From a virus, in the IMG/VR virus record IMGVR_UViG_3300042882_000881, positions 1-64,000 of that record: a stretch of 64,000 nt of DNA; one strand, written 5' to 3'. Within the stretch, counting starts at the first letter, position 1. Each line of letters opens with the position of its first letter. The notes under the pieces are model-generated. The model had not been told where the DNA came from. It saw nothing but the letters and a program-made list of their open reading frames with translations, and did not search any database. The translations under genes and the position numbers were made by a program. Below, piece after piece: positions 1 through 64,000 of this stretch.

Positions 1-70
1 TCTTATAGTAATTTAAATATCCCAATAGACGAGTCCTACACTACTGTTCAAAATCTAGAGATACTATAAT

Positions 71-1189
71 ATGGCAGATATTGATATAACATTTACTAAT
101 GGCTCAAGAGTATTTACTCCAACTAATCCACCATCAGCTCCTCAACTTGGAGACGTTAACAATGATGGCGAAATTGACATATTAGATGCTGGAGACGTTA
201 ACTCTTTTCAATTAACTGATATTAATAATGATGGAGTGATAGACTTATTAGATGCTGCTGAAATTTTAGCTCAAGGTCCAGGAGGAGTAACAACAACCGT
301 TCCTCCTCCAACCTTAACTCCCCCAAATCCATTTGAAAATCCAAAAACCTGTCCACCGGGCCAAACTTTGCAAATAATACCAATAGGTAATGGTCTAGTA
401 ACCACAGGATGTAATAGTATACCATCACTACCTCCTACGGAAGGAGTTGGTCCAGGTCCAGATGACAATCCTTTCTTTTGTCCAGAGGGAAAAGTAAGAG
501 GCTTTGGTCCTGATGCTGTAACTGGAGAATTGACATTTTTTAATTGTGTTTGTCCTGATGCTAGTGTTAATATTGCTGAAATAATCACTATTATAGGAGG
601 AGCTGGATATGGCGCAGCTAGAAAGTTTATCATCGGTAGATTAAGAGCAGATATTGCACAAGCATTAGCAAGAATAAATGAACTTATGCAAAATTTAGAA
701 AATATAATAAGTAGACAAAATGAATTAGACAATCTTATAAAACAATGGGATGAGTTTGTAAATGGAATAAATCAACAATTAAGAAATCTTTCTCCTTACG
801 ATCCAAATTATATTATTAAAAAGCAAGAGTATGAGGCTTCTCTGAGGAATTTATATAAATTACAACAAGAAGGTATTGATGCGAAAGCCCATGTGGATTA
901 TCTACATGATCTTAGTAAAACTAAAATTTCAAATTTAGAAAATAAGATAAGAGAATATGAAAACGCTATAAATTTAATACTTAACGCAATAGATCCATCG
1001 GCTATTATTACAGCTTTCTTAGGTTCTTTTTTACCAATTAATTTTATAGTTCCTAAATATTGTGGAGATTTTAGCAGATTAGATGATCAGTGTAATTGTG
1101 TTCCAATTTCCAGCGGATCATATTCATACTCTTCATTAACCAACGAATCATTTAAAAATAAACACTATACTATAATAGAAAACTTATGA
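71..1189 (+). CDS. Protein with N-terminal dockerin-like (Ca-binding DxNxDG) repeats, Pro/Cys-rich linker and coiled coil
   Basis: GDVNNDGEIDILDA and TDINNDGVIDLLDA repeats; CPEGK...CVC and LDDQCNC motifs shared with the next two ORFs. Confidence 0.7.
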   Translation: MADIDITFTNGSRVFTPTNPPSAPQLGDVNNDGEIDILDAGDVNSFQLTDINNDGVIDLLDAAEILAQGPGGVTTTVPPPTLTPPNPFENPKTCPPGQTLQIIPIGNGLVTTGCNSIPSLPPTEGVGPGPDDNPFFCPEGKVRGFGPDAVTGELTFFNCVCPDASVNIAEIITIIGGAGYGAARKFIIGRLRADIAQALARINELMQNLENIISRQNELDNLIKQWDEFVNGINQQLRNLSPYDPNYIIKKQEYEASLRNLYKLQQEGIDAKAHVDYLHDLSKTKISNLENKIREYENAINLILNAIDPSAIITAFLGSFLPINFIVPKYCGDFSRLDDQCNCVPISSGSYSYSSLTNESFKNKHYTIIENL

Positions 1190-2958
1190 CAAATTTTATA
1201 TACCAAAGCAAGATAAATAATACTATTAACAATACTGATACAGAAGCTTCATCTCAAGCAAATAGTCAAGATATATTAGGATCAGTTAATAAGCTAGATG
1301 TTTCATCATCTCCAGCTTTAACTAAATCTAATAACTATTTAAGAAGTTCAGTTAATACTATAGGAATTGAAACTATCACAAATCCAACATTTTTATGTGA
1401 TTTGTTAATGGCAGCTAAAAATTTGGAATGTAATAATCCACCAATAGCATGTCCAGAAGGAAAATCTCCAACATTTAATGCTGAAACAGGATCAATCTCT
1501 TGTGCATGTGCTAGTGATAAAAAAATCAACAATTCTGATAATCTAATAGATAAACTTACCAATAGTGAAGACTTGGTAAAAGTTCTCAGAGAATGTAACG
1601 ATACAATATATCAAAATATATTTATTGCCTGTTTAGGTCCAAGTTTTTTTCACGAACTTGATAGTGTTGGATCTCCAGAATTACATATAGATAAAGTGAT
1701 AAAAGATGCTATAGAAAATTATAAAAATAATATAAACAATACAAAGCCAGATGATTTATATAGAGAAATTGAAAGACTCAAAACTGCAATATACACAGCC
1801 TCTTCTGAGCCTAATCCGTCAGCCGAAGCCGCACTAGATCATTTAATGTCTAGAATAAACGAATGTAAAGAAGATACAGATCAAAATTGTATAGCAAAAA
1901 CATGGCCAAGTCCAACCACACTCAAAACAATTTTAGACAATGTTTCTTTACCAAAAACTTGTGAATCTCAACCAAAAAATAGTCCTGATTATACTGAAAC
2001 AATTGATAGCAAGGGATCAAAACTTAATGAAGAAACATGTGAATGTGAATGTGATGAAGGATATCAATATTGTTCATTAACTCAAGTCTGTACAAAATGT
2101 GTAGAGGGAGCTATTTTATACGAAAGACCACCCTCTTTCTTTTTTGAAACTGGGTATTGTGAATGTGATTGTTCTCCTAATAAGCAGACATATAAATTAC
2201 CAGATGGAACAACTAGTCCCTGTGTTGATCCTTGTCAAGAAGGATATGTTTTTTCAAAAGTGCCTTGCAATACCCCAGCTTCTGTTATAGAAAATCCAAC
2301 AACATCAGAATGTTATGGATGTATTTGTAAAAAAACTACTGGAACTTGGCCATTTAGTAAAACAGAAACTGTAACTGATAATTGTACAGAGATTGAAAAT
2401 TCAGAACCAAGACCAGAAAAAAATTGTGAATGTGACTGCAAAAGAGGAACAGTTAGACATGAAAATCCATACCGTGATAACCAATATGGCGATCTTTGGA
2501 AAGAAAAATATAGATGTGAACCGCCATGTGAACTAGGAACAACATATAGCTGGAATCATAGAAAATGTATAGAAAATGATTGTTATAAGAGATATCATGA
2601 TGACAATCCAAATAATCAACCTCCTTATGAGTGTGAAAATGGTAAAGAATTAGATGAAAATTGTAATTGCAATTGTCCAGCAGGAACAGTGTGGGTTCAA
2701 GGCTCTGGTAGCAATAATGGATCGTGCGACTGTCTTCCTGGTAAAAGCAAGATTTTTAATCCAAATAGACCAAATGTACCATCAATAAACCCTGTTTATG
2801 GTAAAGATTATGTTTGCGTCAATTGTGGACCAAATGAAGTATATAGCTGGGAACAAAAAAGGTGTATCCTAATAGCAAGTGGACCTAATAATAATTTAAG
2901 ATCTATTAATATAAATAGTTCCAATTTTAATATCATTAATAATATAGAGGTTTTATAA
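1186..2958 (+). CDS. Cys-rich CxCxC-repeat protein, paralog of 2958..4610
   Basis: LNEETCECEC, YCECDC, KNCECDC and LDENCNCNC motifs; ATGA overlap with the upstream gene. Confidence 0.75.
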   Translation: MTNFIYQSKINNTINNTDTEASSQANSQDILGSVNKLDVSSSPALTKSNNYLRSSVNTIGIETITNPTFLCDLLMAAKNLECNNPPIACPEGKSPTFNAETGSISCACASDKKINNSDNLIDKLTNSEDLVKVLRECNDTIYQNIFIACLGPSFFHELDSVGSPELHIDKVIKDAIENYKNNINNTKPDDLYREIERLKTAIYTASSEPNPSAEAALDHLMSRINECKEDTDQNCIAKTWPSPTTLKTILDNVSLPKTCESQPKNSPDYTETIDSKGSKLNEETCECECDEGYQYCSLTQVCTKCVEGAILYERPPSFFFETGYCECDCSPNKQTYKLPDGTTSPCVDPCQEGYVFSKVPCNTPASVIENPTTSECYGCICKKTTGTWPFSKTETVTDNCTEIENSEPRPEKNCECDCKRGTVRHENPYRDNQYGDLWKEKYRCEPPCELGTTYSWNHRKCIENDCYKRYHDDNPNNQPPYECENGKELDENCNCNCPAGTVWVQGSGSNNGSCDCLPGKSKIFNPNRPNVPSINPVYGKDYVCVNCGPNEVYSWEQKRCILIASGPNNNLRSININSSNFNIINNIEVL

Positions 2959-4610
2959 TGTCAGACTATATCCCATCATTCGTATATGGCAGCAAATTAA
3001 CATCTAATAAAGATACAGTTAATATAGAAAATCAAACTGTAAATTCTCAAGCTGATCAGTCTAATACCATGGGATCAGTAAATAAACAAATGTCTAGACA
3101 AGAAGTAGCAGTTCAACCCCCAAAATATTTTCCTCCATTAGATTATGGTAATATAAGCACAATAGTTGGAGGAGTTCTTTCTTCCGGATTAGCAACATAT
3201 CATGATATTTTAACAAATCCAGAATTTCAATGTTCATTAACAAGTTTAGCAGCTTCATTACAATGTGGTGGAAATTTACCAGAGTGTCCAGCTCCAAAAG
3301 ATATTTTAGCAGTAAAGCAAGAAGCTGGCGCTGATGGTAGAGTTTCTTGGTCAGTAGAATGTGGATGTGCAGATACTGAAGCTGATACTCAACAATTCAC
3401 ACCAGATCCCAATGATATTCTTAGTGTTCAGCTCGGAGCAGCAGATTGTCAAAGAAAAAATAGACAGAAAGCTTTTACTGAATGTCTTGATGGTATAGAC
3501 TTAGATAATATCCTTAAAGGATCTCCAGATTCTCCATGGAATGAATATGGAGAACTATTTACTAGAGCTATGAAAGAAATTCTTAATGATGAAAATATGG
3601 AGGCTGCTGAAAAAGAAAATGCTATAGCACAATTAATAATAATGATTGAAAATGCTATATTTTCAAATGGATGGGATGCTCATGATTCCTATATAGACTA
3701 TAGGTATGAACTCCTAGGACTTATGGATAATATTGATTCTTGTGTTAATCAGATCGAGGAAAATTGCTCGCTAAATACAATTCCAGCATCAGGTGTTATT
3801 AACTTAGTTCTTATGGGCATGTCAAGAAAGCCAGAAAAAACATGCAAAGGCGCAAAAACTTTAAATGATAATTGTGAATGTGTTTGTCCACCAGGCACTC
3901 AAGCTTGTCCAGGTACTGATGATTGTATAAATTGCATGGATGGAGCAGTTCTTGAGTCTAAATCAACTTTCTTTTTTGGAACTCCATATTGTGAATGTAA
4001 GTGTCCAGAAGGAACAGTAGAAACTTATATTGGCGATCCAAACGCAGTACAGATTCCTGAATATGCTGGAGGTCCAACAGAAGAAGAAAAGAAGGCAAAT
4101 CTATACGCTTGCTTACCACCATGTCCAGAAGGAATGGTTAGAGAAAAGGGTGGTGGTCCATGTGGATGTCGTAAAAATACTGGAAGTTGGTTATTTCCAA
4201 AATTTGAAATAGTACCAGCAAGTGGAGCCTGTGATTCAGCTCCTAATGGCACAATACTTGATGGATACACACCAGATCCAAAAAATAATTGCGAATGCGA
4301 ATGTAATAAACCTGGATATGAAGTTCATATTAATGGTCCTGACTCTGAGGGCATATACACACAAAGATGTAGAGAGCGTTGTCCAGAGGGTACCTTTTAT
4401 GACTGGGATTCTGATTCGTGTCTATGTATTGCTGGTCTACTCTACGGCCTACCTCCCTGTCCATCAGGCACAAGTAGAGGAAGGGATCCTAGTGATTGCA
4501 AGAGGTGCTCTAGTGGGTCATACTCTTATACTAACTTAACAGTATCAGAGTTAGCTAAAATAGCAAAGAACTTCAACTATTCATTAGACACATCAGTAGA
4601 TTTACTATAA
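2958..4610 (+). CDS. Cys-rich CxCxC-repeat protein, paralog of 1186..2958
   Basis: Collinear motifs SQA..GSVNK, TNPEFQC, FFFGTPYCECKC, CRKNTGSW, KNNCECEC; GAGG RBS upstream. Confidence 0.75.
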   Translation: MSDYIPSFVYGSKLTSNKDTVNIENQTVNSQADQSNTMGSVNKQMSRQEVAVQPPKYFPPLDYGNISTIVGGVLSSGLATYHDILTNPEFQCSLTSLAASLQCGGNLPECPAPKDILAVKQEAGADGRVSWSVECGCADTEADTQQFTPDPNDILSVQLGAADCQRKNRQKAFTECLDGIDLDNILKGSPDSPWNEYGELFTRAMKEILNDENMEAAEKENAIAQLIIMIENAIFSNGWDAHDSYIDYRYELLGLMDNIDSCVNQIEENCSLNTIPASGVINLVLMGMSRKPEKTCKGAKTLNDNCECVCPPGTQACPGTDDCINCMDGAVLESKSTFFFGTPYCECKCPEGTVETYIGDPNAVQIPEYAGGPTEEEKKANLYACLPPCPEGMVREKGGGPCGCRKNTGSWLFPKFEIVPASGACDSAPNGTILDGYTPDPKNNCECECNKPGYEVHINGPDSEGIYTQRCRERCPEGTFYDWDSDSCLCIAGLLYGLPPCPSGTSRGRDPSDCKRCSSGSYSYTNLTVSELAKIAKNFNYSLDTSVDLL

Positions 4611-4616
4611 GATAAT

Positions 4617-4670
4617 AAAAAACCCGGCTGTAGCAAGAGGTAACATTCTTACTACAGACCGGGAATTTAT
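4617..4670. terminator. Intrinsic terminator between convergent genes, probably bidirectional
   Basis: Stem CCCGG-CTGTAGCAAGA / TCTTACTACAG-A-CCGGG, with an A-tract on the left and a T-rich tract on the right. Confidence 0.8.
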
Positions 4671-4672
4671 TT

Positions 4673-4882
4673 TCAGCTATTAACTATAGCCTTATTCTTC
4701 TTTGGGCGACCACGTTGCTTAACAACACCAAGCTTTCGGCGCTGTCTTCTGATCATACCATATGTAATATTACTACCAGTAATTTGACTTAATTTTGATG
4801 CAATCTCATGGTCGCTACTTGTAGAGATATTATCATTAATAAACTGTAGTTCTGATTGATTCCACTTCTTATAAGTTGCCAT
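4673..4882 (-). CDS. Small HTH/Myb-like DNA-binding protein with basic tail
   Basis: KKWNQSELQFINDN..DHEIASKL..IRRQRRKLG and RGRP; AGGAG RBS; own promoter and terminator. Confidence 0.7.
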   Translation of the reverse strand: MATYKKWNQSELQFINDNISTSSDHEIASKLSQITGSNITYGMIRRQRRKLGVVKQRGRPKKNKAIVNS

Positions 4883-4920
4883 TTCTTTTCTCCTGAGTAC
4901 AATAATTAGCCATCAGATTT

Positions 4921-4948
4921 ATAGTATTCTAATTTTTTAAATGGTCAA
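4921..4948 (-). promoter_or_regulatory. Sigma70-like promoter for 4673..4882
   Basis: Minus strand reads TTGACC-16 nt-TACTAT about 40 nt upstream of the ATG. Confidence 0.6.
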
Positions 4949-4950
4949 GT

Positions 4951-5586
4951 ATGAAAATCACAAGCTGCTCTTATATTAACATGGATCACAGAATAGATAA
5001 AAAAGTAAATATGTTAATACAGCTTAATAAGTGTCCATTATATATACCAATATTTAGATTTAGTGGATTAAATATAGATAATTATACTGATTATCCAGTT
5101 CATAATTATATTCAAACAGGCTCTCAAATGCATAAAGGAGTAATAGGATGCTGGTTTGCTCATAAAAATTTAATTAAAAACTTTTTAGATGACTATAATA
5201 ATGAAGGATGGACTCTTATTTTGGAAGATGATGTTATTATTGATCCGTCCTTTTGGCCATATTTAGAATCACTATGTCCTATTGACGATAGCGATATGAT
5301 ATTTTTTGACACATGTAACGTATTAATTGATGAAAAATTTATAATAGATAAAACTTTAAATATATATAATATATATACAAGTTTTCCAGTATTTGTTGGA
5401 ACTCATTGTTATGCTATTCGTAATAGTTCTTTAAATAAAGTGTACAACATTTTAGACGGTGTAACAACATTTAAAGATATTGATGGTTATTATTTTGGTA
5501 ATAATGAAATTATTAAATATAATTATCAAAGTGGATTAATAAAGATTAATTATAAGTTCCAATCAGATAGACTAACACCATTATAG
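4951..5586 (+). CDS. Glycosyltransferase family 25
   Basis: YINMDHRIDK, GCWFAH, LILEDD, GTHCYAI motifs. Confidence 0.85.
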   Translation: MKITSCSYINMDHRIDKKVNMLIQLNKCPLYIPIFRFSGLNIDNYTDYPVHNYIQTGSQMHKGVIGCWFAHKNLIKNFLDDYNNEGWTLILEDDVIIDPSFWPYLESLCPIDDSDMIFFDTCNVLIDEKFIIDKTLNIYNIYTSFPVFVGTHCYAIRNSSLNKVYNILDGVTTFKDIDGYYFGNNEIIKYNYQSGLIKINYKFQSDRLTPL

Positions 5587-5598
5587 AGAGTAAAATAA

Positions 5599-5748
5599 AT
5601 GAAAACAAAAACAGTATCATCAATACTAGATGTTATTGAGCCCAAAAATCTTGATGTCTCAAAAGATTTGCAGAAGGATGAAAAAACATCAGCATCAATA
5701 AAGGAATTATTTGAAGAAAAGACTAATGAGCAAAAAGAAAAAAACTGA
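5599..5748 (+). CDS. Small hypothetical protein (49 aa, MKTKTVSSILDV...), not in the ORF track
   Basis: Open frame read by hand; fills the gap and overlaps the start of the sigma gene. Confidence 0.55.
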   Translation: MKTKTVSSILDVIEPKNLDVSKDLQKDEKTSASIKELFEEKTNEQKEKN

Positions 5749-6355
5749 GTTTCAAAAAAAGTATGGGATAACAGAAGAAGATTTTGTAGAAGTAACTAAA
5801 AAGATAACACAAAAATTAAGCTATAAATTTAAATTTGGATACCATGAAGTTGAGGACATGAGACAACAAGCAACAATTTTTGCTTTGGAGGCATTAGAAA
5901 GATATGATAATGCCAGACCATTAGAAAACTTTCTTTGGACACATGTTAGAAACAGACTTTTTAATTATAAAAGAGATAACTATCAACGACCAGATAAGCC
6001 ATGCTTGTCATGTCCATTATATGATCCAAAATTTAATTGTTCATTAAGTGGATGTAAAGACTTTAGTAACAAAAATGATTGTGATTTATATAGACAATGG
6101 GAAGAACGAAATAATCGTAAAAAAAATCTAATACAAATGTCAGGACAAATGCATGAGGAAACAGTAAAAGACGATAAGGATTTTTTAGATGGAATATCTA
6201 ATCAAGAAATTATGGAGCTATTAGATACAAAACTAAGTTATCAATATAGAGAAATATATTTAAAAATTAAAAATGGTGAAAAAGTATTATCCGCAGATAT
6301 TAGTAAATTAAAAAAAGAAATATTAAAAATAATAAATTATGAATCCGATACCTAA
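5726..6355 (+). CDS. Phage RNA polymerase sigma factor (sigma70 region 2 plus reduced region 4) with a Cys-rich insert
   Basis: EDMRQQATIFALEALERYD...FLWTHVRNRLFNYKR matches region 2; LSYQYREIY is region 4-like; ATG at 5726 preferred to TTG at 5711. Confidence 0.75.
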   Translation: MSKKKKTEFQKKYGITEEDFVEVTKKITQKLSYKFKFGYHEVEDMRQQATIFALEALERYDNARPLENFLWTHVRNRLFNYKRDNYQRPDKPCLSCPLYDPKFNCSLSGCKDFSNKNDCDLYRQWEERNNRKKNLIQMSGQMHEETVKDDKDFLDGISNQEIMELLDTKLSYQYREIYLKIKNGEKVLSADISKLKKEILKIINYESDT

Positions 6356-7154
6356 AAAACGTGGACAGCTTAGCTTAGAAGAAGAAAAATTTATCACAGA
6401 TAATATAGACAAATTATCTATAGAAGAAATAGCTAATAGTTTAAATCGTAATACTAATCCTATAGAAAGATATATTAAAGAAAAAAAATTATTATTAACA
6501 GATAAAGAAGAAGCTAATGACTATGAGTTACTTAAAATTAAATTACACAGTAAGCCATTCTGGTCAGAAATATTAAGACAGTTTGATGAAGATAGTGGTG
6601 AATTAAAATATTTCGAAGATACATGGGTTGGTTTATTAAAGCAGTTCAGAGAAGATGTACTACCAGCAGAAGAACTACAGATTAAACAATTCATAACAAT
6701 AGATATTCTCATTAATCGTAGTATGAAAGAAAGAAAACGACATATCACTGAAACTGAAAAGCTTCAGAGACTTGTTGATAAAGAATATGAGAAAACAGAA
6801 ACTGAAAGAGATATTCCTAAATTAGCTAATTTAGAGACGCAATTAAGTTTTGCTCGTAATAGCATTGCTAGTTATACGAATGAATATACTAAATTACTTA
6901 ACGAGCAACAAAAAATTAGTAAAGATCTTAAAGCCACAAGAGAACAGCGAATAAAAAGGATTGAAGATGGAAAAAGCTCATGGGTCGGAATGATTCGTAT
7001 GTTAGAAGACGAAGAGATTAGAGAACAAGAAGGTCGCCAAATGGAGATTATCAAATTAGCAACAGAAAAATCTAAACAAAAATTAGGAGAATATCATAAT
7101 TATCAAGACAATTCTGTTGATATGCCATTCTTAACACCGGATACCGTTAAATGA
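6339..7154 (+). CDS. HTH plus coiled-coil protein, possible terminase small subunit
   Basis: N-terminal HTH (LSLEEEKFI..SIEEIANSLNR), helical body, position upstream of TerL. Confidence 0.45.
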   Translation: MNPIPKKRGQLSLEEEKFITDNIDKLSIEEIANSLNRNTNPIERYIKEKKLLLTDKEEANDYELLKIKLHSKPFWSEILRQFDEDSGELKYFEDTWVGLLKQFREDVLPAEELQIKQFITIDILINRSMKERKRHITETEKLQRLVDKEYEKTETERDIPKLANLETQLSFARNSIASYTNEYTKLLNEQQKISKDLKATREQRIKRIEDGKSSWVGMIRMLEDEEIREQEGRQMEIIKLATEKSKQKLGEYHNYQDNSVDMPFLTPDTVK

Positions 7155-7423
7155 GAAATTATCAAGATCCAGAATATAAAAAATGGAGACAGAATGTTTA
7201 TTCAAGAGATAACCATAAATGTCAATGGCCCAATTGCTCATATACAGGAAAAAAGATAAATGCTCACCATATTAAAAAATGGAGCGAATACCCAGGATTA
7301 AGATTTCATCCCTCAAATGGAATTACTCTCTGCTATAATCATCATAAATTAATTAAAGATAATGAGAGTAGTTATGAATTATTTTTTCTCAAATTGGTAG
7401 CACAAAAAAATGAACTATCCTGA
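7151..7423 (+). CDS. HNH endonuclease (packaging-associated type)
   Basis: RDNHKCQWPNC...AHHI...NGITLCYNHH. Confidence 0.92.
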   Translation: MRNYQDPEYKKWRQNVYSRDNHKCQWPNCSYTGKKINAHHIKKWSEYPGLRFHPSNGITLCYNHHKLIKDNESSYELFFLKLVAQKNELS

Positions 7424-7886
7424 TTTTACAGTAATAATAGACACTAGGGAACAAAACCCCTGGGAACTTAGACATTATACAAAAGCTAATAAAAAGCTAG
7501 ACACCGGAGACTATTCCATAGAAGGTTATGAGGATATTCTATGTATAGAGAGAAAGTATAGCATATCTGAATTTGCCAATAATATGGGAGAAAAAAGATT
7601 TACTAATGTTTTAGAACGCATGAGTAAATATAAATATTCTTATATGATAATGGAGTTTGATTTTGAAGATATACTTAACTTTCCAATAGGCACAGACATA
7701 CCAAAAAGAGTTTGGGATAAACTAAGAATCTCTCCAGCATATATAATTAAATATATTACAGACATCCAGATGTTATATAATGTACATATACTTTTCTGCG
7801 GATCTCCAACTGGTGCTGAAAAAATGGCATTGTCAATCATGAGAAGGGTTATAGAATATAATGCAAAAAAACAAGACCCAATTTGA
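7410..7886 (+). CDS. ERCC4-domain nuclease
   Basis: IIDTREQ, LDTGDYS and IERK motifs. Confidence 0.88.
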   Translation: MNYPDFTVIIDTREQNPWELRHYTKANKKLDTGDYSIEGYEDILCIERKYSISEFANNMGEKRFTNVLERMSKYKYSYMIMEFDFEDILNFPIGTDIPKRVWDKLRISPAYIIKYITDIQMLYNVHILFCGSPTGAEKMALSIMRRVIEYNAKKQDPI

Positions 7887-9891
7887 TGATGCCTGGTTAG
7901 GACTAGGAGATCTAGACAAGATAATAATACCCTCTAACCCCATGATCCATAGATCTAAGTTAGAGATTGAGAACCCAGATTTACATCTGCTAAAAATAAT
8001 AAGAAATCCAGAGTATTTTGGAGCAACATGTAAATTACTTTTTAATATAGAACTACATCCAATACAAATAGCTATTTTACAAGAATTTTGGATAAGACCA
8101 TTTCCAATGTTTATAGCTAGTCGTGGTTTTGGTAAAAGCTTTTTAATGTCTTTATATTGTGTTCTAAGAGCAATATTAGTACCAGGAACTAAAATCGTTG
8201 TAGTTGGTGCCGCCTTTAGACAGAGTAAAGTTATCTTTGAATATATGGAAACTATATGGAGAAATAGTCCAATATTAAGAAGTATTTATAGTGGCAATGA
8301 TGATGGGCCAAGACGAGATGTTGATAGATGCACACTACGGCTTGGCGAAAGTTGGGTTATGGCTATCCCAATGGGTGATGGTAGTAAAATTAGAGGTCTC
8401 AGAGCACACATAATTATTGCTGACGAATTTGCATCCATAAGTCCAGATATTTACGAGACAGTAGTTTCTGGTTTCGCTGCTGTTAGTGCTACGCCTATAC
8501 AAAACGTAAAAGAACAAGCTAAAAAACAAGCTATGATTGAGGCAGGATTATGGAGCGATGAATTGGAGGCATTAGAGTTAAAAAAGGGAAATCAGGCTAT
8601 TATTTCTGGTACTGCTGATTATGCATTTAAACATTTTGCTCAGTATTGGAATAGATATAAATCTATTATTAATAGTAAAGGAGATAAGAAAGCTCTTGAA
8701 GAACTTTTCAAAGGTGAAGTGCCTGAAAATTTTAATTGGAAAGATTATAGCATTATACGAATACCGTATGAACTTATACCAAAAGGATTCATGGATGATA
8801 GACAGGTAGCAAGAGCTAAAGCTACAATTCATAGTGGTATTTATAATATGGAATATGCAGCTTGTTTTACTGCTGACAGTAATGGTTTCTTTAAAAGAAG
8901 TTTAATTGAAAGTTGTGTAACTTCTGATGCTAATCCAGTTATTCTTCCAGAAGTCGGCCCAGTTGTTTTCGACGCTACTACTTCTGGTAAGACAGATAAG
9001 CAATATGTTTATGGTATTGACCCTGCTAGTGAACAAGATAATTTCAGTATAGTTGTATTAGAAATTAATAAAAATCATAATAGAGTAGTATATTGTTGGA
9101 CAACAAATAGAACTAACTTTAAAGAAAGACAAAAGGCTGGCTTAGTTGATGAATTTGATTTCTATAGATTTTGTGCAAGAAAAATAAGAAATCTTATGAA
9201 AGCTTTTCCTTGTGCTAGAATAGGAATGGATGCTCAGGGAGGTGGTATAGCAATAGAAGAAGCTTTGCATGATCCATCAAAACTAGAACAAGGTGAAGTT
9301 CCAATTTGGCCAGTTATAGATTATGATAAGCCAAAAGATACTGACGATCAACACGGATTGCATGTTCTAGAACTGGTTCAATTTGCTAAGGCTGAATGGA
9401 CAGCTCAGGCTAACCACGGACTAAGAAAAGATCTTGAAGATAAAGCTTTATTATTTCCAAGATTTGATGGACTATCATTAGGTTTAGCTGCTAATAAAGA
9501 TGGTATGAATATAGAAAATATTGATTTAGATAGTAATCTTTATGATAGTTTAAGCGAATGCATATTAGAGATTGAAGAATTAAAGAATGAATTAACCACA
9601 ATAGTTATGACACAAACTAGCACCGGACCAAATGCTAGAGATAGATGGGATACTCCAGAATTAAAATTACCTAATGGTAAAAAGGGAAGATTAAGAAAAG
9701 ACCGATATAGTTCACTTGTTATAGCCAACATGCTTGCTAGACAAATGAATAGAATTTTAATAGGACCAAGCTATGATATAGTTGGTGGTAATTTACATAC
9801 CATAACCAAACAAGATGGCGAAATGTACAAGGGTCCAGAATGGTTTACATCCGGAGCTAACGACGCAAATTATTTAGGAGTATATAGATGA
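7861..9891 (+). CDS. terL: Terminase large subunit
   Basis: Walker A ASRGFGKS, RGLRAHIIIADE (Walker B), nuclease GIDPA and a C-terminal KDRYS. Confidence 0.93.
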   Translation: MQKNKTQFDDAWLGLGDLDKIIIPSNPMIHRSKLEIENPDLHLLKIIRNPEYFGATCKLLFNIELHPIQIAILQEFWIRPFPMFIASRGFGKSFLMSLYCVLRAILVPGTKIVVVGAAFRQSKVIFEYMETIWRNSPILRSIYSGNDDGPRRDVDRCTLRLGESWVMAIPMGDGSKIRGLRAHIIIADEFASISPDIYETVVSGFAAVSATPIQNVKEQAKKQAMIEAGLWSDELEALELKKGNQAIISGTADYAFKHFAQYWNRYKSIINSKGDKKALEELFKGEVPENFNWKDYSIIRIPYELIPKGFMDDRQVARAKATIHSGIYNMEYAACFTADSNGFFKRSLIESCVTSDANPVILPEVGPVVFDATTSGKTDKQYVYGIDPASEQDNFSIVVLEINKNHNRVVYCWTTNRTNFKERQKAGLVDEFDFYRFCARKIRNLMKAFPCARIGMDAQGGGIAIEEALHDPSKLEQGEVPIWPVIDYDKPKDTDDQHGLHVLELVQFAKAEWTAQANHGLRKDLEDKALLFPRFDGLSLGLAANKDGMNIENIDLDSNLYDSLSECILEIEELKNELTTIVMTQTSTGPNARDRWDTPELKLPNGKKGRLRKDRYSSLVIANMLARQMNRILIGPSYDIVGGNLHTITKQDGEMYKGPEWFTSGANDANYLGVYR

Positions 9892-10682
9892 AAAGAATAA
9901 TAGTAACACCAGCTGGAAGAAAAAAATATATGGATTTATTAGCTAAGCATCTTGCTAAGCAACGATCATCTTTTGACGAATGGCATATTTGGCAAAATAC
10001 TGAGAATATAGAAGATATTCAATTTTTTAATACATTAGATGCTAAAATAATTATACCAAAGATTAGTGATCCTAAACTTAAAAATGTTAATTTAAATAAT
10101 TTCTATGCAATAGATTCATTCGATGAAGATACTTTATATCTTAAGCTTGATGATGATATAGTATGGATGGAACCAGATTTCATAGACAAAATGTTTTCAC
10201 TTAGAGAACAAAATAATACCAATTTTTTAATATTTGCTAATACTATAAATAATTCCACATGTGGTCACTTACACATGAGAAATAATCAGATTCCATGGAA
10301 TGATATGGCAGGATATAACACTTTTGACTCAATTTTTTGGTCCAGTCCATTATATGCTGAATCTGTACATCATACATTTTTATCTAATGCAAAAGATTTT
10401 ACTAAATTCTATTTTAGTGATTGGCATTTATTTCTTAATGAAAGAGTATCTATAAATGCTGTAGCCTGGAGAGGTTCGGATTTTGCCTTTTTTAATGGAT
10501 TTATAGATGGAGAAGATGAGCTTTTCCTCACCTACCATGGTCCATCAAGAGCGTTAGGTAAAAGGAGTTTTATTTATGGTCAAGCTTTATGCTCTCATTA
10601 TTCTTATAAAACACAAATGGAATATTTAGATAGAACGAAACTTTTAGAAAGATATATTAAAATAGCTAATTTTAGTGTATAA
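9888..10682 (+). CDS. GT-A fold glycosyltransferase-like protein
   Basis: VTPAGRKKY start, YLKLDDDIV (DxD) motif, DGEDE. Confidence 0.7.
   Translation: MKRIIVTPAGRKKYMDLLAKHLAKQRSSFDEWHIWQNTENIEDIQFFNTLDAKIIIPKISDPKLKNVNLNNFYAIDSFDEDTLYLKLDDDIVWMEPDFIDKMFSLREQNNTNFLIFANTINNSTCGHLHMRNNQIPWNDMAGYNTFDSIFWSSPLYAESVHHTFLSNAKDFTKFYFSDWHLFLNERVSINAVAWRGSDFAFFNGFIDGEDELFLTYHGPSRALGKRSFIYGQALCSHYSYKTQMEYLDRTKLLERYIKIANFSV
10675..10680 (+). promoter_or_regulatory. GTGTAT putative late promoter
   Basis: Recurrent motif, 41 nt before the ATG at 10716. Confidence 0.55.
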
Positions 10683-10715
10683 TTTTTATAAATTCTATAA
10701 ACAGAAAGCATAAAT

Positions 10716-12062
10716 ATGCCAGATCCATGTAAACCCGAATCATTAACTACAAAATTTAATTTTAATATAAATTCTGATATGTGGGATGATCATGATGGAT
10801 TCACTAGTGTAGGTCCAAATATTTTTGTAGAAAATAATGCGTTGCCTGGATTTCAAGAACAGGTTAATCAAATTATTAATGCTATTAATTGTGGTATAAA
10901 TAAAATAGAATGTGAATGCTTAAAAAATAAGGTAAGATTAAATACTTTCACAATAACTTCTTCTGCACTCGTACCAGAATGTGCAGAGACTTTAGCATGT
11001 ACCGTAAATAATAGAATGAATATTATTCTTGAGAATATTTTTAGACCCGGAGATGATAATCCAGTAGATTTATGTTTACTTATATATCACGAATTGATGC
11101 ACACAATAGATGATTGTGAAGCCTGTTATGACGATCAATTATCAGCTGAAATAGATCGAATAACAAAGGATTTTTATGTAAAGTTTAAAAATCAAATACC
11201 TGCTATAGAGAAAGAAATTATAGATACTCTTTTTAAAAATAACCAATTCCAAGAATGGATGCGTATTTTGTTTAATGGATTTGGATCGTATGAAGGAACT
11301 GAATATACGTTTGATGGACCGTATGACATACAAAAAATTGCTGCATATATAAGAGATAATATATTAGCTTTAAATTCAAGATTTTTTGACAATGCCAATG
11401 AATTTAGAGCTTACGCAAATCAATTTTGTGTTAAGGGAATTCATGGTATTATATCAGAATTTCTATATTTAGAATTTACTAACTCCATGCCTGAATTGGC
11501 AGATTTTGAGCGAATTGTCAATACTATAGCAGTTGATATAATAACAGATATATATCAAAAATACTTTCAAGAAAATCTTATCCAGTATTGTAGATCAATT
11601 AATGAATTAAGAACTGGTGGCTGTAACACCGATGGTCTCAATATTGAATTTGAATTGAAATTAAAGCCAACTAGTAAGACTACACTAAGTGGAGATTCAT
11701 TAATAATTAGTCAATATGATGTACAGCTTATAGTTAACGCTGAAAAGAATAGTTGTTGCAGAAAAACACAAGGAAGGAAAGGATTAAAGGACTATGCGAC
11801 GGTTACTTTGTGTCCACAATGTCCAAAAAAATGTATTTTTTATTATGAATCAATAGATAATAAACTTATGCCATGTGTATTTGAACAACTGTTTATGGGT
11901 TGTGAAACTTGCTCTACTATTGGTCGTACGCAAGGAGAGGGTATGCTTAGTATTCACAAGCTTAAAGAGTCAATTATTAAGGATTTTGATGATGCCATTT
12001 TTAATAGTGTTGCTGGAGCTTTTCCCGGTTTAGTAAGAGGAAGAGAGGGTTGTCCATGTTAA
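10716..12062 (+). CDS. Cys-rich HExxH (zincin-like) protein, paralog of 14269..15627
   Basis: IYHELMH followed by EFRAY. Confidence 0.6.
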   Translation: MPDPCKPESLTTKFNFNINSDMWDDHDGFTSVGPNIFVENNALPGFQEQVNQIINAINCGINKIECECLKNKVRLNTFTITSSALVPECAETLACTVNNRMNIILENIFRPGDDNPVDLCLLIYHELMHTIDDCEACYDDQLSAEIDRITKDFYVKFKNQIPAIEKEIIDTLFKNNQFQEWMRILFNGFGSYEGTEYTFDGPYDIQKIAAYIRDNILALNSRFFDNANEFRAYANQFCVKGIHGIISEFLYLEFTNSMPELADFERIVNTIAVDIITDIYQKYFQENLIQYCRSINELRTGGCNTDGLNIEFELKLKPTSKTTLSGDSLIISQYDVQLIVNAEKNSCCRKTQGRKGLKDYATVTLCPQCPKKCIFYYESIDNKLMPCVFEQLFMGCETCSTIGRTQGEGMLSIHKLKESIIKDFDDAIFNSVAGAFPGLVRGREGCPC

Positions 12063-12065
12063 ATA

Positions 12066-12071
12066 GTGTAT
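12066..12071 (+). promoter_or_regulatory. GTGTAT putative late promoter
   Basis: Intergenic, 45 nt before the portal ATG. Confidence 0.6.
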
Positions 12072-12110
12072 ATACTTGTAATACTATTCCAATACTAATA
12101 TGATACAATC

Positions 12111-14279
12111 ATGACAAAAAATTATCCAAAAAGCGATGCTATACAAAATGCGGCCATTGAGAATGAAAATGCTTATGTGGCATGGGGAGAAGATTTAGCC
12201 AGTAAAGAGAAAGCTTTAAATGAAGCCTCAAGATCTCTTTCAGAATTTGATATAGTACATCGCTCATCAGGAGCCTCTAGATATCGCACAGATTACTCTA
12301 ATTTAGATGGTAATACTTCTAGCCGTCCTGGTTTAACACGAGCAGATTATGACAAATTTAGACCAGATGAAGCTGTTCCAGAAAAGTTACGAGGAATAAT
12401 AAAAGCGGCCGATTCTATATACCACAGAGTAGGATTGGTTAAAAACGTTATTGATCTTATGGGTGATTTTGCTTGTCAGGGAATAAGACTATCTCATCCT
12501 AATAAAAGAATTCAACGATTTTACAGAAATTGGTTTGAACGAATTAATGGATATGAACGAAGTGAGAGATTTCTTAATAATCTTTACCGAACAGGTAATG
12601 TGGTCATCAATAGACAAACTGCCAAAATAAGTTTAAAGGTAACAGATAAATTATATAGAAGTGTTGGTTCAGCAGATCTTATAATTAATGATGATGAAAT
12701 AAAGGTAGAAAAAAGAGAAATTCCTTGGAAATATACTTTTATTGATCCGTCATATGTTGATGTAATAGGAGGATCATTAGCTTCTTTTTCAGGATCTAAA
12801 ATTTATGCTATTACTTTGCCCTCTAATTTAAGAAGAACTATAAATAGTCCAAAGAATGAGTATGAACAAAAGATAGTTTCATCATTACCAATCACGGTAC
12901 TAGAAGCTGCAAAAACAAAAAAGCCTTATGTTCTAGATCCAGAAAAAACAGTAGTATTTCACTATAAAAAAGATGATTGGTCAACATGGGCCTATCCTAT
13001 GATTTATAGTATTATGGATGATATATTCATAATTGAAAAACTTAAACTAGCAGACTTGGCTGCTCTTGATGGTGCTATTAGTAACATTCGTATTTTTAAA
13101 CTTGGTAGTCTTGAACATAAAGTTGCTCCTACAAAAGCCGCAACAGCTAAACTAGCATCTATCTTACAAAATAATGTTGGTGGTGGTACGATGGATCTTG
13201 TGTGGGGTCCAGATATTGAATTGCTTGAGAGTAAAACCAATGTTCATCAATTCTTAGGAGAAGGTAAATATATTCCCCATTTGAATAGTGTTTATGCTGG
13301 TCTTGGTATTCCTCCAACACTAACTGGAACATTCGGTGCTGCCGGTACAACAAATAATTTTATTAGCTTAAAAACATTAACTCAAAGATTACAATATGGT
13401 CGCAAAATACTAACAGCATTCTGGAAACAAGAAATTGCTGCTGTTCAGAAAGCTATGGGTTTTAGATTTCCAGCAAAAGTAGAATTTGATCGAATGGATC
13501 TTAGTAATGAAGATGCTGAAAAAGCATTACTCATTCAACTTGCTGATCGTAATATTATTAGCGACGAACTTGTTCAAACAGCATTTGGTTTTGATTCTGA
13601 TATGGAAAAGGTTAGAGTTAAGAGAGAACAAAGAGAAAGAGATACCGATAGTTATGTACCAAAGTCTGGACCGTACTATAGTCCAGAAATTGATAATGAA
13701 CTTCGTAAAATTTCATTACAAACTGGTATAGTAACTCCTAGCGAAGTTGGCTTAGAATTAGATAAGAAAAAGGGTGGACAAAAGAGCGCTATGGATGCCA
13801 AGAATGAGGTTATAACACAAAAACAATCAATTGGTCCAACTAAACCGGCTGGAGTATCTGGTCAGGGTCGCCCTAAGAATAGTAAAGATTCTGGTCAGCG
13901 TCAAACTAAAAAGTTCGCACCACAAACAGGAGCATCTTTACAGATTTGGGCAAATGAGGCCCAGGATAAAATTAATGAAATAATGAATCCATATTTCTTA
14001 GAGTTTTATAATAAAAAGAATATGAGAAGCTTATCCACAGTTGAATATACTGAAGCTGACTCCACAAAGAGCAAGTTGTTATTCACTTTGGATCCATCAG
14101 AAGAAATTAATGAAAATAATCTCATATCTAAACTAGTTGATATAGATAATAATAAAGGATATTCTAAGTATAAAGAATACTCAAAAGAATTAGCTTCACA
14201 AAGGGATAGGACTTTAAGTCAGGAAGAACTAAAAACTATAAAGTCACTAACTTTTGTAGAGAATTATAATGACCTGTAA
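12111..14279 (+). CDS. Portal protein
   Basis: Lies between TerL and the head genes; GLVKNVIDLMGDF, YRTGNV, AGLGIPP and a GRP C-terminal tail typical of portals. Confidence 0.8.
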   Translation: MTKNYPKSDAIQNAAIENENAYVAWGEDLASKEKALNEASRSLSEFDIVHRSSGASRYRTDYSNLDGNTSSRPGLTRADYDKFRPDEAVPEKLRGIIKAADSIYHRVGLVKNVIDLMGDFACQGIRLSHPNKRIQRFYRNWFERINGYERSERFLNNLYRTGNVVINRQTAKISLKVTDKLYRSVGSADLIINDDEIKVEKREIPWKYTFIDPSYVDVIGGSLASFSGSKIYAITLPSNLRRTINSPKNEYEQKIVSSLPITVLEAAKTKKPYVLDPEKTVVFHYKKDDWSTWAYPMIYSIMDDIFIIEKLKLADLAALDGAISNIRIFKLGSLEHKVAPTKAATAKLASILQNNVGGGTMDLVWGPDIELLESKTNVHQFLGEGKYIPHLNSVYAGLGIPPTLTGTFGAAGTTNNFISLKTLTQRLQYGRKILTAFWKQEIAAVQKAMGFRFPAKVEFDRMDLSNEDAEKALLIQLADRNIISDELVQTAFGFDSDMEKVRVKREQRERDTDSYVPKSGPYYSPEIDNELRKISLQTGIVTPSEVGLELDKKKGGQKSAMDAKNEVITQKQSIGPTKPAGVSGQGRPKNSKDSGQRQTKKFAPQTGASLQIWANEAQDKINEIMNPYFLEFYNKKNMRSLSTVEYTEADSTKSKLLFTLDPSEEINENNLISKLVDIDNNKGYSKYKEYSKELASQRDRTLSQEELKTIKSLTFVENYNDL

Positions 14280-15627
14280 ATGTAATCTTAATCTAGAAAA
14301 TAAAAAATTTAATTTAGATATAGACTTATCAAAATTACAGGCTTTAGATCTCTATAATGCAGATGGATTTTTTCCAGGAGCAATTGGAGACTATCCTGAG
14401 CAATTAACAAATCTTGGTAATAATATTTATAAAACACGAACTAGTAACTATACTAGTCGTGAGATATCTAAATTACAAGAAGCAATAGCAAATGTTAAAA
14501 ATTCTTTCTCATGTAATTGTCTAAAATCAAAGATAGACTTAATTAAGTTTGTTCTAACTAATCCACGAGATAGTGGAGCTTTGCGAAGAGTCCCAGGTTC
14601 TGGATTTAGCACATCGGCCGCCGTTCCAAGATGTAATAATATTGTTATGATTAATACCATGGCCAAAGACCCCTATCCCCATGATCCTAGTACAAGTATA
14701 TTATCTTATAGTGTGGAACAAATACAGCAAATAATCACTCACGAAATTATCCATTTAATGGATGGATGTTATCCTTGTAGATCAAAAACAAAGAATGATT
14801 TATTTAATAAGCAAAGAGATTTATTGTATCAACAATATAAATTAATTTACCAAGATATCAAAAATTTTCATAAACAATTTACAAAAAATTTGATAGATTC
14901 TAATATTATCGAACTTAAACCACCTGCCACTACTATTATTGATGAAAGATTTGCTTTTAAGGAATTAGATTATGCTTTAAAAAATAAAATGGAATTTTTA
15001 GCTGTATTTTCACAGTTCTTTTGTTTTGAAATGGATTATAATACATTATTAATTGAAGATAACAATTATACAATTAAAAATCCTAACGTTACAGCAGAAA
15101 CCTTAAGAGCTTTATATATCTATCAATTTAATCTAAAATATAAAAATATAATAGCAAGAATTTGTGAATTAGTTAATAAAATACAGAGTGACCCAGATAA
15201 TTGCGATGAAAGTGTCACCTCTGGAATTGAATGTTCATTGACGTTGTCTTGTTCGGGTCGTATATTAATTGGATTAAATCTTTGTTGTAATTCTTATGAT
15301 ATCTATCTAGACATAGATAGTGATGCTGGATGCTGTAGCGCTGATAAAACAGATCAGAAAAAAAATCCTATATATATTGGATCTATAAGTCTAGTAAATC
15401 AATGTAAATGCTATTATAAATATTTATCTAATATAGATATACAAAAAATTATAAAATCTCTAAATAATTGTTGTTCAGGTATCGACTTATATCCTATAAA
15501 TCCAAATTCTGATTCAGCTAAAAATTTTACAGAAGATTTATCTAATCAAATATATAGCAATTTAAAGAACATTATTGAGACCAGTAGTGAAGCAAAGCTA
15601 TTTTTAAATAGTGTACCATGTGACTAA
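14269..15627 (+). CDS. Cys-rich HExxH (zincin-like) protein, paralog of 10716..12062
   Basis: ITHEIIH followed by EFLA. Confidence 0.6.
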   Translation: MTCKCNLNLENKKFNLDIDLSKLQALDLYNADGFFPGAIGDYPEQLTNLGNNIYKTRTSNYTSREISKLQEAIANVKNSFSCNCLKSKIDLIKFVLTNPRDSGALRRVPGSGFSTSAAVPRCNNIVMINTMAKDPYPHDPSTSILSYSVEQIQQIITHEIIHLMDGCYPCRSKTKNDLFNKQRDLLYQQYKLIYQDIKNFHKQFTKNLIDSNIIELKPPATTIIDERFAFKELDYALKNKMEFLAVFSQFFCFEMDYNTLLIEDNNYTIKNPNVTAETLRALYIYQFNLKYKNIIARICELVNKIQSDPDNCDESVTSGIECSLTLSCSGRILIGLNLCCNSYDIYLDIDSDAGCCSADKTDQKKNPIYIGSISLVNQCKCYYKYLSNIDIQKIIKSLNNCCSGIDLYPINPNSDSAKNFTEDLSNQIYSNLKNIIETSSEAKLFLNSVPCD

Positions 15628-15632
15628 TTTTA

Positions 15633-15638
15633 GTGTAT
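15633..15638 (+). promoter_or_regulatory. GTGTAT putative late promoter
   Basis: Intergenic, 30 nt before the ATG; GGAG RBS follows. Confidence 0.6.
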
Positions 15639-15662
15639 TAGCTATAATACAATGGAGATTTT

Positions 15663-17135
15663 ATGAATATTTATCCAAATGAAATTAATGATGGCCTAGA
15701 AGATAAGATAAAAGCATCAGCTTCAGTATCTTATGCTGCTTTGGCACAACCAGTTAATGACACTGAAACAGCCTCAAAAATTAGGGCTAATAAAGCTATT
15801 GCTGGCATAGATGATAGCGACCTATACTATGTTCAGTCCATTCTTGTTACTTCTAGCTGGAATAAAAATGATGATATATTCGATAAATTAGAAGTTTGGC
15901 AAGCAAGAAATACTCCAGAAGACAAACCAACTAATCTTGATCATAATGAAGAGATTATAATAGGCCACATTACATCAAATTGGCCAATCACAGAAGATGG
16001 TATTCTAATAGATCAAGCAACCCCGTCCGACAATCTTCCTGATAAATTCCATATCTTAACTGGCTCTGTTATTTATAAGGGTTTTAGTAATCCTGAATTA
16101 AAAGGTCGTTCAGATAAGCTAATTGCTGAAATAGAAGATGGTACTAAATATGTTAGCATGGAGTGCTACTTTAAGGGTTTTGATTATGGAGTTGAAGATA
16201 AAACTAGTGGCGAATATAAAGTTATAGCACGAAATGAAGAAACTTCTCATCTAACCAAATATCTAAGAGCATATGGTGGTTTAGGAGAAAATGATAACTA
16301 TAAAATTGGTAGAGTATTAAGACAAATTACATTTTCTGGCAAAGGTTATGTTGACAAACCAGCCAATCCAGATAGTATAATATTTAATTCATTAAGTAAT
16401 GAACAAGAAAAAAATAGTGATTTTGTAAAAGCTGGTGTATTTTCAGATTGTCCCAATAATATGGAGAATAATAACATGAATCTAGAACAAGAAATCGCCG
16501 AACTAAAAGCCAAGGTAGAAGCCGCAGTTGATTGCGCTTCGGCTACCAAAGAAGCTTATTCATTAGCTACTCAGCTTAAGGATACAGTTGCTTCTTTAGA
16601 AAAAACAATTGAAGAAAAGAATAGTGGTTTAGCCTCTCTTCAAGCTTCATATGACGAACTAGTTTCTTCAACAGAAGCTGCTAAGAAGTCATCTGAAGAA
16701 GAGAACATGAAGAAAGATGAACTATTCAAGAAAACAAAGTCTGAATTAGACGAAGCTCTAGAGTCGATTGCTGGCTATAAGAGTAAAGAAGCTGATATGA
16801 TGAAGAAAGAAAAGAAAATGAAGAGAATGGCTTCTTTAGTTGAAATGGGTATTGATCAAGAAACAGCCACAGCCACAGTTGACAAATTTGAAAATCTTGA
16901 AGACGAAGCTTTTGACGGTATTGCTGAACTACTCAGCGTTGCTGCCAAGAAGGTTCCTCCAAAGAAAGAAGAAAAGCCAATGGCTAGCGAAGACGTTTTA
17001 GAAACTGCTGAAACAGTTGAAGCTACTGATCTTAGCGTTGGTGGTGAAGATAACGAAATTGAAACTACCCGCGCCGCATTGGTCGATTTTGTTCGTAACA
17101 GACTTAATAAGAAAAATTCTAATAAGGGAGAATAA
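15663..17135 (+). CDS. Prohead protease-scaffold fusion
   Basis: WNKNDD, NLDH, VSME and GYVDKPAN in the N-domain; acidic coiled-coil C-half; upstream of the capsid genes. Confidence 0.75.
   Translation: MNIYPNEINDGLEDKIKASASVSYAALAQPVNDTETASKIRANKAIAGIDDSDLYYVQSILVTSSWNKNDDIFDKLEVWQARNTPEDKPTNLDHNEEIIIGHITSNWPITEDGILIDQATPSDNLPDKFHILTGSVIYKGFSNPELKGRSDKLIAEIEDGTKYVSMECYFKGFDYGVEDKTSGEYKVIARNEETSHLTKYLRAYGGLGENDNYKIGRVLRQITFSGKGYVDKPANPDSIIFNSLSNEQEKNSDFVKAGVFSDCPNNMENNNMNLEQEIAELKAKVEAAVDCASATKEAYSLATQLKDTVASLEKTIEEKNSGLASLQASYDELVSSTEAAKKSSEEENMKKDELFKKTKSELDEALESIAGYKSKEADMMKKEKKMKRMASLVEMGIDQETATATVDKFENLEDEAFDGIAELLSVAAKKVPPKKEEKPMASEDVLETAETVEATDLSVGGEDNEIETTRAALVDFVRNRLNKKNSNKGE
16476..17135 (+). 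CDS. Nested in-frame scaffold protein (internal start MNLEQ)
   Basis: GTGTAT at 16435, GGAG at 16463 and an in-frame ATG at 16476 at the protease/coiled-coil boundary. Confidence 0.6.
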   Translation: MNLEQEIAELKAKVEAAVDCASATKEAYSLATQLKDTVASLEKTIEEKNSGLASLQASYDELVSSTEAAKKSSEEENMKKDELFKKTKSELDEALESIAGYKSKEADMMKKEKKMKRMASLVEMGIDQETATATVDKFENLEDEAFDGIAELLSVAAKKVPPKKEEKPMASEDVLETAETVEATDLSVGGEDNEIETTRAALVDFVRNRLNKKNSNKGE

Positions 17136-17138
17136 GAC

Positions 17139-17597
17139 ATGGCTCTAAAACCTGATCGTATCGAATCTTACACAGATATCTCATTTTTCATGAATTCAGT
17201 TGGCGAAAGAGGCGGCGTTGTTGTACACAATACAACTGGCGTTGGCGCTTCAATGGATGACTCTGGTGCTACCGTTGGTTATCCAACAGGCTCACCAAGT
17301 GGTACAGTTCCAGCTGGACTTCTTTTAAACGACGTTAGAAATTATGATCTAACAAGAACTCATATCAACTGGCACAAAGATGAAGTGCAAGTTGGTGGCA
17401 AGGTTACTTTGCTTCGTAGAGGCCAAGTTACTACTGACGTAGTAGCTCCTGGCGTATCACCAGTTGCTGGTAGCAGTGCTTATTATGATGGTCTTGGCAG
17501 ATTCACCACAAACTCTCTCAATTCTGTAAAGGTTGGTAGATTTTTAAGTGGTCTTGATAGCGACGGTTATGTCAAAGTAGACGTAAATATAACTTGA
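17139..17597 (+). CDS. Head decoration/cement protein
   Basis: 152-aa beta-rich protein immediately before the major capsid protein; AGGGAG RBS. Confidence 0.7.
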   Translation: MALKPDRIESYTDISFFMNSVGERGGVVVHNTTGVGASMDDSGATVGYPTGSPSGTVPAGLLLNDVRNYDLTRTHINWHKDEVQVGGKVTLLRRGQVTTDVVAPGVSPVAGSSAYYDGLGRFTTNSLNSVKVGRFLSGLDSDGYVKVDVNIT

Positions 17598-17617
17598 TAC
17601 TAGGGAGAAAAATTCAA

Positions 17618-18628
17618 ATGGCTACACAACACTTTAATCCAACCCCAGAACTAACTGATCTTCTTGTTAAGTCTGGTTCACCAAGAAAAGAAGAGGCACT
17701 AGCTGCTAATGCAGAATTTGCAAAAGCTCTAGAGCAACCACTTCGTCAAGGCATTCTAAATGGCGATATTCTTGATGGTATCTTCGAGCCAATCACATTG
17801 GCCCAAAGTGCTACTCCAGAATTTCCTTTAGACTTCCTTAGCCCTGGTACCGAGAAGGACTTTGTGGCCTACACAATTCCTAATCACGGTTATATTCCAG
17901 AGCGTCATGTTGAAGGCGATTACGTCATGGTTCCAACCTTTGATATCGGTGCAAGCATCGACTACTTACTAAAGTATGCTCGTGATGCTCGCTGGGATAT
18001 CGTTGGTCGTGCCATGGAAGTTCTAGAAGCTGGCTTCGTTAAGAAGATGAACGATGACGGCTGGCACACACTTCTTGCTGCTGGTGTTGATCGTAACCTA
18101 GTAGTATTTGATAGTGATGCTGATACCGGTCAATTCACCAAGAGACTAGTTTCTCTAATGAAGACCGTTATGAGAAGAAATGGCGGCGGTAACTCAACAT
18201 CAACCAATCGTGGTCAACTAACAGACCTTTATGTTTCTCCCGAGGCTGTTGAAGACATTCGTAACTGGGGTCTTGATCAAGTTGATGAAGTTACCCGTAG
18301 AGAAATCTACGTTGCTGCTGATGGTAGTGGCGTTCTTAATAGAGTATTCGGTGTTAATCTTCATGACCTAGACGAACTAGGCGAAGGTCAAGAATACCAA
18401 CTATTCTATGAAAACGTTCTACTAGGTTCACTACCTCCTGGCGACGTTGAAATGGTTGTTGGTCTTGACTTAAGAAAGAGAGATTCTTTCATAATGCCAA
18501 TTCGTGAGCAAGTTCAAATCTTTGAAGACGATACACTACATCGTCAAAAGAGAGCTGGCTTCTACGGTTGGGCCGAGCAAGGCTTCGCTGTTCTTGATAA
18601 CAGAAGAGTAATCGTTGGTTCTCTCTGA
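17618..18628 (+). CDS. Major capsid protein
   Basis: Size, position, biased high-expression codons and a following terminator; ATG at 17618 has an AGGGAG RBS (track start 17594 is TTG). Confidence 0.85.
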   Translation: MATQHFNPTPELTDLLVKSGSPRKEEALAANAEFAKALEQPLRQGILNGDILDGIFEPITLAQSATPEFPLDFLSPGTEKDFVAYTIPNHGYIPERHVEGDYVMVPTFDIGASIDYLLKYARDARWDIVGRAMEVLEAGFVKKMNDDGWHTLLAAGVDRNLVVFDSDADTGQFTKRLVSLMKTVMRRNGGGNSTSTNRGQLTDLYVSPEAVEDIRNWGLDQVDEVTRREIYVAADGSGVLNRVFGVNLHDLDELGEGQEYQLFYENVLLGSLPPGDVEMVVGLDLRKRDSFIMPIREQVQIFEDDTLHRQKRAGFYGWAEQGFAVLDNRRVIVGSL

Positions 18629-18652
18629 TATTTTCAGAAGATAATCAAATCA

Positions 18653-18690
18653 AAGAAGAAGGCTAGCTTAACCGCTAGCCTTTCTTTTTT
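18653..18690 (+). terminator. Intrinsic terminator after the capsid gene
   Basis: AAGGCTAGC-TTAACC-GCTAGCCTT followed by TCTTTTTT. Confidence 0.9.
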
Positions 18691-18691
18691 G

Positions 18692-18697
18692 GTGTAT
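18692..18697 (+). promoter_or_regulatory. GTGTAT putative late promoter
   Basis: Directly after the terminator, 28 nt before the next ATG. Confidence 0.6.
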
Positions 18698-18719
18698 TCT
18701 ACCATCAGAGGGCTAAAAT

Positions 18720-19124
18720 ATGTCAGCAAGCAAATATGATTTTCCAATAGAGCAAGGAACATCATTTAAAATTAGTCTAATTTATAAAGATGCCGAAGGT
18801 AACCCAATAGATTTAACTAATTGGTGTGCTAGATTAATTTGGAAAACCAGTAGCAATACCACTCAAATATTTAGTTCAGACAATACTGATCATAGTATAT
18901 ATAAATTTATTATTGATGATCTTAATGGTAAATTAACACTAATGATTCCGGCCAACACCACAAACACATTTAATTTTAATACGGCTAAATACGATCTTGA
19001 ATTACAGAGTCCTGATGATTTGTATGCTGGTGGAGGTAAATATACAACCCGACTACTTTTTGGTACCATAACTATTGTTAAACGATTTAGTCAGTCAAAT
19101 AACTCATTACAGTGTAATATATAA
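18720..19124 (+). CDS. Virion structural protein (BppU-N-like Ig-fold adaptor)
   Basis: IEQGTSF...PIDLT...YDLEL...RLLFG pattern common in fibre-attachment proteins. Confidence 0.55.
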   Translation: MSASKYDFPIEQGTSFKISLIYKDAEGNPIDLTNWCARLIWKTSSNTTQIFSSDNTDHSIYKFIIDDLNGKLTLMIPANTTNTFNFNTAKYDLELQSPDDLYAGGGKYTTRLLFGTITIVKRFSQSNNSLQCNI

Positions 19125-19384
19125 TGAGCAATTTTATTATAGAAATTGAGCAAGAAACAAATTTATTGGAAATAGAAACTAGTTATTTAGATTCATTTGA
19201 TAATATTGAGATTGAAAGATACGAAACCTTCAATATTGATATTATTAATACAGAAAAACTATTAGCTAGTGACTTACCAGATGATATACCAATGAGTAAG
19301 ATCGTTGGTAATTTACATGTTAGTCGAATAGATAACTTAGACGATTATTTATCAGAGATAGATGTTGATGGCGGTTCACCTTAA
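19124..19384 (+). CDS. Small acidic protein ending DVDGGSP
   Basis: Coupled ORF; C-terminus resembles that of the next gene. Confidence 0.6.
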   Translation: MSNFIIEIEQETNLLEIETSYLDSFDNIEIERYETFNIDIINTEKLLASDLPDDIPMSKIVGNLHVSRIDNLDDYLSEIDVDGGSP

Positions 19385-19412
19385 ATAAAATACATGGAGT
19401 TAATAATAAACT

Positions 19413-21068
19413 ATGCCAGTCCAAAATAGAATACAAGTAAGAAGAGGAACAGCTGCTGCTGGTGCTAATCAGTGGACAACACAAGTGTTATATGCTGGTG
19501 AAATAGGCTTTGAAACAGACACTGGCAAATTTAAGATAGGTGACGGAACAGCAGCATGGAACTCTTTGGCGTATGCTGCTGTGTTACCATCAGATCTAAC
19601 AGAATCTATTCAAGATGTTATTGGGACTAATTTAATTGGTACTAGCGGAATAGCTGTTAGTTATAACGATAGTACTGGTAATACCACATTATCTCTAAGT
19701 GATCCAACAATTCAAGTTGCTGATATTACTGATCTAACAGCATCTGCTGCTGAGATCAATGTTTTAGATGGAGTAACATCAAGTACCACCGAACTTAACT
19801 ATGTTGATATTACAACACTAGGTACTGTTGAAGCTAGCAAAGCTGTTACAGCAGACTCTAATAAAGATATTACTGGCATAAGAAACTTAACAGCTTCTGG
19901 TACTATTGCTGCCACAACAAATATGACTATTAATGGTAGTGATGTTGCCACTAAAGCTTATGCTGATAGCTTATTTGGCGCTAATGATGCGATGATTTTT
20001 AAAGGAACAATTGGTACTGGAGGTACAGTAACAGCTCTTCCAACAACATATAGTGCTGGTTGGACATTCCGAGTAATAACAGCAGCAACATATGCTGGAG
20101 CTGTTTGTGAAGTTGGAGATCTAATCATTGCTGTTGTAGACAGAAGCGGATCTGGCAATTTAAATAGTGACTGGACTGTTGCTCAAACTAATATTGATGG
20201 AGCAGTATTAACTACTCGTACAATAACCGCCGGAAATGGTTTAACTGGTGGTGGAGATCTTAGTGCTAATAGATCATTAGATGTTGGAGCAGGAGATGGT
20301 ATATCTGTTGGTACCAATACTGTTGCTGTTGATGCCACTGTTGTGAGAACAGATGGTGCTCAATATATTTATGGTTTTAAACAATTTGATCAGTATGCTG
20401 AGTTTAGTAGTAGTGGAGCCAATGCAACAATATATATTGGCGACGGTCTGGGAGTAACTAATAATGGAGCAGGTATATTTAATGGTACTTCTGATCCCAT
20501 TGCTATTCAACAGTACTCCTCAATGGGAGTTCTTATTCATTACGGCTATGGTGGTGGAACATCGGCCGTTCCAAGAATAACAGTTTTAGATAGTAATGGT
20601 TATGTTGGTATTGGCTCGACCTCTCCAAGTACTATACTTCATGTTGCTGGTAGCATTACTACTCAAGCAGCAGCAACAACTAGCACTGTTACACAAATAC
20701 CCGTATTCGTTGCTGATCCAGCATCAATAGCACGAACAATGGTTACACGAACTCCTAGCGGTCTTAAGAGTGATATTGGTTTGGGTAATGTTGAAAATAC
20801 AGCCTTGAGCACATGGGCCGGAAGTAGCAATATTACTACTCTTGGAACAATCTCTACTGGAACATGGAGTGCTTCAACCATAGCGGTCAACAAGGGTGGT
20901 ACAGGTGCAACAACTTTGACCGGTATATTATTAGGAAACGGAACTAGCGCATTTACAACTCTAACAAGTAGTACAGCTTGTCAAGTTTTGGTTAGAAATT
21001 CTGCTAATACTGGATATGAATTTAGTAGCACATTATGTGGATTAACAATTGATGGTGGAACCCCATAA
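19413..21068 (+). CDS. Fibre protein with Mtd_N-like N-terminal domain
   Basis: IQVRRGTA..W..VLYAGEIGFETDTGKFKIGDG..WNSL; G/T/A-rich body; GYVGIGSTSP. Confidence 0.8.
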   Translation: MPVQNRIQVRRGTAAAGANQWTTQVLYAGEIGFETDTGKFKIGDGTAAWNSLAYAAVLPSDLTESIQDVIGTNLIGTSGIAVSYNDSTGNTTLSLSDPTIQVADITDLTASAAEINVLDGVTSSTTELNYVDITTLGTVEASKAVTADSNKDITGIRNLTASGTIAATTNMTINGSDVATKAYADSLFGANDAMIFKGTIGTGGTVTALPTTYSAGWTFRVITAATYAGAVCEVGDLIIAVVDRSGSGNLNSDWTVAQTNIDGAVLTTRTITAGNGLTGGGDLSANRSLDVGAGDGISVGTNTVAVDATVVRTDGAQYIYGFKQFDQYAEFSSSGANATIYIGDGLGVTNNGAGIFNGTSDPIAIQQYSSMGVLIHYGYGGGTSAVPRITVLDSNGYVGIGSTSPSTILHVAGSITTQAAATTSTVTQIPVFVADPASIARTMVTRTPSGLKSDIGLGNVENTALSTWAGSSNITTLGTISTGTWSASTIAVNKGGTGATTLTGILLGNGTSAFTTLTSSTACQVLVRNSANTGYEFSSTLCGLTIDGGTP

Positions 21069-21132
21069 TATTTGCTAAAAACCATATTCTGTCTATAATA
21101 GAATGTTATAATAACAGAAAGAATATGTTAAT

Positions 21133-22737
21133 ATGCCAGTAAATAATAGTGTTAGATTAAGAAAAGGAACATCTACTCAATGGAGTACGACCAATCCTGT
21201 TTTATCATTAGGTGAACCAGGATTTGATTCTACAAATAACCTATTAAAAATAGGTGATGGAGCCACCTCTTGGACATCATTAAAAAATTTAAATCAAGAA
21301 TCATACAGCTTAGTTACTACAGTATTTAATAGTACTGGTAGTATTATACCTAAAATGTCTGCTGTATATATTAATGGTGGACAAGGAGATCAACCAACGG
21401 TAGCTTTAGCATCTGCGAGTAGCGAATCAACATCAAGTAAAACATATGGAATAACAACAGCAGCAATAGGAATTAATCAAACTGGTAAGGTTATTGTTAG
21501 TGGGGCATTGATAGGATTAAATACTGATCAATTTAATCCAACAGCTCCTCATGGAAATGTTAATGGAACAAGCGTTTGGCTTAGCACAACGCCAGGCGGT
21601 TTAACTACTACGATACCATCCGACCCTGATCATTCTGTATTCATTGGTACTATTGTTAGAACTCATCAGAATGAAGGTGTTATTGAAATCAAAATTCAGA
21701 ATGGCTATGAATTAAATGAATTACATGATGTATCTGTTGCATCAGTAACAGCTGGACAATTTTTATATTATAATGGAACAACTAATCTATGGGAGCCTGA
21801 GTTAGTATTATTTAGTGATGGTACTAATATTGGAATAGGAACAAATAGTCCATCACATACACTAGAGATTATTGGAACAATGAAAAGTGATGGTTTTAAA
21901 TCATATGGCACTGGGTGGTTCGGCGCATTTGATGGATCGTTGGGTCTTGGCGTGAATGTTAATCCTGCTGGAACTTTTGATAGTTCTTCTGATTTCTTAG
22001 CATTACAAGGATTTAATGATATGATAACATCATATAATCCTATATGTTTAACTACTGGATATGATCCTCAATTATTTTTAAATACAGATTTAAATGTTGG
22101 AATTGGTACAGCAACTCCATATTCTAAACTCCAAGTAAATGGTAGTTTATCTATTGCTGCTAATGGTCAAGATGTGTCAAATGGTAGCGAAGGAATTATT
22201 TTTGGTACTGATGGTAGCATATCATCTAATGATAGCGGCCCAGGACTAATATTCTCTGTTGATGCAATTAATGGATTAAGAACATATGGTAATGGTGGAG
22301 CGGGTGGGGCTGTAATTCTATCAACAGATAGATCAAATTTACGAGTAGGTATAGGAACAGATACCCCAGACTCTACTTTACATGTTGTTGGAGATGTTAA
22401 TATAGATGGTAATCTTATTTTTGATAGTTATACTGAAAGTGTTGTAGCTAATGGTAATAGTGGAACTAGTAAAACTCTCAGTTTGGCTAGTGGAACTGTT
22501 CATACTTGTACCCTAACCGGAAACTGCACATTTACTATGCCCACAGCAACTGCCGGAAAGAGCTTTAGCATGTTCTTGAATAGTGGCAGTGGAAATTATA
22601 CCGCATCTTTCAGCGGAGTAAGATGGGCCGATAGTGCCATTCCAACAGCAACAATTACCGCTAGTAAAGTTGATATATATAGTTTTATTAGCGATGGAAC
22701 TTATTGGTATGGTAGTTTTTCTCAAAATTATGGTTAA
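21133..22737 (+). CDS. Fibre protein with Mtd_N-like N-terminal domain
   Basis: LRKGTSTQW..NPVLSLGEPGFDS..LKIGDG..WTSL; three (V/I)GIGT..P repeats. Confidence 0.8.
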   Translation: MPVNNSVRLRKGTSTQWSTTNPVLSLGEPGFDSTNNLLKIGDGATSWTSLKNLNQESYSLVTTVFNSTGSIIPKMSAVYINGGQGDQPTVALASASSESTSSKTYGITTAAIGINQTGKVIVSGALIGLNTDQFNPTAPHGNVNGTSVWLSTTPGGLTTTIPSDPDHSVFIGTIVRTHQNEGVIEIKIQNGYELNELHDVSVASVTAGQFLYYNGTTNLWEPELVLFSDGTNIGIGTNSPSHTLEIIGTMKSDGFKSYGTGWFGAFDGSLGLGVNVNPAGTFDSSSDFLALQGFNDMITSYNPICLTTGYDPQLFLNTDLNVGIGTATPYSKLQVNGSLSIAANGQDVSNGSEGIIFGTDGSISSNDSGPGLIFSVDAINGLRTYGNGGAGGAVILSTDRSNLRVGIGTDTPDSTLHVVGDVNIDGNLIFDSYTESVVANGNSGTSKTLSLASGTVHTCTLTGNCTFTMPTATAGKSFSMFLNSGSGNYTASFSGVRWADSAIPTATITASKVDIYSFISDGTYWYGSFSQNYG

Positions 22738-22742
22738 TAATT

Positions 22743-22946
22743 ATGTTTAGTATAAGACAAAATTTTACACAACGATCCACACGACTGCCTAAAAAAAGTC
22801 AATTATTGACTATAGATACTGCTTATCTAGGCCAGCCATTTGTTAGAGTTGTTGGTAAAAATGAAAATACCCTAGGTTTGAGTGTTGTATACAATGCGCA
22901 ACCATTTGTTGCTGCTTTTAATAATAGATTAACTAATCCTAATTAA
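22743..22946 (+). CDS. Small hypothetical protein with an internal YxxQPFV repeat
   Basis: YLGQPFV and YNAQPFV; sits within the operon. Confidence 0.55.
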   Translation: MFSIRQNFTQRSTRLPKKSQLLTIDTAYLGQPFVRVVGKNENTLGLSVVYNAQPFVAAFNNRLTNPN

Positions 22947-22960
22947 TATAGATACATAAT

Positions 22961-25900
22961 ATGCCAACATTTTATTTAGATTATGAACAAGGAAATGATA
23001 CTCATTCTGGTACTAGCTTTGCTTTGTTAGCAAGTGCGGCAGACGGAGCAACAACAGCAGGATCTAGCTCTGTGTTTGGAACATTCTCTTCTGCAAGCGC
23101 AAATTTTTTAAATAATGGAACATTGGCCCCAACAAAAAATCTTGCTTGGTATTCTAATTGCATGTTTTTAAATAGCGTAGCCAGTGCATCATTTATAGAA
23201 AAAGATTCAACAACCGGGCCCAGCGGAGTAGATGCCTCTGTATATAAATTATCAGAAGACTCTCAAACTAGCTCAGGACATTCGTGGTCCAGCACAACAT
23301 GGTACAACCCATTTGCTGCAACAACTCAGTATACAGTATCGGTATACGCTAAGGCCGCCGAGAAAACCAAAGTAATTTTAAGGCTAGACAATAATGTTAA
23401 GGCCGCAAGATTTGATCTTAGTAGTGGAACAGTAGAACAGACCGGAGCAAGTGCAACATCATCAATAAGTAGTATAGGAAATGGATGGTATAGAATATCC
23501 ATAACAGCTACTACCACTGGCGCATCAGACAATATTCAAATTATCCTGATACCGAGCAGTGATACTGGACTAGGTATTAGCTCCTATGACGGAGATAGCA
23601 TTAGCGGAATATATTTATGTGGCTTACAAATAGAACAGGCATCGTCAGCAACAGCATATGAAAAACCTCCGGAACAATGCATAAGTATGCTTCTGCCTTC
23701 TGGCCAGACTGCTATGTATTACATAGTTCAGAGGTTGAGTTCTACTAGTTTAAGAATTAACAGAACTCCAACCAATGGCCAGGCCGTTGCCTCTTATACT
23801 AATAGGACGTATTATATCGGAGGAAGATGGAAAACCTTTTCTAGTACAGGAGCATCAGCCACAAGATTAGCAGGCGATGATACATTAAGAATAGAGAGTA
23901 GTCCGGACCCAACAAGTATTGGTAGTGGTACTTGGGTTGGTTCAAAAATGCAAGGAAGTTCTAATATAAATAATACCACAAATGCATCTCCTATTGTTGT
24001 AAGTTGTGCCAGTAGTATGGCTACTTTAGGAATAAGTAATGGAGATACTGTTGTATTAACTGGCCATACAACTAACACTAACGCTAATGGAACATGGGAG
24101 GTCACTAATGTTAGTGGATCTACTTGTACTTTAGTTGGATCAACAGGAAACGGAGTTGGAGGAACTAGTGGTTTTCTAAAAAAGGTTTCCAATCAAAGAG
24201 TAATATTAGCATCATCCCCAATTGTTAATATTGCTAGTCACGGAAATAGAGGAAATGGACGAACAGCTTGGACAGCACAAACCGCTGATGTGACAACCTC
24301 TTTGGTCACCACCGATGCCTTGGGAGGAATAAAAGAAGGAGACTGTTCGGACTCCATCGCAGTCGGAGCAAACTTCACCACAGGATTGGCATCATACAAA
24401 GCCACTGGTACCCTTAATCTTAGCGGGTATCAACAACTAAGTTTTTGGATAAAACAAACAGCAGGAACTATTGGCGCAAGTGGAGCAATATCATTAGTAT
24501 TATGTAGTGATACCGCTGGAGCCACAGCAGTAAACACATTTAACATTGAAAACTTGACAGTACTTAATAGATGGACTCCTATAACAATAGATCTTGCTAC
24601 TAACTTAGGAGCCAGTATTCAGAGTATAGGATTCTATGTGAATACAGATAACGGTGCTCAAACATTCCTGTTATCTAATATTATTGCCTGCAAGGCAAGT
24701 TCTAGTGCGGATAGTCTTAATCTTTGTTCGTTGATTGGCAAAAATACTAGCGGAGAAACTTGGTGCGGTATCCAAAGTATTAATGGAACAAGAGTAATGC
24801 TAGATACTAGTGGACAGTTCGGACCTGTCACAATTGGGGCCTCAAGTATACAGATACCAGGATATTATGGAGCTAGTGAAACAGTAACAACATTTAAGAG
24901 AGAAACGATAAAAGTGCCGTTGGCATCGACCTTAACCGCCACGGCAACATCTTTATTGAACTTTCAAATAGGAGGACGAGCACCGCAGTCCGCAGGAGTT
25001 GGCAATCCAATAATTTACTCTTTTGGTTGGAACAGAACGGATATGAGTACCAGAACAGGAGAAAGTTGGTTTGATGGAAGAAATGGATTTGGTTATGGAA
25101 ATTATTCTTATTATCTTACTGGTGGAAACTTTACAGTAGATAGAGCTTGTTTTGTTAGATTTGCTTATGGTTTATTTATTCCAGGGTGCATGTATTCTAA
25201 TGTAACAAACTGTCATTGTAATAATTGTGATCAATATGGATTGTATCCTAGAGAACATATACGTGTAACATATGATACAATTTATTGTTGTTATAACGGC
25301 TTAGCGGGAATTTTTGCATTCAGTCAATTAGGACAAAGCACATTTAGAAATATGGTCATATGCAGTAACAATGGTCATGGTATCTTGTACTACAATACTC
25401 TTTCTAACACACTAGATACTTTTACAATTAAAAATAATATTAATGGAATTGGAATTCTTGCTGCTCATAATCTAAACGCAAACAACGGAACAATATCCGA
25501 TAGTTGGCAATATGGGGTAGATAATAATACTCTTGCGCATAGCAATGTTTTCAAAAATATCACATTTTCAACCAACACTACAGCATCTCATAGGACAAAT
25601 GTTGGAGGACCATCATACTTTATTAATTGTGCTATGAATGATACTACTGAAGTTGGAGTTGCAAGTCCAGGATACGGCAGTAACTCTAAAGTATTTTCTC
25701 ACAATCATGATCAAACAAGCAATCTTCACTATATATGGTGCGATTTTGGACTTATCTATAGTACTACATCGGTAAGATACGCCAATAATGGAATAGCTTG
25801 GGCTATGGCTCCTACAAATGTTAACGTAAGATCAATTAACTTTCCTTTAGATCTTAGTCTAGCAACAGTTGCTGTGAGTGCCAATAGTCAGGTTATTGTT

Positions 25901-26140
25901 AAGGCTTGGATGAGAAGAAGTGCTTTTGGCTTAGTTATGAGACTAAGAGTGAAAGGTAGACAAATAGCAGGAGTAACTAATGATGTTACTGGTTACATGA
26001 CTGCTGCGGCGAATACTTGGGAACAAGTTTCTTTAAGTTTTACTCCTACCGAAGCTGGTGTTGTTGAAATACTAGCAGAGTGCTGGGGAGGCAGTACATT
26101 TACCGGATATGTTGATGATCTTACTATAATACAAATATGA
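22961..26140 (+). CDS. Multidomain fibre/spike protein with carbohydrate-binding-like modules and a right-handed beta-helix
   Basis: YLDYEQGND start; YTVSVYAK..GNGWYRI..GLQIEQ module; N/G-rich beta-helix repeats; YVDDL C-terminus. Confidence 0.7.
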   Translation: MPTFYLDYEQGNDTHSGTSFALLASAADGATTAGSSSVFGTFSSASANFLNNGTLAPTKNLAWYSNCMFLNSVASASFIEKDSTTGPSGVDASVYKLSEDSQTSSGHSWSSTTWYNPFAATTQYTVSVYAKAAEKTKVILRLDNNVKAARFDLSSGTVEQTGASATSSISSIGNGWYRISITATTTGASDNIQIILIPSSDTGLGISSYDGDSISGIYLCGLQIEQASSATAYEKPPEQCISMLLPSGQTAMYYIVQRLSSTSLRINRTPTNGQAVASYTNRTYYIGGRWKTFSSTGASATRLAGDDTLRIESSPDPTSIGSGTWVGSKMQGSSNINNTTNASPIVVSCASSMATLGISNGDTVVLTGHTTNTNANGTWEVTNVSGSTCTLVGSTGNGVGGTSGFLKKVSNQRVILASSPIVNIASHGNRGNGRTAWTAQTADVTTSLVTTDALGGIKEGDCSDSIAVGANFTTGLASYKATGTLNLSGYQQLSFWIKQTAGTIGASGAISLVLCSDTAGATAVNTFNIENLTVLNRWTPITIDLATNLGASIQSIGFYVNTDNGAQTFLLSNIIACKASSSADSLNLCSLIGKNTSGETWCGIQSINGTRVMLDTSGQFGPVTIGASSIQIPGYYGASETVTTFKRETIKVPLASTLTATATSLLNFQIGGRAPQSAGVGNPIIYSFGWNRTDMSTRTGESWFDGRNGFGYGNYSYYLTGGNFTVDRACFVRFAYGLFIPGCMYSNVTNCHCNNCDQYGLYPREHIRVTYDTIYCCYNGLAGIFAFSQLGQSTFRNMVICSNNGHGILYYNTLSNTLDTFTIKNNINGIGILAAHNLNANNGTISDSWQYGVDNNTLAHSNVFKNITFSTNTTASHRTNVGGPSYFINCAMNDTTEVGVASPGYGSNSKVFSHNHDQTSNLHYIWCDFGLIYSTTSVRYANNGIAWAMAPTNVNVRSINFPLDLSLATVAVSANSQVIVKAWMRRSAFGLVMRLRVKGRQIAGVTNDVTGYMTAAANTWEQVSLSFTPTEAGVVEILAECWGGSTFTGYVDDLTIIQI

Positions 26141-26149
26141 GGTAAAAAT

Positions 26150-26329
26150 ATGGATTATAAAATTACTGAAGTCTTTCTTGATGAAGCTAATAAATATAGA
26201 GTAAGAGTGGTTATTGACGAAAACTCAACTCAGTTTTTCAAATTTGACCATTATCCAACTCAAGAAGAAGTCAATGAAATTGTTGGAAATTATTTAGTAA
26301 ATCTAATTCCACCACCGGTCAACCTTTGA
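26150..26329 (+). CDS. Small hypothetical protein (59 aa, MDYKITEVFLD...), not in the ORF track
   Basis: GAGGT RBS and a frame read by hand; 3' end overlaps the convergent GT25 gene. Confidence 0.65.
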   Translation: MDYKITEVFLDEANKYRVRVVIDENSTQFFKFDHYPTQEEVNEIVGNYLVNLIPPPVNL

Positions 26330-26962
26330 TATTTGGCTACCAGTATCTGAGAATGTATTTTCGGCTTGTCCTACTATGAACGGATTACAAGCATAACTAT
26401 TTAACATATTATGTTTATGCATTGCTCCGTAAGCATAATCTATATGATATTTATGTTTATTCAAATATTTAATCCAAAAGTCCTTACTATTTAAATTACT
26501 TAATATTTTTTTAGCTACCGACTCATCCTTTATAACATAACAATGTGTTCTATTGATATTAACTCCTTTAACAATATCATTATTGATAGACCTAGGTTTT
26601 GCTAAATGCTGACCTCCAAGATATAATTGCTCCCAATCACTAGGCAGATTCTCACATATTTGTTGTAATTTCATAATAAAATTATCACTAAATATAGCAT
26701 CATCTTCAAAGATCATGGTATTTAAAAGATTGTTCTTCATGATATGCTCTAAAATTTTACAATGAGACCTTAAACAGCCATACGAGCCCTTTAAATGAGA
26801 GTTCCACCATACCGGAAGCTCCATCTCATATCCGTCAATAGCATCCATAATATCTATCTGCCCAAGATTCCAATCCTTTGGTAATCTGTTCATAAACTCA
26901 GAAACTTTATTTGGTCTTTTTTTGGTTAAACTAATTAGATATATTTTATCAAAATTAAGCAT
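26303..26962 (-). CDS. Glycosyltransferase family 25
   Basis: IYLISL, DAIDG, GCLRSH, IFEDD, LYLGG, THCYVI. Confidence 0.88.
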   Translation of the reverse strand: MLNFDKIYLISLTKKRPNKVSEFMNRLPKDWNLGQIDIMDAIDGYEMELPVWWNSHLKGSYGCLRSHCKILEHIMKNNLLNTMIFEDDAIFSDNFIMKLQQICENLPSDWEQLYLGGQHLAKPRSINNDIVKGVNINRTHCYVIKDESVAKKILSNLNSKDFWIKYLNKHKYHIDYAYGAMHKHNMLNSYACNPFIVGQAENTFSDTGSQISKVDRWWN

Positions 26963-26982
26963 AACTTAGTTTCAAATTAAAG

Positions 26983-26988
26983 GTGTAA
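26983..26988 (+). promoter_or_regulatory. GTGTAA putative late promoter
   Basis: In the divergent intergenic gap, 34 nt before the ATG; AGGAG RBS follows. Confidence 0.55.
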
Positions 26989-27016
26989 ATATACTTATAT
27001 ATTCTAAGGAGATACT

Positions 27017-27547
27017 ATGAGCTGGCAACTAGAACTTCCTATTTTAATAAGGTCATTTATTAATGACTTTAGCGACAATCCAACATATAGCGATGATAGA
27101 ATTCTACAACTATCATTAGTTGCTGCTCAGCACACACTAATAGATATAGAGTTCATAAATAAATACACTGTTGATATAGTTAACCAAACAATTAGTCCAG
27201 ACCCCACAACTTTAGATGAAAAAGATGTAAACTTCATTGGATTTGTGGCATTAAAATCGGCCTGCTTATTTGATCAAAGCTCACTAAGAACTCGTGCTCA
27301 ATTAGAAGGTATTAGTACAACTCTTGGTCCAGCCAAGTTAGACGTATCACCCGGACTTTCTGGATATAAAACTATAATAGAGCAAGGTCCGTGCAAAATG
27401 TATCAAGAATTAAAAACACAGTTTGTTTTAGGAGATGCTTCTCGCGTCAGAGCAGTCCTTAGTCCATTCGTTGGTAACAACTTTGATCCTCAAATGTTAA
27501 ATAATAATAATCCAGATTATCGTAGAGTAGACACCATCATAACATGA
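27017..27547 (+). CDS. Putative head-tail adaptor
   Basis: Helical N-terminus (IRSFIND..YSDDRI); position; strong RBS. Confidence 0.55.
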   Translation: MSWQLELPILIRSFINDFSDNPTYSDDRILQLSLVAAQHTLIDIEFINKYTVDIVNQTISPDPTTLDEKDVNFIGFVALKSACLFDQSSLRTRAQLEGISTTLGPAKLDVSPGLSGYKTIIEQGPCKMYQELKTQFVLGDASRVRAVLSPFVGNNFDPQMLNNNNPDYRRVDTIIT

Positions 27548-27557
27548 GAAAGAATAT

Positions 27558-28916
27558 ATGACTAATAAAACACCAATTTTATTAAAAAGAAATAACACAT
27601 CAGGTTTAGCGCCAACTGCTCAAGAAATGGTTCCAGGAGAATTAGCGCTTAATACAACTGATGGTACAATATATACTAAAAAAGAAGATGGTACGGTTAT
27701 AGCATTAGCTTCAGCAGCAGATTTGCCATTGCCAACATCAGTGCCTTGGACTAGCGTTACTGGCAAACCAGCTCTGGCTGCTCAAGTTCATACTCATCAA
27801 CCAAGTGATATAATTGGAACAGCAGTTGTATCCAATGACCCAAGATTAACAGATAATAGAGATCCTAATCCTCACACACACGATTGGGACGGAGAAGATA
27901 TTACCAATAAGCCACCAATTAATAACGATGGAGAGAGATGGTACTTTCACCCATCAGCTCAAAGTGGAGTTGTTGATATTGCTAGTTATTCTGATAATTA
28001 CTATGTTAGAGTAAGCGAAGGAGGAGCTGGTCAAACAACAGGAACAAAAATCAAAGGCCCGGTAACACTAATAGATGGACCAACTCCAGCATCTTTAAAA
28101 TTTGCTGATAATACTACTCAAACCACAGCATATACAGGATTAGTTTCTCATACTCATCCAACCTCAGAAATAAATGGATTAGATACAACTATTGGAGAGA
28201 TACAATCAGATATTTCTAATTTAGAAACTGGAAAGCAAGACTCTGGAGATTATGCTTTAGCTAGTCATAATCATTCAAGATCTAATAATGTTACAGCAAT
28301 AGGATTTAACGCTGCTCTTAATAATCCTATCGCTATAAATCCAGACAATTTATCTAGTATTGGAACAACAGCAGTTGGATTTGGAGCATGTGAAGCTAAT
28401 TCTACAGGATATCAAAATACTGGTGTTGGAAACGTAGCGTTACTGTTAAACACTACAGGATATTTTAATTCTGGTATTGGTGGACTTTCTATGCAGTATA
28501 ATACTACTGGAATACATAACACTGGAATTGGTAGTTGTAGTTTAAGAAATCAAACAACATCTCAATCAAATACTGGTTGTGGTTTTGCAACTGGTTATAA
28601 TACTACAACAGGATCTTATAATACAACATTAGGAGCCTTCGCTCTATTTGCAAATACTGTTGGTAGCAATAATATTGCTATAGGATATAATGCTAATAGC
28701 AATAATACAAATTATAATAATTGTATTATTATTGGAGCTAATGCTACTGCATTTAGATCAAATGACTTTGTCTTAGGTAGTACAACAAATCCAATAGCAG
28801 TATCAACAAGTGTTGGATCAGCAGGAACAGCATCTGACTTACCAAGTTCTCCATTAGGATATTTAGAAATAAGATTAAATGGCACATTAGTTAAAATTCC
28901 TTATTATAGAGCTTAA
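27558..28916 (+). CDS. Fibre protein with HxH motifs and 17-aa beta-roll repeats
   Basis: LLKR..GLAP..PGELALNTTDG N-terminus; HTH three times and HNH; NTG.G..AL..NTTG repeats; KIPYY C-terminus. Confidence 0.8.
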   Translation: MTNKTPILLKRNNTSGLAPTAQEMVPGELALNTTDGTIYTKKEDGTVIALASAADLPLPTSVPWTSVTGKPALAAQVHTHQPSDIIGTAVVSNDPRLTDNRDPNPHTHDWDGEDITNKPPINNDGERWYFHPSAQSGVVDIASYSDNYYVRVSEGGAGQTTGTKIKGPVTLIDGPTPASLKFADNTTQTTAYTGLVSHTHPTSEINGLDTTIGEIQSDISNLETGKQDSGDYALASHNHSRSNNVTAIGFNAALNNPIAINPDNLSSIGTTAVGFGACEANSTGYQNTGVGNVALLLNTTGYFNSGIGGLSMQYNTTGIHNTGIGSCSLRNQTTSQSNTGCGFATGYNTTTGSYNTTLGAFALFANTVGSNNIAIGYNANSNNTNYNNCIIIGANATAFRSNDFVLGSTTNPIAVSTSVGSAGTASDLPSSPLGYLEIRLNGTLVKIPYYRA

Positions 28917-28918
28917 AA

Positions 28919-29170
28919 ATGATAAATATAGATATAAATAATGGTATGACAATTGAACAAAAAATTCAAGCTATGATAGATTCCAGAGATTTAATAACTC
29001 AAATCTTGGATACTTATTATGGCACTGATCGAGAAAAAGAGGATATTAAACGTAATGTTGATCATTTAAATCAATGTTTACAAAATGAAGAAATATTGGC
29101 AAATCTAACTCCTGAGCTATTATCTAGTATAAATGATAGTATACTAAGATCTCAAGGAGTTTTACAATGA
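28919..29170 (+). CDS. Small helical protein, possible fibre chaperone
   Basis: Follows the fibre gene; RNVDHL motif. Confidence 0.5.
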   Translation: MINIDINNGMTIEQKIQAMIDSRDLITQILDTYYGTDREKEDIKRNVDHLNQCLQNEEILANLTPELLSSINDSILRSQGVLQ

Positions 29171-29310
29171 ATGTGGAAAATGCATTAGCTTTAATTGATC
29201 GTGTTTGCGGAATGGCTCTATTAAATAGAGATGATCATATAAGAGTTTCTCAAGCTTTAGAATTTATTAGACAATCTCTAATAAATAACCAAGTATCAAA
29301 TGACAATTGA
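29167..29310 (+). CDS. Small hypothetical protein (47 aa, MNVENALALID...), not in the ORF track
   Basis: AGGAG RBS, ATGA overlap, frame read by hand. Confidence 0.6.
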   Translation: MNVENALALIDRVCGMALLNRDDHIRVSQALEFIRQSLINNQVSNDN

Positions 29311-29794
29311 CTTTAGAATACTACAACAATTATATAATTCTAATATAAATTTATTATTGGATAAAGATGGTCTAACTACAGAGTGTACTCTTGCTTATGG
29401 AGTTAGTGATAAAGAGATTTGTCCAAATTGTATCTTTGATACTTTAACAAACAAGTCTTCTAATAAATATAAAACTGGTGGTCCAATAGAATTTAATGTT
29501 GGCGTAGTTTGTCCATACTGTTATGGTTTAGGATATGTTGGTAAAGAAAAAACTTTTGATAATATTTATTTAGCTGTATTATGGGATTCTAAAAATTGGA
29601 TAAATTTTAATACAGATATAAAAAATACAGATGACTATATACAAACTCTATCCTCAGTTGATTTATTGAATAAGATACAGTCAGCAAGTTATATAATTGT
29701 CAAAGATAAGAAATTTGAAAGACAAGGATCATGCAATTATGGTGGTCTTGGAGATAATAAATATATTATCACAACTTGGAGACAAACAGCATGA
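29300..29794 (+). CDS. Putative head-closure protein with Zn-binding CxxC pairs
   Basis: CPNC and CPYCYGLG; position in the neck module. Confidence 0.55.
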   Translation: MTIDFRILQQLYNSNINLLLDKDGLTTECTLAYGVSDKEICPNCIFDTLTNKSSNKYKTGGPIEFNVGVVCPYCYGLGYVGKEKTFDNIYLAVLWDSKNWINFNTDIKNTDDYIQTLSSVDLLNKIQSASYIIVKDKKFERQGSCNYGGLGDNKYIITTWRQTA

Positions 29795-30438
29795 GACTAC
29801 AGCTTAAATTATTAGATAGCACTAAAGATATTGAAAGTAAAATATTAAAAGCGTTACTATCAGAAGTTTCTGATAGCATGAAAAAATATGCAAAAAATAT
29901 ATCCAAAGAAATAAAAGAATTAGTAGTATCAGCATTACAGAATAGTCCAGAATATCAATCATTAGTCTCAGGTTCGCTACAAGCAGAGTTTGGTATTCCA
30001 GATCCAGAAAATAGGCTCGTTGAATTATTAAATATATGGGCAAGAAATGCTTCTGTAACATTTGCGACCCCTACCATAACTGGTTCTAGAATCAAGGGGT
30101 ATTTTAGATTAGAGATGATTAAAGCTGATTTATCAGATGTTCTAGGTAGTGATCTTGCTATGGTAATTGATAGTAATAGTGGGAAAAGCTTACATTGGTT
30201 AGAGTGGTTAAGCTTAGCAGGAGATAAGACAATAATTAAAGACTATGATATAGTTTATGGTCCAAATAAAAGATCTCGTACAGGTCTTGCTATCATGAGA
30301 TCTCAGTCTGGAGCAAGATGGAAAGTTCCATCAGAATTTGCCGGTAATATAGGAGACAACTGGATAACACGATCAATAGACTCTATATCTGATTCTATAG
30401 ATATTGCAATACAATCTGGATTTAATAACTTTATATGA
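29791..30438 (+). CDS. Putative neck/tail-completion protein
   Basis: Position; WLEWL and DNWITR; ATGA overlap supports a start at 29791. Confidence 0.5.
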   Translation: MRLQLKLLDSTKDIESKILKALLSEVSDSMKKYAKNISKEIKELVVSALQNSPEYQSLVSGSLQAEFGIPDPENRLVELLNIWARNASVTFATPTITGSRIKGYFRLEMIKADLSDVLGSDLAMVIDSNSGKSLHWLEWLSLAGDKTIIKDYDIVYGPNKRSRTGLAIMRSQSGARWKVPSEFAGNIGDNWITRSIDSISDSIDIAIQSGFNNFI

Positions 30439-31379
30439 CATGCATAGTAAACAACAGATTCCAACACGTTGGATCATATACCGATCAACTAATATTAAAC
30501 TCATTAGAAGTTAATTTAAAACTATTTTTAGATCATTCATTTCTCACTATAGGATCATGGTCTGATGTATTATTAGATCAAGAAAATCTTATAACCTCTC
30601 CACTATGCAAACTAGAGATGGATGAAGATCCTTCATTTAAAAGAGGTCGAGTTTGGATAGCTGCCAGAAAAGATTGGATTTATGATTCTACATTAGTATT
30701 TGATGAAAGATCACCAATAGCTATTGATCAAATTATGGTGAATAATGTTGCGGTTACTAGTGGATATTATATTGACTATATTAATGGTAGAATAATATTT
30801 GATAATCCAAAACCCCCAACCTCATCTGTTAAAGTTTCTTTCTCGTATAGTAATATACAAACTCACAGATCATCAGATTGTAACTGGTGGAAAATTATAG
30901 AATCAGGCATAATTGAACCAAAAGATATGAAATCCACAGGAATTGGTCAATGGACAATTGGACCTTATCATAAAGTTCAAATGCCATGTATTGTTATTGA
31001 TGCTGTTCCAAGAGCACGAAATTTACCATATGAATTAGGATCAAAGTCTTTAAAAATTGAACAAGATGTATTATTCAATGTGTTAGCAGAAAATAAAAAT
31101 GACAGAAATCAATTACTAGATATAATTAGATTACAACATGATAATACCATATGGCTATTTGATACAAATAAAGCCGCTCAAGATAATAAGCTTCCGTTAA
31201 CCTATAATGGATCAATTAATCCTGAGGGATTGACCTATTTAGATCTAATTAATACTTATAAATGGGCTAAAACATATATAAAAAATGTAACATTATCAGA
31301 AATATCATCTATTAATGGTATTTATGAGGGTGTTGCACGAGCTACTTTCGAAATAATTTTTGATAGTTTTATAGATTAG
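30435..31379 (+). CDS. Putative tail terminator protein
   Basis: MPCIVID..PYELG..DVLFNVLAE..DRNQL pattern; immediately before the tail tube gene. Confidence 0.55.
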   Translation: MTCIVNNRFQHVGSYTDQLILNSLEVNLKLFLDHSFLTIGSWSDVLLDQENLITSPLCKLEMDEDPSFKRGRVWIAARKDWIYDSTLVFDERSPIAIDQIMVNNVAVTSGYYIDYINGRIIFDNPKPPTSSVKVSFSYSNIQTHRSSDCNWWKIIESGIIEPKDMKSTGIGQWTIGPYHKVQMPCIVIDAVPRARNLPYELGSKSLKIEQDVLFNVLAENKNDRNQLLDIIRLQHDNTIWLFDTNKAAQDNKLPLTYNGSINPEGLTYLDLINTYKWAKTYIKNVTLSEISSINGIYEGVARATFEIIFDSFID

Positions 31380-31385
31380 GTGTAT
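31380..31385 (+). promoter_or_regulatory. GTGTAT putative late promoter
   Basis: Intergenic, 43 nt before the tail tube ATG. Confidence 0.6.
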
Positions 31386-31422
31386 TAAAAAATATTCACA
31401 AGATTCTTAATGGAGTTATACA

Positions 31423-32583
31423 ATGCCAAATAATCGTATATATTATGCAATTCAACAAGTTTCAATGGGCCCATCTGGCGCTTCTGCACTTCACGGCCTA
31501 CAGAGCGTTGGTGTTACCAGTAACTTTAATCTAGAACAAATCTTCGAACTAGGTCAACTAGCAATTTACGAAAATTCAGAAACAACTCCAGAAGTTGAAG
31601 TTACTTTACAAAAAGTTCTTGATGGATATCCCTTAATTTATACATCAGCAACAGAATTAGGCTGCGCAGAAGGCAGCGGCTATGTAGCATCTGGTGCTGA
31701 CCTTGCTGGTCGCCAAAAGGCTAAAACAGATGTTTATTTAACAATTTGGCCAGACGATAAGCTTAGTGCTGGTTATAATGGTGCTAGCGCCCTTGCTGGA
31801 GGTTGTGCCGAATTAGTTTGCTCAGGTATGTATGTAAGCTCTGTTTCTTATACCTTCCCAGTAGAAGGCACATTTACCGAAGACGTTACTCTCGTTGGTA
31901 ATCAAAAGAGATGGAGATCAGCATCAATAAGTGGTAAGTTTACAGATAATGCTGATGCTCCAGCAGCAGTAACTGGTGTTGGTCGTAGACAAGATTTAAA
32001 CATGGGATCCAGCATTTTCCCAGATGATATTCCTGGTGTATCAGCTCAAGTATTCGCTGGTGGCTCATGTTCTGATCCAAGAATTTGTGGAACTTACGTT
32101 TCTGGTGGTGTTAACGCTCGCGTAACTGGCGAACAAGTTCAACAGGGCTTGTCCGCTGGTCACTCTGTACACTTTTCAAATATAACCGTTTCTTGTGACT
32201 TTGGTGGTCGTGAACCAATCTATGAACTAGGTTCATTAAAGCCATATTACAGATATGTTTCTTTCCCAATCGAAGTAACATCAGAATTTGAAATTACTGG
32301 TGTTCAAGGTGACTGCGTTGTTGTTGACGATGATCTTGGTGATGATGGCTCATACTGCCCAACAGAAACATCCAATCTAAGGAATCAAAAGATTGCGATT
32401 GTAACTTGCGAAGGCACAAGTATTGATCTTGGTCACAAGAATAAACTTCAATCAGTAAATTATACTGGTGGAGATACTGGTGGCGGTAATGTTACCATAA
32501 CATATAGCTATAGTAACTTTAATGATCTAGTTGTTGTTCATAATAGCTCAGATTCATTCCCAGGTCTTGGCGAAGGATCCTGA
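31423..32583 (+). CDS. Major tail tube protein
   Basis: GLQSVG..EQIFELG and a second EPIYELG motif (two-domain tube); high-expression codon bias; position. Confidence 0.7.
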   Translation: MPNNRIYYAIQQVSMGPSGASALHGLQSVGVTSNFNLEQIFELGQLAIYENSETTPEVEVTLQKVLDGYPLIYTSATELGCAEGSGYVASGADLAGRQKAKTDVYLTIWPDDKLSAGYNGASALAGGCAELVCSGMYVSSVSYTFPVEGTFTEDVTLVGNQKRWRSASISGKFTDNADAPAAVTGVGRRQDLNMGSSIFPDDIPGVSAQVFAGGSCSDPRICGTYVSGGVNARVTGEQVQQGLSAGHSVHFSNITVSCDFGGREPIYELGSLKPYYRYVSFPIEVTSEFEITGVQGDCVVVDDDLGDDGSYCPTETSNLRNQKIAIVTCEGTSIDLGHKNKLQSVNYTGGDTGGGNVTITYSYSNFNDLVVVHNSSDSFPGLGEGS

Positions 32584-32609
32584 TAAATAAAAACTAGGAC
32601 GATTGTGAT

Positions 32610-33659
32610 GTGGATAAGGACAAATTAATATTATCAAGAATTATTTCTGGGTCTTTAATCTTTAGATTTAAGGATCAATTACTATACTTGGTATATCCGT
32701 CATTATCTATAAAATATGAATCAGAGATATATTATGAGGACTTATATGATAAATATAAATTCTCTGATTGGATAGTAGAATCTGACATATTAAATATACT
32801 CAAGGAAAATAGATTGTGGTCGGATATGAATGAAAAGGAAATGTCTAATCTACAGAAGCAAATTGATCAAGTTAAAATAGAGTTATTTAAAAGCTTCTAT
32901 GCTACTAAAAAACAAAAAAGCATAAGAGCCAAATTAAATAATCTTAAAGAAACTTATCAGAAATATTATAATGTTCGTCATAGTCTTGACCATCTTACCG
33001 TAGAAGGTTTTTGTGAAAAATACAAAAATGACTATCTACTAATTCATAGTATATTTAAAAAACAAGATGGTGAATTAATTAGATTCTTTGATAATTTAAA
33101 TCCAGATAGTAAATTATTAGAAGATGTTACATATGAAATAGGCCAACATTCTATAGATATTCCAGTGTTTAGAAGAATAGCAAGAGGAGATCTATGGAGA
33201 ACATATTGGTCAGCCAATAAAAATTTCTTGTTTGAAAAAGCATCATCAGAATGGACAGATGAACAACGAACACTAGTAGTTTTCAGCAAGATGTATGACT
33301 CTGCTCATGAAAGTACTGAGCCTCCACCAGATCCAGTATTCGATGATGATGATATGTTTGATGGTTGGATATTATTGCAGAATGAAAATGCTAATAAAGA
33401 AAAACAAAAGAAAACTGAAGATAAAGCTCTTGGATCAAAAATGTCAAAGGCTCAGGAAGTATTTTTCATGGCTAATTCATCAAATGATGCTTCAGATATA
33501 CATGATATGAATTCTAGTGTTACTAAAGCTATTATTAATGAAAGAAATACATCCATATTGAAACATAAAGATATTGATGCCACTAAATTACCAGATACTC
33601 AAAGAGAAATTGCTAGCATGAATCAAGAAGCATTTAAAAATAAACTAAGGAATAAATAA
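32610..33659 (+). CDS. Hypothetical protein, probable tail assembly chaperone
   Basis: Between the tube and TMP genes; YDSAHES.EPP..DDDDMFDGW. Confidence 0.5.
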   Translation: MDKDKLILSRIISGSLIFRFKDQLLYLVYPSLSIKYESEIYYEDLYDKYKFSDWIVESDILNILKENRLWSDMNEKEMSNLQKQIDQVKIELFKSFYATKKQKSIRAKLNNLKETYQKYYNVRHSLDHLTVEGFCEKYKNDYLLIHSIFKKQDGELIRFFDNLNPDSKLLEDVTYEIGQHSIDIPVFRRIARGDLWRTYWSANKNFLFEKASSEWTDEQRTLVVFSKMYDSAHESTEPPPDPVFDDDDMFDGWILLQNENANKEKQKKTEDKALGSKMSKAQEVFFMANSSNDASDIHDMNSSVTKAIINERNTSILKHKDIDATKLPDTQREIASMNQEAFKNKLRNK

Positions 33660-33952
33660 TGAATAATAAAAATATAGAATATATACTAAGAAAAAAAATT
33701 GAAACAACAATGATTGGAGCATTAGCTAGATTTGAAGAAGGATTCGGAGATCTCTGGGGATATAATACAGATAATCCAAGTCAAGAGCAAATAAGAAATA
33801 AAATGATATGGGAAAGAATACGCAATGAAATATTAGATCATGGTAATAATCAATTGCGTAAAGGAATGTCAGAATTACAAGGAAACAAAGATTTTGACAA
33901 AGTAAAGTATTCGTACTATTATAAGTTTAATAACAAGGAGAATAATCAATGA
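33659..33952 (+). CDS. Hypothetical protein
   Basis: Translationally coupled ORF. Confidence 0.65.
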   Translation: MNNKNIEYILRKKIETTMIGALARFEEGFGDLWGYNTDNPSQEQIRNKMIWERIRNEILDHGNNQLRKGMSELQGNKDFDKVKYSYYYKFNNKENNQ

Positions 33953-34800
33953 AGTCTTTAGATTTTACATACTCAGTCAATGGTGTTGATAAGAAATTTT
34001 CAGTAGTATTACCATCCTCTGATGATCAAAAAGAGGCCAATAGGGTATACAATACCGCGTTTAGTGATGCTATAAAAGCCAAGGCTTTGGTCAGAGCAAA
34101 ATTAGACGATGTTCTTGTTGAACAAGGATTATGGGATGATAAAAAGCAAAAAGATTTCAATGATCTGCAAAATTCTATTCTTGAGGGAGAGAGAAGATTA
34201 GCTAAGGGTGGTATACAACTAACAGAAGCTAAAAAGGTGGCTCTACAAATGAAAAAAGATAGAGCAGACTTAAGAGATTTAATTTCGGTCAAAACCAATC
34301 TAGATACTCATACCGCAGAAGGTCAAGCTGATAATGCTAGATTTAATTATTTAGTATCATCCTGTTTGGTGTATTCTGATACTAAAGAGACTTACTTTAA
34401 AGGATATCAGGACTATTTAAGTAGGGCTGCTGAACCTGTTTCTATATTGGCTGCTCAGCATTTGGCTTCTATGTTGTATGGCTTAGACAGCGACTATGAA
34501 GAAAAATTGCCAGAGAATAAGTTTTTGATGAAATATAAATTTGTTAATGATAAATTAAGATTAATTAATAAAGATAATCAACTAATTGATGAAGAAGGCA
34601 GGCTAGTAGATGAAACCGGAAGATTCATTAATGACAAAGGAGAATTCGTTGACAAAGAAGGAAACGTTGTTAATGAAAAAGGAGATTATCTCTTCGAATT
34701 TCAGCCATTCTTGGATGAAAGCGGAAAGCCTATTGTCGAATCTGCTCCAATTAAAGAGTCAGAACCAGAAGAACTATCCAAAGAAGAATCGCCAACTTGA
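33949..34800 (+). CDS. Probable tail assembly chaperone with 7-aa repeats
   Basis: AGGAG RBS; directly upstream of the TMP; (I/V)(D/N)xxGxx repeats. Confidence 0.55.
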   Translation: MKSLDFTYSVNGVDKKFSVVLPSSDDQKEANRVYNTAFSDAIKAKALVRAKLDDVLVEQGLWDDKKQKDFNDLQNSILEGERRLAKGGIQLTEAKKVALQMKKDRADLRDLISVKTNLDTHTAEGQADNARFNYLVSSCLVYSDTKETYFKGYQDYLSRAAEPVSILAAQHLASMLYGLDSDYEEKLPENKFLMKYKFVNDKLRLINKDNQLIDEEGRLVDETGRFINDKGEFVDKEGNVVNEKGDYLFEFQPFLDESGKPIVESAPIKESEPEELSKEESPT

Positions 34801-34823
34801 TATCAATATACTAACTTTTAATC

Positions 34824-34865
34824 AAAAGATCCCATCTTCTACATTTAGAGGGTGGGATTTTTTTT
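34824..34865 (+). terminator. Intrinsic terminator-like hairpin just before the TMP RBS
   Basis: ATCCCATCTTCTA-CATT-TAGAGGGTGGGAT followed by a T-run; GGAGA follows immediately. Confidence 0.8.
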
Positions 34866-34876
34866 GGAGATAATTA

Positions 34877-37800
34877 ATGGCCAAAACCTTTAATCTTACT
34901 GCACAAATAAACTTACAAGGTCCAGCTAATATAAAGCCTATTGTAGCACAAATTAGGCGAGAGCTAGGAACCATAAATACTGCTATTGATATTAAGTTTG
35001 ATACTAAAGCAGCCAAAGGTGTTGACAATTTATCTCAAAAAATACAAAGTTTAAATAGCATATTAATTGAAACTACTAAAAATAGTCAAATATTAGCTTC
35101 TTCATTAAATAATCTTGGAACATCTATTAAAGGATTAGGATCTATTGGTAAGGTTAATAGTTCAGTTAGTAAAACCGCACAAAGTATAACTTCCACAGCA
35201 AAAGCTGTTAAAACAGCAAGTTCAGAAATGGAAGAGTTTGGTAAACAGTCTGCTCTTGCTGTACGAAGATTTGCAGCATTTAGCGTTGTTAGTGCTGGAG
35301 TATTTTCATTAGTTAATGCTGTTAGAAATGGAACTAAGGCTTTTATTGAATTTGATAAACAGCTTATTAGATTACAACAAGTTACTGGTGGTGGTAGCGT
35401 TGGTATCAAATCATTGAGAGACGAAATTATAAACTTAGCAACCACTCTTGGTGTTAGTAGTGAGTCATTAACAGAAGTTGCTGTTACTCTTGCTCAGGCC
35501 GGTTTGAGTGCCAAGGAAACTCAACAAGCACTTGCTGCTTTAGCTAAGACAGAATTGGCTCCGTCATTCGATAATATGACAGAAACCACAGAAGGTGCTA
35601 TTGCTGCAATGAGACAGTTTTCTATAGAAACAAAAGATTTAGAAAAAGTTTTAGGCTCTATTAATGCTGTTGCAGCAGCATTCGCTGTAGAATCTAGCGA
35701 TATCATTACCGCTATTCAAAGGGCTGGTGGAGCATTTGCTGCTTCTAGCAAGGGTGTTAGTGAAGGGGCTGATGCATTAAATGAATTTATTGCTATCTTT
35801 ACTAGCGTTAGAGCAACAACTCGTGAAAGCGCAGAAACTATTGCTACTGGCTTAAGAACAATTTTTACTCGTATTCAAAGAGGAAGCACAATTGACTTCC
35901 TAAGAGAATTTAATGTTGAATTAACTGATAGCGAAGGAAAATTCGTTGGTCCATATGAAGGAGTTAAAAGATTAAGTGAAGTATTAAAAACTTTAGATCC
36001 TAGAGATTTAAGATTTTCTCAAATTGTTGAAGAGCTTGGTGGATTCCGACAAATTGGTAAGGTTATTCCTTTAATTCAACAATTCGGAGAAGCACAAAAA
36101 GCATTAGGTGTTGCTCAAAGAGGACAAGGAAGCTTAACAGATGCTCAAGTTAAAGCTCAACAATCATTAGCTAATCAAATTGCTAAGGTTAGAGAACAAT
36201 TTCTAGCATTATCATATGCTGTAGGTGAAAGTCAAACATTCAAAAGCTTATTTAAAATAGTTATTGGTTTAACTAGTGGACTAATTAAATTAGCTAGCGT
36301 TTTTAAACCATTATTACCACTGATAGCAACACTTGGTATTATTCAAGGTGGTAAAGCATTAACTAAATTCGGTAGCGGTTTTATTAGTGGTATTAAAAAA
36401 GGGGGAGGAGCAGGAGGAGTTGGTACAAATCTGGGAGAAAGTCTTAGTGGCGTTAATAGCGAAAAAACTGCCATAGCAGCAGAAAAAACAGCATCCGCAT
36501 TAACAGATAATACTAAATCAATAACAACATTAACAGCAGCTGTTGAGTCTTTAACTCAAGCTATTAACTCTAGAGGCCCAGCCACACTTAATAATGGTGG
36601 AAAAGTAATGGCTTTTGCTAGAGGTGGAAGTGTTCCTGGATCTGGTAATAGAGATACTGTTCCAGCAATGCTTATGCCAGGAGAATTCGTTATACGAAAG
36701 AAAGCTGTTGAAAAACTTGGTGCTGATAATTTACACAAGATGAATAAGTATGCTTATGGTGGCACAGTTAAAGATTTAAGCAAATATTATAAATCTATTC
36801 CCACCAAAAAGGGTTATGAAAATCTTGAGAATCAACCAATAAGAGACAATTCTATATTTAAAGAAGTTAAACCAACTGATTTAACAACAGATCAGATAGA
36901 AGAGTGGAGAGGCAGCGATATTCCAAGATGGAAAAAATTTGAATATGTATTATCTAAAAACTATAATCTAGGACCACCAGCAGCTGAACAGTTTGCTTTA
37001 TTAGATTTTCCACAATCTAGATCAGAAGCAAAATTTATGAAGAAGGGCGATACATATGATGATTATGATTCTATTAAAGGTAATAATGAAGCAACCATAG
37101 CGGCTAAAAATTTTCTTTATGAAAATAGTTTACTATCAGGAAAAGCAAATCTTAAGCCAGACCAACTGCTGACCAGAGCAATAGCCAACAAACCAGTTAC
37201 TACATACTGGGCAGATCCAACAAAATTTGCCGCACAAGGTTTGAATAAGGGTGGATTAATTCAAAAATTCCTACTTGGTGGAACAGTAGAAGAAACCTCT
37301 AAGTTAGAGAATATGACTGTTCAAGATTCTGTCATAGCATGGCTAAAAGAACTTGGAGGAATTCAAGGAGTAAAAGATATTAGTGGCGTTGCTGGTAATG
37401 ATAGATCATTAGATAGCATTTTAAGATTAAATAATATCAAATCTGGAGACAATACTAAATTAAGTAAAGCTATTGAAGCCGTAGACAGAGCATTAGCTAA
37501 TAAAACTGCTAAAAAAGCTAGAGAAGCACAATCTATTAATAAGGCACTTAAGCTTGGTATTGTTGGATTAGAACCATTAGGATTTAGTCAAGATAGAGTA
37601 TTTGATACTGGATTTGGTAAAGCTGCTTTATTACTCAGAGGATTACCTAATAGTCCTGAGTATACTGATTTAGTTGGTAAAACCAGAGCCGGCGTTGCTA
37701 AATTATCAACAGATCTTGCTACTGGATTTCAAACTGCTACTGCTTTTGGAGGAAGTCAACCAATAGCATTAGATTTTGATGAAACATTAGTTAAAGGAGC

Positions 37801-40800
37801 AGATATTTTTGGTCCAGATGGAAAACCAGATATTCCAGCATATGACGATCTTAACAGAGTTAAAGAGGCTCTTCAGAATGGACAACCAACAGAACTAGCA
37901 CAAAAATTAAAATCTATTATGGATTTTGATCCATCATTTATAGATAGAATAAGAGTATTAACAGCCAGACCACAAGAGAATGCTAATCTTTTAGCTGAAA
38001 AACTAAACTCTATCGGATTACCAATTCCAGCATCTAAAATACAAGGAACACGAGGTGGTGGATCAACAAAGGCTTCTAAACTTGGTGTTGCAGAAAAATT
38101 AATAGATGATAATTATGATAATATTTTAGCTGCAATTGCTCAAGGTAAAACAGCTAAACAATATGCTGAATTAAGAGAAATACAAGATGCTGAACAAAGA
38201 GCTGGAGGTATTGCTAATGCAGAAGGAGCAGTACTACAATTAGCCTTGTCTCAACTGGGCGCTCAAGGAGGAACTATAAAAGAAGCTGCTATAGACTTTG
38301 AAAGAGGTCTAGGTTTACAAGCCTCACAAATATTTGGTCTTCCTCCAGATATTCCAACAGAAGTTAAAAGAACTCTTAGTAGCGCTGCTATTGGGCGAGC
38401 AGAAGATGAATTTACTAGATATTTTAAAGAAAACTACGGCCCATTTCCTAAAGGATCTGATGTTTATGGTTTTAATAAAAGTACTGGCTTACCAATAAGT
38501 AAATTTGCTGACGGTGGAGAAGTTTATAGTGCAAAACAATTGGTATCATTAGCCAAGTATAGAACAGGTAACGGCCCTGGAGGTGGAACTAATAGTGAAT
38601 TTATAAATAGATATTTAGAAGATAATGACTCTTTCATGGAATATCTTAAAACTTTCCATGCTGATCCACCCAAAGCGTATGACGCTACAAAGAATGCCGC
38701 AAAAGATTTATTGGAAATGTTTAGTAGCCAAGAATCAATGAGTGGATCAAAACGTTCTGGTAAACTATATTCTACAGTTGCTGGAGGGAAACTAAAGACT
38801 CTTTTAACTCAAATTGGTAATCCATTAAATTCTAATAAAGATATTTCTGATGCTATTGGAAAAACTTTTAATTTAAATGGCTCATTATTATCAACCAGTG
38901 AATCACCAGACACTGCTAGTATGTTCCAGCCAGAAAATGGCTCTAGTGCAATGTTAAGTATTATAAGAAATAAAAATATCCCATCTATTGATGTTGATAA
39001 AACAGTATTTGATACTGCTACAGAAGACGATGTTATAAAAGCTCTATCAAAATACATGGATCCTGTTTCTGGCAAAAGTGGAGCAGATTATCTAAGTAGA
39101 AGTCGCTCAGGCACAAGGTTAGAGAGAGAATTCATTCTACCACCATCTTCAAAATTTAGAATAGATGATATTGATAGAATATATACTAAGGACCAAGAAG
39201 ATAAATTATTAGGTGGAAATATTCGTCATATAGAAGGAATGAAAGTTCAGCAGTTTAAAGATGGAGGAATGGCATTTGGTAAAGAAAATGAATTTGAAAA
39301 AATCAGACAAAAAATATTAAATCAATATCCAGATATTAATTTTAGAATTTCCAGACGAAAGAATGGTTTTGGATACAATATACTAGGCGGACTAAAACAA
39401 GAAGGTAGTAATATTGGTAATTATGCAGAATTTAAGCAAGCTGGTAATCTTTCTAAATTACAAGAAGTTGCTGATAATATGGCGTCCTCTCTGCTATATG
39501 AATATGGTCCAAATATAGATCCGTCTCTTCTCAAAAAGATGCAAAATAAAAGAAAATTTGCAAACGGAGGGTCTGCACAGGATACCGTACCAGCATTATT
39601 GACCCCTGGTGAATTTGTTATCAATAAAAAAGCTGCACAAAAAATTGGATATAGTAAATTACATCAGATGAATAAAGCTGATAAAATACAAGGATATAAT
39701 AAGGGTGGTTCTGTAGGATTAGTTCAAAAATTTGCTGATGGTGGAGACGTTAGGGAAACTCAAGATTGGGCAGATGCATTGCGAGCAATTGGAAATAGTG
39801 CTCTACCAGACTTAGATGATGCTATAGAAGATGTTGCTAAACAATTTGAAGCTCTTGGTAAATTAGATGTGTCTAAAGCTCTTAGGGAAGCTATAGATCC
39901 AAGTCTTAACAGAGATCAACAATCGCGAGCCATAGGAGGAAGTGCAAGAAATACTGCTATATATGAAAATAATTCAGTAAAAGACTCGGCAGGAAATATA
40001 ACAAATGTTAATCCTGGACTAGATGCTCTTGCTGCTAGTATAGAACGTAATATTGAAGCTCAAAAGATTTTTACAATTGAAGCAGAAAGAGCCGGTATAA
40101 GTTTGAAGGATTTTGAGTCCAAAGTTAAATCTCAAAATTTAGAAAAAGCACTATCTGGCATAAATCAAAGACAAGACTCTAGAGGTTTATTAAGAAGAGA
40201 TTTTATCAAATCTAAGCTAACTGGCCTAGACACTCCTGATAAACTATCTGATGCCAGAGACACATTAATTTCTAGCTTATCTGAACTGTTAAAACCAGAT
40301 GAAGTTGAAAAAGCTATTGATGCTATAATTAGTGGAGCAGAAGCTGGTCAAAGTTTAGAAGATGTTGCTAAAACTTCTGACGAAGTTAAGAAAGCTCTTG
40401 ATGCTTCTATAGATAGAACAGAAGCTCTTAGCAAAGCAGAACAAGATTTAATTGATAATTTTGGAGAATTAACTAATAGTGTTAGAATAACAGCAGAAGA
40501 ATTAGCGGCTTTTGAATATAAAAAATCAGGTAGAGCACAAGAAGAATTTGGGATGTTGGGTGGCTTTAATCCTAGTGGAGCATTAGCGTTTAAAAATAGT
40601 AAAACCGGAGGAGGACTATTATCAGCCGCTCAAAACTTCCAACAAACCGCTGGATTAGGCAAATTGCCATTTATAGGGAAAAATATTGGAGTATTTACTA
40701 AAGCTTTAGAAGGTCTTCCTGGTCCAATTGGTAATGCTATTAAATCTATAGGAGGATTACCAGGGGCATTGGCTGCTGTTACATCTATTATTGGTAGTGA

Positions 40801-43800
40801 AGTTATACCACAACTATTAAAAGCTACTAATATGGGAACTAGTGAAATTGGTGCTGGAGTAGGAGGAGCATTAGCTGAAGGAGGTAGCAGAGCAGTTAGC
40901 TTAGGAACAATAGGAAATCAATTAGCAGGACCAATAGGTGGACTAATAGGGTTAGTAACAGGAGCATTATCTGGTGCCATAGATGGTTTTGTTAAAGCAT
41001 TTCAAACTAAAAAATTAGAAAATAGTATAGCTCAATTAGATAAAAGTATAGAACTAGTAGATAAATCATTTGAAAATTTAGCTAAAAAAGATAATTTACA
41101 AAATATTACAGCTGCACAAAAGTCTTTAGGTGGAATTTCCAGTAGTTTTTCTGATTTGAAAACTCAATCAGAAATTAGTCCAATGGAAAGAGCTGCTTCT
41201 GGTGCTTCTACAAGTGCTCTAGTGGCTGGAGGCGCCGCTATTACAGCATTAGTTGCAGTATTAGCTGGTATTCCTACTTTTGGATTCGGAACAGCAGCAG
41301 TATTAGGAACAGCAGCAGTTGTTGGTGGTGTTGCTGGTGGAGTTTATGGCTCAACAATGAGAGCTCCATCTGAATTAGATGATGAAGCACTTCAATCATC
41401 ATTAAGAGCTGCTGAAAAATATATTGAAGGATTGAATAGACTAGCAGAAAGAGATATTAAATTAAAGAGTCTTTCCCAGTTAGAAGAAGTGACTAGTGAG
41501 ATAGATCAAATTAATAAAGATCTTGCTGGTGGTAAAATTGGATCAGCTGATGCTGAAGCATTAAAAAAGAATAAATTTATTGAACTTGGTGCAAAAAGTG
41601 CTCAAATTGAAAATGCTCAAAGAAGCGCTCTTGTTAATAGTGGAATAAATATCAGAGCAGATCAGCCATTAGCTCAACAAATAAATGGTAATGATCAGGC
41701 TATGAAAATTGCGGCGGCAGCAGCAGAACAAGCAGCATACATTGCTGGTATGGATAAGCTTAAAAGGCAATATGGTGATAATAACGCTATGCTTAGGAAA
41801 GAAAGTGCAGACAGGCAAAAGGTCATTGCTCTTGGAAATGAAGAATTAGGTATGCAATCTTATCAAATGGCATCAACAGAAAGATTGATTAGATTAACAA
41901 AAGATATGGCAAAAGAAACAGAAGCTTTAGTAGAAGCTTATAATAGAGCATTAGCTGGTATAGGTCGCTTTAAGAATGAATTAGAAAACTTTGTATTAAA
42001 AACAGAACAAAATGCTTCATTCTTTACTGGTGAAGGTGGAATGGGTCAAACTGATAGAACTCAAGAGCAAATGCTCAGAAATATGACAGCTTATACTGCT
42101 CAAGAATTAGCTCCAGTATTAGATAATGTAACATCGTTGGCAGGAGGTGGTGAACAAGGTAAAAAATTAACTGATAGTATTAAAGCTAGTAAAATTATGC
42201 AAGATATTTTACCAGGAATATTAAGAAATGCTGACGCTAGAAATGTTGGTGATGTAACAGCAAAAGTAGATCAAGCATTAGCTGGACAAGGCATAGGAAA
42301 GACTGTAAGAACAACTCTTGTGGATGAACTTAGAGAATACCTAAAAAAAGAAACTGGCAACAGAAGCGGAGATAGCTTTCAGGAAGTATTAGCCAATTTC
42401 CCTGCACTAGCAGACGCAATAAATACTGCTAAAAAAGCACAAGAAGTTGGAATAGCCATATTAGAAGCTCAAAATGATGCTCTTGATCAGGTTAATAAAC
42501 AACTAGATCAATATAACAAATATTTAAAACAATCATTACAATGGAGCATCAAGGCTGATCAGATACGTTTACAAGGAGCTATTGATCTTGATAGGGCTCT
42601 TGGTCGCACAGTATCACTAGATAGATTAAATGCTCCTATTGAGAACGAAATTAAAGCTTTAAGCGGCATTAATTCATCAGATCCTGTTGCTATAGCCAAT
42701 CAAATCAGAGCAGATCAAGCCAGAGCAGAAGCTATAAATGGTACTAATGGTCAGAGAGGACTAATGGATCAAGCTAAAGCAAGAGGCGAAGCTGGAAAAG
42801 ATGAAGTTGCTAAATTAGCTAAAGAACAAGCTGATCTTGCTAGAGCTTCAAGTAATGCTTACGAAGCTCTTGAAAAACTTGCTACTAGTGGAGATATTGC
42901 ATCTAATGTGTTGAGTAAAATTGAAGAAGAAAGACAATTAGGTAAAAACTTTATAGATTTTGCTAGGAAAGTATCAACACAAACTGCTGAAGAAGCTATT
43001 CGTATGAATAGATCTTTTGCGGCATTCGAACAAACAATTGCTGGTAATATGAATTTTGGTAATAGAGAAAATAGACAATTAGCTTATGAAGGAATGGATA
43101 CTCTACTTCCATTACTAAGAGGATCAACAGAAGGCAATCAAATCATAGCAAGATTTACTAAAAATATGCTTGCTAACCAAGGTGTCGATCTTAATAAGAA
43201 ATTTGGTAATACTGGAAGTACTATTGGAGAATTAATAGATGCTGGTACAACTGGTATTGATCCTGGCACACAAAAATTAATTGATCTATATACCAAAGCT
43301 AAAGATGCCCAAGAACAAGCAGCAAGAGAATTAGCTAATCTTAATGGATCAGCAGCAAATAAGTATCTTGAAAGTACAGCAACAATACTAAATAATCTTT
43401 ATAATAGTTTACCAGCAATCATAGCTAGCGCTCTATTAGATCCTCAAAAAGCGGCTAATGGTCAAGTTCAAGCTCCAGCACTACAAAATAATGCTCAATT
43501 ACCAAATGTTCCTCCTGATCCTAACAAGCCAATTCCAGTTGTTGTGCAAAATGCTCAACAAGCAGGAGGATTAGCTAATGGAGCACCAGTAGTTGGTCAA
43601 AATATTGCTGGGCCAGCCAATGCTCAAGCTTTTAATGCTATGGCCACAACAGTTCCAAAATTAGATCTAACAATGTTAAATACTATTAGAAGTATCGATA
43701 CATTAAATGTTGGAATAGTGAATCTTGGCACAACAGTTAAAGATTTAGCAGATAAATTAGCTGATTCTTCAGCAATGGTTGATGCTATGACAATTTTTGA

Positions 43801-44092
43801 TAAGTCTACCATAGTCTTTGGGTCAAAGGTTGATATTTTTGATAAAGCCACGCTATCTTTTGGATCTTATGTTGACAAATTATCTACTACCGCAGGATTA
43901 CTGAGCGATGCTAAGATTACTATGGGTGGTAATTATACTGTGGATGTTAAGGTTAGTGGAGCAGCAGCATTCCAAGCTATTGAAGAAGGCACACAAAAAC
44001 TAATAGATAAAGAAATTGGATTGGCTATGAGAAAATTAGTGAATAAGATTAAAAAAGTAACCGGCATGGATCTAGACTTAGATAGGAGATGA
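34877..44092 (+). CDS. Tape measure protein (3071 aa) with an internal cassette of enzyme-like cargo domains
   Basis: TP901-type TMP core (FDKQL..LAQAG..A..IATGLRTIFTRI), Ala/Gly-rich hydrophobic helices and coiled coils; central insert with HAD and ART motifs. Confidence 0.92.
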   Translation: MAKTFNLTAQINLQGPANIKPIVAQIRRELGTINTAIDIKFDTKAAKGVDNLSQKIQSLNSILIETTKNSQILASSLNNLGTSIKGLGSIGKVNSSVSKTAQSITSTAKAVKTASSEMEEFGKQSALAVRRFAAFSVVSAGVFSLVNAVRNGTKAFIEFDKQLIRLQQVTGGGSVGIKSLRDEIINLATTLGVSSESLTEVAVTLAQAGLSAKETQQALAALAKTELAPSFDNMTETTEGAIAAMRQFSIETKDLEKVLGSINAVAAAFAVESSDIITAIQRAGGAFAASSKGVSEGADALNEFIAIFTSVRATTRESAETIATGLRTIFTRIQRGSTIDFLREFNVELTDSEGKFVGPYEGVKRLSEVLKTLDPRDLRFSQIVEELGGFRQIGKVIPLIQQFGEAQKALGVAQRGQGSLTDAQVKAQQSLANQIAKVREQFLALSYAVGESQTFKSLFKIVIGLTSGLIKLASVFKPLLPLIATLGIIQGGKALTKFGSGFISGIKKGGGAGGVGTNLGESLSGVNSEKTAIAAEKTASALTDNTKSITTLTAAVESLTQAINSRGPATLNNGGKVMAFARGGSVPGSGNRDTVPAMLMPGEFVIRKKAVEKLGADNLHKMNKYAYGGTVKDLSKYYKSIPTKKGYENLENQPIRDNSIFKEVKPTDLTTDQIEEWRGSDIPRWKKFEYVLSKNYNLGPPAAEQFALLDFPQSRSEAKFMKKGDTYDDYDSIKGNNEATIAAKNFLYENSLLSGKANLKPDQLLTRAIANKPVTTYWADPTKFAAQGLNKGGLIQKFLLGGTVEETSKLENMTVQDSVIAWLKELGGIQGVKDISGVAGNDRSLDSILRLNNIKSGDNTKLSKAIEAVDRALANKTAKKAREAQSINKALKLGIVGLEPLGFSQDRVFDTGFGKAALLLRGLPNSPEYTDLVGKTRAGVAKLSTDLATGFQTATAFGGSQPIALDFDETLVKGADIFGPDGKPDIPAYDDLNRVKEALQNGQPTELAQKLKSIMDFDPSFIDRIRVLTARPQENANLLAEKLNSIGLPIPASKIQGTRGGGSTKASKLGVAEKLIDDNYDNILAAIAQGKTAKQYAELREIQDAEQRAGGIANAEGAVLQLALSQLGAQGGTIKEAAIDFERGLGLQASQIFGLPPDIPTEVKRTLSSAAIGRAEDEFTRYFKENYGPFPKGSDVYGFNKSTGLPISKFADGGEVYSAKQLVSLAKYRTGNGPGGGTNSEFINRYLEDNDSFMEYLKTFHADPPKAYDATKNAAKDLLEMFSSQESMSGSKRSGKLYSTVAGGKLKTLLTQIGNPLNSNKDISDAIGKTFNLNGSLLSTSESPDTASMFQPENGSSAMLSIIRNKNIPSIDVDKTVFDTATEDDVIKALSKYMDPVSGKSGADYLSRSRSGTRLEREFILPPSSKFRIDDIDRIYTKDQEDKLLGGNIRHIEGMKVQQFKDGGMAFGKENEFEKIRQKILNQYPDINFRISRRKNGFGYNILGGLKQEGSNIGNYAEFKQAGNLSKLQEVADNMASSLLYEYGPNIDPSLLKKMQNKRKFANGGSAQDTVPALLTPGEFVINKKAAQKIGYSKLHQMNKADKIQGYNKGGSVGLVQKFADGGDVRETQDWADALRAIGNSALPDLDDAIEDVAKQFEALGKLDVSKALREAIDPSLNRDQQSRAIGGSARNTAIYENNSVKDSAGNITNVNPGLDALAASIERNIEAQKIFTIEAERAGISLKDFESKVKSQNLEKALSGINQRQDSRGLLRRDFIKSKLTGLDTPDKLSDARDTLISSLSELLKPDEVEKAIDAIISGAEAGQSLEDVAKTSDEVKKALDASIDRTEALSKAEQDLIDNFGELTNSVRITAEELAAFEYKKSGRAQEEFGMLGGFNPSGALAFKNSKTGGGLLSAAQNFQQTAGLGKLPFIGKNIGVFTKALEGLPGPIGNAIKSIGGLPGALAAVTSIIGSEVIPQLLKATNMGTSEIGAGVGGALAEGGSRAVSLGTIGNQLAGPIGGLIGLVTGALSGAIDGFVKAFQTKKLENSIAQLDKSIELVDKSFENLAKKDNLQNITAAQKSLGGISSSFSDLKTQSEISPMERAASGASTSALVAGGAAITALVAVLAGIPTFGFGTAAVLGTAAVVGGVAGGVYGSTMRAPSELDDEALQSSLRAAEKYIEGLNRLAERDIKLKSLSQLEEVTSEIDQINKDLAGGKIGSADAEALKKNKFIELGAKSAQIENAQRSALVNSGINIRADQPLAQQINGNDQAMKIAAAAAEQAAYIAGMDKLKRQYGDNNAMLRKESADRQKVIALGNEELGMQSYQMASTERLIRLTKDMAKETEALVEAYNRALAGIGRFKNELENFVLKTEQNASFFTGEGGMGQTDRTQEQMLRNMTAYTAQELAPVLDNVTSLAGGGEQGKKLTDSIKASKIMQDILPGILRNADARNVGDVTAKVDQALAGQGIGKTVRTTLVDELREYLKKETGNRSGDSFQEVLANFPALADAINTAKKAQEVGIAILEAQNDALDQVNKQLDQYNKYLKQSLQWSIKADQIRLQGAIDLDRALGRTVSLDRLNAPIENEIKALSGINSSDPVAIANQIRADQARAEAINGTNGQRGLMDQAKARGEAGKDEVAKLAKEQADLARASSNAYEALEKLATSGDIASNVLSKIEEERQLGKNFIDFARKVSTQTAEEAIRMNRSFAAFEQTIAGNMNFGNRENRQLAYEGMDTLLPLLRGSTEGNQIIARFTKNMLANQGVDLNKKFGNTGSTIGELIDAGTTGIDPGTQKLIDLYTKAKDAQEQAARELANLNGSAANKYLESTATILNNLYNSLPAIIASALLDPQKAANGQVQAPALQNNAQLPNVPPDPNKPIPVVVQNAQQAGGLANGAPVVGQNIAGPANAQAFNAMATTVPKLDLTMLNTIRSIDTLNVGIVNLGTTVKDLADKLADSSAMVDAMTIFDKSTIVFGSKVDIFDKATLSFGSYVDKLSTTAGLLSDAKITMGGNYTVDVKVSGAAAFQAIEEGTQKLIDKEIGLAMRKLVNKIKKVTGMDLDLDRR
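37760..38160 (+). other. HAD-superfamily phosphatase domain inside the TMP
   Basis: IALDFDETLV (motif I), VLTARP (II), K (III) and LIDD (IV). Confidence 0.8.
38519..39250 (+). other. ADP-ribosyltransferase domain (VIP2/C3-like, R-S-E class) inside the TMP
   Basis: Y..FINRYL, KLYST, GKTF..LLSTS and EREFILPPSSKFRI. Confidence 0.75.
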
Positions 44093-45930
44093 TAATGACA
44101 GATTTAACTACTGATAATACAGCAGCCAGAATGTTCTATGTAAAAATGACAGAATCTGCTGGAGAAACAGATAATGAACTTGTTCCATCTCCCAATATTA
44201 ATTTAAGTATAGAAACTTTCTATGCTAATGAGAGCATAATAGGATATACTTATAATATCACCTTAACAGGATATGCGGCCTCAAAACAAGATAGAAATCA
44301 GGATCATGTTCCATCTATCGGCTATGTTGTTGGTAGTATTGCTAAAATACAAAACATATTTGATAATGTTGGAAATGGAGGTAAACTAATAGTTACAACA
44401 CCAGGAACTGGTGCTCCAATGATGATATTTAAAGGAGGTAAAATAAAAAGTATAAATTTTGCCCCTAGTAATAATCAATGGGTTAAATATAGTGAATATA
44501 CTATAGAATTAGAATTTAATGATGTTGAATTATTTGGATGTAATCATGAGACAGTAAAAGGATGCGGTTCAACATTATTTGATGCCGGTAGCAACTCGGA
44601 ATCAACAGGATTGCTCACTGTTCAATCTCAACTTGTTGATCATGGAGCAAATGCTCCTATTGGTTATAAAATCAAAAGCTTTAGTGATAAATTTACTATG
44701 GATTTACAAGACGAAATTTATGACTGGGCTAGAATTGATGATAGTTTAGAATTAAATAATAAAAGATATAATGTTCAGTATACTATAAATGCTGTTGGTC
44801 AACATTATTGGGATGAAACTGGAAATTTATTTCCAGCATGGAAACAAGCTAAAGCATTTTGTCAAGATAGATTAGTTAAACAAATTAATGGTTTGTATAC
44901 TAATATGGCTATGCACTATGCTGGTCCAGAAGAAGAATTTTGTGGAAGCTCTGAAGATTTAACAGAAATTCATAAAATTGAAAGTCCTAGCATACATACT
45001 ACTATTGGGGCGTACAATATATTTGATGAAAAAATTACATTCGGACCTTCAGAATCTGATGGAAGTTTTGAAATCAATTATAGTTCGATCTTAAAACGAA
45101 ATGTTAATACTTGTGTTACACACTCTGATTGTACTCATACATTAAATATAACAAGAGGTGGAACTAAAGAATTTGGTAAACCACAAGCAAGAAGCGCAAC
45201 ACTATCAGGTACAATACAAGGATTATTACGATATACCAATGAGGGTTCAATTATTTGGCCAAACGCCGAAGGATTCAGAATACCAGATAGTCCAAATTCT
45301 ATGGTATTTTTACCACCAAAGGCTGATTTTAAATATAAGTGGAAAGTGGCCAAAGAATTATTAGATAGATTTTTAAATGAATGTTCAGGAGAAATAACAT
45401 GTTCAGCATTAAAAGATATTGTGGTTAAATGTTTGGCACCAAGCTGTTTTCATATTTATCCTGGCCAAGATTCTGTTGATGAATTTAATCCAGCAGATTT
45501 ACTTCCTACTAGCTTCACTATTACACATAACTATGGTCAAGGCTCCATAGATTATTCTGTTGAATTTAGTCCAGAGTCTAGATCAAGGTGTAATGTAACT
45601 ATAAGTACCGAAGAACCAGTTCCAATTACGGCAGAGTTTACTATTCCAGGAAAAGGTATTTATTATCAACCTTTAGGAGGATGTACTCCTAAAAAATGGA
45701 CAATTAATGCTGAAGGATTAGTAGGAACTCCAATGGGATGTAATATGGGTTCTGGAGGAATATCAATTTGTAGTGATCCAATAATAGGATGTGAAGAATA
45801 TATGCCAGATGATAGTCAAGGAACTTATTTACTAATTTCTAAACAGAAAACATATAATCCAATTGATGGATCTTTTAGCTATAATGCTACATGGGTATGT
45901 ACTAATTGCGGTGGATACGGAGGCTGCTGA
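44089..45930 (+). CDS. Tail protein (distal-tail/hub-like), Cys-rich
   Basis: First gene after the TMP; beta-rich; AGGAG RBS (start may be 44095). Confidence 0.6.
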   Translation: MIMTDLTTDNTAARMFYVKMTESAGETDNELVPSPNINLSIETFYANESIIGYTYNITLTGYAASKQDRNQDHVPSIGYVVGSIAKIQNIFDNVGNGGKLIVTTPGTGAPMMIFKGGKIKSINFAPSNNQWVKYSEYTIELEFNDVELFGCNHETVKGCGSTLFDAGSNSESTGLLTVQSQLVDHGANAPIGYKIKSFSDKFTMDLQDEIYDWARIDDSLELNNKRYNVQYTINAVGQHYWDETGNLFPAWKQAKAFCQDRLVKQINGLYTNMAMHYAGPEEEFCGSSEDLTEIHKIESPSIHTTIGAYNIFDEKITFGPSESDGSFEINYSSILKRNVNTCVTHSDCTHTLNITRGGTKEFGKPQARSATLSGTIQGLLRYTNEGSIIWPNAEGFRIPDSPNSMVFLPPKADFKYKWKVAKELLDRFLNECSGEITCSALKDIVVKCLAPSCFHIYPGQDSVDEFNPADLLPTSFTITHNYGQGSIDYSVEFSPESRSRCNVTISTEEPVPITAEFTIPGKGIYYQPLGGCTPKKWTINAEGLVGTPMGCNMGSGGISICSDPIIGCEEYMPDDSQGTYLLISKQKTYNPIDGSFSYNATWVCTNCGGYGGC

Positions 45931-47609
45931 TGACAGAATGTGTTTCTTGTATAGGAGAATGTGAATTTCTAGGATGTAGTGTTCTAGGATTTAATGGAAC
46001 AATAGGATGGGGAACACAAGAAAGCTCTGTCAATATAGATTTAATAGAATATCAGTGTCCTCCTAATGAGATACAAATATTTCAAGGAACAAATCTAATC
46101 GGCTATCCAGTATATTTTCTTTGTGGAGATTTTTTCTTTGGAGGATTATTACAAAATTGGACATATACTCAAAACAGTGGTGGCAAAACATATAACGCTA
46201 GAGTAGTAGATCCTCGTCAAATTTTAGAACAATGTGTTCTTATAACAGATACTTATGCTGGTCCTCCTGTGAGAAGCCTTAATTATTTTGATGTTTATGG
46301 ATATTTTGAAGAGGACGTTTATCTAAACAAGAATTGTTCTTTATTTGGTACGGCAGAAGTTACTGAAAGAGGTATGCCATATACTAAAATAATGGAAGCT
46401 TTAAGGAATATGAATCCCACAATCTGTACTCCTGTGGGAGCCAATTTGGTTATTGATTGGTCAACATTTGATATTCCAGTTCCACAATATTTTAAAATAG
46501 CTGGTCCAAGTATTACAATATTACAATTAATATCTGACATATGCGATGAAGCAGGATATGATTTTTTTGTAACATTAGAACCGGGAAATATTGTTAGAAT
46601 CTATCCTGTTTCACTAAAAAGATATGATCCCATAGAAGATAATTTATTCTTTGGATTTGATAATATTATAGATTTTAGCTATGGTAAAGAATTAAGAATA
46701 ACTAAAACAAGGAATCTATTATTTGGTGAGCAACAACACTATCTTGATGTTATTCCGGCAGAAGATAATTTTGAATTTTATTTTGGAGAACATCCGGTAA
46801 CCAAACAACCAATAACACCATATAAGCGACAATATGGTCAGTTTTGGGTCAACATTGATATTAGAAAACTAAATGTTACTTTAGTAATGCCATTGCCTGT
46901 TGATTATCTTGATATATGCGAATATGACATAAGAACAGCTATGCACAGTGCAGAATCATTCTGGTCTTGGACTGAGAATACAAATACAGTATCAGAACTT
47001 GGTAAATTCATACAATCAACATATGGTACATTATATACTGCTGATAATATGATTGCTGCTGCTGATAAAAGTGCTGTTAATGTATTAAATGCAGTATCTG
47101 ATATAGCATCAATAGCAAATAGCGATAGAGCAAAATCAAATATATTAAATTGGCCACCAATAGCAGAAGATAAACAAAAAATACACGAATGGATAGCAGA
47201 ACTTGGAAGAACATATTATGGGCGCCAATATTTAGTTAAACTCAAAGAAAAAGTATGCATAAGACCTCATCCAGAAGAATTTGGTGAAAAAATGTATACT
47301 GATACTCCAACTAATGATGGAGGTTGGGTAGAACCAGGCATACCAGTTTTAGGATTAGATGATCCAGAATTAGATATGTTTAGAACTGATGATAGTAGAG
47401 TTGGAGCTATGGCACTATTTAGTGCTAGTGGAGACTGCTCATTAAGTGGAACATATAGTGGTAATGGTGGCGGAGAATATGAATACACACTAGGCAGCGG
47501 AGCAGAAATACCAGATGGTGGTGGAACACAATGTACAGATCCTAGCGGAAATCCATGTATTGGTGACCCATATCATCCAGATTATGTCCCAGGATGTGTT
47601 TGTCAATAA
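45930..47609 (+). CDS. Baseplate hub/tail-tip protein
   Basis: FLGCSV..GWG..S, FGGLLQNW, DPRQIL and ISDICDEAGYDFFV (hub-like); TGATG overlap gives a start at 45930. Confidence 0.6.
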   Translation: MTECVSCIGECEFLGCSVLGFNGTIGWGTQESSVNIDLIEYQCPPNEIQIFQGTNLIGYPVYFLCGDFFFGGLLQNWTYTQNSGGKTYNARVVDPRQILEQCVLITDTYAGPPVRSLNYFDVYGYFEEDVYLNKNCSLFGTAEVTERGMPYTKIMEALRNMNPTICTPVGANLVIDWSTFDIPVPQYFKIAGPSITILQLISDICDEAGYDFFVTLEPGNIVRIYPVSLKRYDPIEDNLFFGFDNIIDFSYGKELRITKTRNLLFGEQQHYLDVIPAEDNFEFYFGEHPVTKQPITPYKRQYGQFWVNIDIRKLNVTLVMPLPVDYLDICEYDIRTAMHSAESFWSWTENTNTVSELGKFIQSTYGTLYTADNMIAAADKSAVNVLNAVSDIASIANSDRAKSNILNWPPIAEDKQKIHEWIAELGRTYYGRQYLVKLKEKVCIRPHPEEFGEKMYTDTPTNDGGWVEPGIPVLGLDDPELDMFRTDDSRVGAMALFSASGDCSLSGTYSGNGGGEYEYTLGSGAEIPDGGGTQCTDPSGNPCIGDPYHPDYVPGCVCQ

Positions 47610-47619
47610 GGAGTAAATT

Positions 47620-50600
47620 ATGGCATATATACAATATCCTGGCGCAAAATGTGGACAGTTAGATTTAACAAAAATACCAATTGATGACTATTTGGTCATG
47701 GGTAATTCTGCTTGGGTAAGAGCATCCGTTGAGGAAAAGGTTTATTCTGCTGGTACTGACAGAGGCAAGGTAATATTTAAATTCAATGATCCGTGCGTTG
47801 TAACATTATGTCCAAATGATTTTATTGCTGGACAGAATATTGATGCTGCTAGCGAAGCGATAGTATTTGGTCTTAATGTTGCCAACATACCAAGTAATTC
47901 AGCTACTGAATATCAATCAAACTCAAAAACAGAATATTTTCAGGTAGACGCTAGTGATATTACAGTCTCATCTAAAAGAAGAGTAGATTCTGCAAATGCT
48001 AATCAATATAGTATGTTTCCTGCTGCTATTATGCCTTGTGCAGTTGCTGTTCCATTACGATCTAATATCAGACCATATGGTCCATATGCTACTAGTAATT
48101 TTCACAATAGTTGTGGCGGCATAAATGTTGAAGTAGATAAAGATATTGCTCCGTGGGTATTTGGCTCAGTAGACCTTATGAATACTGCTGCCATGATAAG
48201 ACTATCATCTATGGAAACTGATCCATTAGTAATTGGTACAACTGGTAGCGTAACTGTGCCATGTTTACCACAGGTTAGTCTTGGATATTCCATGTTGAGT
48301 GAGGGGCCAGTTTTAAATGGTCTTAGTGTTAATTTTGGTGCAGGAGGAGCATCAACAACATATTCATATCAAACTTTTACTCCAAAGTTCGGATCATTTT
48401 CTGCTAGTACATTAGATAGAATTAAATTAATAGCAAAAAATAGAAGAGAGCAATTAAAATTAATTAGGAATCAACAAATTCTTAATAATAGAATAGCCCG
48501 ACAAAGATCAAAGGTTGATTATAGATCAAATCCAATATTTACAAAACATGACGGTATTGCCAAACAAGCCTCTCTTCACAGAGTCTTTATTGGCGAAATG
48601 ATGGATTGGTGGAAAGACGTTAATTGTTCTGACGGAGTTGGTACTTGTAGCGGTTGTAGCAGTATTGCATTATATGGTCCTTATCAACCGGTATTAAGTA
48701 TTGCTTATGGAAATAGATTAAAATCTAGTCCTAATTTTCGTTCTGGGCCAATGGTTGAAGCAAGACATAATTCTCAGAGAACTGTTGTTGGTTCAGAAAC
48801 ATTAAGTAAACAAACATTAGAATTAAGATGGGACTATGAAAATAAAGCATTCATGAGTATGGATGGCTTACTTGGCCCAATATCAGTCAGTGGAGACGGC
48901 AATCTTCCTCAATATGCAAGATATAATCCAAAATGCCATAGACAAGCCCCATTATCACCACAGCCACCATTCGGTAAATGTTCAACTGTAACAAAAATTG
49001 AATGTAATGATGGATTTAGTAACCAAGGCTCACCAGTAGAGTCGTTGTACTATAATCAAAAAATAGAACAGAAGTTTGAAAATCCTGTTCAAAATCCAAC
49101 AAGTTGCCACCACCATTTGGGCACAGTTCATGGACATATTATTGATATTTTAGGAAGAAAGAAAAGTATCTCTGATCATATGATCATGAATCTGCATAGC
49201 AATCAAGATTATGCTGAAGATTATAGATTCCTAGGATTAAGAGGACCATTAGTATTACACAGTTGGGGATATGATACTTGGGGCAAACCAATACCAAACG
49301 AAGCAGATGTTGAAGCTGATGCTATGGATGGTATATTTAAAGAAGAAAATCTAAAAGATAGATTCTTCTGTGAATGGTTATCAAAGCCAGCAACATGGCC
49401 AGTTGGTCCTATTGATTTAAGATTTGATAGAGACAGAGGAGTTTGGGTTGCTCCACCACAAGACTATAAGGTTATTGTTGTTGAATTAATTCAAAACTTG
49501 GAACCATTTGGTACAGCATTAGCTCAATTAATTAATAAAGATAATGAAGCAAATAAAGATTATGGTCCTAAGCTATGGGACTTTGAAGGTAATGAAATAC
49601 ATGCTACTTCAGACTCATCATCTGATTATGTAGTTACTGTAGAAGATAGAATTAAAGCATCTTATAAGTGTGGCACAAGATTATATGCTCATTATGATAC
49701 ATACTCTTGTAAGTATATAGTATTTGGTCAAGTTCCACCTACTGAAACAACAGATATCATCAGATTCAGATTATACGATAATGCTTGTGCTCCAACAGGT
49801 AGTGGAGTTTGTGATTGGAAAGAATATGCTGGATACAGAGATAAGTTTTTAAATAATCATACTTTTGGAGTTCGTATTAATTGCGATGGTGCTCCAATAG
49901 ATATTGATAAAAAAGTAATTGGACAAGCTGATATAGAAAATACACAAAAGAAACAGCAAGTTCTTGTTAACCTATATGATACTGCTGGTCAACATGGTCC
50001 AGCATATGCACTATATACAACATACGAAGAATGGAAAGAAAAAGCTCATACTGGTTTTGCAGCAAGAATATTTGGATCTAGTCAACCCAATATAGCTCCT
50101 AGCGGACAACAATCTTCTCACGTTTGCGGAGATTGTATTCCTGAAAGTGGATCATCAGTATCTGAATGTGAAGAACTTTGTATAACATTTACTGAAAACG
50201 AAACTCCAGAGCAGGGCAGAGACGAGGTATCTTCATGTGCTTGCACAATGGGATCCACAGAGTGTGGATGTCCAGACCCCAATTTGCCAAACTATGATAT
50301 ACTATTCTTAGAAGGATATGCTAGATTTATACATGCTACACTATTAGAAGATTTATATCCATCTGCTTGTGGAAATAAAACTACTTCTTTTAGTTCAAGC
50401 TGCCCATGTGGAACTGCTGCTGCAAATATAGATGGTGAATTATTCTACGGCAATAGTCCAAATGGTCGTAAGCCAACATTCTATACATCATCAGGACAAA
50501 CCGAATTTAGAATTTTTGATCCATTTCAAGATAGAGAATTCCATAGTCCATTTAAGGATTTAAAAGCAGGACATAGAGTTTTAGCAATTTTTAATGAAAA

Positions 50601-52659
50601 AGAGAAAAAATATTATATATATCAATCACAAACTTTAGATAAATTTATTAAGTTTGCATTAATAGAAGATAAAAAAACTGTTAATCAAATTTGTACAAAA
50701 GCAATTAGAGTTGATAAATTTAATAGACCCATTAATTCTGATGGTAAATTAATACTATCTGATAGTGAATTAGAAGCTCATAAAATTGTAGTTGTAGACC
50801 CAATAGCTGAAAAAGCCTCTTTATATCAACAGTCTCTAAATTTCTCTACTTTAGGTCCAGCTCTAGGATCGTCAAAATATATAGATCATTATAATGGAGA
50901 AACTTTATATAGCTATAATAGAGGAAGTTATAGTGGTAGCATTATTAAACCATTCACTGGCTATGCAAAATATAGAGATACTCCATGCTCAGATGATTGT
51001 GATAATTGTAGTGGACTATCTCCAAATTTACCATCTTATGATATAGTAACATTAGAAAATTTTGCTAATTTTATTGAGTTTGAAGCAGCAGAAGACATAA
51101 TAGCCTGTAATGGTAAAGGTCCATTATGTTCATATTCACCACCACATTATGCTGCTAATTTTTATCATTATTATGATGGTACAGTTCCTGTTGGTCGTAA
51201 GCATACAGAAGGATCTTATCATCATGATAGATTAGTTAATATTAATATATATGATGTTATACCAGACACTGAAGAATATAAAAAGCGTCCAAGTTATATT
51301 GTTGGTGAAATAGTAGGAAATCTCGGACAAGGCTGCAAAGGTATAGCAAAATTAGATTCGAGAAAATCTACCACTGACGAATTAATATATAATATTGTTG
51401 ATGCTCAAACACAAGCATTATTTGGTAAATTTAAAGTGCTTGATTGCACAGGGGCTGGACAATTAAATAATGAATGTGAAGCTTTTAATGACGTTCAATG
51501 TGATCCTAAGCACGTTAGACTATATTGGTTTGGCGGAGGTTTTGAATGGAGTGAAGACGATCCATTAACATGTGCTAGAAGAGGCAATGTTAAAATTATT
51601 AATAAGCATGAGTGGTGCGGCAAGTGGTATCATGAACCATCAAACCATAATGGATCAGTTATTAATACTGATTTAGATGAATATTATATTGATGATGCTT
51701 ATCCAATAGCAAATGTCAAATTTGGCACATACGATGGATGTGGTGTTCCATCAGGATGTGAAGATGCTTGTGATTATCTGGATGGTATTCATCCAACCTG
51801 TTGTCACCCAACTAGTGAAAATTGCATAGGTCCATTCTTATCTTATTCTGGTGCTCAATATGTGGCACAATGGAATGAAGATTCTGCACAATACAATATA
51901 ATAAATGCAGAAGAATCTCCAATTTTAATAGAAGGAACATTATTAAATAATATTGGATGTTGTGTCGGGAATGCTGATGTTGAAGTATATGCAGCAACCA
52001 ATAATGAGGATGGCTTAGAAGCAGAACCAATTAAAACGCTTGTACATAGTTGTGAAAATCCAAGAGGTTGGTGTGGTAATGCTGGAGATCAAATAGTAAT
52101 ACATAGAAGACAAGTTAATAACTGTTATACATATAAAGTATTGAGTATTGGTAAAGTATGTACTCCTGGAGCATCTGTTGAGAGCGGTAATTGTTTATTA
52201 GGACCAACAGAAACTCCTCATGAAATAGCCGGTTGTGATTATAGATATTTTAATGCTAGAATTGAATGTTTCCCAGGATTTGACGAGAGCATAACACAAC
52301 AACTTATGCATGGAAAAGGCTTTGGTTTGATGTGGGAAAAGATTCAATCTTACCAAACAAGAGTAATTCATGGTTGCTGGAATGGATCATCAATTAGCGT
52401 ACAAGGATTTTCTGGCTATGATGGTAAAGATAGTAATGGTAATTCTATTATTGGTCAATCTATAGGAGTAACTAATCCAAATTCTTGCTGTAATTCTGAA
52501 TGTGGAGAAGGTTCTGTATTTAGTGTTCCAGAAGGAGGAACAGCATGGGCCACAGCAACATATATGAATACTGCAAGCGGATGCTTTTGGACATTAACTA
52601 ATGCTGAATGCTGTAATTCTTGCGCCTTCTCAGGATGTGATGAATGTGAAGAATGTTAA
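47620..52659 (+). CDS. Large Cys-rich tail-tip/central fibre protein
   Basis: AGGAG RBS; YGPY, APW.FG, LRGPLVLHSWGYD and GPIDLRFD..RGVW; internal duplication. Confidence 0.6.
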   Translation: MAYIQYPGAKCGQLDLTKIPIDDYLVMGNSAWVRASVEEKVYSAGTDRGKVIFKFNDPCVVTLCPNDFIAGQNIDAASEAIVFGLNVANIPSNSATEYQSNSKTEYFQVDASDITVSSKRRVDSANANQYSMFPAAIMPCAVAVPLRSNIRPYGPYATSNFHNSCGGINVEVDKDIAPWVFGSVDLMNTAAMIRLSSMETDPLVIGTTGSVTVPCLPQVSLGYSMLSEGPVLNGLSVNFGAGGASTTYSYQTFTPKFGSFSASTLDRIKLIAKNRREQLKLIRNQQILNNRIARQRSKVDYRSNPIFTKHDGIAKQASLHRVFIGEMMDWWKDVNCSDGVGTCSGCSSIALYGPYQPVLSIAYGNRLKSSPNFRSGPMVEARHNSQRTVVGSETLSKQTLELRWDYENKAFMSMDGLLGPISVSGDGNLPQYARYNPKCHRQAPLSPQPPFGKCSTVTKIECNDGFSNQGSPVESLYYNQKIEQKFENPVQNPTSCHHHLGTVHGHIIDILGRKKSISDHMIMNLHSNQDYAEDYRFLGLRGPLVLHSWGYDTWGKPIPNEADVEADAMDGIFKEENLKDRFFCEWLSKPATWPVGPIDLRFDRDRGVWVAPPQDYKVIVVELIQNLEPFGTALAQLINKDNEANKDYGPKLWDFEGNEIHATSDSSSDYVVTVEDRIKASYKCGTRLYAHYDTYSCKYIVFGQVPPTETTDIIRFRLYDNACAPTGSGVCDWKEYAGYRDKFLNNHTFGVRINCDGAPIDIDKKVIGQADIENTQKKQQVLVNLYDTAGQHGPAYALYTTYEEWKEKAHTGFAARIFGSSQPNIAPSGQQSSHVCGDCIPESGSSVSECEELCITFTENETPEQGRDEVSSCACTMGSTECGCPDPNLPNYDILFLEGYARFIHATLLEDLYPSACGNKTTSFSSSCPCGTAAANIDGELFYGNSPNGRKPTFYTSSGQTEFRIFDPFQDREFHSPFKDLKAGHRVLAIFNEKEKKYYIYQSQTLDKFIKFALIEDKKTVNQICTKAIRVDKFNRPINSDGKLILSDSELEAHKIVVVDPIAEKASLYQQSLNFSTLGPALGSSKYIDHYNGETLYSYNRGSYSGSIIKPFTGYAKYRDTPCSDDCDNCSGLSPNLPSYDIVTLENFANFIEFEAAEDIIACNGKGPLCSYSPPHYAANFYHYYDGTVPVGRKHTEGSYHHDRLVNINIYDVIPDTEEYKKRPSYIVGEIVGNLGQGCKGIAKLDSRKSTTDELIYNIVDAQTQALFGKFKVLDCTGAGQLNNECEAFNDVQCDPKHVRLYWFGGGFEWSEDDPLTCARRGNVKIINKHEWCGKWYHEPSNHNGSVINTDLDEYYIDDAYPIANVKFGTYDGCGVPSGCEDACDYLDGIHPTCCHPTSENCIGPFLSYSGAQYVAQWNEDSAQYNIINAEESPILIEGTLLNNIGCCVGNADVEVYAATNNEDGLEAEPIKTLVHSCENPRGWCGNAGDQIVIHRRQVNNCYTYKVLSIGKVCTPGASVESGNCLLGPTETPHEIAGCDYRYFNARIECFPGFDESITQQLMHGKGFGLMWEKIQSYQTRVIHGCWNGSSISVQGFSGYDGKDSNGNSIIGQSIGVTNPNSCCNSECGEGSVFSVPEGGTAWATATYMNTASGCFWTLTNAECCNSCAFSGCDECEEC

Positions 52660-52671
52660 TAGGACTATAAT

Positions 52672-53418
52672 ATGCCATCTCAATTAGGAAACTGTAACTG
52701 CTGTAAATGTGACGATTGTAGATGCAAGGTGATACTATATAAATGTGGAGGATCATGGGCCCCAGCTCCCACTGTTAAATGCGGCAGAAACAGCGTTAGT
52801 GGTCGATTTGTGTTTGAGAATTCTGCCGATTGCGGAGGCTGCAAGTGTTGTGTACAAGAAGGCTGCACAGTAAGTAAAATTTGTTTAGATAAAACATATG
52901 TTTTTAAATTTAGAGTATATGGTCATCTAGAAACATCTAGAGCCGGTATGCATATTGGAGAAATATATTATAGAAAAATATGCTGTAATGGAAAAAAGAA
53001 ATCATGGAAAAGAGTAGTACATGTAGAATCTGAAGGAGGAGGACTTCCATGTTGTAAGAGTAGACCAGTTGATGTTTGTAAAATAAAATTAGCTAGAGGA
53101 AAATATGAATTTAAATTTAAAGCTAATTCTGTAGATGGTTTGGATCATTGTGGCAATTTTTTACAATATGATGTTAAGTGGTGCAAAAATGTGATAGGTA
53201 AAAGTTGCTGTCCTACCTTACCAGGTATGGAAGAAGTATCAGATTTTTGTTGTTCTGTCACAAACAATCCATGTTGTCCTCCTCCTACATGTATACCATT
53301 AGGTAAATGCAATCAGGAGGATCCATCTTGCGATGAATGTCCTCCTGGCTGCGGCACAGATCCATGCGTAGCACACGGATGGATTATAATTCCATGTGAC
53401 AGTGTTAATCTTGCTTAG
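52672..53418 (+). CDS. Very Cys-rich protein (about 34 Cys in 248 aa), probable tail-tip component
   Basis: Last gene of the structural operon; CNCCKCDDCRC N-terminus and many CC pairs. Confidence 0.65.
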   Translation: MPSQLGNCNCCKCDDCRCKVILYKCGGSWAPAPTVKCGRNSVSGRFVFENSADCGGCKCCVQEGCTVSKICLDKTYVFKFRVYGHLETSRAGMHIGEIYYRKICCNGKKKSWKRVVHVESEGGGLPCCKSRPVDVCKIKLARGKYEFKFKANSVDGLDHCGNFLQYDVKWCKNVIGKSCCPTLPGMEEVSDFCCSVTNNPCCPPPTCIPLGKCNQEDPSCDECPPGCGTDPCVAHGWIIIPCDSVNLA

Positions 53419-53728
53419 GCGTATACTTGTGCCAGCCCTTATTTGATAGATAGTTACCAGCATCATCCTTACGCTTTGGAAATAATGTTCCACCCTTCTT
53501 GTGCTGACCAAATCCTAATATTGCCCCACACTCAGCACATCTGAGTTCAAAGTAGTCATTTCCATCAACATTTCTAACAACAAACTTTAGATTTGTGCTT
53601 CCGCACATTCCACACTTTTCTTCTCCAAAGATTTCTTGTATAGAAGCTAACTCTTTGAATAATTCCTTTTGGCCCGCGCCCTCTAATTCAAATTCTAATC
53701 TATCTCCAACTTTATATTTAACTTTCAT
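53405..53728 (-). CDS. Zinc-ribbon protein
   Basis: CGMC and CAEC; AGGAG RBS. Confidence 0.75.
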   Translation of the reverse strand: MKVKYKVGDRLEFELEGAGQKELFKELASIQEIFGEEKCGMCGSTNLKFVVRNVDGNDYFELRCAECGAILGFGQHKKGGTLFPKRKDDAGNYLSNKGWHKYTPKQD

Positions 53729-53738
53729 TATTTACTCC

Positions 53739-54452
53739 TTATTTCCACGAGGGGTTATATGACTTGACACTATCTGGTATAGTAGTCATATCTTGTTGAT
53801 AAGCAGTTAATTTTTGCACTATTTCTACCGCTTTATCATGTTCTATAGTATAAATCTTAGATGACTCTATATCCATACTATTTAATAGTTTAACAACATC
53901 AATGTCCAATCGTTTTGATATTACATCAATAAAATTAATTTGATTATTATTAATCTTATTTATATTATGACCATTAATATCATCTTCAATATCTTTAGAT
54001 AATTCTTCTGCAGCAACAACTTTTCTTAACTTTAATGCTCTTCTTAAAGCTCTTCCTTCTGCTCTTGTTTCTGCTACAGCAACAGGATGATTTCTATAAA
54101 TCTTGTCACAGTTGCCCCAATAAACATCTGCTGCTCCACTCACAGTTCGCTTATTTAAAAGTGACTTGTCTTGATCGTCAGAATTTAAAATAAAGCCTAG
54201 TGTGTGAAGCACGGTGGCTCTCTTATCATTATTATTGTCCGGACTCTGAACAACTTCGCTTGTGGACTCAACAACCGTACAATTTAGTGCAATTTCAAAT
54301 ATTCTTCTTAAGCCATCTGTTGTTGGATTACCGGCTATTTTTTCATCATCAGATAATAAACTTAGCACATGATCAGTCCATTCCAGACTATTAGGTGTTA
54401 CAGTTTGAATATCTTTTTCTTCCACTTTTGTTTTTTTAACTGGCGCCATCAT
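53739..54452 (-). CDS. Putative single-strand annealing protein (Rad52/Sak-like)
   Basis: GAAD...AVAETRAEGRALRRAL...AEEL. Confidence 0.6.
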   Translation of the reverse strand: MMAPVKKTKVEEKDIQTVTPNSLEWTDHVLSLLSDDEKIAGNPTTDGLRRIFEIALNCTVVESTSEVVQSPDNNNDKRATVLHTLGFILNSDDQDKSLLNKRTVSGAADVYWGNCDKIYRNHPVAVAETRAEGRALRRALKLRKVVAAEELSKDIEDDINGHNINKINNNQINFIDVISKRLDIDVVKLLNSMDIESSKIYTIEHDKAVEIVQKLTAYQQDMTTIPDSVKSYNPSWK

Positions 54453-54458
54453 TTCTTC

Positions 54459-55652
54459 TTAGTCTCCATCTAAACTTGGGGTTACGTTTTGGTTATCAAT
54501 TAAATCTAAACAATCTTCACAATTTTGTAAACTTTCATCAGAATCTAATTCGTATTGGCTATACCTAAATGGTATACAGAACCCAGCATTATGCCATTTT
54601 ATAAAGTATACAGCTCCTAGTAGGTTAACATTTGTTACTGGTAAGTTAGCTGCCTTATTATCGCATGAGTAGTTATATTTATGTATTGGATCAGGATGAG
54701 TAGTTCGTCTTATGTTAGGCATCATTGTTTGGTGCCATAAGATTAGATCTGCATAATAATCATTAACTGCTACTGTATTCAAAAAGCTTGTGTATTGAGC
54801 ATTTGTAACCAGTGTGGGCCTCATGTTAAATCCAACATTAACGTAGCCATTTCCATAATTATCTGGTTGTATTCGTGGAACCTGAATAAAATCTTCTTCT
54901 TCACAAGGCTCAGAAGCTGATGGACAATAATCCTCATATCCAGTATCTATTATAGGATGAAGACAGAAAAAAATACCTTTATCAGGACACTGTATGCAAT
55001 AGGGATGGTAGTTTGGGTGGCCTCCTTCACAAGTTGTTGATCCCCACCTAAATCCTAATCTTGGACCTCTTGTATGTAAACCATCATGCTTAGGATATAT
55101 GTCAGATCCTCTACCGTGACCAAATATTGCTCCAAACTCAAAAAATGTATCACCAGGGAATAAAGCCCATTCTTGAACTCCAACCATTCCTATATCACCA
55201 ATACCATATTTTGATGCTGATGATCCAGTTTCAATATTAGCAGTTACACAAGATTGTCCAGTTGGAGTTTCTAACAATCCTCTAAATGGATTTGTTCCAG
55301 ATGGACATAATGATAGTTCTTGTTCTGATGCATACGTTCTACATCCCTGACTATCTGTGTAATAAGCCCATGTTCCCTGACCAGGATTAGCATTATAGAA
55401 TTCGTCTACAGTACCACCCTCTGGGACCTCCAAAGAAGAAGCAAAATTATTCCATTCATATATAACTTCTATAAGATTCTGATTAGGTTTTTCTACTATA
55501 GAATAACCACCATAATAAAAAGCTTTCGTCAGCGTGTTAATATCTGGTAAAAAACACACATGAGAATGTGAACATTCTATACAAGGAAATCTTTCAGCAT
55601 AACCTTCATCATTCCTGGGACATCCTCCACTATCTAAGGCTGGGTTTGCCAT
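54459..55652 (-). CDS. Divergent FGE/SUMF1-fold (C-type lectin-like) protein, circularly permuted
   Basis: LP....KAFYY, SKYG..D....QEW and LGFR precede VTNAQY..FLN and PVTNV...W. Confidence 0.65.
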   Translation of the reverse strand: MANPALDSGGCPRNDEGYAERFPCIECSHSHVCFLPDINTLTKAFYYGGYSIVEKPNQNLIEVIYEWNNFASSLEVPEGGTVDEFYNANPGQGTWAYYTDSQGCRTYASEQELSLCPSGTNPFRGLLETPTGQSCVTANIETGSSASKYGIGDIGMVGVQEWALFPGDTFFEFGAIFGHGRGSDIYPKHDGLHTRGPRLGFRWGSTTCEGGHPNYHPYCIQCPDKGIFFCLHPIIDTGYEDYCPSASEPCEEEDFIQVPRIQPDNYGNGYVNVGFNMRPTLVTNAQYTSFLNTVAVNDYYADLILWHQTMMPNIRRTTHPDPIHKYNYSCDNKAANLPVTNVNLLGAVYFIKWHNAGFCIPFRYSQYELDSDESLQNCEDCLDLIDNQNVTPSLDGD

Positions 55653-55654
55653 AA

Positions 55655-56425
55655 TCAGTACTCCACAATATTTTTATTAGATTGCATATTTTTGATTAAA
55701 AAGGGCTTTATATTTTGATATAAAAGATACGCCCTAGTTTCTGAGAAATCACAAGACTGCTTGACTCTTAATATTGATATTCCTTTTCCTATCAATAAAC
55801 CTTCTTTTTTTAAGTCATATTTTTGATTTCTTGATAATGATTGATCGCCCCAAATATTCTCAAAATGAGATGGGCCGTCAACCTCTATCGCCAGATTTAT
55901 ATTAGGAAGAAACAGGTCAATCTGCAACTTGGTATTTGATAAGATATGTTCTTTGTGGAAATCTACCTTGTGTCCATCTTCTATCAGTTTTACCAACAAA
56001 TATTTCTCTAATTTTGACCCTACCTTACTACTCTCTCTAACTGCTCTATTAGCTTTACTTATCATTTCTTGTTTTTCATCTTCACTTTTCTTATTCCAAT
56101 TATCTCTGGCTTTTTCTTTCCTAGAGTCCAAATCCTCATCAGATAAATTTTTCCAATTTTCTAATATCGATAATCCTATTTTATGTTTAGTCTCCGATGA
56201 TCTTTCTGTTCCTTTTGTTGGATGTTTATGTGTTCCAACTGATATAGCATTAGATTGAGCCTCACTCTTTGATCGTACATTAACTCCTAATCTTTTAGCA
56301 TCTCTTCTGATCTTGTTAGCATATGTACTATATTCTTTTGCTATAATCTGGAAGCTTTTCTTATTTTCAATATATTCTTTATTTATAATTTCTATTTTCT
56401 TATCATCAGATAAATTTTCATACAT
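55655..56425 (-). CDS. DUF559/Vsr-like endonuclease with NUMOD3-like repeats (homing-endonuclease-like)
   Basis: SSETKHKIG; SKLE, IDLF, IEVDGPSH, D..K; start at 56425 overlaps the upstream gene. Confidence 0.8.
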   Translation of the reverse strand: MYENLSDDKKIEIINKEYIENKKSFQIIAKEYSTYANKIRRDAKRLGVNVRSKSEAQSNAISVGTHKHPTKGTERSSETKHKIGLSILENWKNLSDEDLDSRKEKARDNWNKKSEDEKQEMISKANRAVRESSKVGSKLEKYLLVKLIEDGHKVDFHKEHILSNTKLQIDLFLPNINLAIEVDGPSHFENIWGDQSLSRNQKYDLKKEGLLIGKGISILRVKQSCDFSETRAYLLYQNIKPFLIKNMQSNKNIVEY

Positions 56426-56804
56426 ATGATAGTTCCTTTGTATAATTAAAAACAATATTCATGAATTCAGTAGATATGTTACTAGGTATAATAACCTCAT
56501 CAATATTTTGAATAAAGGATGAAAGTTGCTTATAACTGATATTATGATTGGGTGAGTTTGACATATAGTAGATTATCCTGTTATTCTTATCTTTTAGTCT
56601 TTCATATAAAGATAAATTATCAATCACGATATCATACCCTAAGTTATTAACTTCGGTATAATGAAATCTTGGTAAATCATATTCGCCTTTTGAGGATAGA
56701 TTGTCATATAGCAATATTATATTTTCATATTTTTCATTACAATAATTAATTAGTTTATTATAATTATGATCGCAATAAATAGCTACTGTATTATTTTGAG
56801 GCAT
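56418..56804 (-). CDS. Hypothetical protein
   Basis: Coupled ORF in an AT-rich operon. Confidence 0.6.
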   Translation of the reverse strand: MPQNNTVAIYCDHNYNKLINYCNEKYENIILLYDNLSSKGEYDLPRFHYTEVNNLGYDIVIDNLSLYERLKDKNNRIIYYMSNSPNHNISYKQLSSFIQNIDEVIIPSNISTEFMNIVFNYTKELSYV

Positions 56805-57396
56805 TTGAAAAAAATAGTTCCATGTTATTAATTATAGCGTCACTATTCTCATTCCATGAAATAGCGCCCCTTGGCTTGAATATGCCGTAGGTTTTATTAT
56901 AGAAGCCACACAAGCTCTTTCCAATATTATTATCTATTAAGATCTTAGAGCTACCAACTATTATATCTGTTAAATCTCTACATGTTTTAATTTGTCCACA
57001 ATATTGTACATGATTAAAGTTCTCAGATGATGCATTATAAAATCTAACGTATGTATCATCATATTTGTATATTTTATTATTCACAACGTCAGGAGAATTA
57101 AAAAAAATACACGATATTATATTTTCAACCTTATGATCTTTTTTGGCCATAGAGTTCGGTATTATAAAAGGAATATTATATTCGATAATTTTACTAGATA
57201 TACTTTTAAGATTATAGTTATCTAATGATTCAAAAGCCTTATTTATCCAAATAGTATCAGGATTAATACTATCATAATTATCATAGAATGATAGTTTTGG
57301 ATTTGAAGAATAGAACTTAGTAGAACTATCTATTTGTGAGCACGATGATAAGCTTTCAATATTAAACTTATGATCATAAACTAAAATTTTGCGCAT
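56791..57396 (-). CDS. Hypothetical protein, possibly a degenerate GT-B fragment
   Basis: Coupled ORF; operon context. Confidence 0.5.
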   Translation of the reverse strand: MRKILVYDHKFNIESLSSCSQIDSSTKFYSSNPKLSFYDNYDSINPDTIWINKAFESLDNYNLKSISSKIIEYNIPFIIPNSMAKKDHKVENIISCIFFNSPDVVNNKIYKYDDTYVRFYNASSENFNHVQYCGQIKTCRDLTDIIVGSSKILIDNNIGKSLCGFYNKTYGIFKPRGAISWNENSDAIINNMELFFSNASK

Positions 57397-58057
57397 AATA
57401 TCTTTTTATTTTCTTAAGTGTATTGTTATTTTCAATATGTATTATGTTTTTAGGATTCTCTATATACTTTGATCTAAACTCTCCGCCAGATGAGATTATC
57501 TCATTAATAACTTCAAATATAAAAAAATTATCATTGATATCTATAGATTTTAAAATATCTAACTCAGACTTTGCTAATCCATAAATTCCACAGGTTTTAT
57601 TTGGCAAGTTATAGAACAGGTTCTCTATGCTGTCGTTGTCGTTTAATATGCACCCAATATTATAGGTATTAGAATCATTATCATTTATAAATACCGTTGA
57701 ACTGTCATAATCAAATCGATTGAAAATCTTGTGACTAAATAATATCTTATTAAATAATATTAATACATAATCACTTTCTATATGTTGTAATGCTAGTTTT
57801 AAAGAGAAAGCGTTGTTCTTAATATCATATTGATTATTTTCTATAATATTTATATTTTTGCTCTCATATATTTTAGATGATTGAAATCCACCCACATATA
57901 TAATATTATTAACATTTAATTTTTTCTTTAAATTATATACTTGACTATCAAGAATATTTTGATATTTGTTAATCTTAATATTCGAGAATGCTCCAAGAGA
58001 TTTCATTCCTTTGATAGGCTTGGCACCTAAGATGATAATATCAACTAATTTCTTCAT
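57374..58057 (-). CDS. Sugar/phospho-nucleotidyltransferase-like protein (NTP_transferase/LicC-like)
   Basis: IIILGA..KGMKSLG, ILDSQ, YVGGFQ, ENNQY..NN.FSL. Confidence 0.7.
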   Translation of the reverse strand: MKKLVDIIILGAKPIKGMKSLGAFSNIKINKYQNILDSQVYNLKKKLNVNNIIYVGGFQSSKIYESKNINIIENNQYDIKNNAFSLKLALQHIESDYVLILFNKILFSHKIFNRFDYDSSTVFINDNDSNTYNIGCILNDNDSIENLFYNLPNKTCGIYGLAKSELDILKSIDINDNFFIFEVINEIISSGGEFRSKYIENPKNIIHIENNNTLKKIKRYYAQNFSL

Positions 58058-58790
58058 ATTTGGTATGCATATCTTTGTTCGTTAATAGATTTGAATCATT
58101 CAGACTCTTCACATAGTTAAGTGTTAGATAAGAGAAAAATAAATTATCATTAATATTAATACATCCAAAAGAATGTCCATTCTGTATATAAGAATTAATT
58201 TTTTCACTAAAATTATAATCTTTATACTGTGATGGATAAATTAAAAAGTAGAATCTATCCACCGGAGCACTTTTTATGATAGCTCTAACTCTATGATCAA
58301 AAGTCATTTCCTCGTCAATAAAGTTCTGTAGTCTCCAAGGAATCTTAAGATCATTAAGTATTGGGGATATATCTTTTATTGAAGTACTATATGTTTTATA
58401 TTTTTCTCTAATAACCATTATACCTTTTGGTTTAATCTTTTGATTTATTAAAGAATCTATTATTTTATTAAAATCATCCAAAGATGTACTTTCTTCAAAA
58501 TATATAACGGCTATATACTTTAGCTCATTCTCTTGAACTACTAAACTTTTAGCATCATTGATAGAAGTTAAGTTTTTTTTATCATACCATTCCTTATTTC
58601 GTAAAGATAAACATCTCTTTTTATTTAATACAAAGAATTCTTGCGAATCATCGTATACCTCAAGTACTTCAACACCCATATTTCTATAGTGTTCAATCTT
58701 ATTTAATTCACAAGAAATTTGTGTTTTTCCATTATAAATAGCAAATACGCATGACTTACATGGAGTATGAATAATATCAATTTTGGTCAC
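58041..58790 (-). CDS. Hypothetical protein with an N-terminal Cys cluster and a GT-A-like C-region
   Basis: HTPCKSCVFA..C..C; SLINQKIKP. Confidence 0.5.
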   Translation of the reverse strand: MTKIDIIHTPCKSCVFAIYNGKTQISCELNKIEHYRNMGVEVLEVYDDSQEFFVLNKKRCLSLRNKEWYDKKNLTSINDAKSLVVQENELKYIAVIYFEESTSLDDFNKIIDSLINQKIKPKGIMVIREKYKTYSTSIKDISPILNDLKIPWRLQNFIDEEMTFDHRVRAIIKSAPVDRFYFLIYPSQYKDYNFSEKINSYIQNGHSFGCININDNLFFSYLTLNYVKSLNDSNLLTNKDMHTKYEEIS

Positions 58791-59190
58791 TTTGTAATCT
58801 CCCGCATTCTATATAATATAGTAGTCGATCTGTTTTTACAGTATTAACTTTATAGTTATTATCAACTAATAGTTTGATTACTTCAGATAATGGATATATT
58901 GTTTTATTCTTTATCAGTCCATTAAACTCTTTAAAATTAAAAAATTTATCAATATATAGCTCACAGATTTTATTTAGATCAACCCCAATCAATGATACTA
59001 CTCCTTTTAACCTTAGCTTTGATAATAGAAGTTTTAATGTCTCATTTGGTTCATCCAATAATTCGATAGTGTTATATATATTAATACTCTCTATACTATG
59101 ATCATTTAAGCTCTGTATATTAGATAATGATATTTTTTCAATATCTGGCTGATAATCTTTTATTGACTCATGTTGTATTTGATATTTCAT
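58777..59190 (-). CDS. Degenerate SAM-methyltransferase-like protein
   Basis: DHSIESI..NTIELL..LLSKLRLKG resembles the C-half of Methyltransf_11. Confidence 0.45.
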   Translation of the reverse strand: MKYQIQHESIKDYQPDIEKISLSNIQSLNDHSIESINIYNTIELLDEPNETLKLLLSKLRLKGVVSLIGVDLNKICELYIDKFFNFKEFNGLIKNKTIYPLSEVIKLLVDNNYKVNTVKTDRLLYYIECGRLQSDQN

Positions 59191-59612
59191 ATTAACGATC
59201 TCCAAGTTTGTTTATCTTCTATGTCTATTAGTAAGTTGTGAGACTGGTTTGAATTTAAATATTCGTACTCGTTTAATGCCACGAATATGGACGTATAATT
59301 ATTATTGTATAGCGAATATGTCGAGCTTAATTCTGTCCAATAAGATATTTCACTTCTGGCAACGCTGTGAGAAATATTATCTATGATAATTATATTAGAC
59401 AAGAATCTTCTATAAAATCCGTCTATCTTATTTAGATTAGTTTGATCTGTAATAATACAATCAAAATTATTAAAAACCTGTAATCTATCTAGTATGGTCA
59501 CATCATATGCGTCAAAGTGTTTTAATAATACGTTTGCATATTCTGTATCTAATAATATTTTTTTAGTTATATTTTTTGTAGCGCTTCTAATTAATGAATT
59601 AATTTTAGTCAT
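59187..59612 (-). CDS. Hypothetical protein
   Basis: Coupled ORF. Confidence 0.55.
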   Translation of the reverse strand: MTKINSLIRSATKNITKKILLDTEYANVLLKHFDAYDVTILDRLQVFNNFDCIITDQTNLNKIDGFYRRFLSNIIIIDNISHSVARSEISYWTELSSTYSLYNNNYTSIFVALNEYEYLNSNQSHNLLIDIEDKQTWRSLI

Positions 59613-60661
59613 TTAAAGAACCCATTCTCCTCAAAAGATTCATAGCATTTATTTGAAGCAATTTTATTGTTAATATTTTCATAGATTTTTACCAGTTTAT
59701 CCTGGATAGACATATCATTAATTTTTGGATAACTATTTAGTTCATTGAAATAGATTTTATCTCCATGAAAAACTCTATAATTTGAAGGGGTAGTTTCAAT
59801 AAGGCTATCCAATGAATATGTAAGTATATTTTTAATGTTTATAATAGATAATATATATTTACCAAGATATGATGCCGTGAATATATCTGGATTTATTATA
59901 TAATCTATATTGATATAACAATCTCCTAAAATATGACACTCAATATGTTGCTCAAAATCAGAATATGGGTTGCCTGATATTATAGTTAATAAACTATCTA
60001 TTACAGATGAATCTATAAATTTAAATTGATTTTTTATTTTTTCTATAAGATTCTTTATTATATCATCTAATTCTGAGCCATTCTCATTTTTCAGATATAT
60101 TGTTAAATTGGCATTAACCTTATGAAATACTAATATAAAATTAAAGATTAAACTCTCTATATTCTCAATATTAGATATATCAGTTATTGTATAAAAAATT
60201 TGTTTATCATTTTTAGTCTTTTTCTTATTATCAAATAATTTTGCTATTCTATCCTTGGAATATGGATATCCAATAGTTTTAGTCTTGTCTTTTAAAGAAT
60301 CCCCAAGAAAATCTTTATATTGATCATCAAAAACCCATATTTCATCAGCCAAGGATAACTTGTCTAATCTTGATAAATTTCTTTTTGGAAAATGTTTAAT
60401 ATCTGGAATAAATATATTTTTATAACCAGAGTGATATTCCATATCATCGATTGGTACATATTGAATAATAGTATCAATATCGTCAGACTTTTCTGATGTT
60501 AAAGGACTTAGTATTTCGTCATATTGATTTAATGATAAAAAATCTGGTAAGTTTCTAATCACGCAATCATTTTTTAATAATAAACCATCACACAATCCTT
60601 TTGCCCAGAATCCATTCTCTGTGCATGATTCAAAACTTGTTATTAATAATTTATTTTTCAT
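59609..60661 (-). CDS. Divergent GT4-like glycosyltransferase
   Basis: ADEIWV, FYTI..N...LI..F and H..GDCYIN; the canonical EG(F/W)G motif is absent. Confidence 0.55.
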   Translation of the reverse strand: MKNKLLITSFESCTENGFWAKGLCDGLLLKNDCVIRNLPDFLSLNQYDEILSPLTSEKSDDIDTIIQYVPIDDMEYHSGYKNIFIPDIKHFPKRNLSRLDKLSLADEIWVFDDQYKDFLGDSLKDKTKTIGYPYSKDRIAKLFDNKKKTKNDKQIFYTITDISNIENIESLIFNFILVFHKVNANLTIYLKNENGSELDDIIKNLIEKIKNQFKFIDSSVIDSLLTIISGNPYSDFEQHIECHILGDCYINIDYIINPDIFTASYLGKYILSIINIKNILTYSLDSLIETTPSNYRVFHGDKIYFNELNSYPKINDMSIQDKLVKIYENINNKIASNKCYESFEENGFFK

Positions 60662-62244
60662 TTAATATAATCTTCGTTTATTTTACCAGGTGTTGTTCTA
60701 ATATGTTCTATCATAGCCTTTTGACGTGCAAATCTTTCAAGATTTTCTGCCGCATGTCTTTTAGTATATTGTTCAATATTCGATCCATTTTTGGATGTTC
60801 CATGATCTAAAGAATGCAGAGTATGTTGTATCATTTGTGTCTTCATTAATCCTGGCTCTTTAATTATATTGCAGCAAATATCATTAATGAAATCAAAATT
60901 GCTTAATGAATAATCTAATCTTATATTATCTGGCAATTCATATTTATCAGTACTGTTCCAGTCTTTTGATGTTGATAGATCTATTGAATCTATAGCATCT
61001 TCCCAAACCTTAACAATGTTATTCCAAGAATAATATTCTATAGTCTTTGTTCTTGTATTATTTTTTATAGTATTTTTATCATCATCACTAAGATTTCTAT
61101 ATTCATTTATTAAATCTATAGTTTTATCAATATCTGGATATGCTCTTTTTGCATGACTTTCCATTTCATATTGTAGATTAGCTAGTGGTAATGGGAAACC
61201 ATCTATATTTCTTACAACCTCTGACATAGCACTATAGTCTACTGAAAATACAGGAATTCCACAAGAAGAAGCCTCAATTTGAGGCATGCCAAATCCTTCG
61301 CAAACAGCATATTGTACATATATATCAAATGTGTTATATATCTCAGATAATTGCTCATCAGTTATTCCGCTTGATGTGGTAGCAAACATTGAACTTGGTT
61401 TTGAACAATATTTACACACAGTATTAATACCAGAATAATGAGAACAATAATGTTTTTTACATAATCGACACTTATATGTAAAATAAACCTTATTCATAAC
61501 ATTAAACTGTAATAATAATGATGGAATATTCCAACCATTTAATTCAGGATAAGTTGTATGTAAATAAAGTATACAATTATCCAATTTGCTGATCATCTCA
61601 AATAAAGCTGGTATAAGTTTTCGTTTTTGGTTTCTCATTACAGCACCAATAACAAAAGAGTCTTTTGGTAGTCCAAATTCTTCTTTTGATACCTTCTTTG
61701 ATTTGAAAGTATCATGATCAACACCAGCCGGACTAATCTTATTAAATAATTTTAAGTTCTTAAAATAAGATAGATAATCCTTTGCCCAATTTGTATAAGG
61801 AATGACTAAATCCGCATTACTAAATATGGTAATCCATTCGTTCCTTTGTGGTATAGAATCCACTGGTGGCATTATGATCCATTTGAAATATCTTCTAAGA
61901 GGAGAAAACGATTGATAATCAAACATCCAAGGATCACGAAAATCAATTACTATATCTGGTTTAAAGTCCAAACAAACAGCATCAAATCTCCATTGACCAA
62001 AAGCATTATTAGGATTTGACTTATATGTTTTGTATCTTTCATCAGAAGGTATTACTGAGTTTGGATATATTTTCCATTTGGTCTTAATTGACTTCAAATC
62101 ATTTATGCTGCAAAAACATGCGAATTCTGCAAGTTCGTATTTATTAGAGCTATGTAAGCCTTCTAATAGATTTCTACTCCAATTAGCATAACCAGAGTTT
62201 AATCCGCTATATTCGCCACACAGTAGTATTCTTTTTTTTGTCAT
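60658..62244 (-). CDS. GT4 glycosyltransferase with an inserted Zn ribbon
   Basis: SGYA, GVD..F, RNQKRK, EGFGMPQIEA..CG; CRLC...CKYC insert. Confidence 0.9.
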   Translation of the reverse strand: MTKKRILLCGEYSGLNSGYANWSRNLLEGLHSSNKYELAEFACFCSINDLKSIKTKWKIYPNSVIPSDERYKTYKSNPNNAFGQWRFDAVCLDFKPDIVIDFRDPWMFDYQSFSPLRRYFKWIIMPPVDSIPQRNEWITIFSNADLVIPYTNWAKDYLSYFKNLKLFNKISPAGVDHDTFKSKKVSKEEFGLPKDSFVIGAVMRNQKRKLIPALFEMISKLDNCILYLHTTYPELNGWNIPSLLLQFNVMNKVYFTYKCRLCKKHYCSHYSGINTVCKYCSKPSSMFATTSSGITDEQLSEIYNTFDIYVQYAVCEGFGMPQIEASSCGIPVFSVDYSAMSEVVRNIDGFPLPLANLQYEMESHAKRAYPDIDKTIDLINEYRNLSDDDKNTIKNNTRTKTIEYYSWNNIVKVWEDAIDSIDLSTSKDWNSTDKYELPDNIRLDYSLSNFDFINDICCNIIKEPGLMKTQMIQHTLHSLDHGTSKNGSNIEQYTKRHAAENLERFARQKAMIEHIRTTPGKINEDYIK

Positions 62245-62247
62245 AAT

Positions 62248-62290
62248 ATAAAAGAAGCCCCCTCACCACTAGGATGAGAGGGCCTCTTAT
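62248..62290 (-). terminator. Intrinsic terminator after ssb
   Basis: Minus strand AAGAGGCCCTCTCA..TGAGGGGGCTTCTT followed by TTATTAT. Confidence 0.8.
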
Positions 62291-62301
62291 TTGATTATAG
62301 A

Positions 62302-62676
62302 TCAGAATGCAACAGCTTCTTCTTCTGATACTGAAGTGTTCTTCCTTGGTAGCTTTGGAATCTTAGCAAAGTTATTTACTCTAATCTTTAATGTTGAGTG
62401 CTTAACTCCATCCTTTTCCCAACTATCATTTCGGATAGAACCCTCAACAAACACAAGATCACCCTTCTTGAATGTTTGAGAAATATTCTCCGCTCCAGAA
62501 TCCCATGCTTCACAAGGAATAAACGATGTAATCTTATCCTTGGTTCCATCAGCCCTTGTAAACTCCCTTGATGTTGCAACAGTAAAGTTAACAACAGAAG
62601 TAGCCTTGTCTCCTGTACCAACCTTGCGTAGTTCAGGATCTCGTGCCAAATTACCTCTTAGTGCTACCATATTCAT
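62302..62676 (-). CDS. ssb: Single-stranded DNA-binding protein
   Basis: MNMVALRGNLARDPELR, CEAW, KGDLVFVEG and an acidic tail ending in F. Confidence 0.96.
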   Translation of the reverse strand: MNMVALRGNLARDPELRKVGTGDKATSVVNFTVATSREFTRADGTKDKITSFIPCEAWDSGAENISQTFKKGDLVFVEGSIRNDSWEKDGVKHSTLKIRVNNFAKIPKLPRKNTSVSEEEAVAF

Positions 62677-62726
62677 ATAAAGTTCCTTATCTTAAAAAAG
62701 TTGATTCCAATACCAAACACAAACTT

Positions 62727-62754
62727 ATTATAGGATGACCACAGGAGTAGTCAA
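62727..62754 (-). promoter_or_regulatory. Sigma70-like promoter of ssb
   Basis: Minus strand TTGACT-16 nt-TATAAT. Confidence 0.7.
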
Positions 62755-62756
62755 GC

Positions 62757-64000
62757 CTACAACTGCCACATCTTTTTAATAATCAAGCTAGTGCCTTCCT
62801 TGTTTTTAGACCCGGCAATCAGAACAGTGTTACCGGTATCTAACAGATGATTATATTCCAAATGTTGCTCTGGAAAACATACAACACAGTCCATTCCTCC
62901 AGTAGAATCAGATATGCTGATGAATGACATTTCTTGTCCAGGATTTTTTCCCTTTTTTGTTTTTATAACATTTATATCTTGTAGTTCACAAGCTATAACT
63001 ATTTCTTTTCTGTTAGTATTTTTAAATTCTTTACATGTTGTATTAGCATTAAGAATATCACAACCATCAATTTTAGAACATGTTATAGATGTTCCTAGCA
63101 AACTATGTTCATTATCTGCTATCCATTCTGGAGTATCAATTAAACTATATGGCGGATGTTTCAAAATATTATATATGTCTTTAACAACTATTAGTCTTTT
63201 TGCCGATGCTATACAGGATTTTTTGCCCACTTCGCAAGTGAGAATAAACTCTAATACATCTTGTAAATTTTTAAATTCTGCAAGCTTAAGATTGGATATG
63301 ATCCATGATCGTTCTCTGTCTGTGAATCCAGAAACAGCATTATATATTGCCATCATATAATTTCTGTTCATCTTTAGAAAGTCTAATGATCCAGAACATA
63401 TCAAAGATTTGGCTGCTGTTGAGTTTAGTTTAATTAGTACATTAAAACATAGCTCTATGAATGTCATATTACTAATGTCATAATTATTCTCTTTAATTAT
63501 TACCATTAGTTTATCATACATTGAGTCTCCAAAACCTTTGATGTTAGTTAGTCCAAAATATACGATATTCTCTTTAAGGATAAAATTTTTATTTAACAGT
63601 CTGAGGTCTGGAACTTTAATAGATATGTCCATCTCAATAGCATTATTTACCAATTCCCTAATTTCTTTCTGAGGATCTATTTTATCTTTAGCAAACATGA
63701 GATATGATGTAAAGAATATCTTAGGAAAGTGGGCCTTCGCATATGCTGATAAATATGCATTAAACGCATAACTAACGGCATGACTTTTATTGAATGAATA
63801 TCTTTGAGATTTTTCAATCCAATTAAATAGCTCGTTAGCCTCAGGCTCATTTACTGTTTTTAGCTTTTTTGATCCTTCCAAAAACATTTGTTTAACTTTT
63901 GCCATTTCTTCTGGCTTCTTTTTACCAATAGCTTTTCTTAACATGTCCGCTTCTTTAAGATCGAACCCTGCTATTTTTTGTGCTATTTGCATAGCCTGTT
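62757..64000 (-). CDS. dnaE: DNA polymerase III alpha subunit, C-terminal part (continues beyond the window)
   Basis: AGFDLKEADMLRKAIGKK, YSFNKSHAVSY, FGLTNIKG and a C-terminal OB fold; the frame is open to the window edge. Confidence 0.95.
   Translation of the reverse strand, partial: QAMQIAQKIAGFDLKEADMLRKAIGKKKPEEMAKVKQMFLEGSKKLKTVNEPEANELFNWIEKSQRYSFNKSHAVSYAFNAYLSAYAKAHFPKIFFTSYLMFAKDKIDPQKEIRELVNNAIEMDISIKVPDLRLLNKNFILKENIVYFGLTNIKGFGDSMYDKLMVIIKENNYDISNMTFIELCFNVLIKLNSTAAKSLICSGSLDFLKMNRNYMMAIYNAVSGFTDRERSWIISNLKLAEFKNLQDVLEFILTCEVGKKSCIASAKRLIVVKDIYNILKHPPYSLIDTPEWIADNEHSLLGTSITCSKIDGCDILNANTTCKEFKNTNRKEIVIACELQDINVIKTKKGKNPGQEMSFISISDSTGGMDCVVCFPEQHLEYNHLLDTGNTVLIAGSKNKEGTSLIIKKMWQL

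What the first reader, a model, noticed from the sequence alone, without database searches (positions are those of the whole stretch)
36587..39745. Tape measure protein carries a cassette of effector-like domains separated by [FYL]xxGG motifs (candidate injected, processed polyprotein)
Seen: between about aa 570 and 1623 the helical TMP is interrupted by globular modules. Each boundary carries a diglycine motif: LNNGG (36587), FARGG (36614), YAYGG (36749), LNKGG (37241), FLLGG (37268), FADGG (38504), FKDGG (39254), FANGG (39557), YNKGG (39695) and FADGG (39731), three times as close doublets. The modules between them are A 36764-37240 (PD-(D/E)XK-like), B 37283-38500 (HAD plus PD-(D/E)XK-like), C 38519-39250 (ART) and D 39269-39556 (unknown). 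Known: TMPs leave the tail and enter the cell envelope at infection, they are often cleaved, and T4 Alt is a processed, injected ART. Inference: the GG motifs are protease cleavage sites and/or exchange junctions for a variable array of host-takeover or anti-defence enzymes delivered with the DNA.
Basis: partly seen in the sequence, partly recalled or inferred. Interest (0 to 1): 0.93.

Follow-up and report, generated by a model that had tools for sequence, protein, structure and literature searches.

The report
Tape measure protein with swappable enzymes
The tail-length ruler protein of an uncultured 114-kb phage carries enzyme domains, a phosphatase and a toxin-like ADP-ribosyltransferase among them, joined by short glycine-glycine joints at which related phages have swapped domains; the ruler may therefore deliver enzymes into the host, but neither delivery nor cutting at the joints has been tested.

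Summary
Observation confirmed. All ten [FYL]xxGG motifs lie at the stated coordinates in a 3071-aa, cysteine-free tape measure protein (TMP, 34877-44092). There are 10 in aa 570-1625 against 1.8 expected, with no excess elsewhere. Among 93 homologues, nearly all 2000-7000-aa proteins, similarity breakpoints pile up on these motifs and module content varies: B in about 75 proteins, A, C and D in 13-16 each. Module C is absent from the closest homologue, yet 87% identical in a protein whose flanks are 57% identical or unrelated.

B contains a HAD phosphatase: pLDDT above 90 and catalytic residues invariant in 74/74. C has an ADP-ribosyltransferase fold with STS and ExE motifs but no canonical catalytic Arg. 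The PD-(D/E)XK readings of A and B3 rest on motifs only. D is unknown.

The joints are the end pieces of an old TMP motif. It occurs once in lambda gpH, beside its maturation cut, and next to the transglycosylase domain of a Gordonia phage TMP.

Exchange junctions and variable cargo are supported. Cleavage at GG and injection remain inference; no protease was identified.

This scan has noted the same architecture on at least six other genomes. I rate it a new variant of a known kind.

The parts
34877..44092 (+). Tape measure protein gene, 3071 aa, no cysteine
   Evidence: ORF; translation; Pfam PhageMin_Tail aa 181-386 and PHROG TMP families; 0 Cys, while neighbouring virion genes have 3-14% Cys
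34877..36586 (+). N-terminal ruler core: PhageMin_Tail domain, TM-like segments at aa 128-150 and 457-490, then a Gly-rich stretch at aa 505-517. The layout resembles lambda gpH up to its own R motif.
   Evidence: comparison with the gpH sequence
36587..36763 (+). R1: first copy of the conserved TMP joint repeat (LNNGG, FARGG .. DTVPAMLMPGEFV .. YAYGG)
   Evidence: Internal repeat with R2. The only part of the region that matches known phages. The R profile hits lambda gpH 725-786 and Douge gp16. The model shows a beta-hairpin plus helix at pLDDT 50-74.
36764..37240 (+). Module A (aa 630-788), fold unknown. It has a conserved E..D..(E/D)AK and KGNN pattern and is present in 16 of 94 family proteins.
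   Evidence: No support for a nuclease fold. pLDDT is low because no alignment rows covered it.
37241..37282 (+). Joint A/B: LNKGG-LIQK-FLLGG doublet
   Evidence: 37 HSP ends fall in aa 780-809. pLDDT is below 50 across aa 774-813.
37283..37726 (+). Module B1 (aa 803-950), mostly helical, function unknown
   Evidence: It occurs separately from B2 and B3 in other loci.
37727..38176 (+). Module B2: HAD-superfamily phosphatase (DFDET at aa 966-970, T1029, K1065, DD 1077-1078)
   Evidence: pLDDT 90-98. Foldseek gives AphA, phosphoserine phosphatase and T4 Pnkp phosphatase at probability 1.00. Catalytic residues are invariant in 74/74.
38177..38500 (+). Module B3 (aa 1101-1208): conserved E1116, D1140, PT(E/D)VKR 1160-1165; fold unresolved
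   Evidence: It occurs without the HAD in L003, L006, L009 and L014, and before the HAD in L087 and L088. No PDB or hhalign support for PD-(D/E)XK.
38504..38518 (+). Joint B/C: (K)FADGG
   Evidence: It is the breakpoint with P0002 and the start of the 87%-identical block with P0003.
38519..39250 (+). Module C (aa 1215-1458): ADP-ribosyltransferase-fold domain. It has Y..IN..L, LSTS (aa 1338-1341) and ERE (aa 1416-1418). LYS stands where the catalytic Arg is expected.
39254..39268 (+). Joint C/D: (Q)FKDGG
39269..39556 (+). Module D (aa 1465-1560), unknown small domain, present in 15 family proteins
   Evidence: No Pfam or atlas match.
39557..39751 (+). R2: second copy of the joint repeat (FANGG .. 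DTVPALLTPGEFV .. YNKGG .. VQKFADGG)
39752..44092 (+). C-terminal ruler part: Ala-rich, with TM-like glycine-zipper segments at aa 2017-2035 and 2109-2158, then the C-terminal end
   Evidence: collinear with P0002, P0008 and P0051

Best explanation
The gene encodes the tape measure protein of an uncultured ~114-kb long-tailed phage. It belongs to a family of giant (2000-7000 aa), almost cysteine-free TMPs. In these proteins an in-frame cassette site lies directly after the first copy of an old TMP motif (R, 'FAxGG..DTVPAxLxPGEFV..YxxGG').

The cassette holds independently folding modules joined by short [VI]Q[KR][FY]AxGG joints, which resemble the end pieces of R. In this phage the modules are:
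- A, of unknown fold;
- B, made of a helical part, an apparently active HAD phosphatase and a conserved B3 part;
- C, an ART-fold domain with STS and ExE motifs but a non-canonical first motif;
- D, unknown.

Shown here: the joints are the places where related phages have gained, lost and exchanged modules in frame, and the HAD catalytic residues are under strict purifying selection.

Inferred: the modules travel inside the tail as part of the ruler, probably unfolded or loosely folded. Because a TMP leaves the tail ahead of the DNA, they reach the host envelope or cytoplasm at the very start of infection. There the phosphatase and the ART would act on host or defence molecules.

The GG joints most likely serve as flexible, recombination-tolerant hinges. 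Whether they are also cut is open.
For: - TMP identity.
- Motif positions and enrichment.
- Homologues: a search of 1.84 billion representatives found 93 hits, nearly all giant proteins. The short hits look like fragments (P0044 lies on a 921-bp contig). No free-standing full-length homologue of any module turned up.
- Module occupancy is unequal: B in 75, A in 16, D in 15, and C in 7 proteins directly or about 13 after iteration.
- Breakpoints pile up at aa 620-640, 780-810, 1180-1230, 1450-1470, 1540-1565 and 1610-1625.
- 82% of module N-boundaries have a [FYLMIVW]xxGG motif within about 25 aa, against 14% at random positions.
- P0002 is collinear with this protein but lacks aa 1219-1447. 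P0003 shares aa 1206-1466 at 87% identity, while its N-terminal core is 57% identical and the rest is rearranged. P0004 carries an extra module at the FLLGG joint.
- HAD: pLDDT 90-98 and Foldseek probability 1.00. D966, D968, T970 and D1078 are invariant in 74/74.
- ART: the Y..IN..L, LS[TS]S and ExE motifs are conserved in 13 copies. Weak sequence hits go only to ARTs: Pfam ADPrib_exo_Tox at E 0.067, and Tre1, Vis and Lmo0066 at E 0.1-0.6. Foldseek's best hits are SpvB, ExoS, Iota, CDTa and C3. At least 42 of the 50 best of 48,161 chains in VIA-align are ART-fold proteins, Z 4-6.
- Cysteine: 33 Cys in 317,390 residues of 82 giant homologues, and 67 proteins have none. Neighbouring virion proteins have 3-14%. 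This fits passage in an unfolded state.
- R in other phages: it occurs in lambda gpH at aa 725-786, just after the Gly-rich region where gpH is cut (PMC12617516). In Gordonia phage BaxterFox the SLT domain (aa 1543-1633) abuts YAQGG plus an R copy.
Against: - Nothing here shows delivery into the cell, enzymatic activity or cleavage.
- The ART model has low confidence (pLDDT 55), all ART matches are below significance thresholds, and the canonical catalytic Arg is replaced in every family member.
- A, B1, B3 and D have no recognisable fold, so 'effector-like' is unproven for them.
- Folded domains of 20-45 kDa would fit poorly in a tail-tube lumen. Storage in an unfolded state is assumed, not shown.
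- The best HAD structural matches (AphA, e(P4)) are periplasmic enzymes, so the site of action could be the envelope rather than the cytoplasm.
- The 87% against 57% contrast could partly reflect stronger constraint on the ART rather than recent transfer.
Confidence: 0.6

Rival explanations
1. Injected polyprotein. The [FY]AxGG joints are recognition sites of a phage or host protease. The TMP is cut at them during tail maturation or after ejection, releasing A, B, C and D as free enzymes.
For: The joint has a strongly conserved consensus at protein level (GG 100% by definition, F/Y, A 44%, V 48% at +2, [VI]Q[KR] upstream) in 859 copies, while DNA identity between copies is short. Lambda gpH is cut in the Gly-rich region just upstream of its single R motif by an unknown activity, and T5 pb2 is also cut (PMC12617516). 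Cleavage after GG has precedents in adenovirus, ASFV and ubiquitin-like systems (my own knowledge). Earlier notes list a C1 peptidase, a trypsin-like gene and HExxH genes in this genome (unchecked).
Against: No protease family was detected in ten virion-module ORFs. The residue after GG is variable (S 12%, V 11%, K 11%), so self-cleavage by a Ser/Thr/Cys nucleophile cannot apply to all joints. Position P4 is Ala, not the Leu/Ile/Met of the known GG-specific proteases. In lambda the cut is upstream of R, not at FAxGG. A ruler cut into pieces before assembly could not measure length, so cutting would have to be late.
Confidence: 0.22
2. Envelope-penetration kit. The modules act only in the cell envelope or periplasm to open the way for DNA, as the peptidoglycan hydrolase domains of other TMPs do. 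They are not host-takeover or anti-defence effectors.
For: Known TMP cargo is peptidoglycan hydrolase, and in BaxterFox it sits at the same kind of joint. The best HAD structural matches include the periplasmic acid phosphatases AphA and e(P4). The cassette lies between two sets of TM-like segments.
Against: An ART needs NAD+, which is cytoplasmic. No peptidoglycan hydrolase family was found in this TMP. T4 Pnkp phosphatase, a cytoplasmic repair enzyme, is also among the matches.
Confidence: 0.13
3. Passive spacers. The modules are decayed remnants of captured genes that now only add length to the ruler, and the GG motifs are mere recombination scars.
For: A, B1 and D match nothing known. The ART lacks the canonical Arg.
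Against: HAD catalytic residues are invariant in 74/74 at 30-45% overall identity. STS and ExE are conserved in all ART copies. The joint consensus is kept in proteins that share no DNA identity.
Confidence: 0.05

Closest known systems
Phage lambda tape measure protein gpH and its maturation to gpH* plus gpHC
   Same: It has the same R motif (FATGG .. GEFVFTKEA..IG..L .. YATGG at aa 725-786; 20.6-23.8 bits, E 3.5e-4 against all PDB sequences). The motif is preceded by a hydrophobic and Gly-rich segment, as R1 is here. gpH is cut near this region, leaves the tail and forms the trans-envelope channel (PMC12617516).
   Different: Lambda has one R copy, no cargo and 853 aa. Here R occurs twice (2-8 times in the family) and brackets about 930 aa of enzyme-like modules. 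The lambda cut is upstream of R, and its protease is unknown.
TMPs with embedded cell-wall hydrolase domains (Gordonia phage BaxterFox tested here; mycobacteriophage TM4 and T5 pb2 from the literature)
   Same: An enzymatic domain lies in frame inside the ruler, next to R/[FY]AxGG joints. In BaxterFox the SLT domain at aa 1543-1633 abuts YAQGG 1630 and R 1636-1678, and that TMP is Cys-free. Douge gp16 has two R copies.
   Different: That cargo is a peptidoglycan hydrolase acting in the wall. Here the cargo is a HAD phosphatase and an ART-fold domain, enzymes whose usual substrates are intracellular, and up to several modules sit in a row.
Polyvalent proteins of phages and conjugative elements (Iyer et al. 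2017, PMC5512222)
   Same: Many unrelated enzymatic domains, ARTs included, sit in one virion-associated polypeptide. The domain combinations are highly mosaic, and delivery with the DNA is proposed, possibly with processing.
   Different: That paper does not mention tape measure proteins (0 occurrences). Its carriers are head-internal proteins (MuF, N4 vRNAP-like) or conjugation proteins, often with a metallopeptidase domain. No such anchor or peptidase was found here.
T4 Alt, a virion-packaged and injected ADP-ribosyltransferase
   Same: An R-S-E-type ART domain carried in the particle and presumed to act at once on entry.
   Different: Alt is a separate head-packaged protein processed by the prohead protease. 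Module C is part of the tail ruler, lacks the canonical Arg, and was not significantly similar to any ART at sequence level.
Sle1-type TMP-related effectors of actinobacterial contractile injection systems (PMC13277306)
   Same: A TMP-related carrier with an exchangeable functional domain that is packaged in the tube and ejected.
   Different: Those belong to a contractile, non-phage particle and carry one C-terminal functional domain. No R/GG joint array is described there. No sequence relation was tested.

Membership tests
Phage tail tape measure protein | Match to a TMP family model above threshold | tested here: met
   Pfam PF10145 at 76.5 bits against a cut-off of 33.2; PHROG TMP families down to E 1.5e-32
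Phage tail tape measure protein | Longest gene of the tail module, between tail-tube or chaperone genes and tail-tip genes | tested here: inconclusive
   The position fits: tail-fibre-like ORFs lie upstream, and large ORFs at 44089-52659 lie downstream. The immediate neighbours match no family.
Phage tail tape measure protein | Shares the conserved C-proximal motif of lambda gpH | tested here: met
   The R profile hits gpH at aa 725-786
HAD-superfamily phosphatase (module B2) | Motif I DxDx(T/V), motif II T/S, motif III K, motif IV DD | tested here: met
   D966, D968 and T970 in 74/74; T/S1029 in 74/74; K1065 in 71/74; D1077 in 73/74; D1078 in 74/74
HAD-superfamily phosphatase (module B2) | Rossmann-like HAD fold | tested here: met
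   pLDDT 90-98; Foldseek probability 1.00 to AphA, PSP, T4 Pnkp phosphatase and e(P4), E down to 3.4e-4
HAD-superfamily phosphatase (module B2) | Match to a curated HAD sequence model | tested here: not met
   No Pfam HAD family even at E 10
ADP-ribosyltransferase, R-S-E clade (ADPrib_exo_Tox, PF03496) (module C) | Match above the gathering score | tested here: not met
   13.0 bits against a cut-off of 23.4, E 0.067; profile against PDB gives Tre1, Vis and Lmo0066 at E 0.1-0.6
ADP-ribosyltransferase, R-S-E clade (module C) | ART fold | tested here: inconclusive
   The model has pLDDT 55. Even so, Foldseek's best hits and at least 42 of the 50 best VIA-align hits are ART-fold proteins, Z 4-6.1.
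ADP-ribosyltransferase, R-S-E clade (module C) | S-T-S motif and catalytic ExE | tested here: met
   LSTS at aa 1338-1341 and E1416-R-E1418; L, S, S, E and E are invariant in the 5-sequence alignment and kept in 13 copies
ADP-ribosyltransferase, R-S-E clade (module C) | Catalytic Arg in the first motif (aromatic-R) | tested here: not met
   That place reads LY[S/A/T] in all copies. A basic residue 6-7 positions later is common. The equivalence is judged from motif order, not from a superposition.
PD-(D/E)XK nuclease (modules A and B3) | E .. D .. (D/E)xK motif order | tested here: met
   A: E689, D710, E717-A-K719, conserved in three sequences. B3: E1116 in 56/74, D1140 in 68/70, E/D1162 and K1164 in 68/68. 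L003 and L014 have T in place of K.
PD-(D/E)XK nuclease (modules A and B3) | alpha-beta-beta-beta-alpha-beta core, or profile similarity to a known member | tested here: inconclusive
   B3 is modelled as helices and coil without strands at pLDDT 54-78. A is modelled at pLDDT below 50. No PDB profile hit. hhalign of A against B3 gives probability 1.5%. The atlas gives nothing.
Polyvalent protein (Iyer et al. 2017) | Several unrelated enzymatic domains in one virion-associated polypeptide with mosaic architectures | tested here: met
   HAD plus ART plus unknown modules, with variable content among 93 homologues
Polyvalent protein (Iyer et al. 2017) | Typical anchor or processing domain (MuF, metallopeptidase and the like) | tested here: not met
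   No such Pfam or PHROG family in the protein
Proteolytically processed polyprotein | Cleavage at the joints; a cognate protease | not testable with these tools
   No proteomic data. No protease family in ten neighbouring ORFs. Candidates named in earlier notes were not checked.

The most novel reading that the evidence does not exclude
The [FY]AxGG joints are true cleavage sites. The siphophage tail ruler would then be an injected polyprotein, cut late in tail maturation or in the host, that releases a phage-specific cocktail of free enzymes (phosphatase, ART, unknown modules) into the cytoplasm ahead of the DNA. The same chemistry would explain the long-unexplained cut of lambda gpH next to its single copy of the motif.
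Probability: 0.2. Interest if true: 0.9.

Novelty: new variant of a known kind. Interest (0 to 1): 0.68.

Why it matters
Tape measure proteins are known as rulers, as channel formers, and now and then as carriers of a wall-degrading domain. This family suggests the ruler is also a general, rapidly reshuffled carrier for enzymes of the kind used for host takeover or counter-defence.

The short conserved joint marks where cargo can be exchanged in frame. That gives a testable rule for finding cargo in other phages, and a natural insertion site for engineering phage-delivered proteins.

The link to the single motif beside the lambda gpH cut site makes an old open question, how and why TMPs are cut, approachable in a model phage.

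The near-total absence of cysteine, enzyme modules included, is a simple sequence signature of proteins that must pass through the tail.

Tried and rejected
- Megablast of the gene against 50,697 phage records found no match. tblastn of the region found only the ~60-aa repeat, in Gordonia, Clavibacter, cyanophage and marine virus records.
- Pfam, PHROG and PDB sequence searches of A, B, C and D gave nothing significant. The ESM atlas gave nothing usable for A or D.
- A word-indexed search for short relatives of C+D found only the fragment P0044.
- Aligning short modules with full-length giant proteins, or mixing module fragments in one alignment, misplaced the rows. Alignments A1, A4 and A6, and row P0063 of A7, were discarded for folding.
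- Scans of viral contigs and metagenome contigs returned few module-bearing loci.
- Single-linkage clustering of inter-joint segments collapsed into one cluster and was not used.
- Homology between A and B3 was rejected as unsupported (hhalign probability 1.5%).
- Pfam on ten head and tail ORFs found no protease or any other family.
- No paper in the library describes TMPs carrying ART or HAD cargo.

Full report
**What is there.** The window is the first 64 kb of a single 113,950-bp contig with about 33% G+C. ORF 34877..44092 (+) encodes a 3071-aa protein. It matches Pfam PhageMin_Tail at aa 181-386 above threshold and several PHROG tape-measure families, so it is the tape measure protein (TMP).

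[FYL]xxGG occurs 10 times in aa 570-1625 against 1.76 in shuffles (0 of 2000 reach it). Outside that stretch it occurs 3 times against 2.4 expected.

The first and last motif groups belong to two copies of a ~55-aa repeat that I call R: aa 580-637 and 1561-1623, 50% identical, E 7e-15. R brackets the cassette. The bare joints between modules resemble the repeat's end piece, 'VQKFAxGG'.

**Relatives.** No known phage matches at DNA level. At protein level only R matches known phages.

A full HMMER search of aa 629-1563 against 1.84 billion representatives gave 93 hits. Nearly all are proteins of 2000-7279 aa, and the few short ones look like fragments.

Module content differs between them:
- B in 75 proteins;
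- A in 16;
- D in 15;
- C in 7 directly, and about 13 after iteration.

No free-standing full-length homologue of any module turned up.

The family carries 299 R copies, 2-8 per protein. It also carries 859 [FY]xxGG motifs with the consensus GG-x-[VI]-Q-[KR]-[FY]-A-x-G-G-x-V.

**Are the motifs boundaries?** Yes. Ends of BLAST similarity between this TMP and its homologues pile up at aa 620-640, 780-810, 1180-1230, 1450-1470, 1540-1565 and 1610-1625, which is on the motifs. They are rare in between. 82% of module N-boundaries in homologues have a [FYLMIVW]xxGG motif within about 25 aa, against 14% of random positions.

Single cases are telling:
- P0002, the closest homologue, is collinear but lacks aa 1219-1447, which is module C.
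- P0003 shares aa 1206-1466 at 87% identity, from 'KFADGG' to 'VQQF|KDGG'. Its N-terminal core is only 57% identical, and the rest is rearranged.
- P0004 and P0037 break at aa 802 (FLLGG).
- P0009 and P0011 replace module A between aa 631 and 790.

DNA identity between joints within this gene is only 15-20 nt. The motif is therefore kept at protein level.

In the models the joints fall in low-confidence, unstructured stretches: aa 774-813, 1191-1204 and 1441-1458. This is weak evidence, because module A was modelled poorly throughout.

**What the modules are.** B is three sub-modules that occur apart or in another order elsewhere.

B2 is a HAD phosphatase. Its pLDDT is 90-98. Foldseek gives probability 1.00 to AphA, phosphoserine phosphatase, T4 Pnkp 3'-phosphatase and e(P4). 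All four HAD motifs are present, and D966, D968, T970 and D1078 are invariant in 74 of 74 family members. No Pfam HAD model matches, so it is a very divergent member.

C is ART-like:
- The motifs Y..IN..L, LS[TS]S and ExE-F-I-L-P are conserved in all copies.
- The only weak sequence hits are ARTs: Pfam ADPrib_exo_Tox at E 0.067, and Tre1, Vis and Lmo0066 at E 0.1-0.6.
- The model is poor (pLDDT 55, five sequences). Even so, Foldseek ranks SpvB, ExoS, Iota, CDTa and C3 first.
- An independent all-against-48,161-chains alignment lists ART-fold proteins in at least 42 of its 50 best rows, at Z 4-6.1.
- The expected catalytic Arg is replaced by Ser, Ala or Thr in every copy. It is therefore not a canonical R-S-E enzyme.

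A and B3 show a conserved E..D..(D/E)xK order, but no search or model supports a nuclease fold. D matches nothing.

**The joint is old.**

The R profile scores this at 20.6-23.8 bits, E 3.5e-4 against all PDB sequences. It also finds two copies in mycobacteriophage Douge gp16 (E 2.5e-11). R matches no Pfam family. No solved structure resolves it: only gpH 818-849 and Douge 1658-1699 are seen (PMC12617516, PMC13033339).

gpH is cut in the Gly-rich region to give gpH* and gpHC, and how is unknown (PMC12617516).

In Gordonia phage BaxterFox the TMP is Cys-free and has three clear R copies plus one weak one. Its SLT transglycosylase domain (aa 1543-1633) abuts YAQGG 1630 and R 1636-1678. Joint-bounded cargo is therefore a general TMP design. 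What is new here is the kind and number of cargo modules.

**A signature of passage.** The TMP has no cysteine. The 82 giant homologues have 33 Cys in 317,390 residues, and 67 have none, enzyme modules included. The neighbouring virion proteins have 3-14% Cys. This fits a protein that must stay extended or refold after passing the tail and the envelope.

The cassette lies between TM-like segments at aa 128-150 and 457-490 on one side and aa 2017-2158 on the other.

**Mechanism.**
- Shown: modular, in-frame exchange at conserved joints; a conserved phosphatase with every catalytic residue intact; an ART-fold module with catalytic ExE.
- Inferred from established TMP biology (the TMP leaves the tail before the DNA; lambda and T5 TMPs are cut): the modules enter the host envelope or cytoplasm first and act before any phage gene is expressed.
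- Not shown: cleavage. I found no protease. The candidates named in earlier notes are unchecked. The residue after GG is variable, which argues against Ser/Thr-type self-cleavage at all joints. P4 is Ala rather than the hydrophobic residue of known GG-specific proteases (my own knowledge).

**Novelty.** The library holds no paper describing TMPs with ART or HAD cargo. The polyvalent-protein paper does not mention tape measures.

TMPs with wall hydrolases, polyvalent proteins, T4 Alt and TMP-related CIS effectors (PMC13277306) are the nearest concepts. I therefore rate it a new variant of a known kind.

Earlier notes of this scan describe the same architecture on at least six other genomes. That does not change the score, but it shows the family is widespread in uncultured phages.

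**Limits.**

Noticed in passing
window 44089-53418, 10716-12062 and 14269-15627: Virion-module genes flanking the cysteine-free TMP are unusually Cys-rich: 2.9-13.7% downstream, and about 4.8% for the two ORFs on either side of 12111-14279. None matches a Pfam family.
   Followed up: partly
window 33949-34800 and 34610-34873: Two overlapping ORFs in different frames lie directly upstream of the TMP. This is the usual place of a tail-chaperone frameshift pair. I did not look for a slippery site.
   Followed up: no
window 4951-5586, 7410-7886 and 9888-10682: Two glycosyltransferase-like ORFs and an ERCC4-type nuclease ORF surround the large terminase gene at 7861-9891.
   Followed up: no
L086:6401-7093 and L086:8864-9508: One metagenomic TMP (5839-aa ORF, contig Ga0209188_1000030) carries two diverged ART modules. 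P0012 (7122 aa) also has two.
   Followed up: partly
L087:5939-7438 and L088:10163-11020: In these TMPs the B3 sub-module precedes the HAD sub-module. In L003, L006, L009 and L014, B3 occurs without a HAD. Module B is therefore itself a composite of shufflable parts.
   Followed up: partly
L090:1129-7545 (Gordonia phage BaxterFox gene 16): This cultured phage has a Cys-free 2139-aa TMP with three clear R copies plus one weak one. Its SLT domain ends exactly at a YAQGG joint. It could serve as a tractable system for testing whether joints are cut.
   Followed up: partly
window 40925-41350 (aa 2017-2158): Glycine-zipper-like hydrophobic segments lie downstream of the cassette. They are candidates for the membrane-inserting part of the ruler.
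   Followed up: no

What the first reader, a model, noticed from the sequence alone, without database searches (positions are those of the whole stretch)
36614..39709. Two copies of a DTVPAxLxPGEFVI..KA..K.G...LH.MN domain bracket the cargo cassette
Seen: copy 1 (36614-36763) is FARGG..DTVPAMLMPGEFVIRKKAVEKLGADNLHKMNK and copy 2 (39557-39709) is FANGG..DTVPALLTPGEFVINKKAAQKIGYSKLHQMNK. Protein sequence is conserved while many third codon positions differ, so selection acts on the protein. Each copy is itself bounded by GG motifs. A single copy of this motif is familiar in TMPs. Inference: it is the functional partner of the FxxGG motif (recognition, autoprocessing or dimerisation that loops out the cargo) and may also provide homology for cassette exchange.
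Basis: partly seen in the sequence, partly recalled or inferred. Interest (0 to 1): 0.72.

Follow-up and report, generated by a model that had tools for sequence, protein, structure and literature searches.

The report
Repeated joint module in tape measure
The two look-alike stretches are real: they are the first and second copies of a short, very widespread joint that tail-ruler (tape measure) proteins of phages use to fence off built-in enzyme blocks. Phage lambda has the same joint once, beside the place where its ruler is cut, but whether the joints are cut here is untested.

Summary
Observation confirmed. ORF 34877-44092 is a 3,071-aa TP901-family tape measure protein (TMP). It carries two ~50-aa modules (aa 580-629 and 1561-1611), each edged by [FY]xxGG boxes. 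They bracket about 930 aa of non-ruler sequence that further bare boxes split into four blocks; one block looks like a HAD phosphatase, one like an ADP-ribosyltransferase.

The copies are old, position-specific paralogs:
- Copy 1 is up to 92% identical to first modules of other TMPs, and copy 2 to second modules. The two copies are 61% identical to each other.
- The order A, B, C(n) recurs across hundreds of TMPs.

The module is very common (31,739 cluster representatives, up to 11 copies per protein), yet no Pfam model covers it. A profile of it matches lambda gpH aa 732-786 and mycobacteriophage Douge gp16. In lambda it lies just downstream of the unmapped gpH to gpH* cut and is unresolved in cryo-EM.

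Bare boxes are enriched only between modules, and relatives swap blocks at the boxes.

Not supported: pairing of the two copies (AlphaFold gave no confident pairing), LysM kinship, a JAB protease in this genome, and recombination between the two copies. Cleavage is plausible but untested.

This scan had already reported the same architecture on other DNA (40 notes in at least 36 genomes), with the same lambda link.

The parts
34877..44092 (+). Tape measure protein gene, 3,071 aa, no cysteine
   Evidence: ORF. PF10145 matches aa 181-386 (E 3e-21). PHROG TMP families match. TIGR01760 matches aa 145-475. Cysteine count is 0.
36239..36436 (+). Hydrophobic then glycine-rich stretch (aa 455-520) upstream of copy 1, as in lambda gpH
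   Evidence: Sequence. Type A modules in general have a hydrophobic stretch within 150 aa upstream: median KD19 maximum 1.50, against 0.64-0.65 for types B and C.
36587..36601 (+). Extra GG box (aa 571-575) ahead of copy 1
   Evidence: It lies inside the module profile envelope, aa 567-634.
36614..36763 (+). Junction module copy 1, type A (aa 580-629): box, DTVPA...GEFV core, two short helices, box
   Evidence: Profile E 1.4e-31. Type A score 106.5 against type B 61.6. Up to 92% identical to first modules of other TMPs.
36764..37240 (+). Cargo block 1 (aa 630-788), the block most often kept between the first and second modules in relatives
   Evidence: BLAST alignments to many relatives end at aa 781-811. 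No Pfam match. The nuclease-like reading comes only from another first-stage note and was not tested here.
37241..37282 (+). Double bare GG box (aa 789-802), a block junction
   Evidence: BLAST alignment starts at 784-802 and ends at 781-811 cluster here.
37283..38503 (+). Cargo block 2 (aa 803-1209), composite; its core aa 965-1064 is HAD-phosphatase-like with a DxDxT motif at aa 966
   Evidence: AF2 pLDDT is 80-94 for aa 965-1054 and 70 for aa 1055-1064. Foldseek top hits are all HAD phosphatases (prob 0.97, E 0.05). Motif. Relatives carry this block at other positions.
38504..38518 (+). Bare GG box (aa 1210-1214). In relatives L007 and L032 the matching box is the front edge of their next module (L007: its second module)
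38519..39253 (+). Cargo block 3 (aa 1215-1459), ADP-ribosyltransferase-like, absent from all relatives collected
   Evidence: Pfam ADPrib_exo_Tox E 0.07, below cut-off. Atlas nearest clusters are ART families at 0.91-0.92. STS and ExE-like motifs at aa 1339 and 1416. No BLAST alignment from any relative.
39254..39268 (+). Bare GG box (aa 1460-1464), a block junction
   Evidence: BLAST alignment starts at 1441-1484.
39269..39556 (+). Cargo block 4 (aa 1465-1560), which travels with the second module in several relatives
   Evidence: BLAST alignments covering aa 1457-1627 in P0035, P0044, P0064, L020, P0033 and P0097.
39557..39709 (+). Junction module copy 2, type B (aa 1561-1611)
   Evidence: Profile E 7.5e-28. 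Type B score 118.9 against type A 63.1. Up to 92% identical to second modules of other TMPs.
39731..39745 (+). Trailing GG box (aa 1619-1623), part of the type B consensus tail

Best explanation
The two stretches are the first (type A) and second (type B) copies of a conserved ~50-70-aa junction module of phage tape measure proteins. The module has four parts in order: an aromatic-x-x-G-G box, a D..PA.L..GEFV strand region, two short helices, and a second box. Lambda gpH carries the same module once (aa 732-786).

In this 3,071-aa TP901-family TMP, copy 1 follows the hydrophobic, glycine-rich stretch, as in lambda. Copy 2 precedes the long helical ruler. Between them lie four exchangeable non-ruler blocks separated by bare boxes. 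One block is HAD-phosphatase-like and one is ADP-ribosyltransferase-like.

Shown: the homology, the position-specific A/B identity, purifying selection, the link between modules and bare boxes, and block exchange at the boxes.

Inferred: the modules and boxes are flexible joints at which the TMP is matured by proteolysis during tail assembly, as lambda gpH is cut to gpH* plus gpHC near its own module. The enzyme blocks would then ride in the tail lumen as separate pieces and be ejected into the host ahead of the DNA.

My odds: about 0.9 that this is the lambda-type junction module marking block borders, and about 0.35-0.4 that the joints are actually cut.
For: Identity of the protein and the module:
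- TMP identity.
- A profile of 53 modules matches Douge gp16 twice (E 7e-12) and lambda gpH aa 732-786 (E 5.5e-5) among all PDB chain sequences. A local check gives a lambda domain E of 4e-9.

Lambda context:
- gpH is cut in its glycine-rich C-terminal region into gpH* and gpHC. Both the site and the catalyst are unknown.
- gpH aa ~690-817 is unresolved in cryo-EM (PMC12617516; PMC10721106).
- A cut after the box at aa 737 would give an 80.1-kDa fragment, against about 78 kDa on gels.

Spread and syntax of the family:
- 31,739 representatives at E<=1e-3, with up to 11 copies per protein.
- The order A, B, C(n) is conserved.
- Window copies are closest to same-position modules elsewhere, 92% against 61% to each other.

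Link between boxes, modules and block exchange:
- Bare boxes between modules: 482 against 194 expected. They are not enriched in the N- or C-terminal parts. Enrichment is 3.7-fold in aromatic-richer segments.
- The same cargo block ends in a box and is followed by different partners in different phages.
- Interior BLAST alignment ends lie within 25 aa of a box in 20 of 39 cases, against 20% expected.

A cytoplasm-acting enzyme block (ART-like) would act more easily if released.
Against: - No cleavage has been shown for any module-bearing TMP at a GG box. Lambda's site is known only to within about 40 residues.
- T5 pb2, whose cut is mapped after R1127 (PMC10038345), has no module. That cut lies four residues before a GG, with Arg where the aromatic residue would be.
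- No protease candidate was found here. Prok-JAB and NlpC/P60 models found nothing in the 114-kb record. Neighbouring tail genes have no significant Pfam or PHROG match.
- No relative has the TMP split into two genes at a module.
- AlphaFold2 gives no confident fold for the module, alone (pLDDT 59) or in context.
Confidence: 0.5

Rival explanations
1. Uncut structural joint. The module is a glycine-hinged element that folds only in the TMP trimer or hexamer, or on a partner such as the tail chaperone or the tube lumen. It keeps the chains in register wherever the coiled-coil ruler is interrupted by non-helical inserts. The whole chain stays intact and is ejected as one piece.
For: - The module sits at every switch between helical and aromatic-richer sequence.
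- The monomer model has low confidence, as expected for a fold that needs partners.
- It occurs in sipho- and myovirus TMP-like proteins and in tail lysins of very different hosts, for which no shared protease is known.
- Position-specific types A, B and C suggest distinct structural contexts.
Against: - In lambda the module region is not resolved with C3 or C6 symmetry in the two cryo-EM studies read here. A rigid symmetric clamp should be visible.
- This reading does not explain why bare boxes without the core mark the block borders.
Confidence: 0.3
2. Copy 1 and copy 2 of one chain bind each other or the bare boxes, closing the ruler helix and looping the cargo out.
For: - Types A and B nearly always occur together in that order.
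- They flank the insert.
Against: - AlphaFold2 of aa 565-1640 gave no confident structure joining the two modules.
- Many TMPs have only one module, among them lambda, S-SM2 and L026.
- A closed tail tube offers no room for a loop to leave the lumen (inference).
Confidence: 0.08
3. Cell-wall anchor. The module is a small LysM-like sugar-binding unit that fixes the ejected TMP and its enzymes to peptidoglycan.
For: - By eye the G-[DE]-x-hydrophobic ... L...N spacing recalls LysM (my own reading of the sequence).
- The module occurs next to lysozyme-type domains in some proteins.
Against: - No Pfam LysM hit for any of 53 modules at E<=10.
- hhalign against both LysM repeats of E. coli MltD gives probability below 1%.
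Confidence: 0.04
4. Recombination linker only. The conserved stretch persists because it mediates cassette exchange and has no role in the protein.
For: - The modules are islands of nucleotide similarity between otherwise diverged TMP genes.
- Two boxes in this gene share about 22 nt with two mismatches.
Against: - Conservation is at amino-acid level with synonymous divergence.
- It reaches lambda and actinophages, where no nucleotide similarity remains.
- The two copies in this gene share at most 10 identical nt in a row.
Confidence: 0.05

Closest known systems
Phage lambda tape measure gpH and its maturation to gpH* plus gpHC (PDB 8IYK; PMC12617516, PMC10721106)
   Same: - One module with both GG boxes at aa 732-786, detected by the profile.
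- It follows a hydrophobic, glycine-rich stretch, as copy 1 does here.
- The only known processing of gpH lies in this region.
   Different: - Lambda has one copy about 110 aa from the C-terminus and no inserted enzyme blocks.
- Here there are two copies, in the N-terminal half, around about 930 aa of inserts.
- Lambda belongs to another TMP core family (PF06791 and TIGR01541, against PF10145 and TIGR01760 here).
- The lambda cut site is unmapped, so cleavage at the box is my inference.
Mycobacteriophage TMPs with embedded motifs (TM4 gp17 Mt3, PMC1796659; Douge gp16, PDB 8ZDO, PMC13033339)
   Same: - Enzyme-like motifs are built into a TMP.
- Douge gp16 carries the module twice, at aa 956-1028 and 1412-1459.
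- Gordonia phage Herod carries three.
   Different: - The embedded motifs described there are cell-wall hydrolases, not ART- or HAD-like blocks.
- The module is not mentioned in the passages of those papers that I read.
- Only Douge aa 1658-1699 is modelled.
Phage T5 pb2 maturation (pb2* plus pb2C, cut after R1127; PMC10038345)
   Same: - A TMP is cut downstream of its hydrophobic stretch, freeing an enzyme-bearing piece that stays in the tail.
- A GG followed by a P-G turn lies four residues after the cut.
   Different: - pb2 has no module (best domain E 0.96).
- pb2 has no aromatic-x-x-G-G box at the cut.
T4 Alt, an ADP-ribosyltransferase carried in the virion and injected with the DNA (my own knowledge, not tested)
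   Same: A ready-made ART-type enzyme delivered at infection would be the functional analogue of cargo block 3.
   Different: Alt is a separate head-packaged protein, not part of a tail ruler.

Membership tests
TP901-family tape measure protein (PF10145 / TIGR01760) | Match to the family core above the curated cut-off | tested here: met
   PF10145: 76.5 bits against a cut-off of 33.2. TIGR01760: 95.5 bits against 28.8.
TP901-family tape measure protein (PF10145 / TIGR01760) | Position in a tail gene block, very long, mostly helical, with hydrophobic stretches | tested here: inconclusive
   The gene is long, helix-rich and has hydrophobic stretches. Its neighbours have no significant Pfam or PHROG match, so the tail block rests on gene order only.
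Lambda gpH-type junction module (gpH aa 732-786) | Significant profile match between the module family and gpH | tested here: met
   E 5.5e-5 against 177,635 PDB sequences. Domain E 4.4e-9. Types A and B score alike on lambda, 26.9 and 25.8 bits.
Lambda gpH-type junction module (gpH aa 732-786) | Box, GEF[VI] core, helices, second box, in that order | tested here: met
   Both window copies and lambda show all parts.
Lambda gpH-type junction module (gpH aa 732-786) | Placed just after a hydrophobic, glycine-rich stretch | tested here: met
   True for copy 1 (aa 455-520 upstream). Not true for copy 2.
Lambda gpH-type junction module (gpH aa 732-786) | Proteolytic cut beside the module during tail assembly | not testable with these tools
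   This needs virion protein chemistry. Lambda's own site is unmapped.
Ubiquitin-like GG processing by a JAB/MPN peptidase (as proposed for lambda K and I; my own knowledge) | A JAB or NlpC/P60 peptidase gene in the phage | tested here: not met
   PF14464 and PF00877 find nothing in the 114-kb record at E<=1. The record is about 82% complete and its proteins are very divergent.
LysM peptidoglycan-binding domain | Profile similarity to LysM | tested here: not met
   No Pfam hit in 53 modules. hhalign probability below 1%.
ADP-ribosyltransferase (cargo block 3) | Family model match and R / STS / ExE catalytic motifs | tested here: inconclusive
   PF03496: 12.9 bits, below the 23.4 cut-off. Atlas nearest clusters are ARTs at 0.91-0.92. 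STS and ExE-like motifs are present. The AF2 model of this block has low confidence.
HAD phosphatase (core of cargo block 2) | DxDxT nucleophile motif and Rossmann-like HAD fold | tested here: met
   Motif at aa 966. pLDDT is 80-94 for aa 965-1054. Top Foldseek hits are all HAD phosphatases, prob 0.97 but E only 0.05.

The most novel reading that the evidence does not exclude
The module with its GG boxes is a self-contained maturation signal, self-cutting or read by a still unknown tail-assembly protease. It would turn tape measure proteins into tail polyproteins. Ordinary TMPs such as lambda gpH would use it once, and giant TMPs up to eleven times, to load the tail lumen with free enzymes (here phosphatase-like and ADP-ribosyltransferase-like) that enter the host ahead of the DNA. 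This would also tell where and how lambda gpH is cut, which has been unknown since the 1970s.
Probability: 0.3. Interest if true: 0.85.

Novelty: new variant of a known kind. Interest (0 to 1): 0.6.

Why it matters
TMPs with built-in wall hydrolases are known, and so is the cutting of lambda and T5 TMPs. Three things are not described in the papers and family libraries I could search:
- One short module, present in tens of thousands of TMP clusters, marks these events.
- It comes in position-specific types.
- It fences swappable enzyme blocks.

If the joints are cut, many phages deliver a train of ready-made enzymes through the tail, a route for early host take-over or counter-defence. It would also make an old lambda question directly testable: map the gpH* end against the box at aa 733-737. 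If the joints are not cut, the module is still a candidate universal hinge that lets a ruler protein tolerate inserts, which would be useful for engineering phage-delivered proteins.

Tried and rejected
- LysM kinship: rejected. No Pfam hit; hhalign below 1%.
- JAB or NlpC/P60 protease in the phage: none found.
- Pfam and PHROG scans of 20 neighbouring genes for any protease: nothing significant.
- Module in T5 pb2 and in the TP901-1 TMP: absent. So the reported loss of an internal TP901-1 TMP segment (cited in PMC1796659) cannot be tied to this module.
- AlphaFold2 of the module alone (pLDDT 59) and of aa 565-1640 (mean pLDDT 50.5): no usable fold for the module and no confident pairing of the two copies. 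The models were therefore not used for fold searches of the module.
- Gene-level splits of TMPs at modules in 41 related loci: none.
- Literature searches for the motif or for GG-delimited TMP cargo: nothing relevant.
I could not get DNA or gene neighbours for the protein-only relatives, nor test short stand-alone module proteins such as P0090.
- Megablast of the gene against the phage collection: no match.
Full report
**What is there**

The window is part of a 114-kb uncultured virus record. Positions 34877-44092 hold one 3,071-aa ORF.
- It matches the TP901-type tape measure core: PF10145 at aa 181-386, TIGR01760 at aa 145-475, and several PHROG tape measure families.
- It has no cysteine.

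**The two copies compared**
- In the ungapped 32-aa core they share 22 residues and 70% of nucleotides.
- 16 of the 29 nucleotide differences are at third codon positions.
- Half of the identical residues use different codons.
- Each copy begins and ends with an aromatic-x-x-G-G box. Four more boxes, one of them with Leu in place of the aromatic residue, cut the 930 aa between the copies into four blocks.
- Eight such boxes in aa 565-1640 compare with 0.8 expected; no shuffle out of 5,000 reaches eight. The remaining 2,000 aa have none.

**The copies are old paralogs with fixed places**

A tblastn search of phage records, a word-indexed protein search and a scan of viral contigs all find the module in many tape measure proteins, mostly in several copies. 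Sorting 1,031 modules gives three types:
- Type A has a V-P-G-x-G turn before the core.
- Type B has a longer tail ending in two boxes.
- Type C has an F-x-P-K-G lead.

The types occur in the order A, B, then one or more C. Counts are AB 48, ABC 21, ABCC 15 and ABCCC 11.

The window protein is AB.
- Copy 1 is up to 92% identical to first modules elsewhere, and copy 2 up to 92% identical to second modules. The two copies are 61% identical to each other.
- Type A modules, and only these, have a strongly hydrophobic stretch within 150 aa upstream. Here it is aa 455-520, followed by a glycine run.

**How common the module is**

A profile of 53 modules (alignment A1) was searched against 1.84 billion cluster representatives.
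- It finds 31,739 proteins at E<=0.001 and 10,020 at E<=1e-10.
- The best hits are proteins of 2,300-7,900 aa with 4-11 matched stretches.
- Copy number rises with protein length, r = 0.74.

No Pfam model covers the module. In lambda only the broad NCBIfam model TIGR01541 runs over it.

**Link to solved and studied phages**

The same profile, searched against all PDB chain sequences, hits two proteins:
- the tape measure protein of mycobacteriophage Douge, twice;
- lambda gpH at aa 732-786.

In lambda the layout matches copy 1 here: hydrophobic stretch, glycine run, box at aa 733-737, core, helices, box at aa 778-782.

The papers state the following about lambda and Douge:
- gpH loses a C-terminal piece of about 14 kDa from its glycine-rich region after tail assembly.
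- Neither the exact site nor the catalyst is known.
- gpH aa ~690-817 is not resolved; only aa 818-849 are built (PMC12617516; PMC10721106).
- In Douge only aa 1658-1699 are built (PMC13033339).

A cut after G737 would leave 80.1 kDa, near the gel estimate of about 78 kDa. So the module has never been seen in a structure, and it sits beside the only processing event known for gpH.

**The boxes and block exchange**

In 151 multi-module proteins, bare boxes lie as follows:
- between modules: 482 against 194 expected;
- N-terminal parts: 18 against 30 expected;
- C-terminal parts: 4 against 7.6 expected;
- the excess is strongest (3.7-fold) in aromatic-richer, non-helical segments.

Composition profiles show modules at each switch between helix-like and aromatic-richer sequence.

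Relatives share blocks in other positions and orders. The block that ends at aa 1209 here ends in a box in every relative but is followed by different things:
- the ART-like block here;
- unrelated sequence in L003;
- directly the next module in L007 and L032.

Of 39 interior BLAST alignment ends, 20 lie within 25 aa of a box, against 20% expected. These ends are not independent, so the p-value of 1.6e-5 is only indicative.

At DNA level, only the N-terminal core and the two modules keep similarity to related genes. They can therefore serve as anchors for exchange between phages. The two copies in this gene share no more than 10 identical bases in a row, so they are poor substrates for deleting the insert. 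Two boxes share about 22 nt with two mismatches.

**The cargo**
- Block 2 has a DxDxT motif at aa 966. It is the only confidently folded part of the AlphaFold2 model, with pLDDT 80-94 for aa 965-1054. Its best structural matches are HAD phosphatases at weak E-values.
- Block 3 has a sub-threshold Pfam match to ADP-ribosyltransferase exoenzymes. Its nearest clusters in the protein atlas are ART families. It is absent from all relatives collected.
- Blocks 1 and 4 remain unassigned. Block 4 travels with type B modules in several relatives.

**Mechanism**

What is shown is a conserved, selected junction element at block borders. How it acts is inferred.

I favour joints that are matured by proteolysis, for three reasons:
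- Lambda is cut next to its single module.
- Bare boxes, not only full modules, mark the borders.
- Enzymes that act in the cytoplasm would work best if freed.

Against this:
- No cut at a box has been shown anywhere.
- T5, whose cut is mapped after R1127, lacks the module. That cut lies four residues before a GG, without the aromatic residue.
- No protease candidate was found here.

The main rival is an uncut hinge or register clamp that folds only in the oligomer. This fits the low monomer confidence and the very wide host range of the module.

**Relation to earlier notes of this scan**

I reached the lambda link and looked up earlier notes afterwards. They show the same architecture noted in at least 36 other genomes. 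Several follow-ups reach the same lambda link and the same verdict, 'cutting untested'.

One earlier follow-up calls the delimiter identical to the T5 cut site. My check of T5 does not bear this out for the box seen here.

- the A/B/C order;
- the hydrophobic stretch specific to type A;
- the nucleotide-island pattern;
- the negative tests for LysM, for a JAB peptidase and for pairing of the two copies.

Noticed in passing
window 38519-39253: The ADP-ribosyltransferase-like block inside the tape measure protein has no counterpart in any related TMP collected. It looks like a recent cassette gain between two GG boxes.
   Followed up: partly
window 37769-38068: HAD-phosphatase-like core with a DxDxT motif. 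It is the only part of aa 565-1640 that AlphaFold2 folds with confidence. Alignment ends at about aa 951-966 and 1096-1111 suggest that block 2 is itself made of three sub-blocks, each bordered by a plain GG.
   Followed up: partly
window 27017-34873 and 44089-58057: None of the 20 genes scanned around the tape measure gene has a significant Pfam match, and the 10 also scanned against PHROGs have no match. The tail of this phage is built from families not yet described.
   Followed up: partly
window 33949-34873: Two overlapping ORFs (33949-34800 and 34610-34873) end just before the tape measure gene, where a tail chaperone pair joined by a frameshift is usual. The frames differ by +1, not the usual -1.
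   Followed up: no
window 40853-41356: A second long hydrophobic, glycine-rich region (aa 1993-2160) lies in the ruler part, about 370 aa after copy 2. Type B modules often have such a stretch downstream (17% against 1-4% for types A and C).
   Followed up: partly
P0031, P0091, P0137 (relatives): Other module-bearing TMP-like proteins carry a Cro/C1-type helix-turn-helix domain at the C-terminus (P0031), a GH19 lysozyme-type domain after two tandem modules (P0091) and EF-hand pairs (P0137).
   Followed up: no
L028:9971-10210: A 795-aa TMP-like protein has two modules only about 45 aa apart. This would be a natural test case for modelling module-module contacts.
   Followed up: no
P0124 to P0136 (representatives): In the largest proteins (5,000-7,900 aa) the first modules are spaced fairly regularly, about 950-1,250 aa apart. 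This suggests large-scale unit duplication of module plus block.
   Followed up: no
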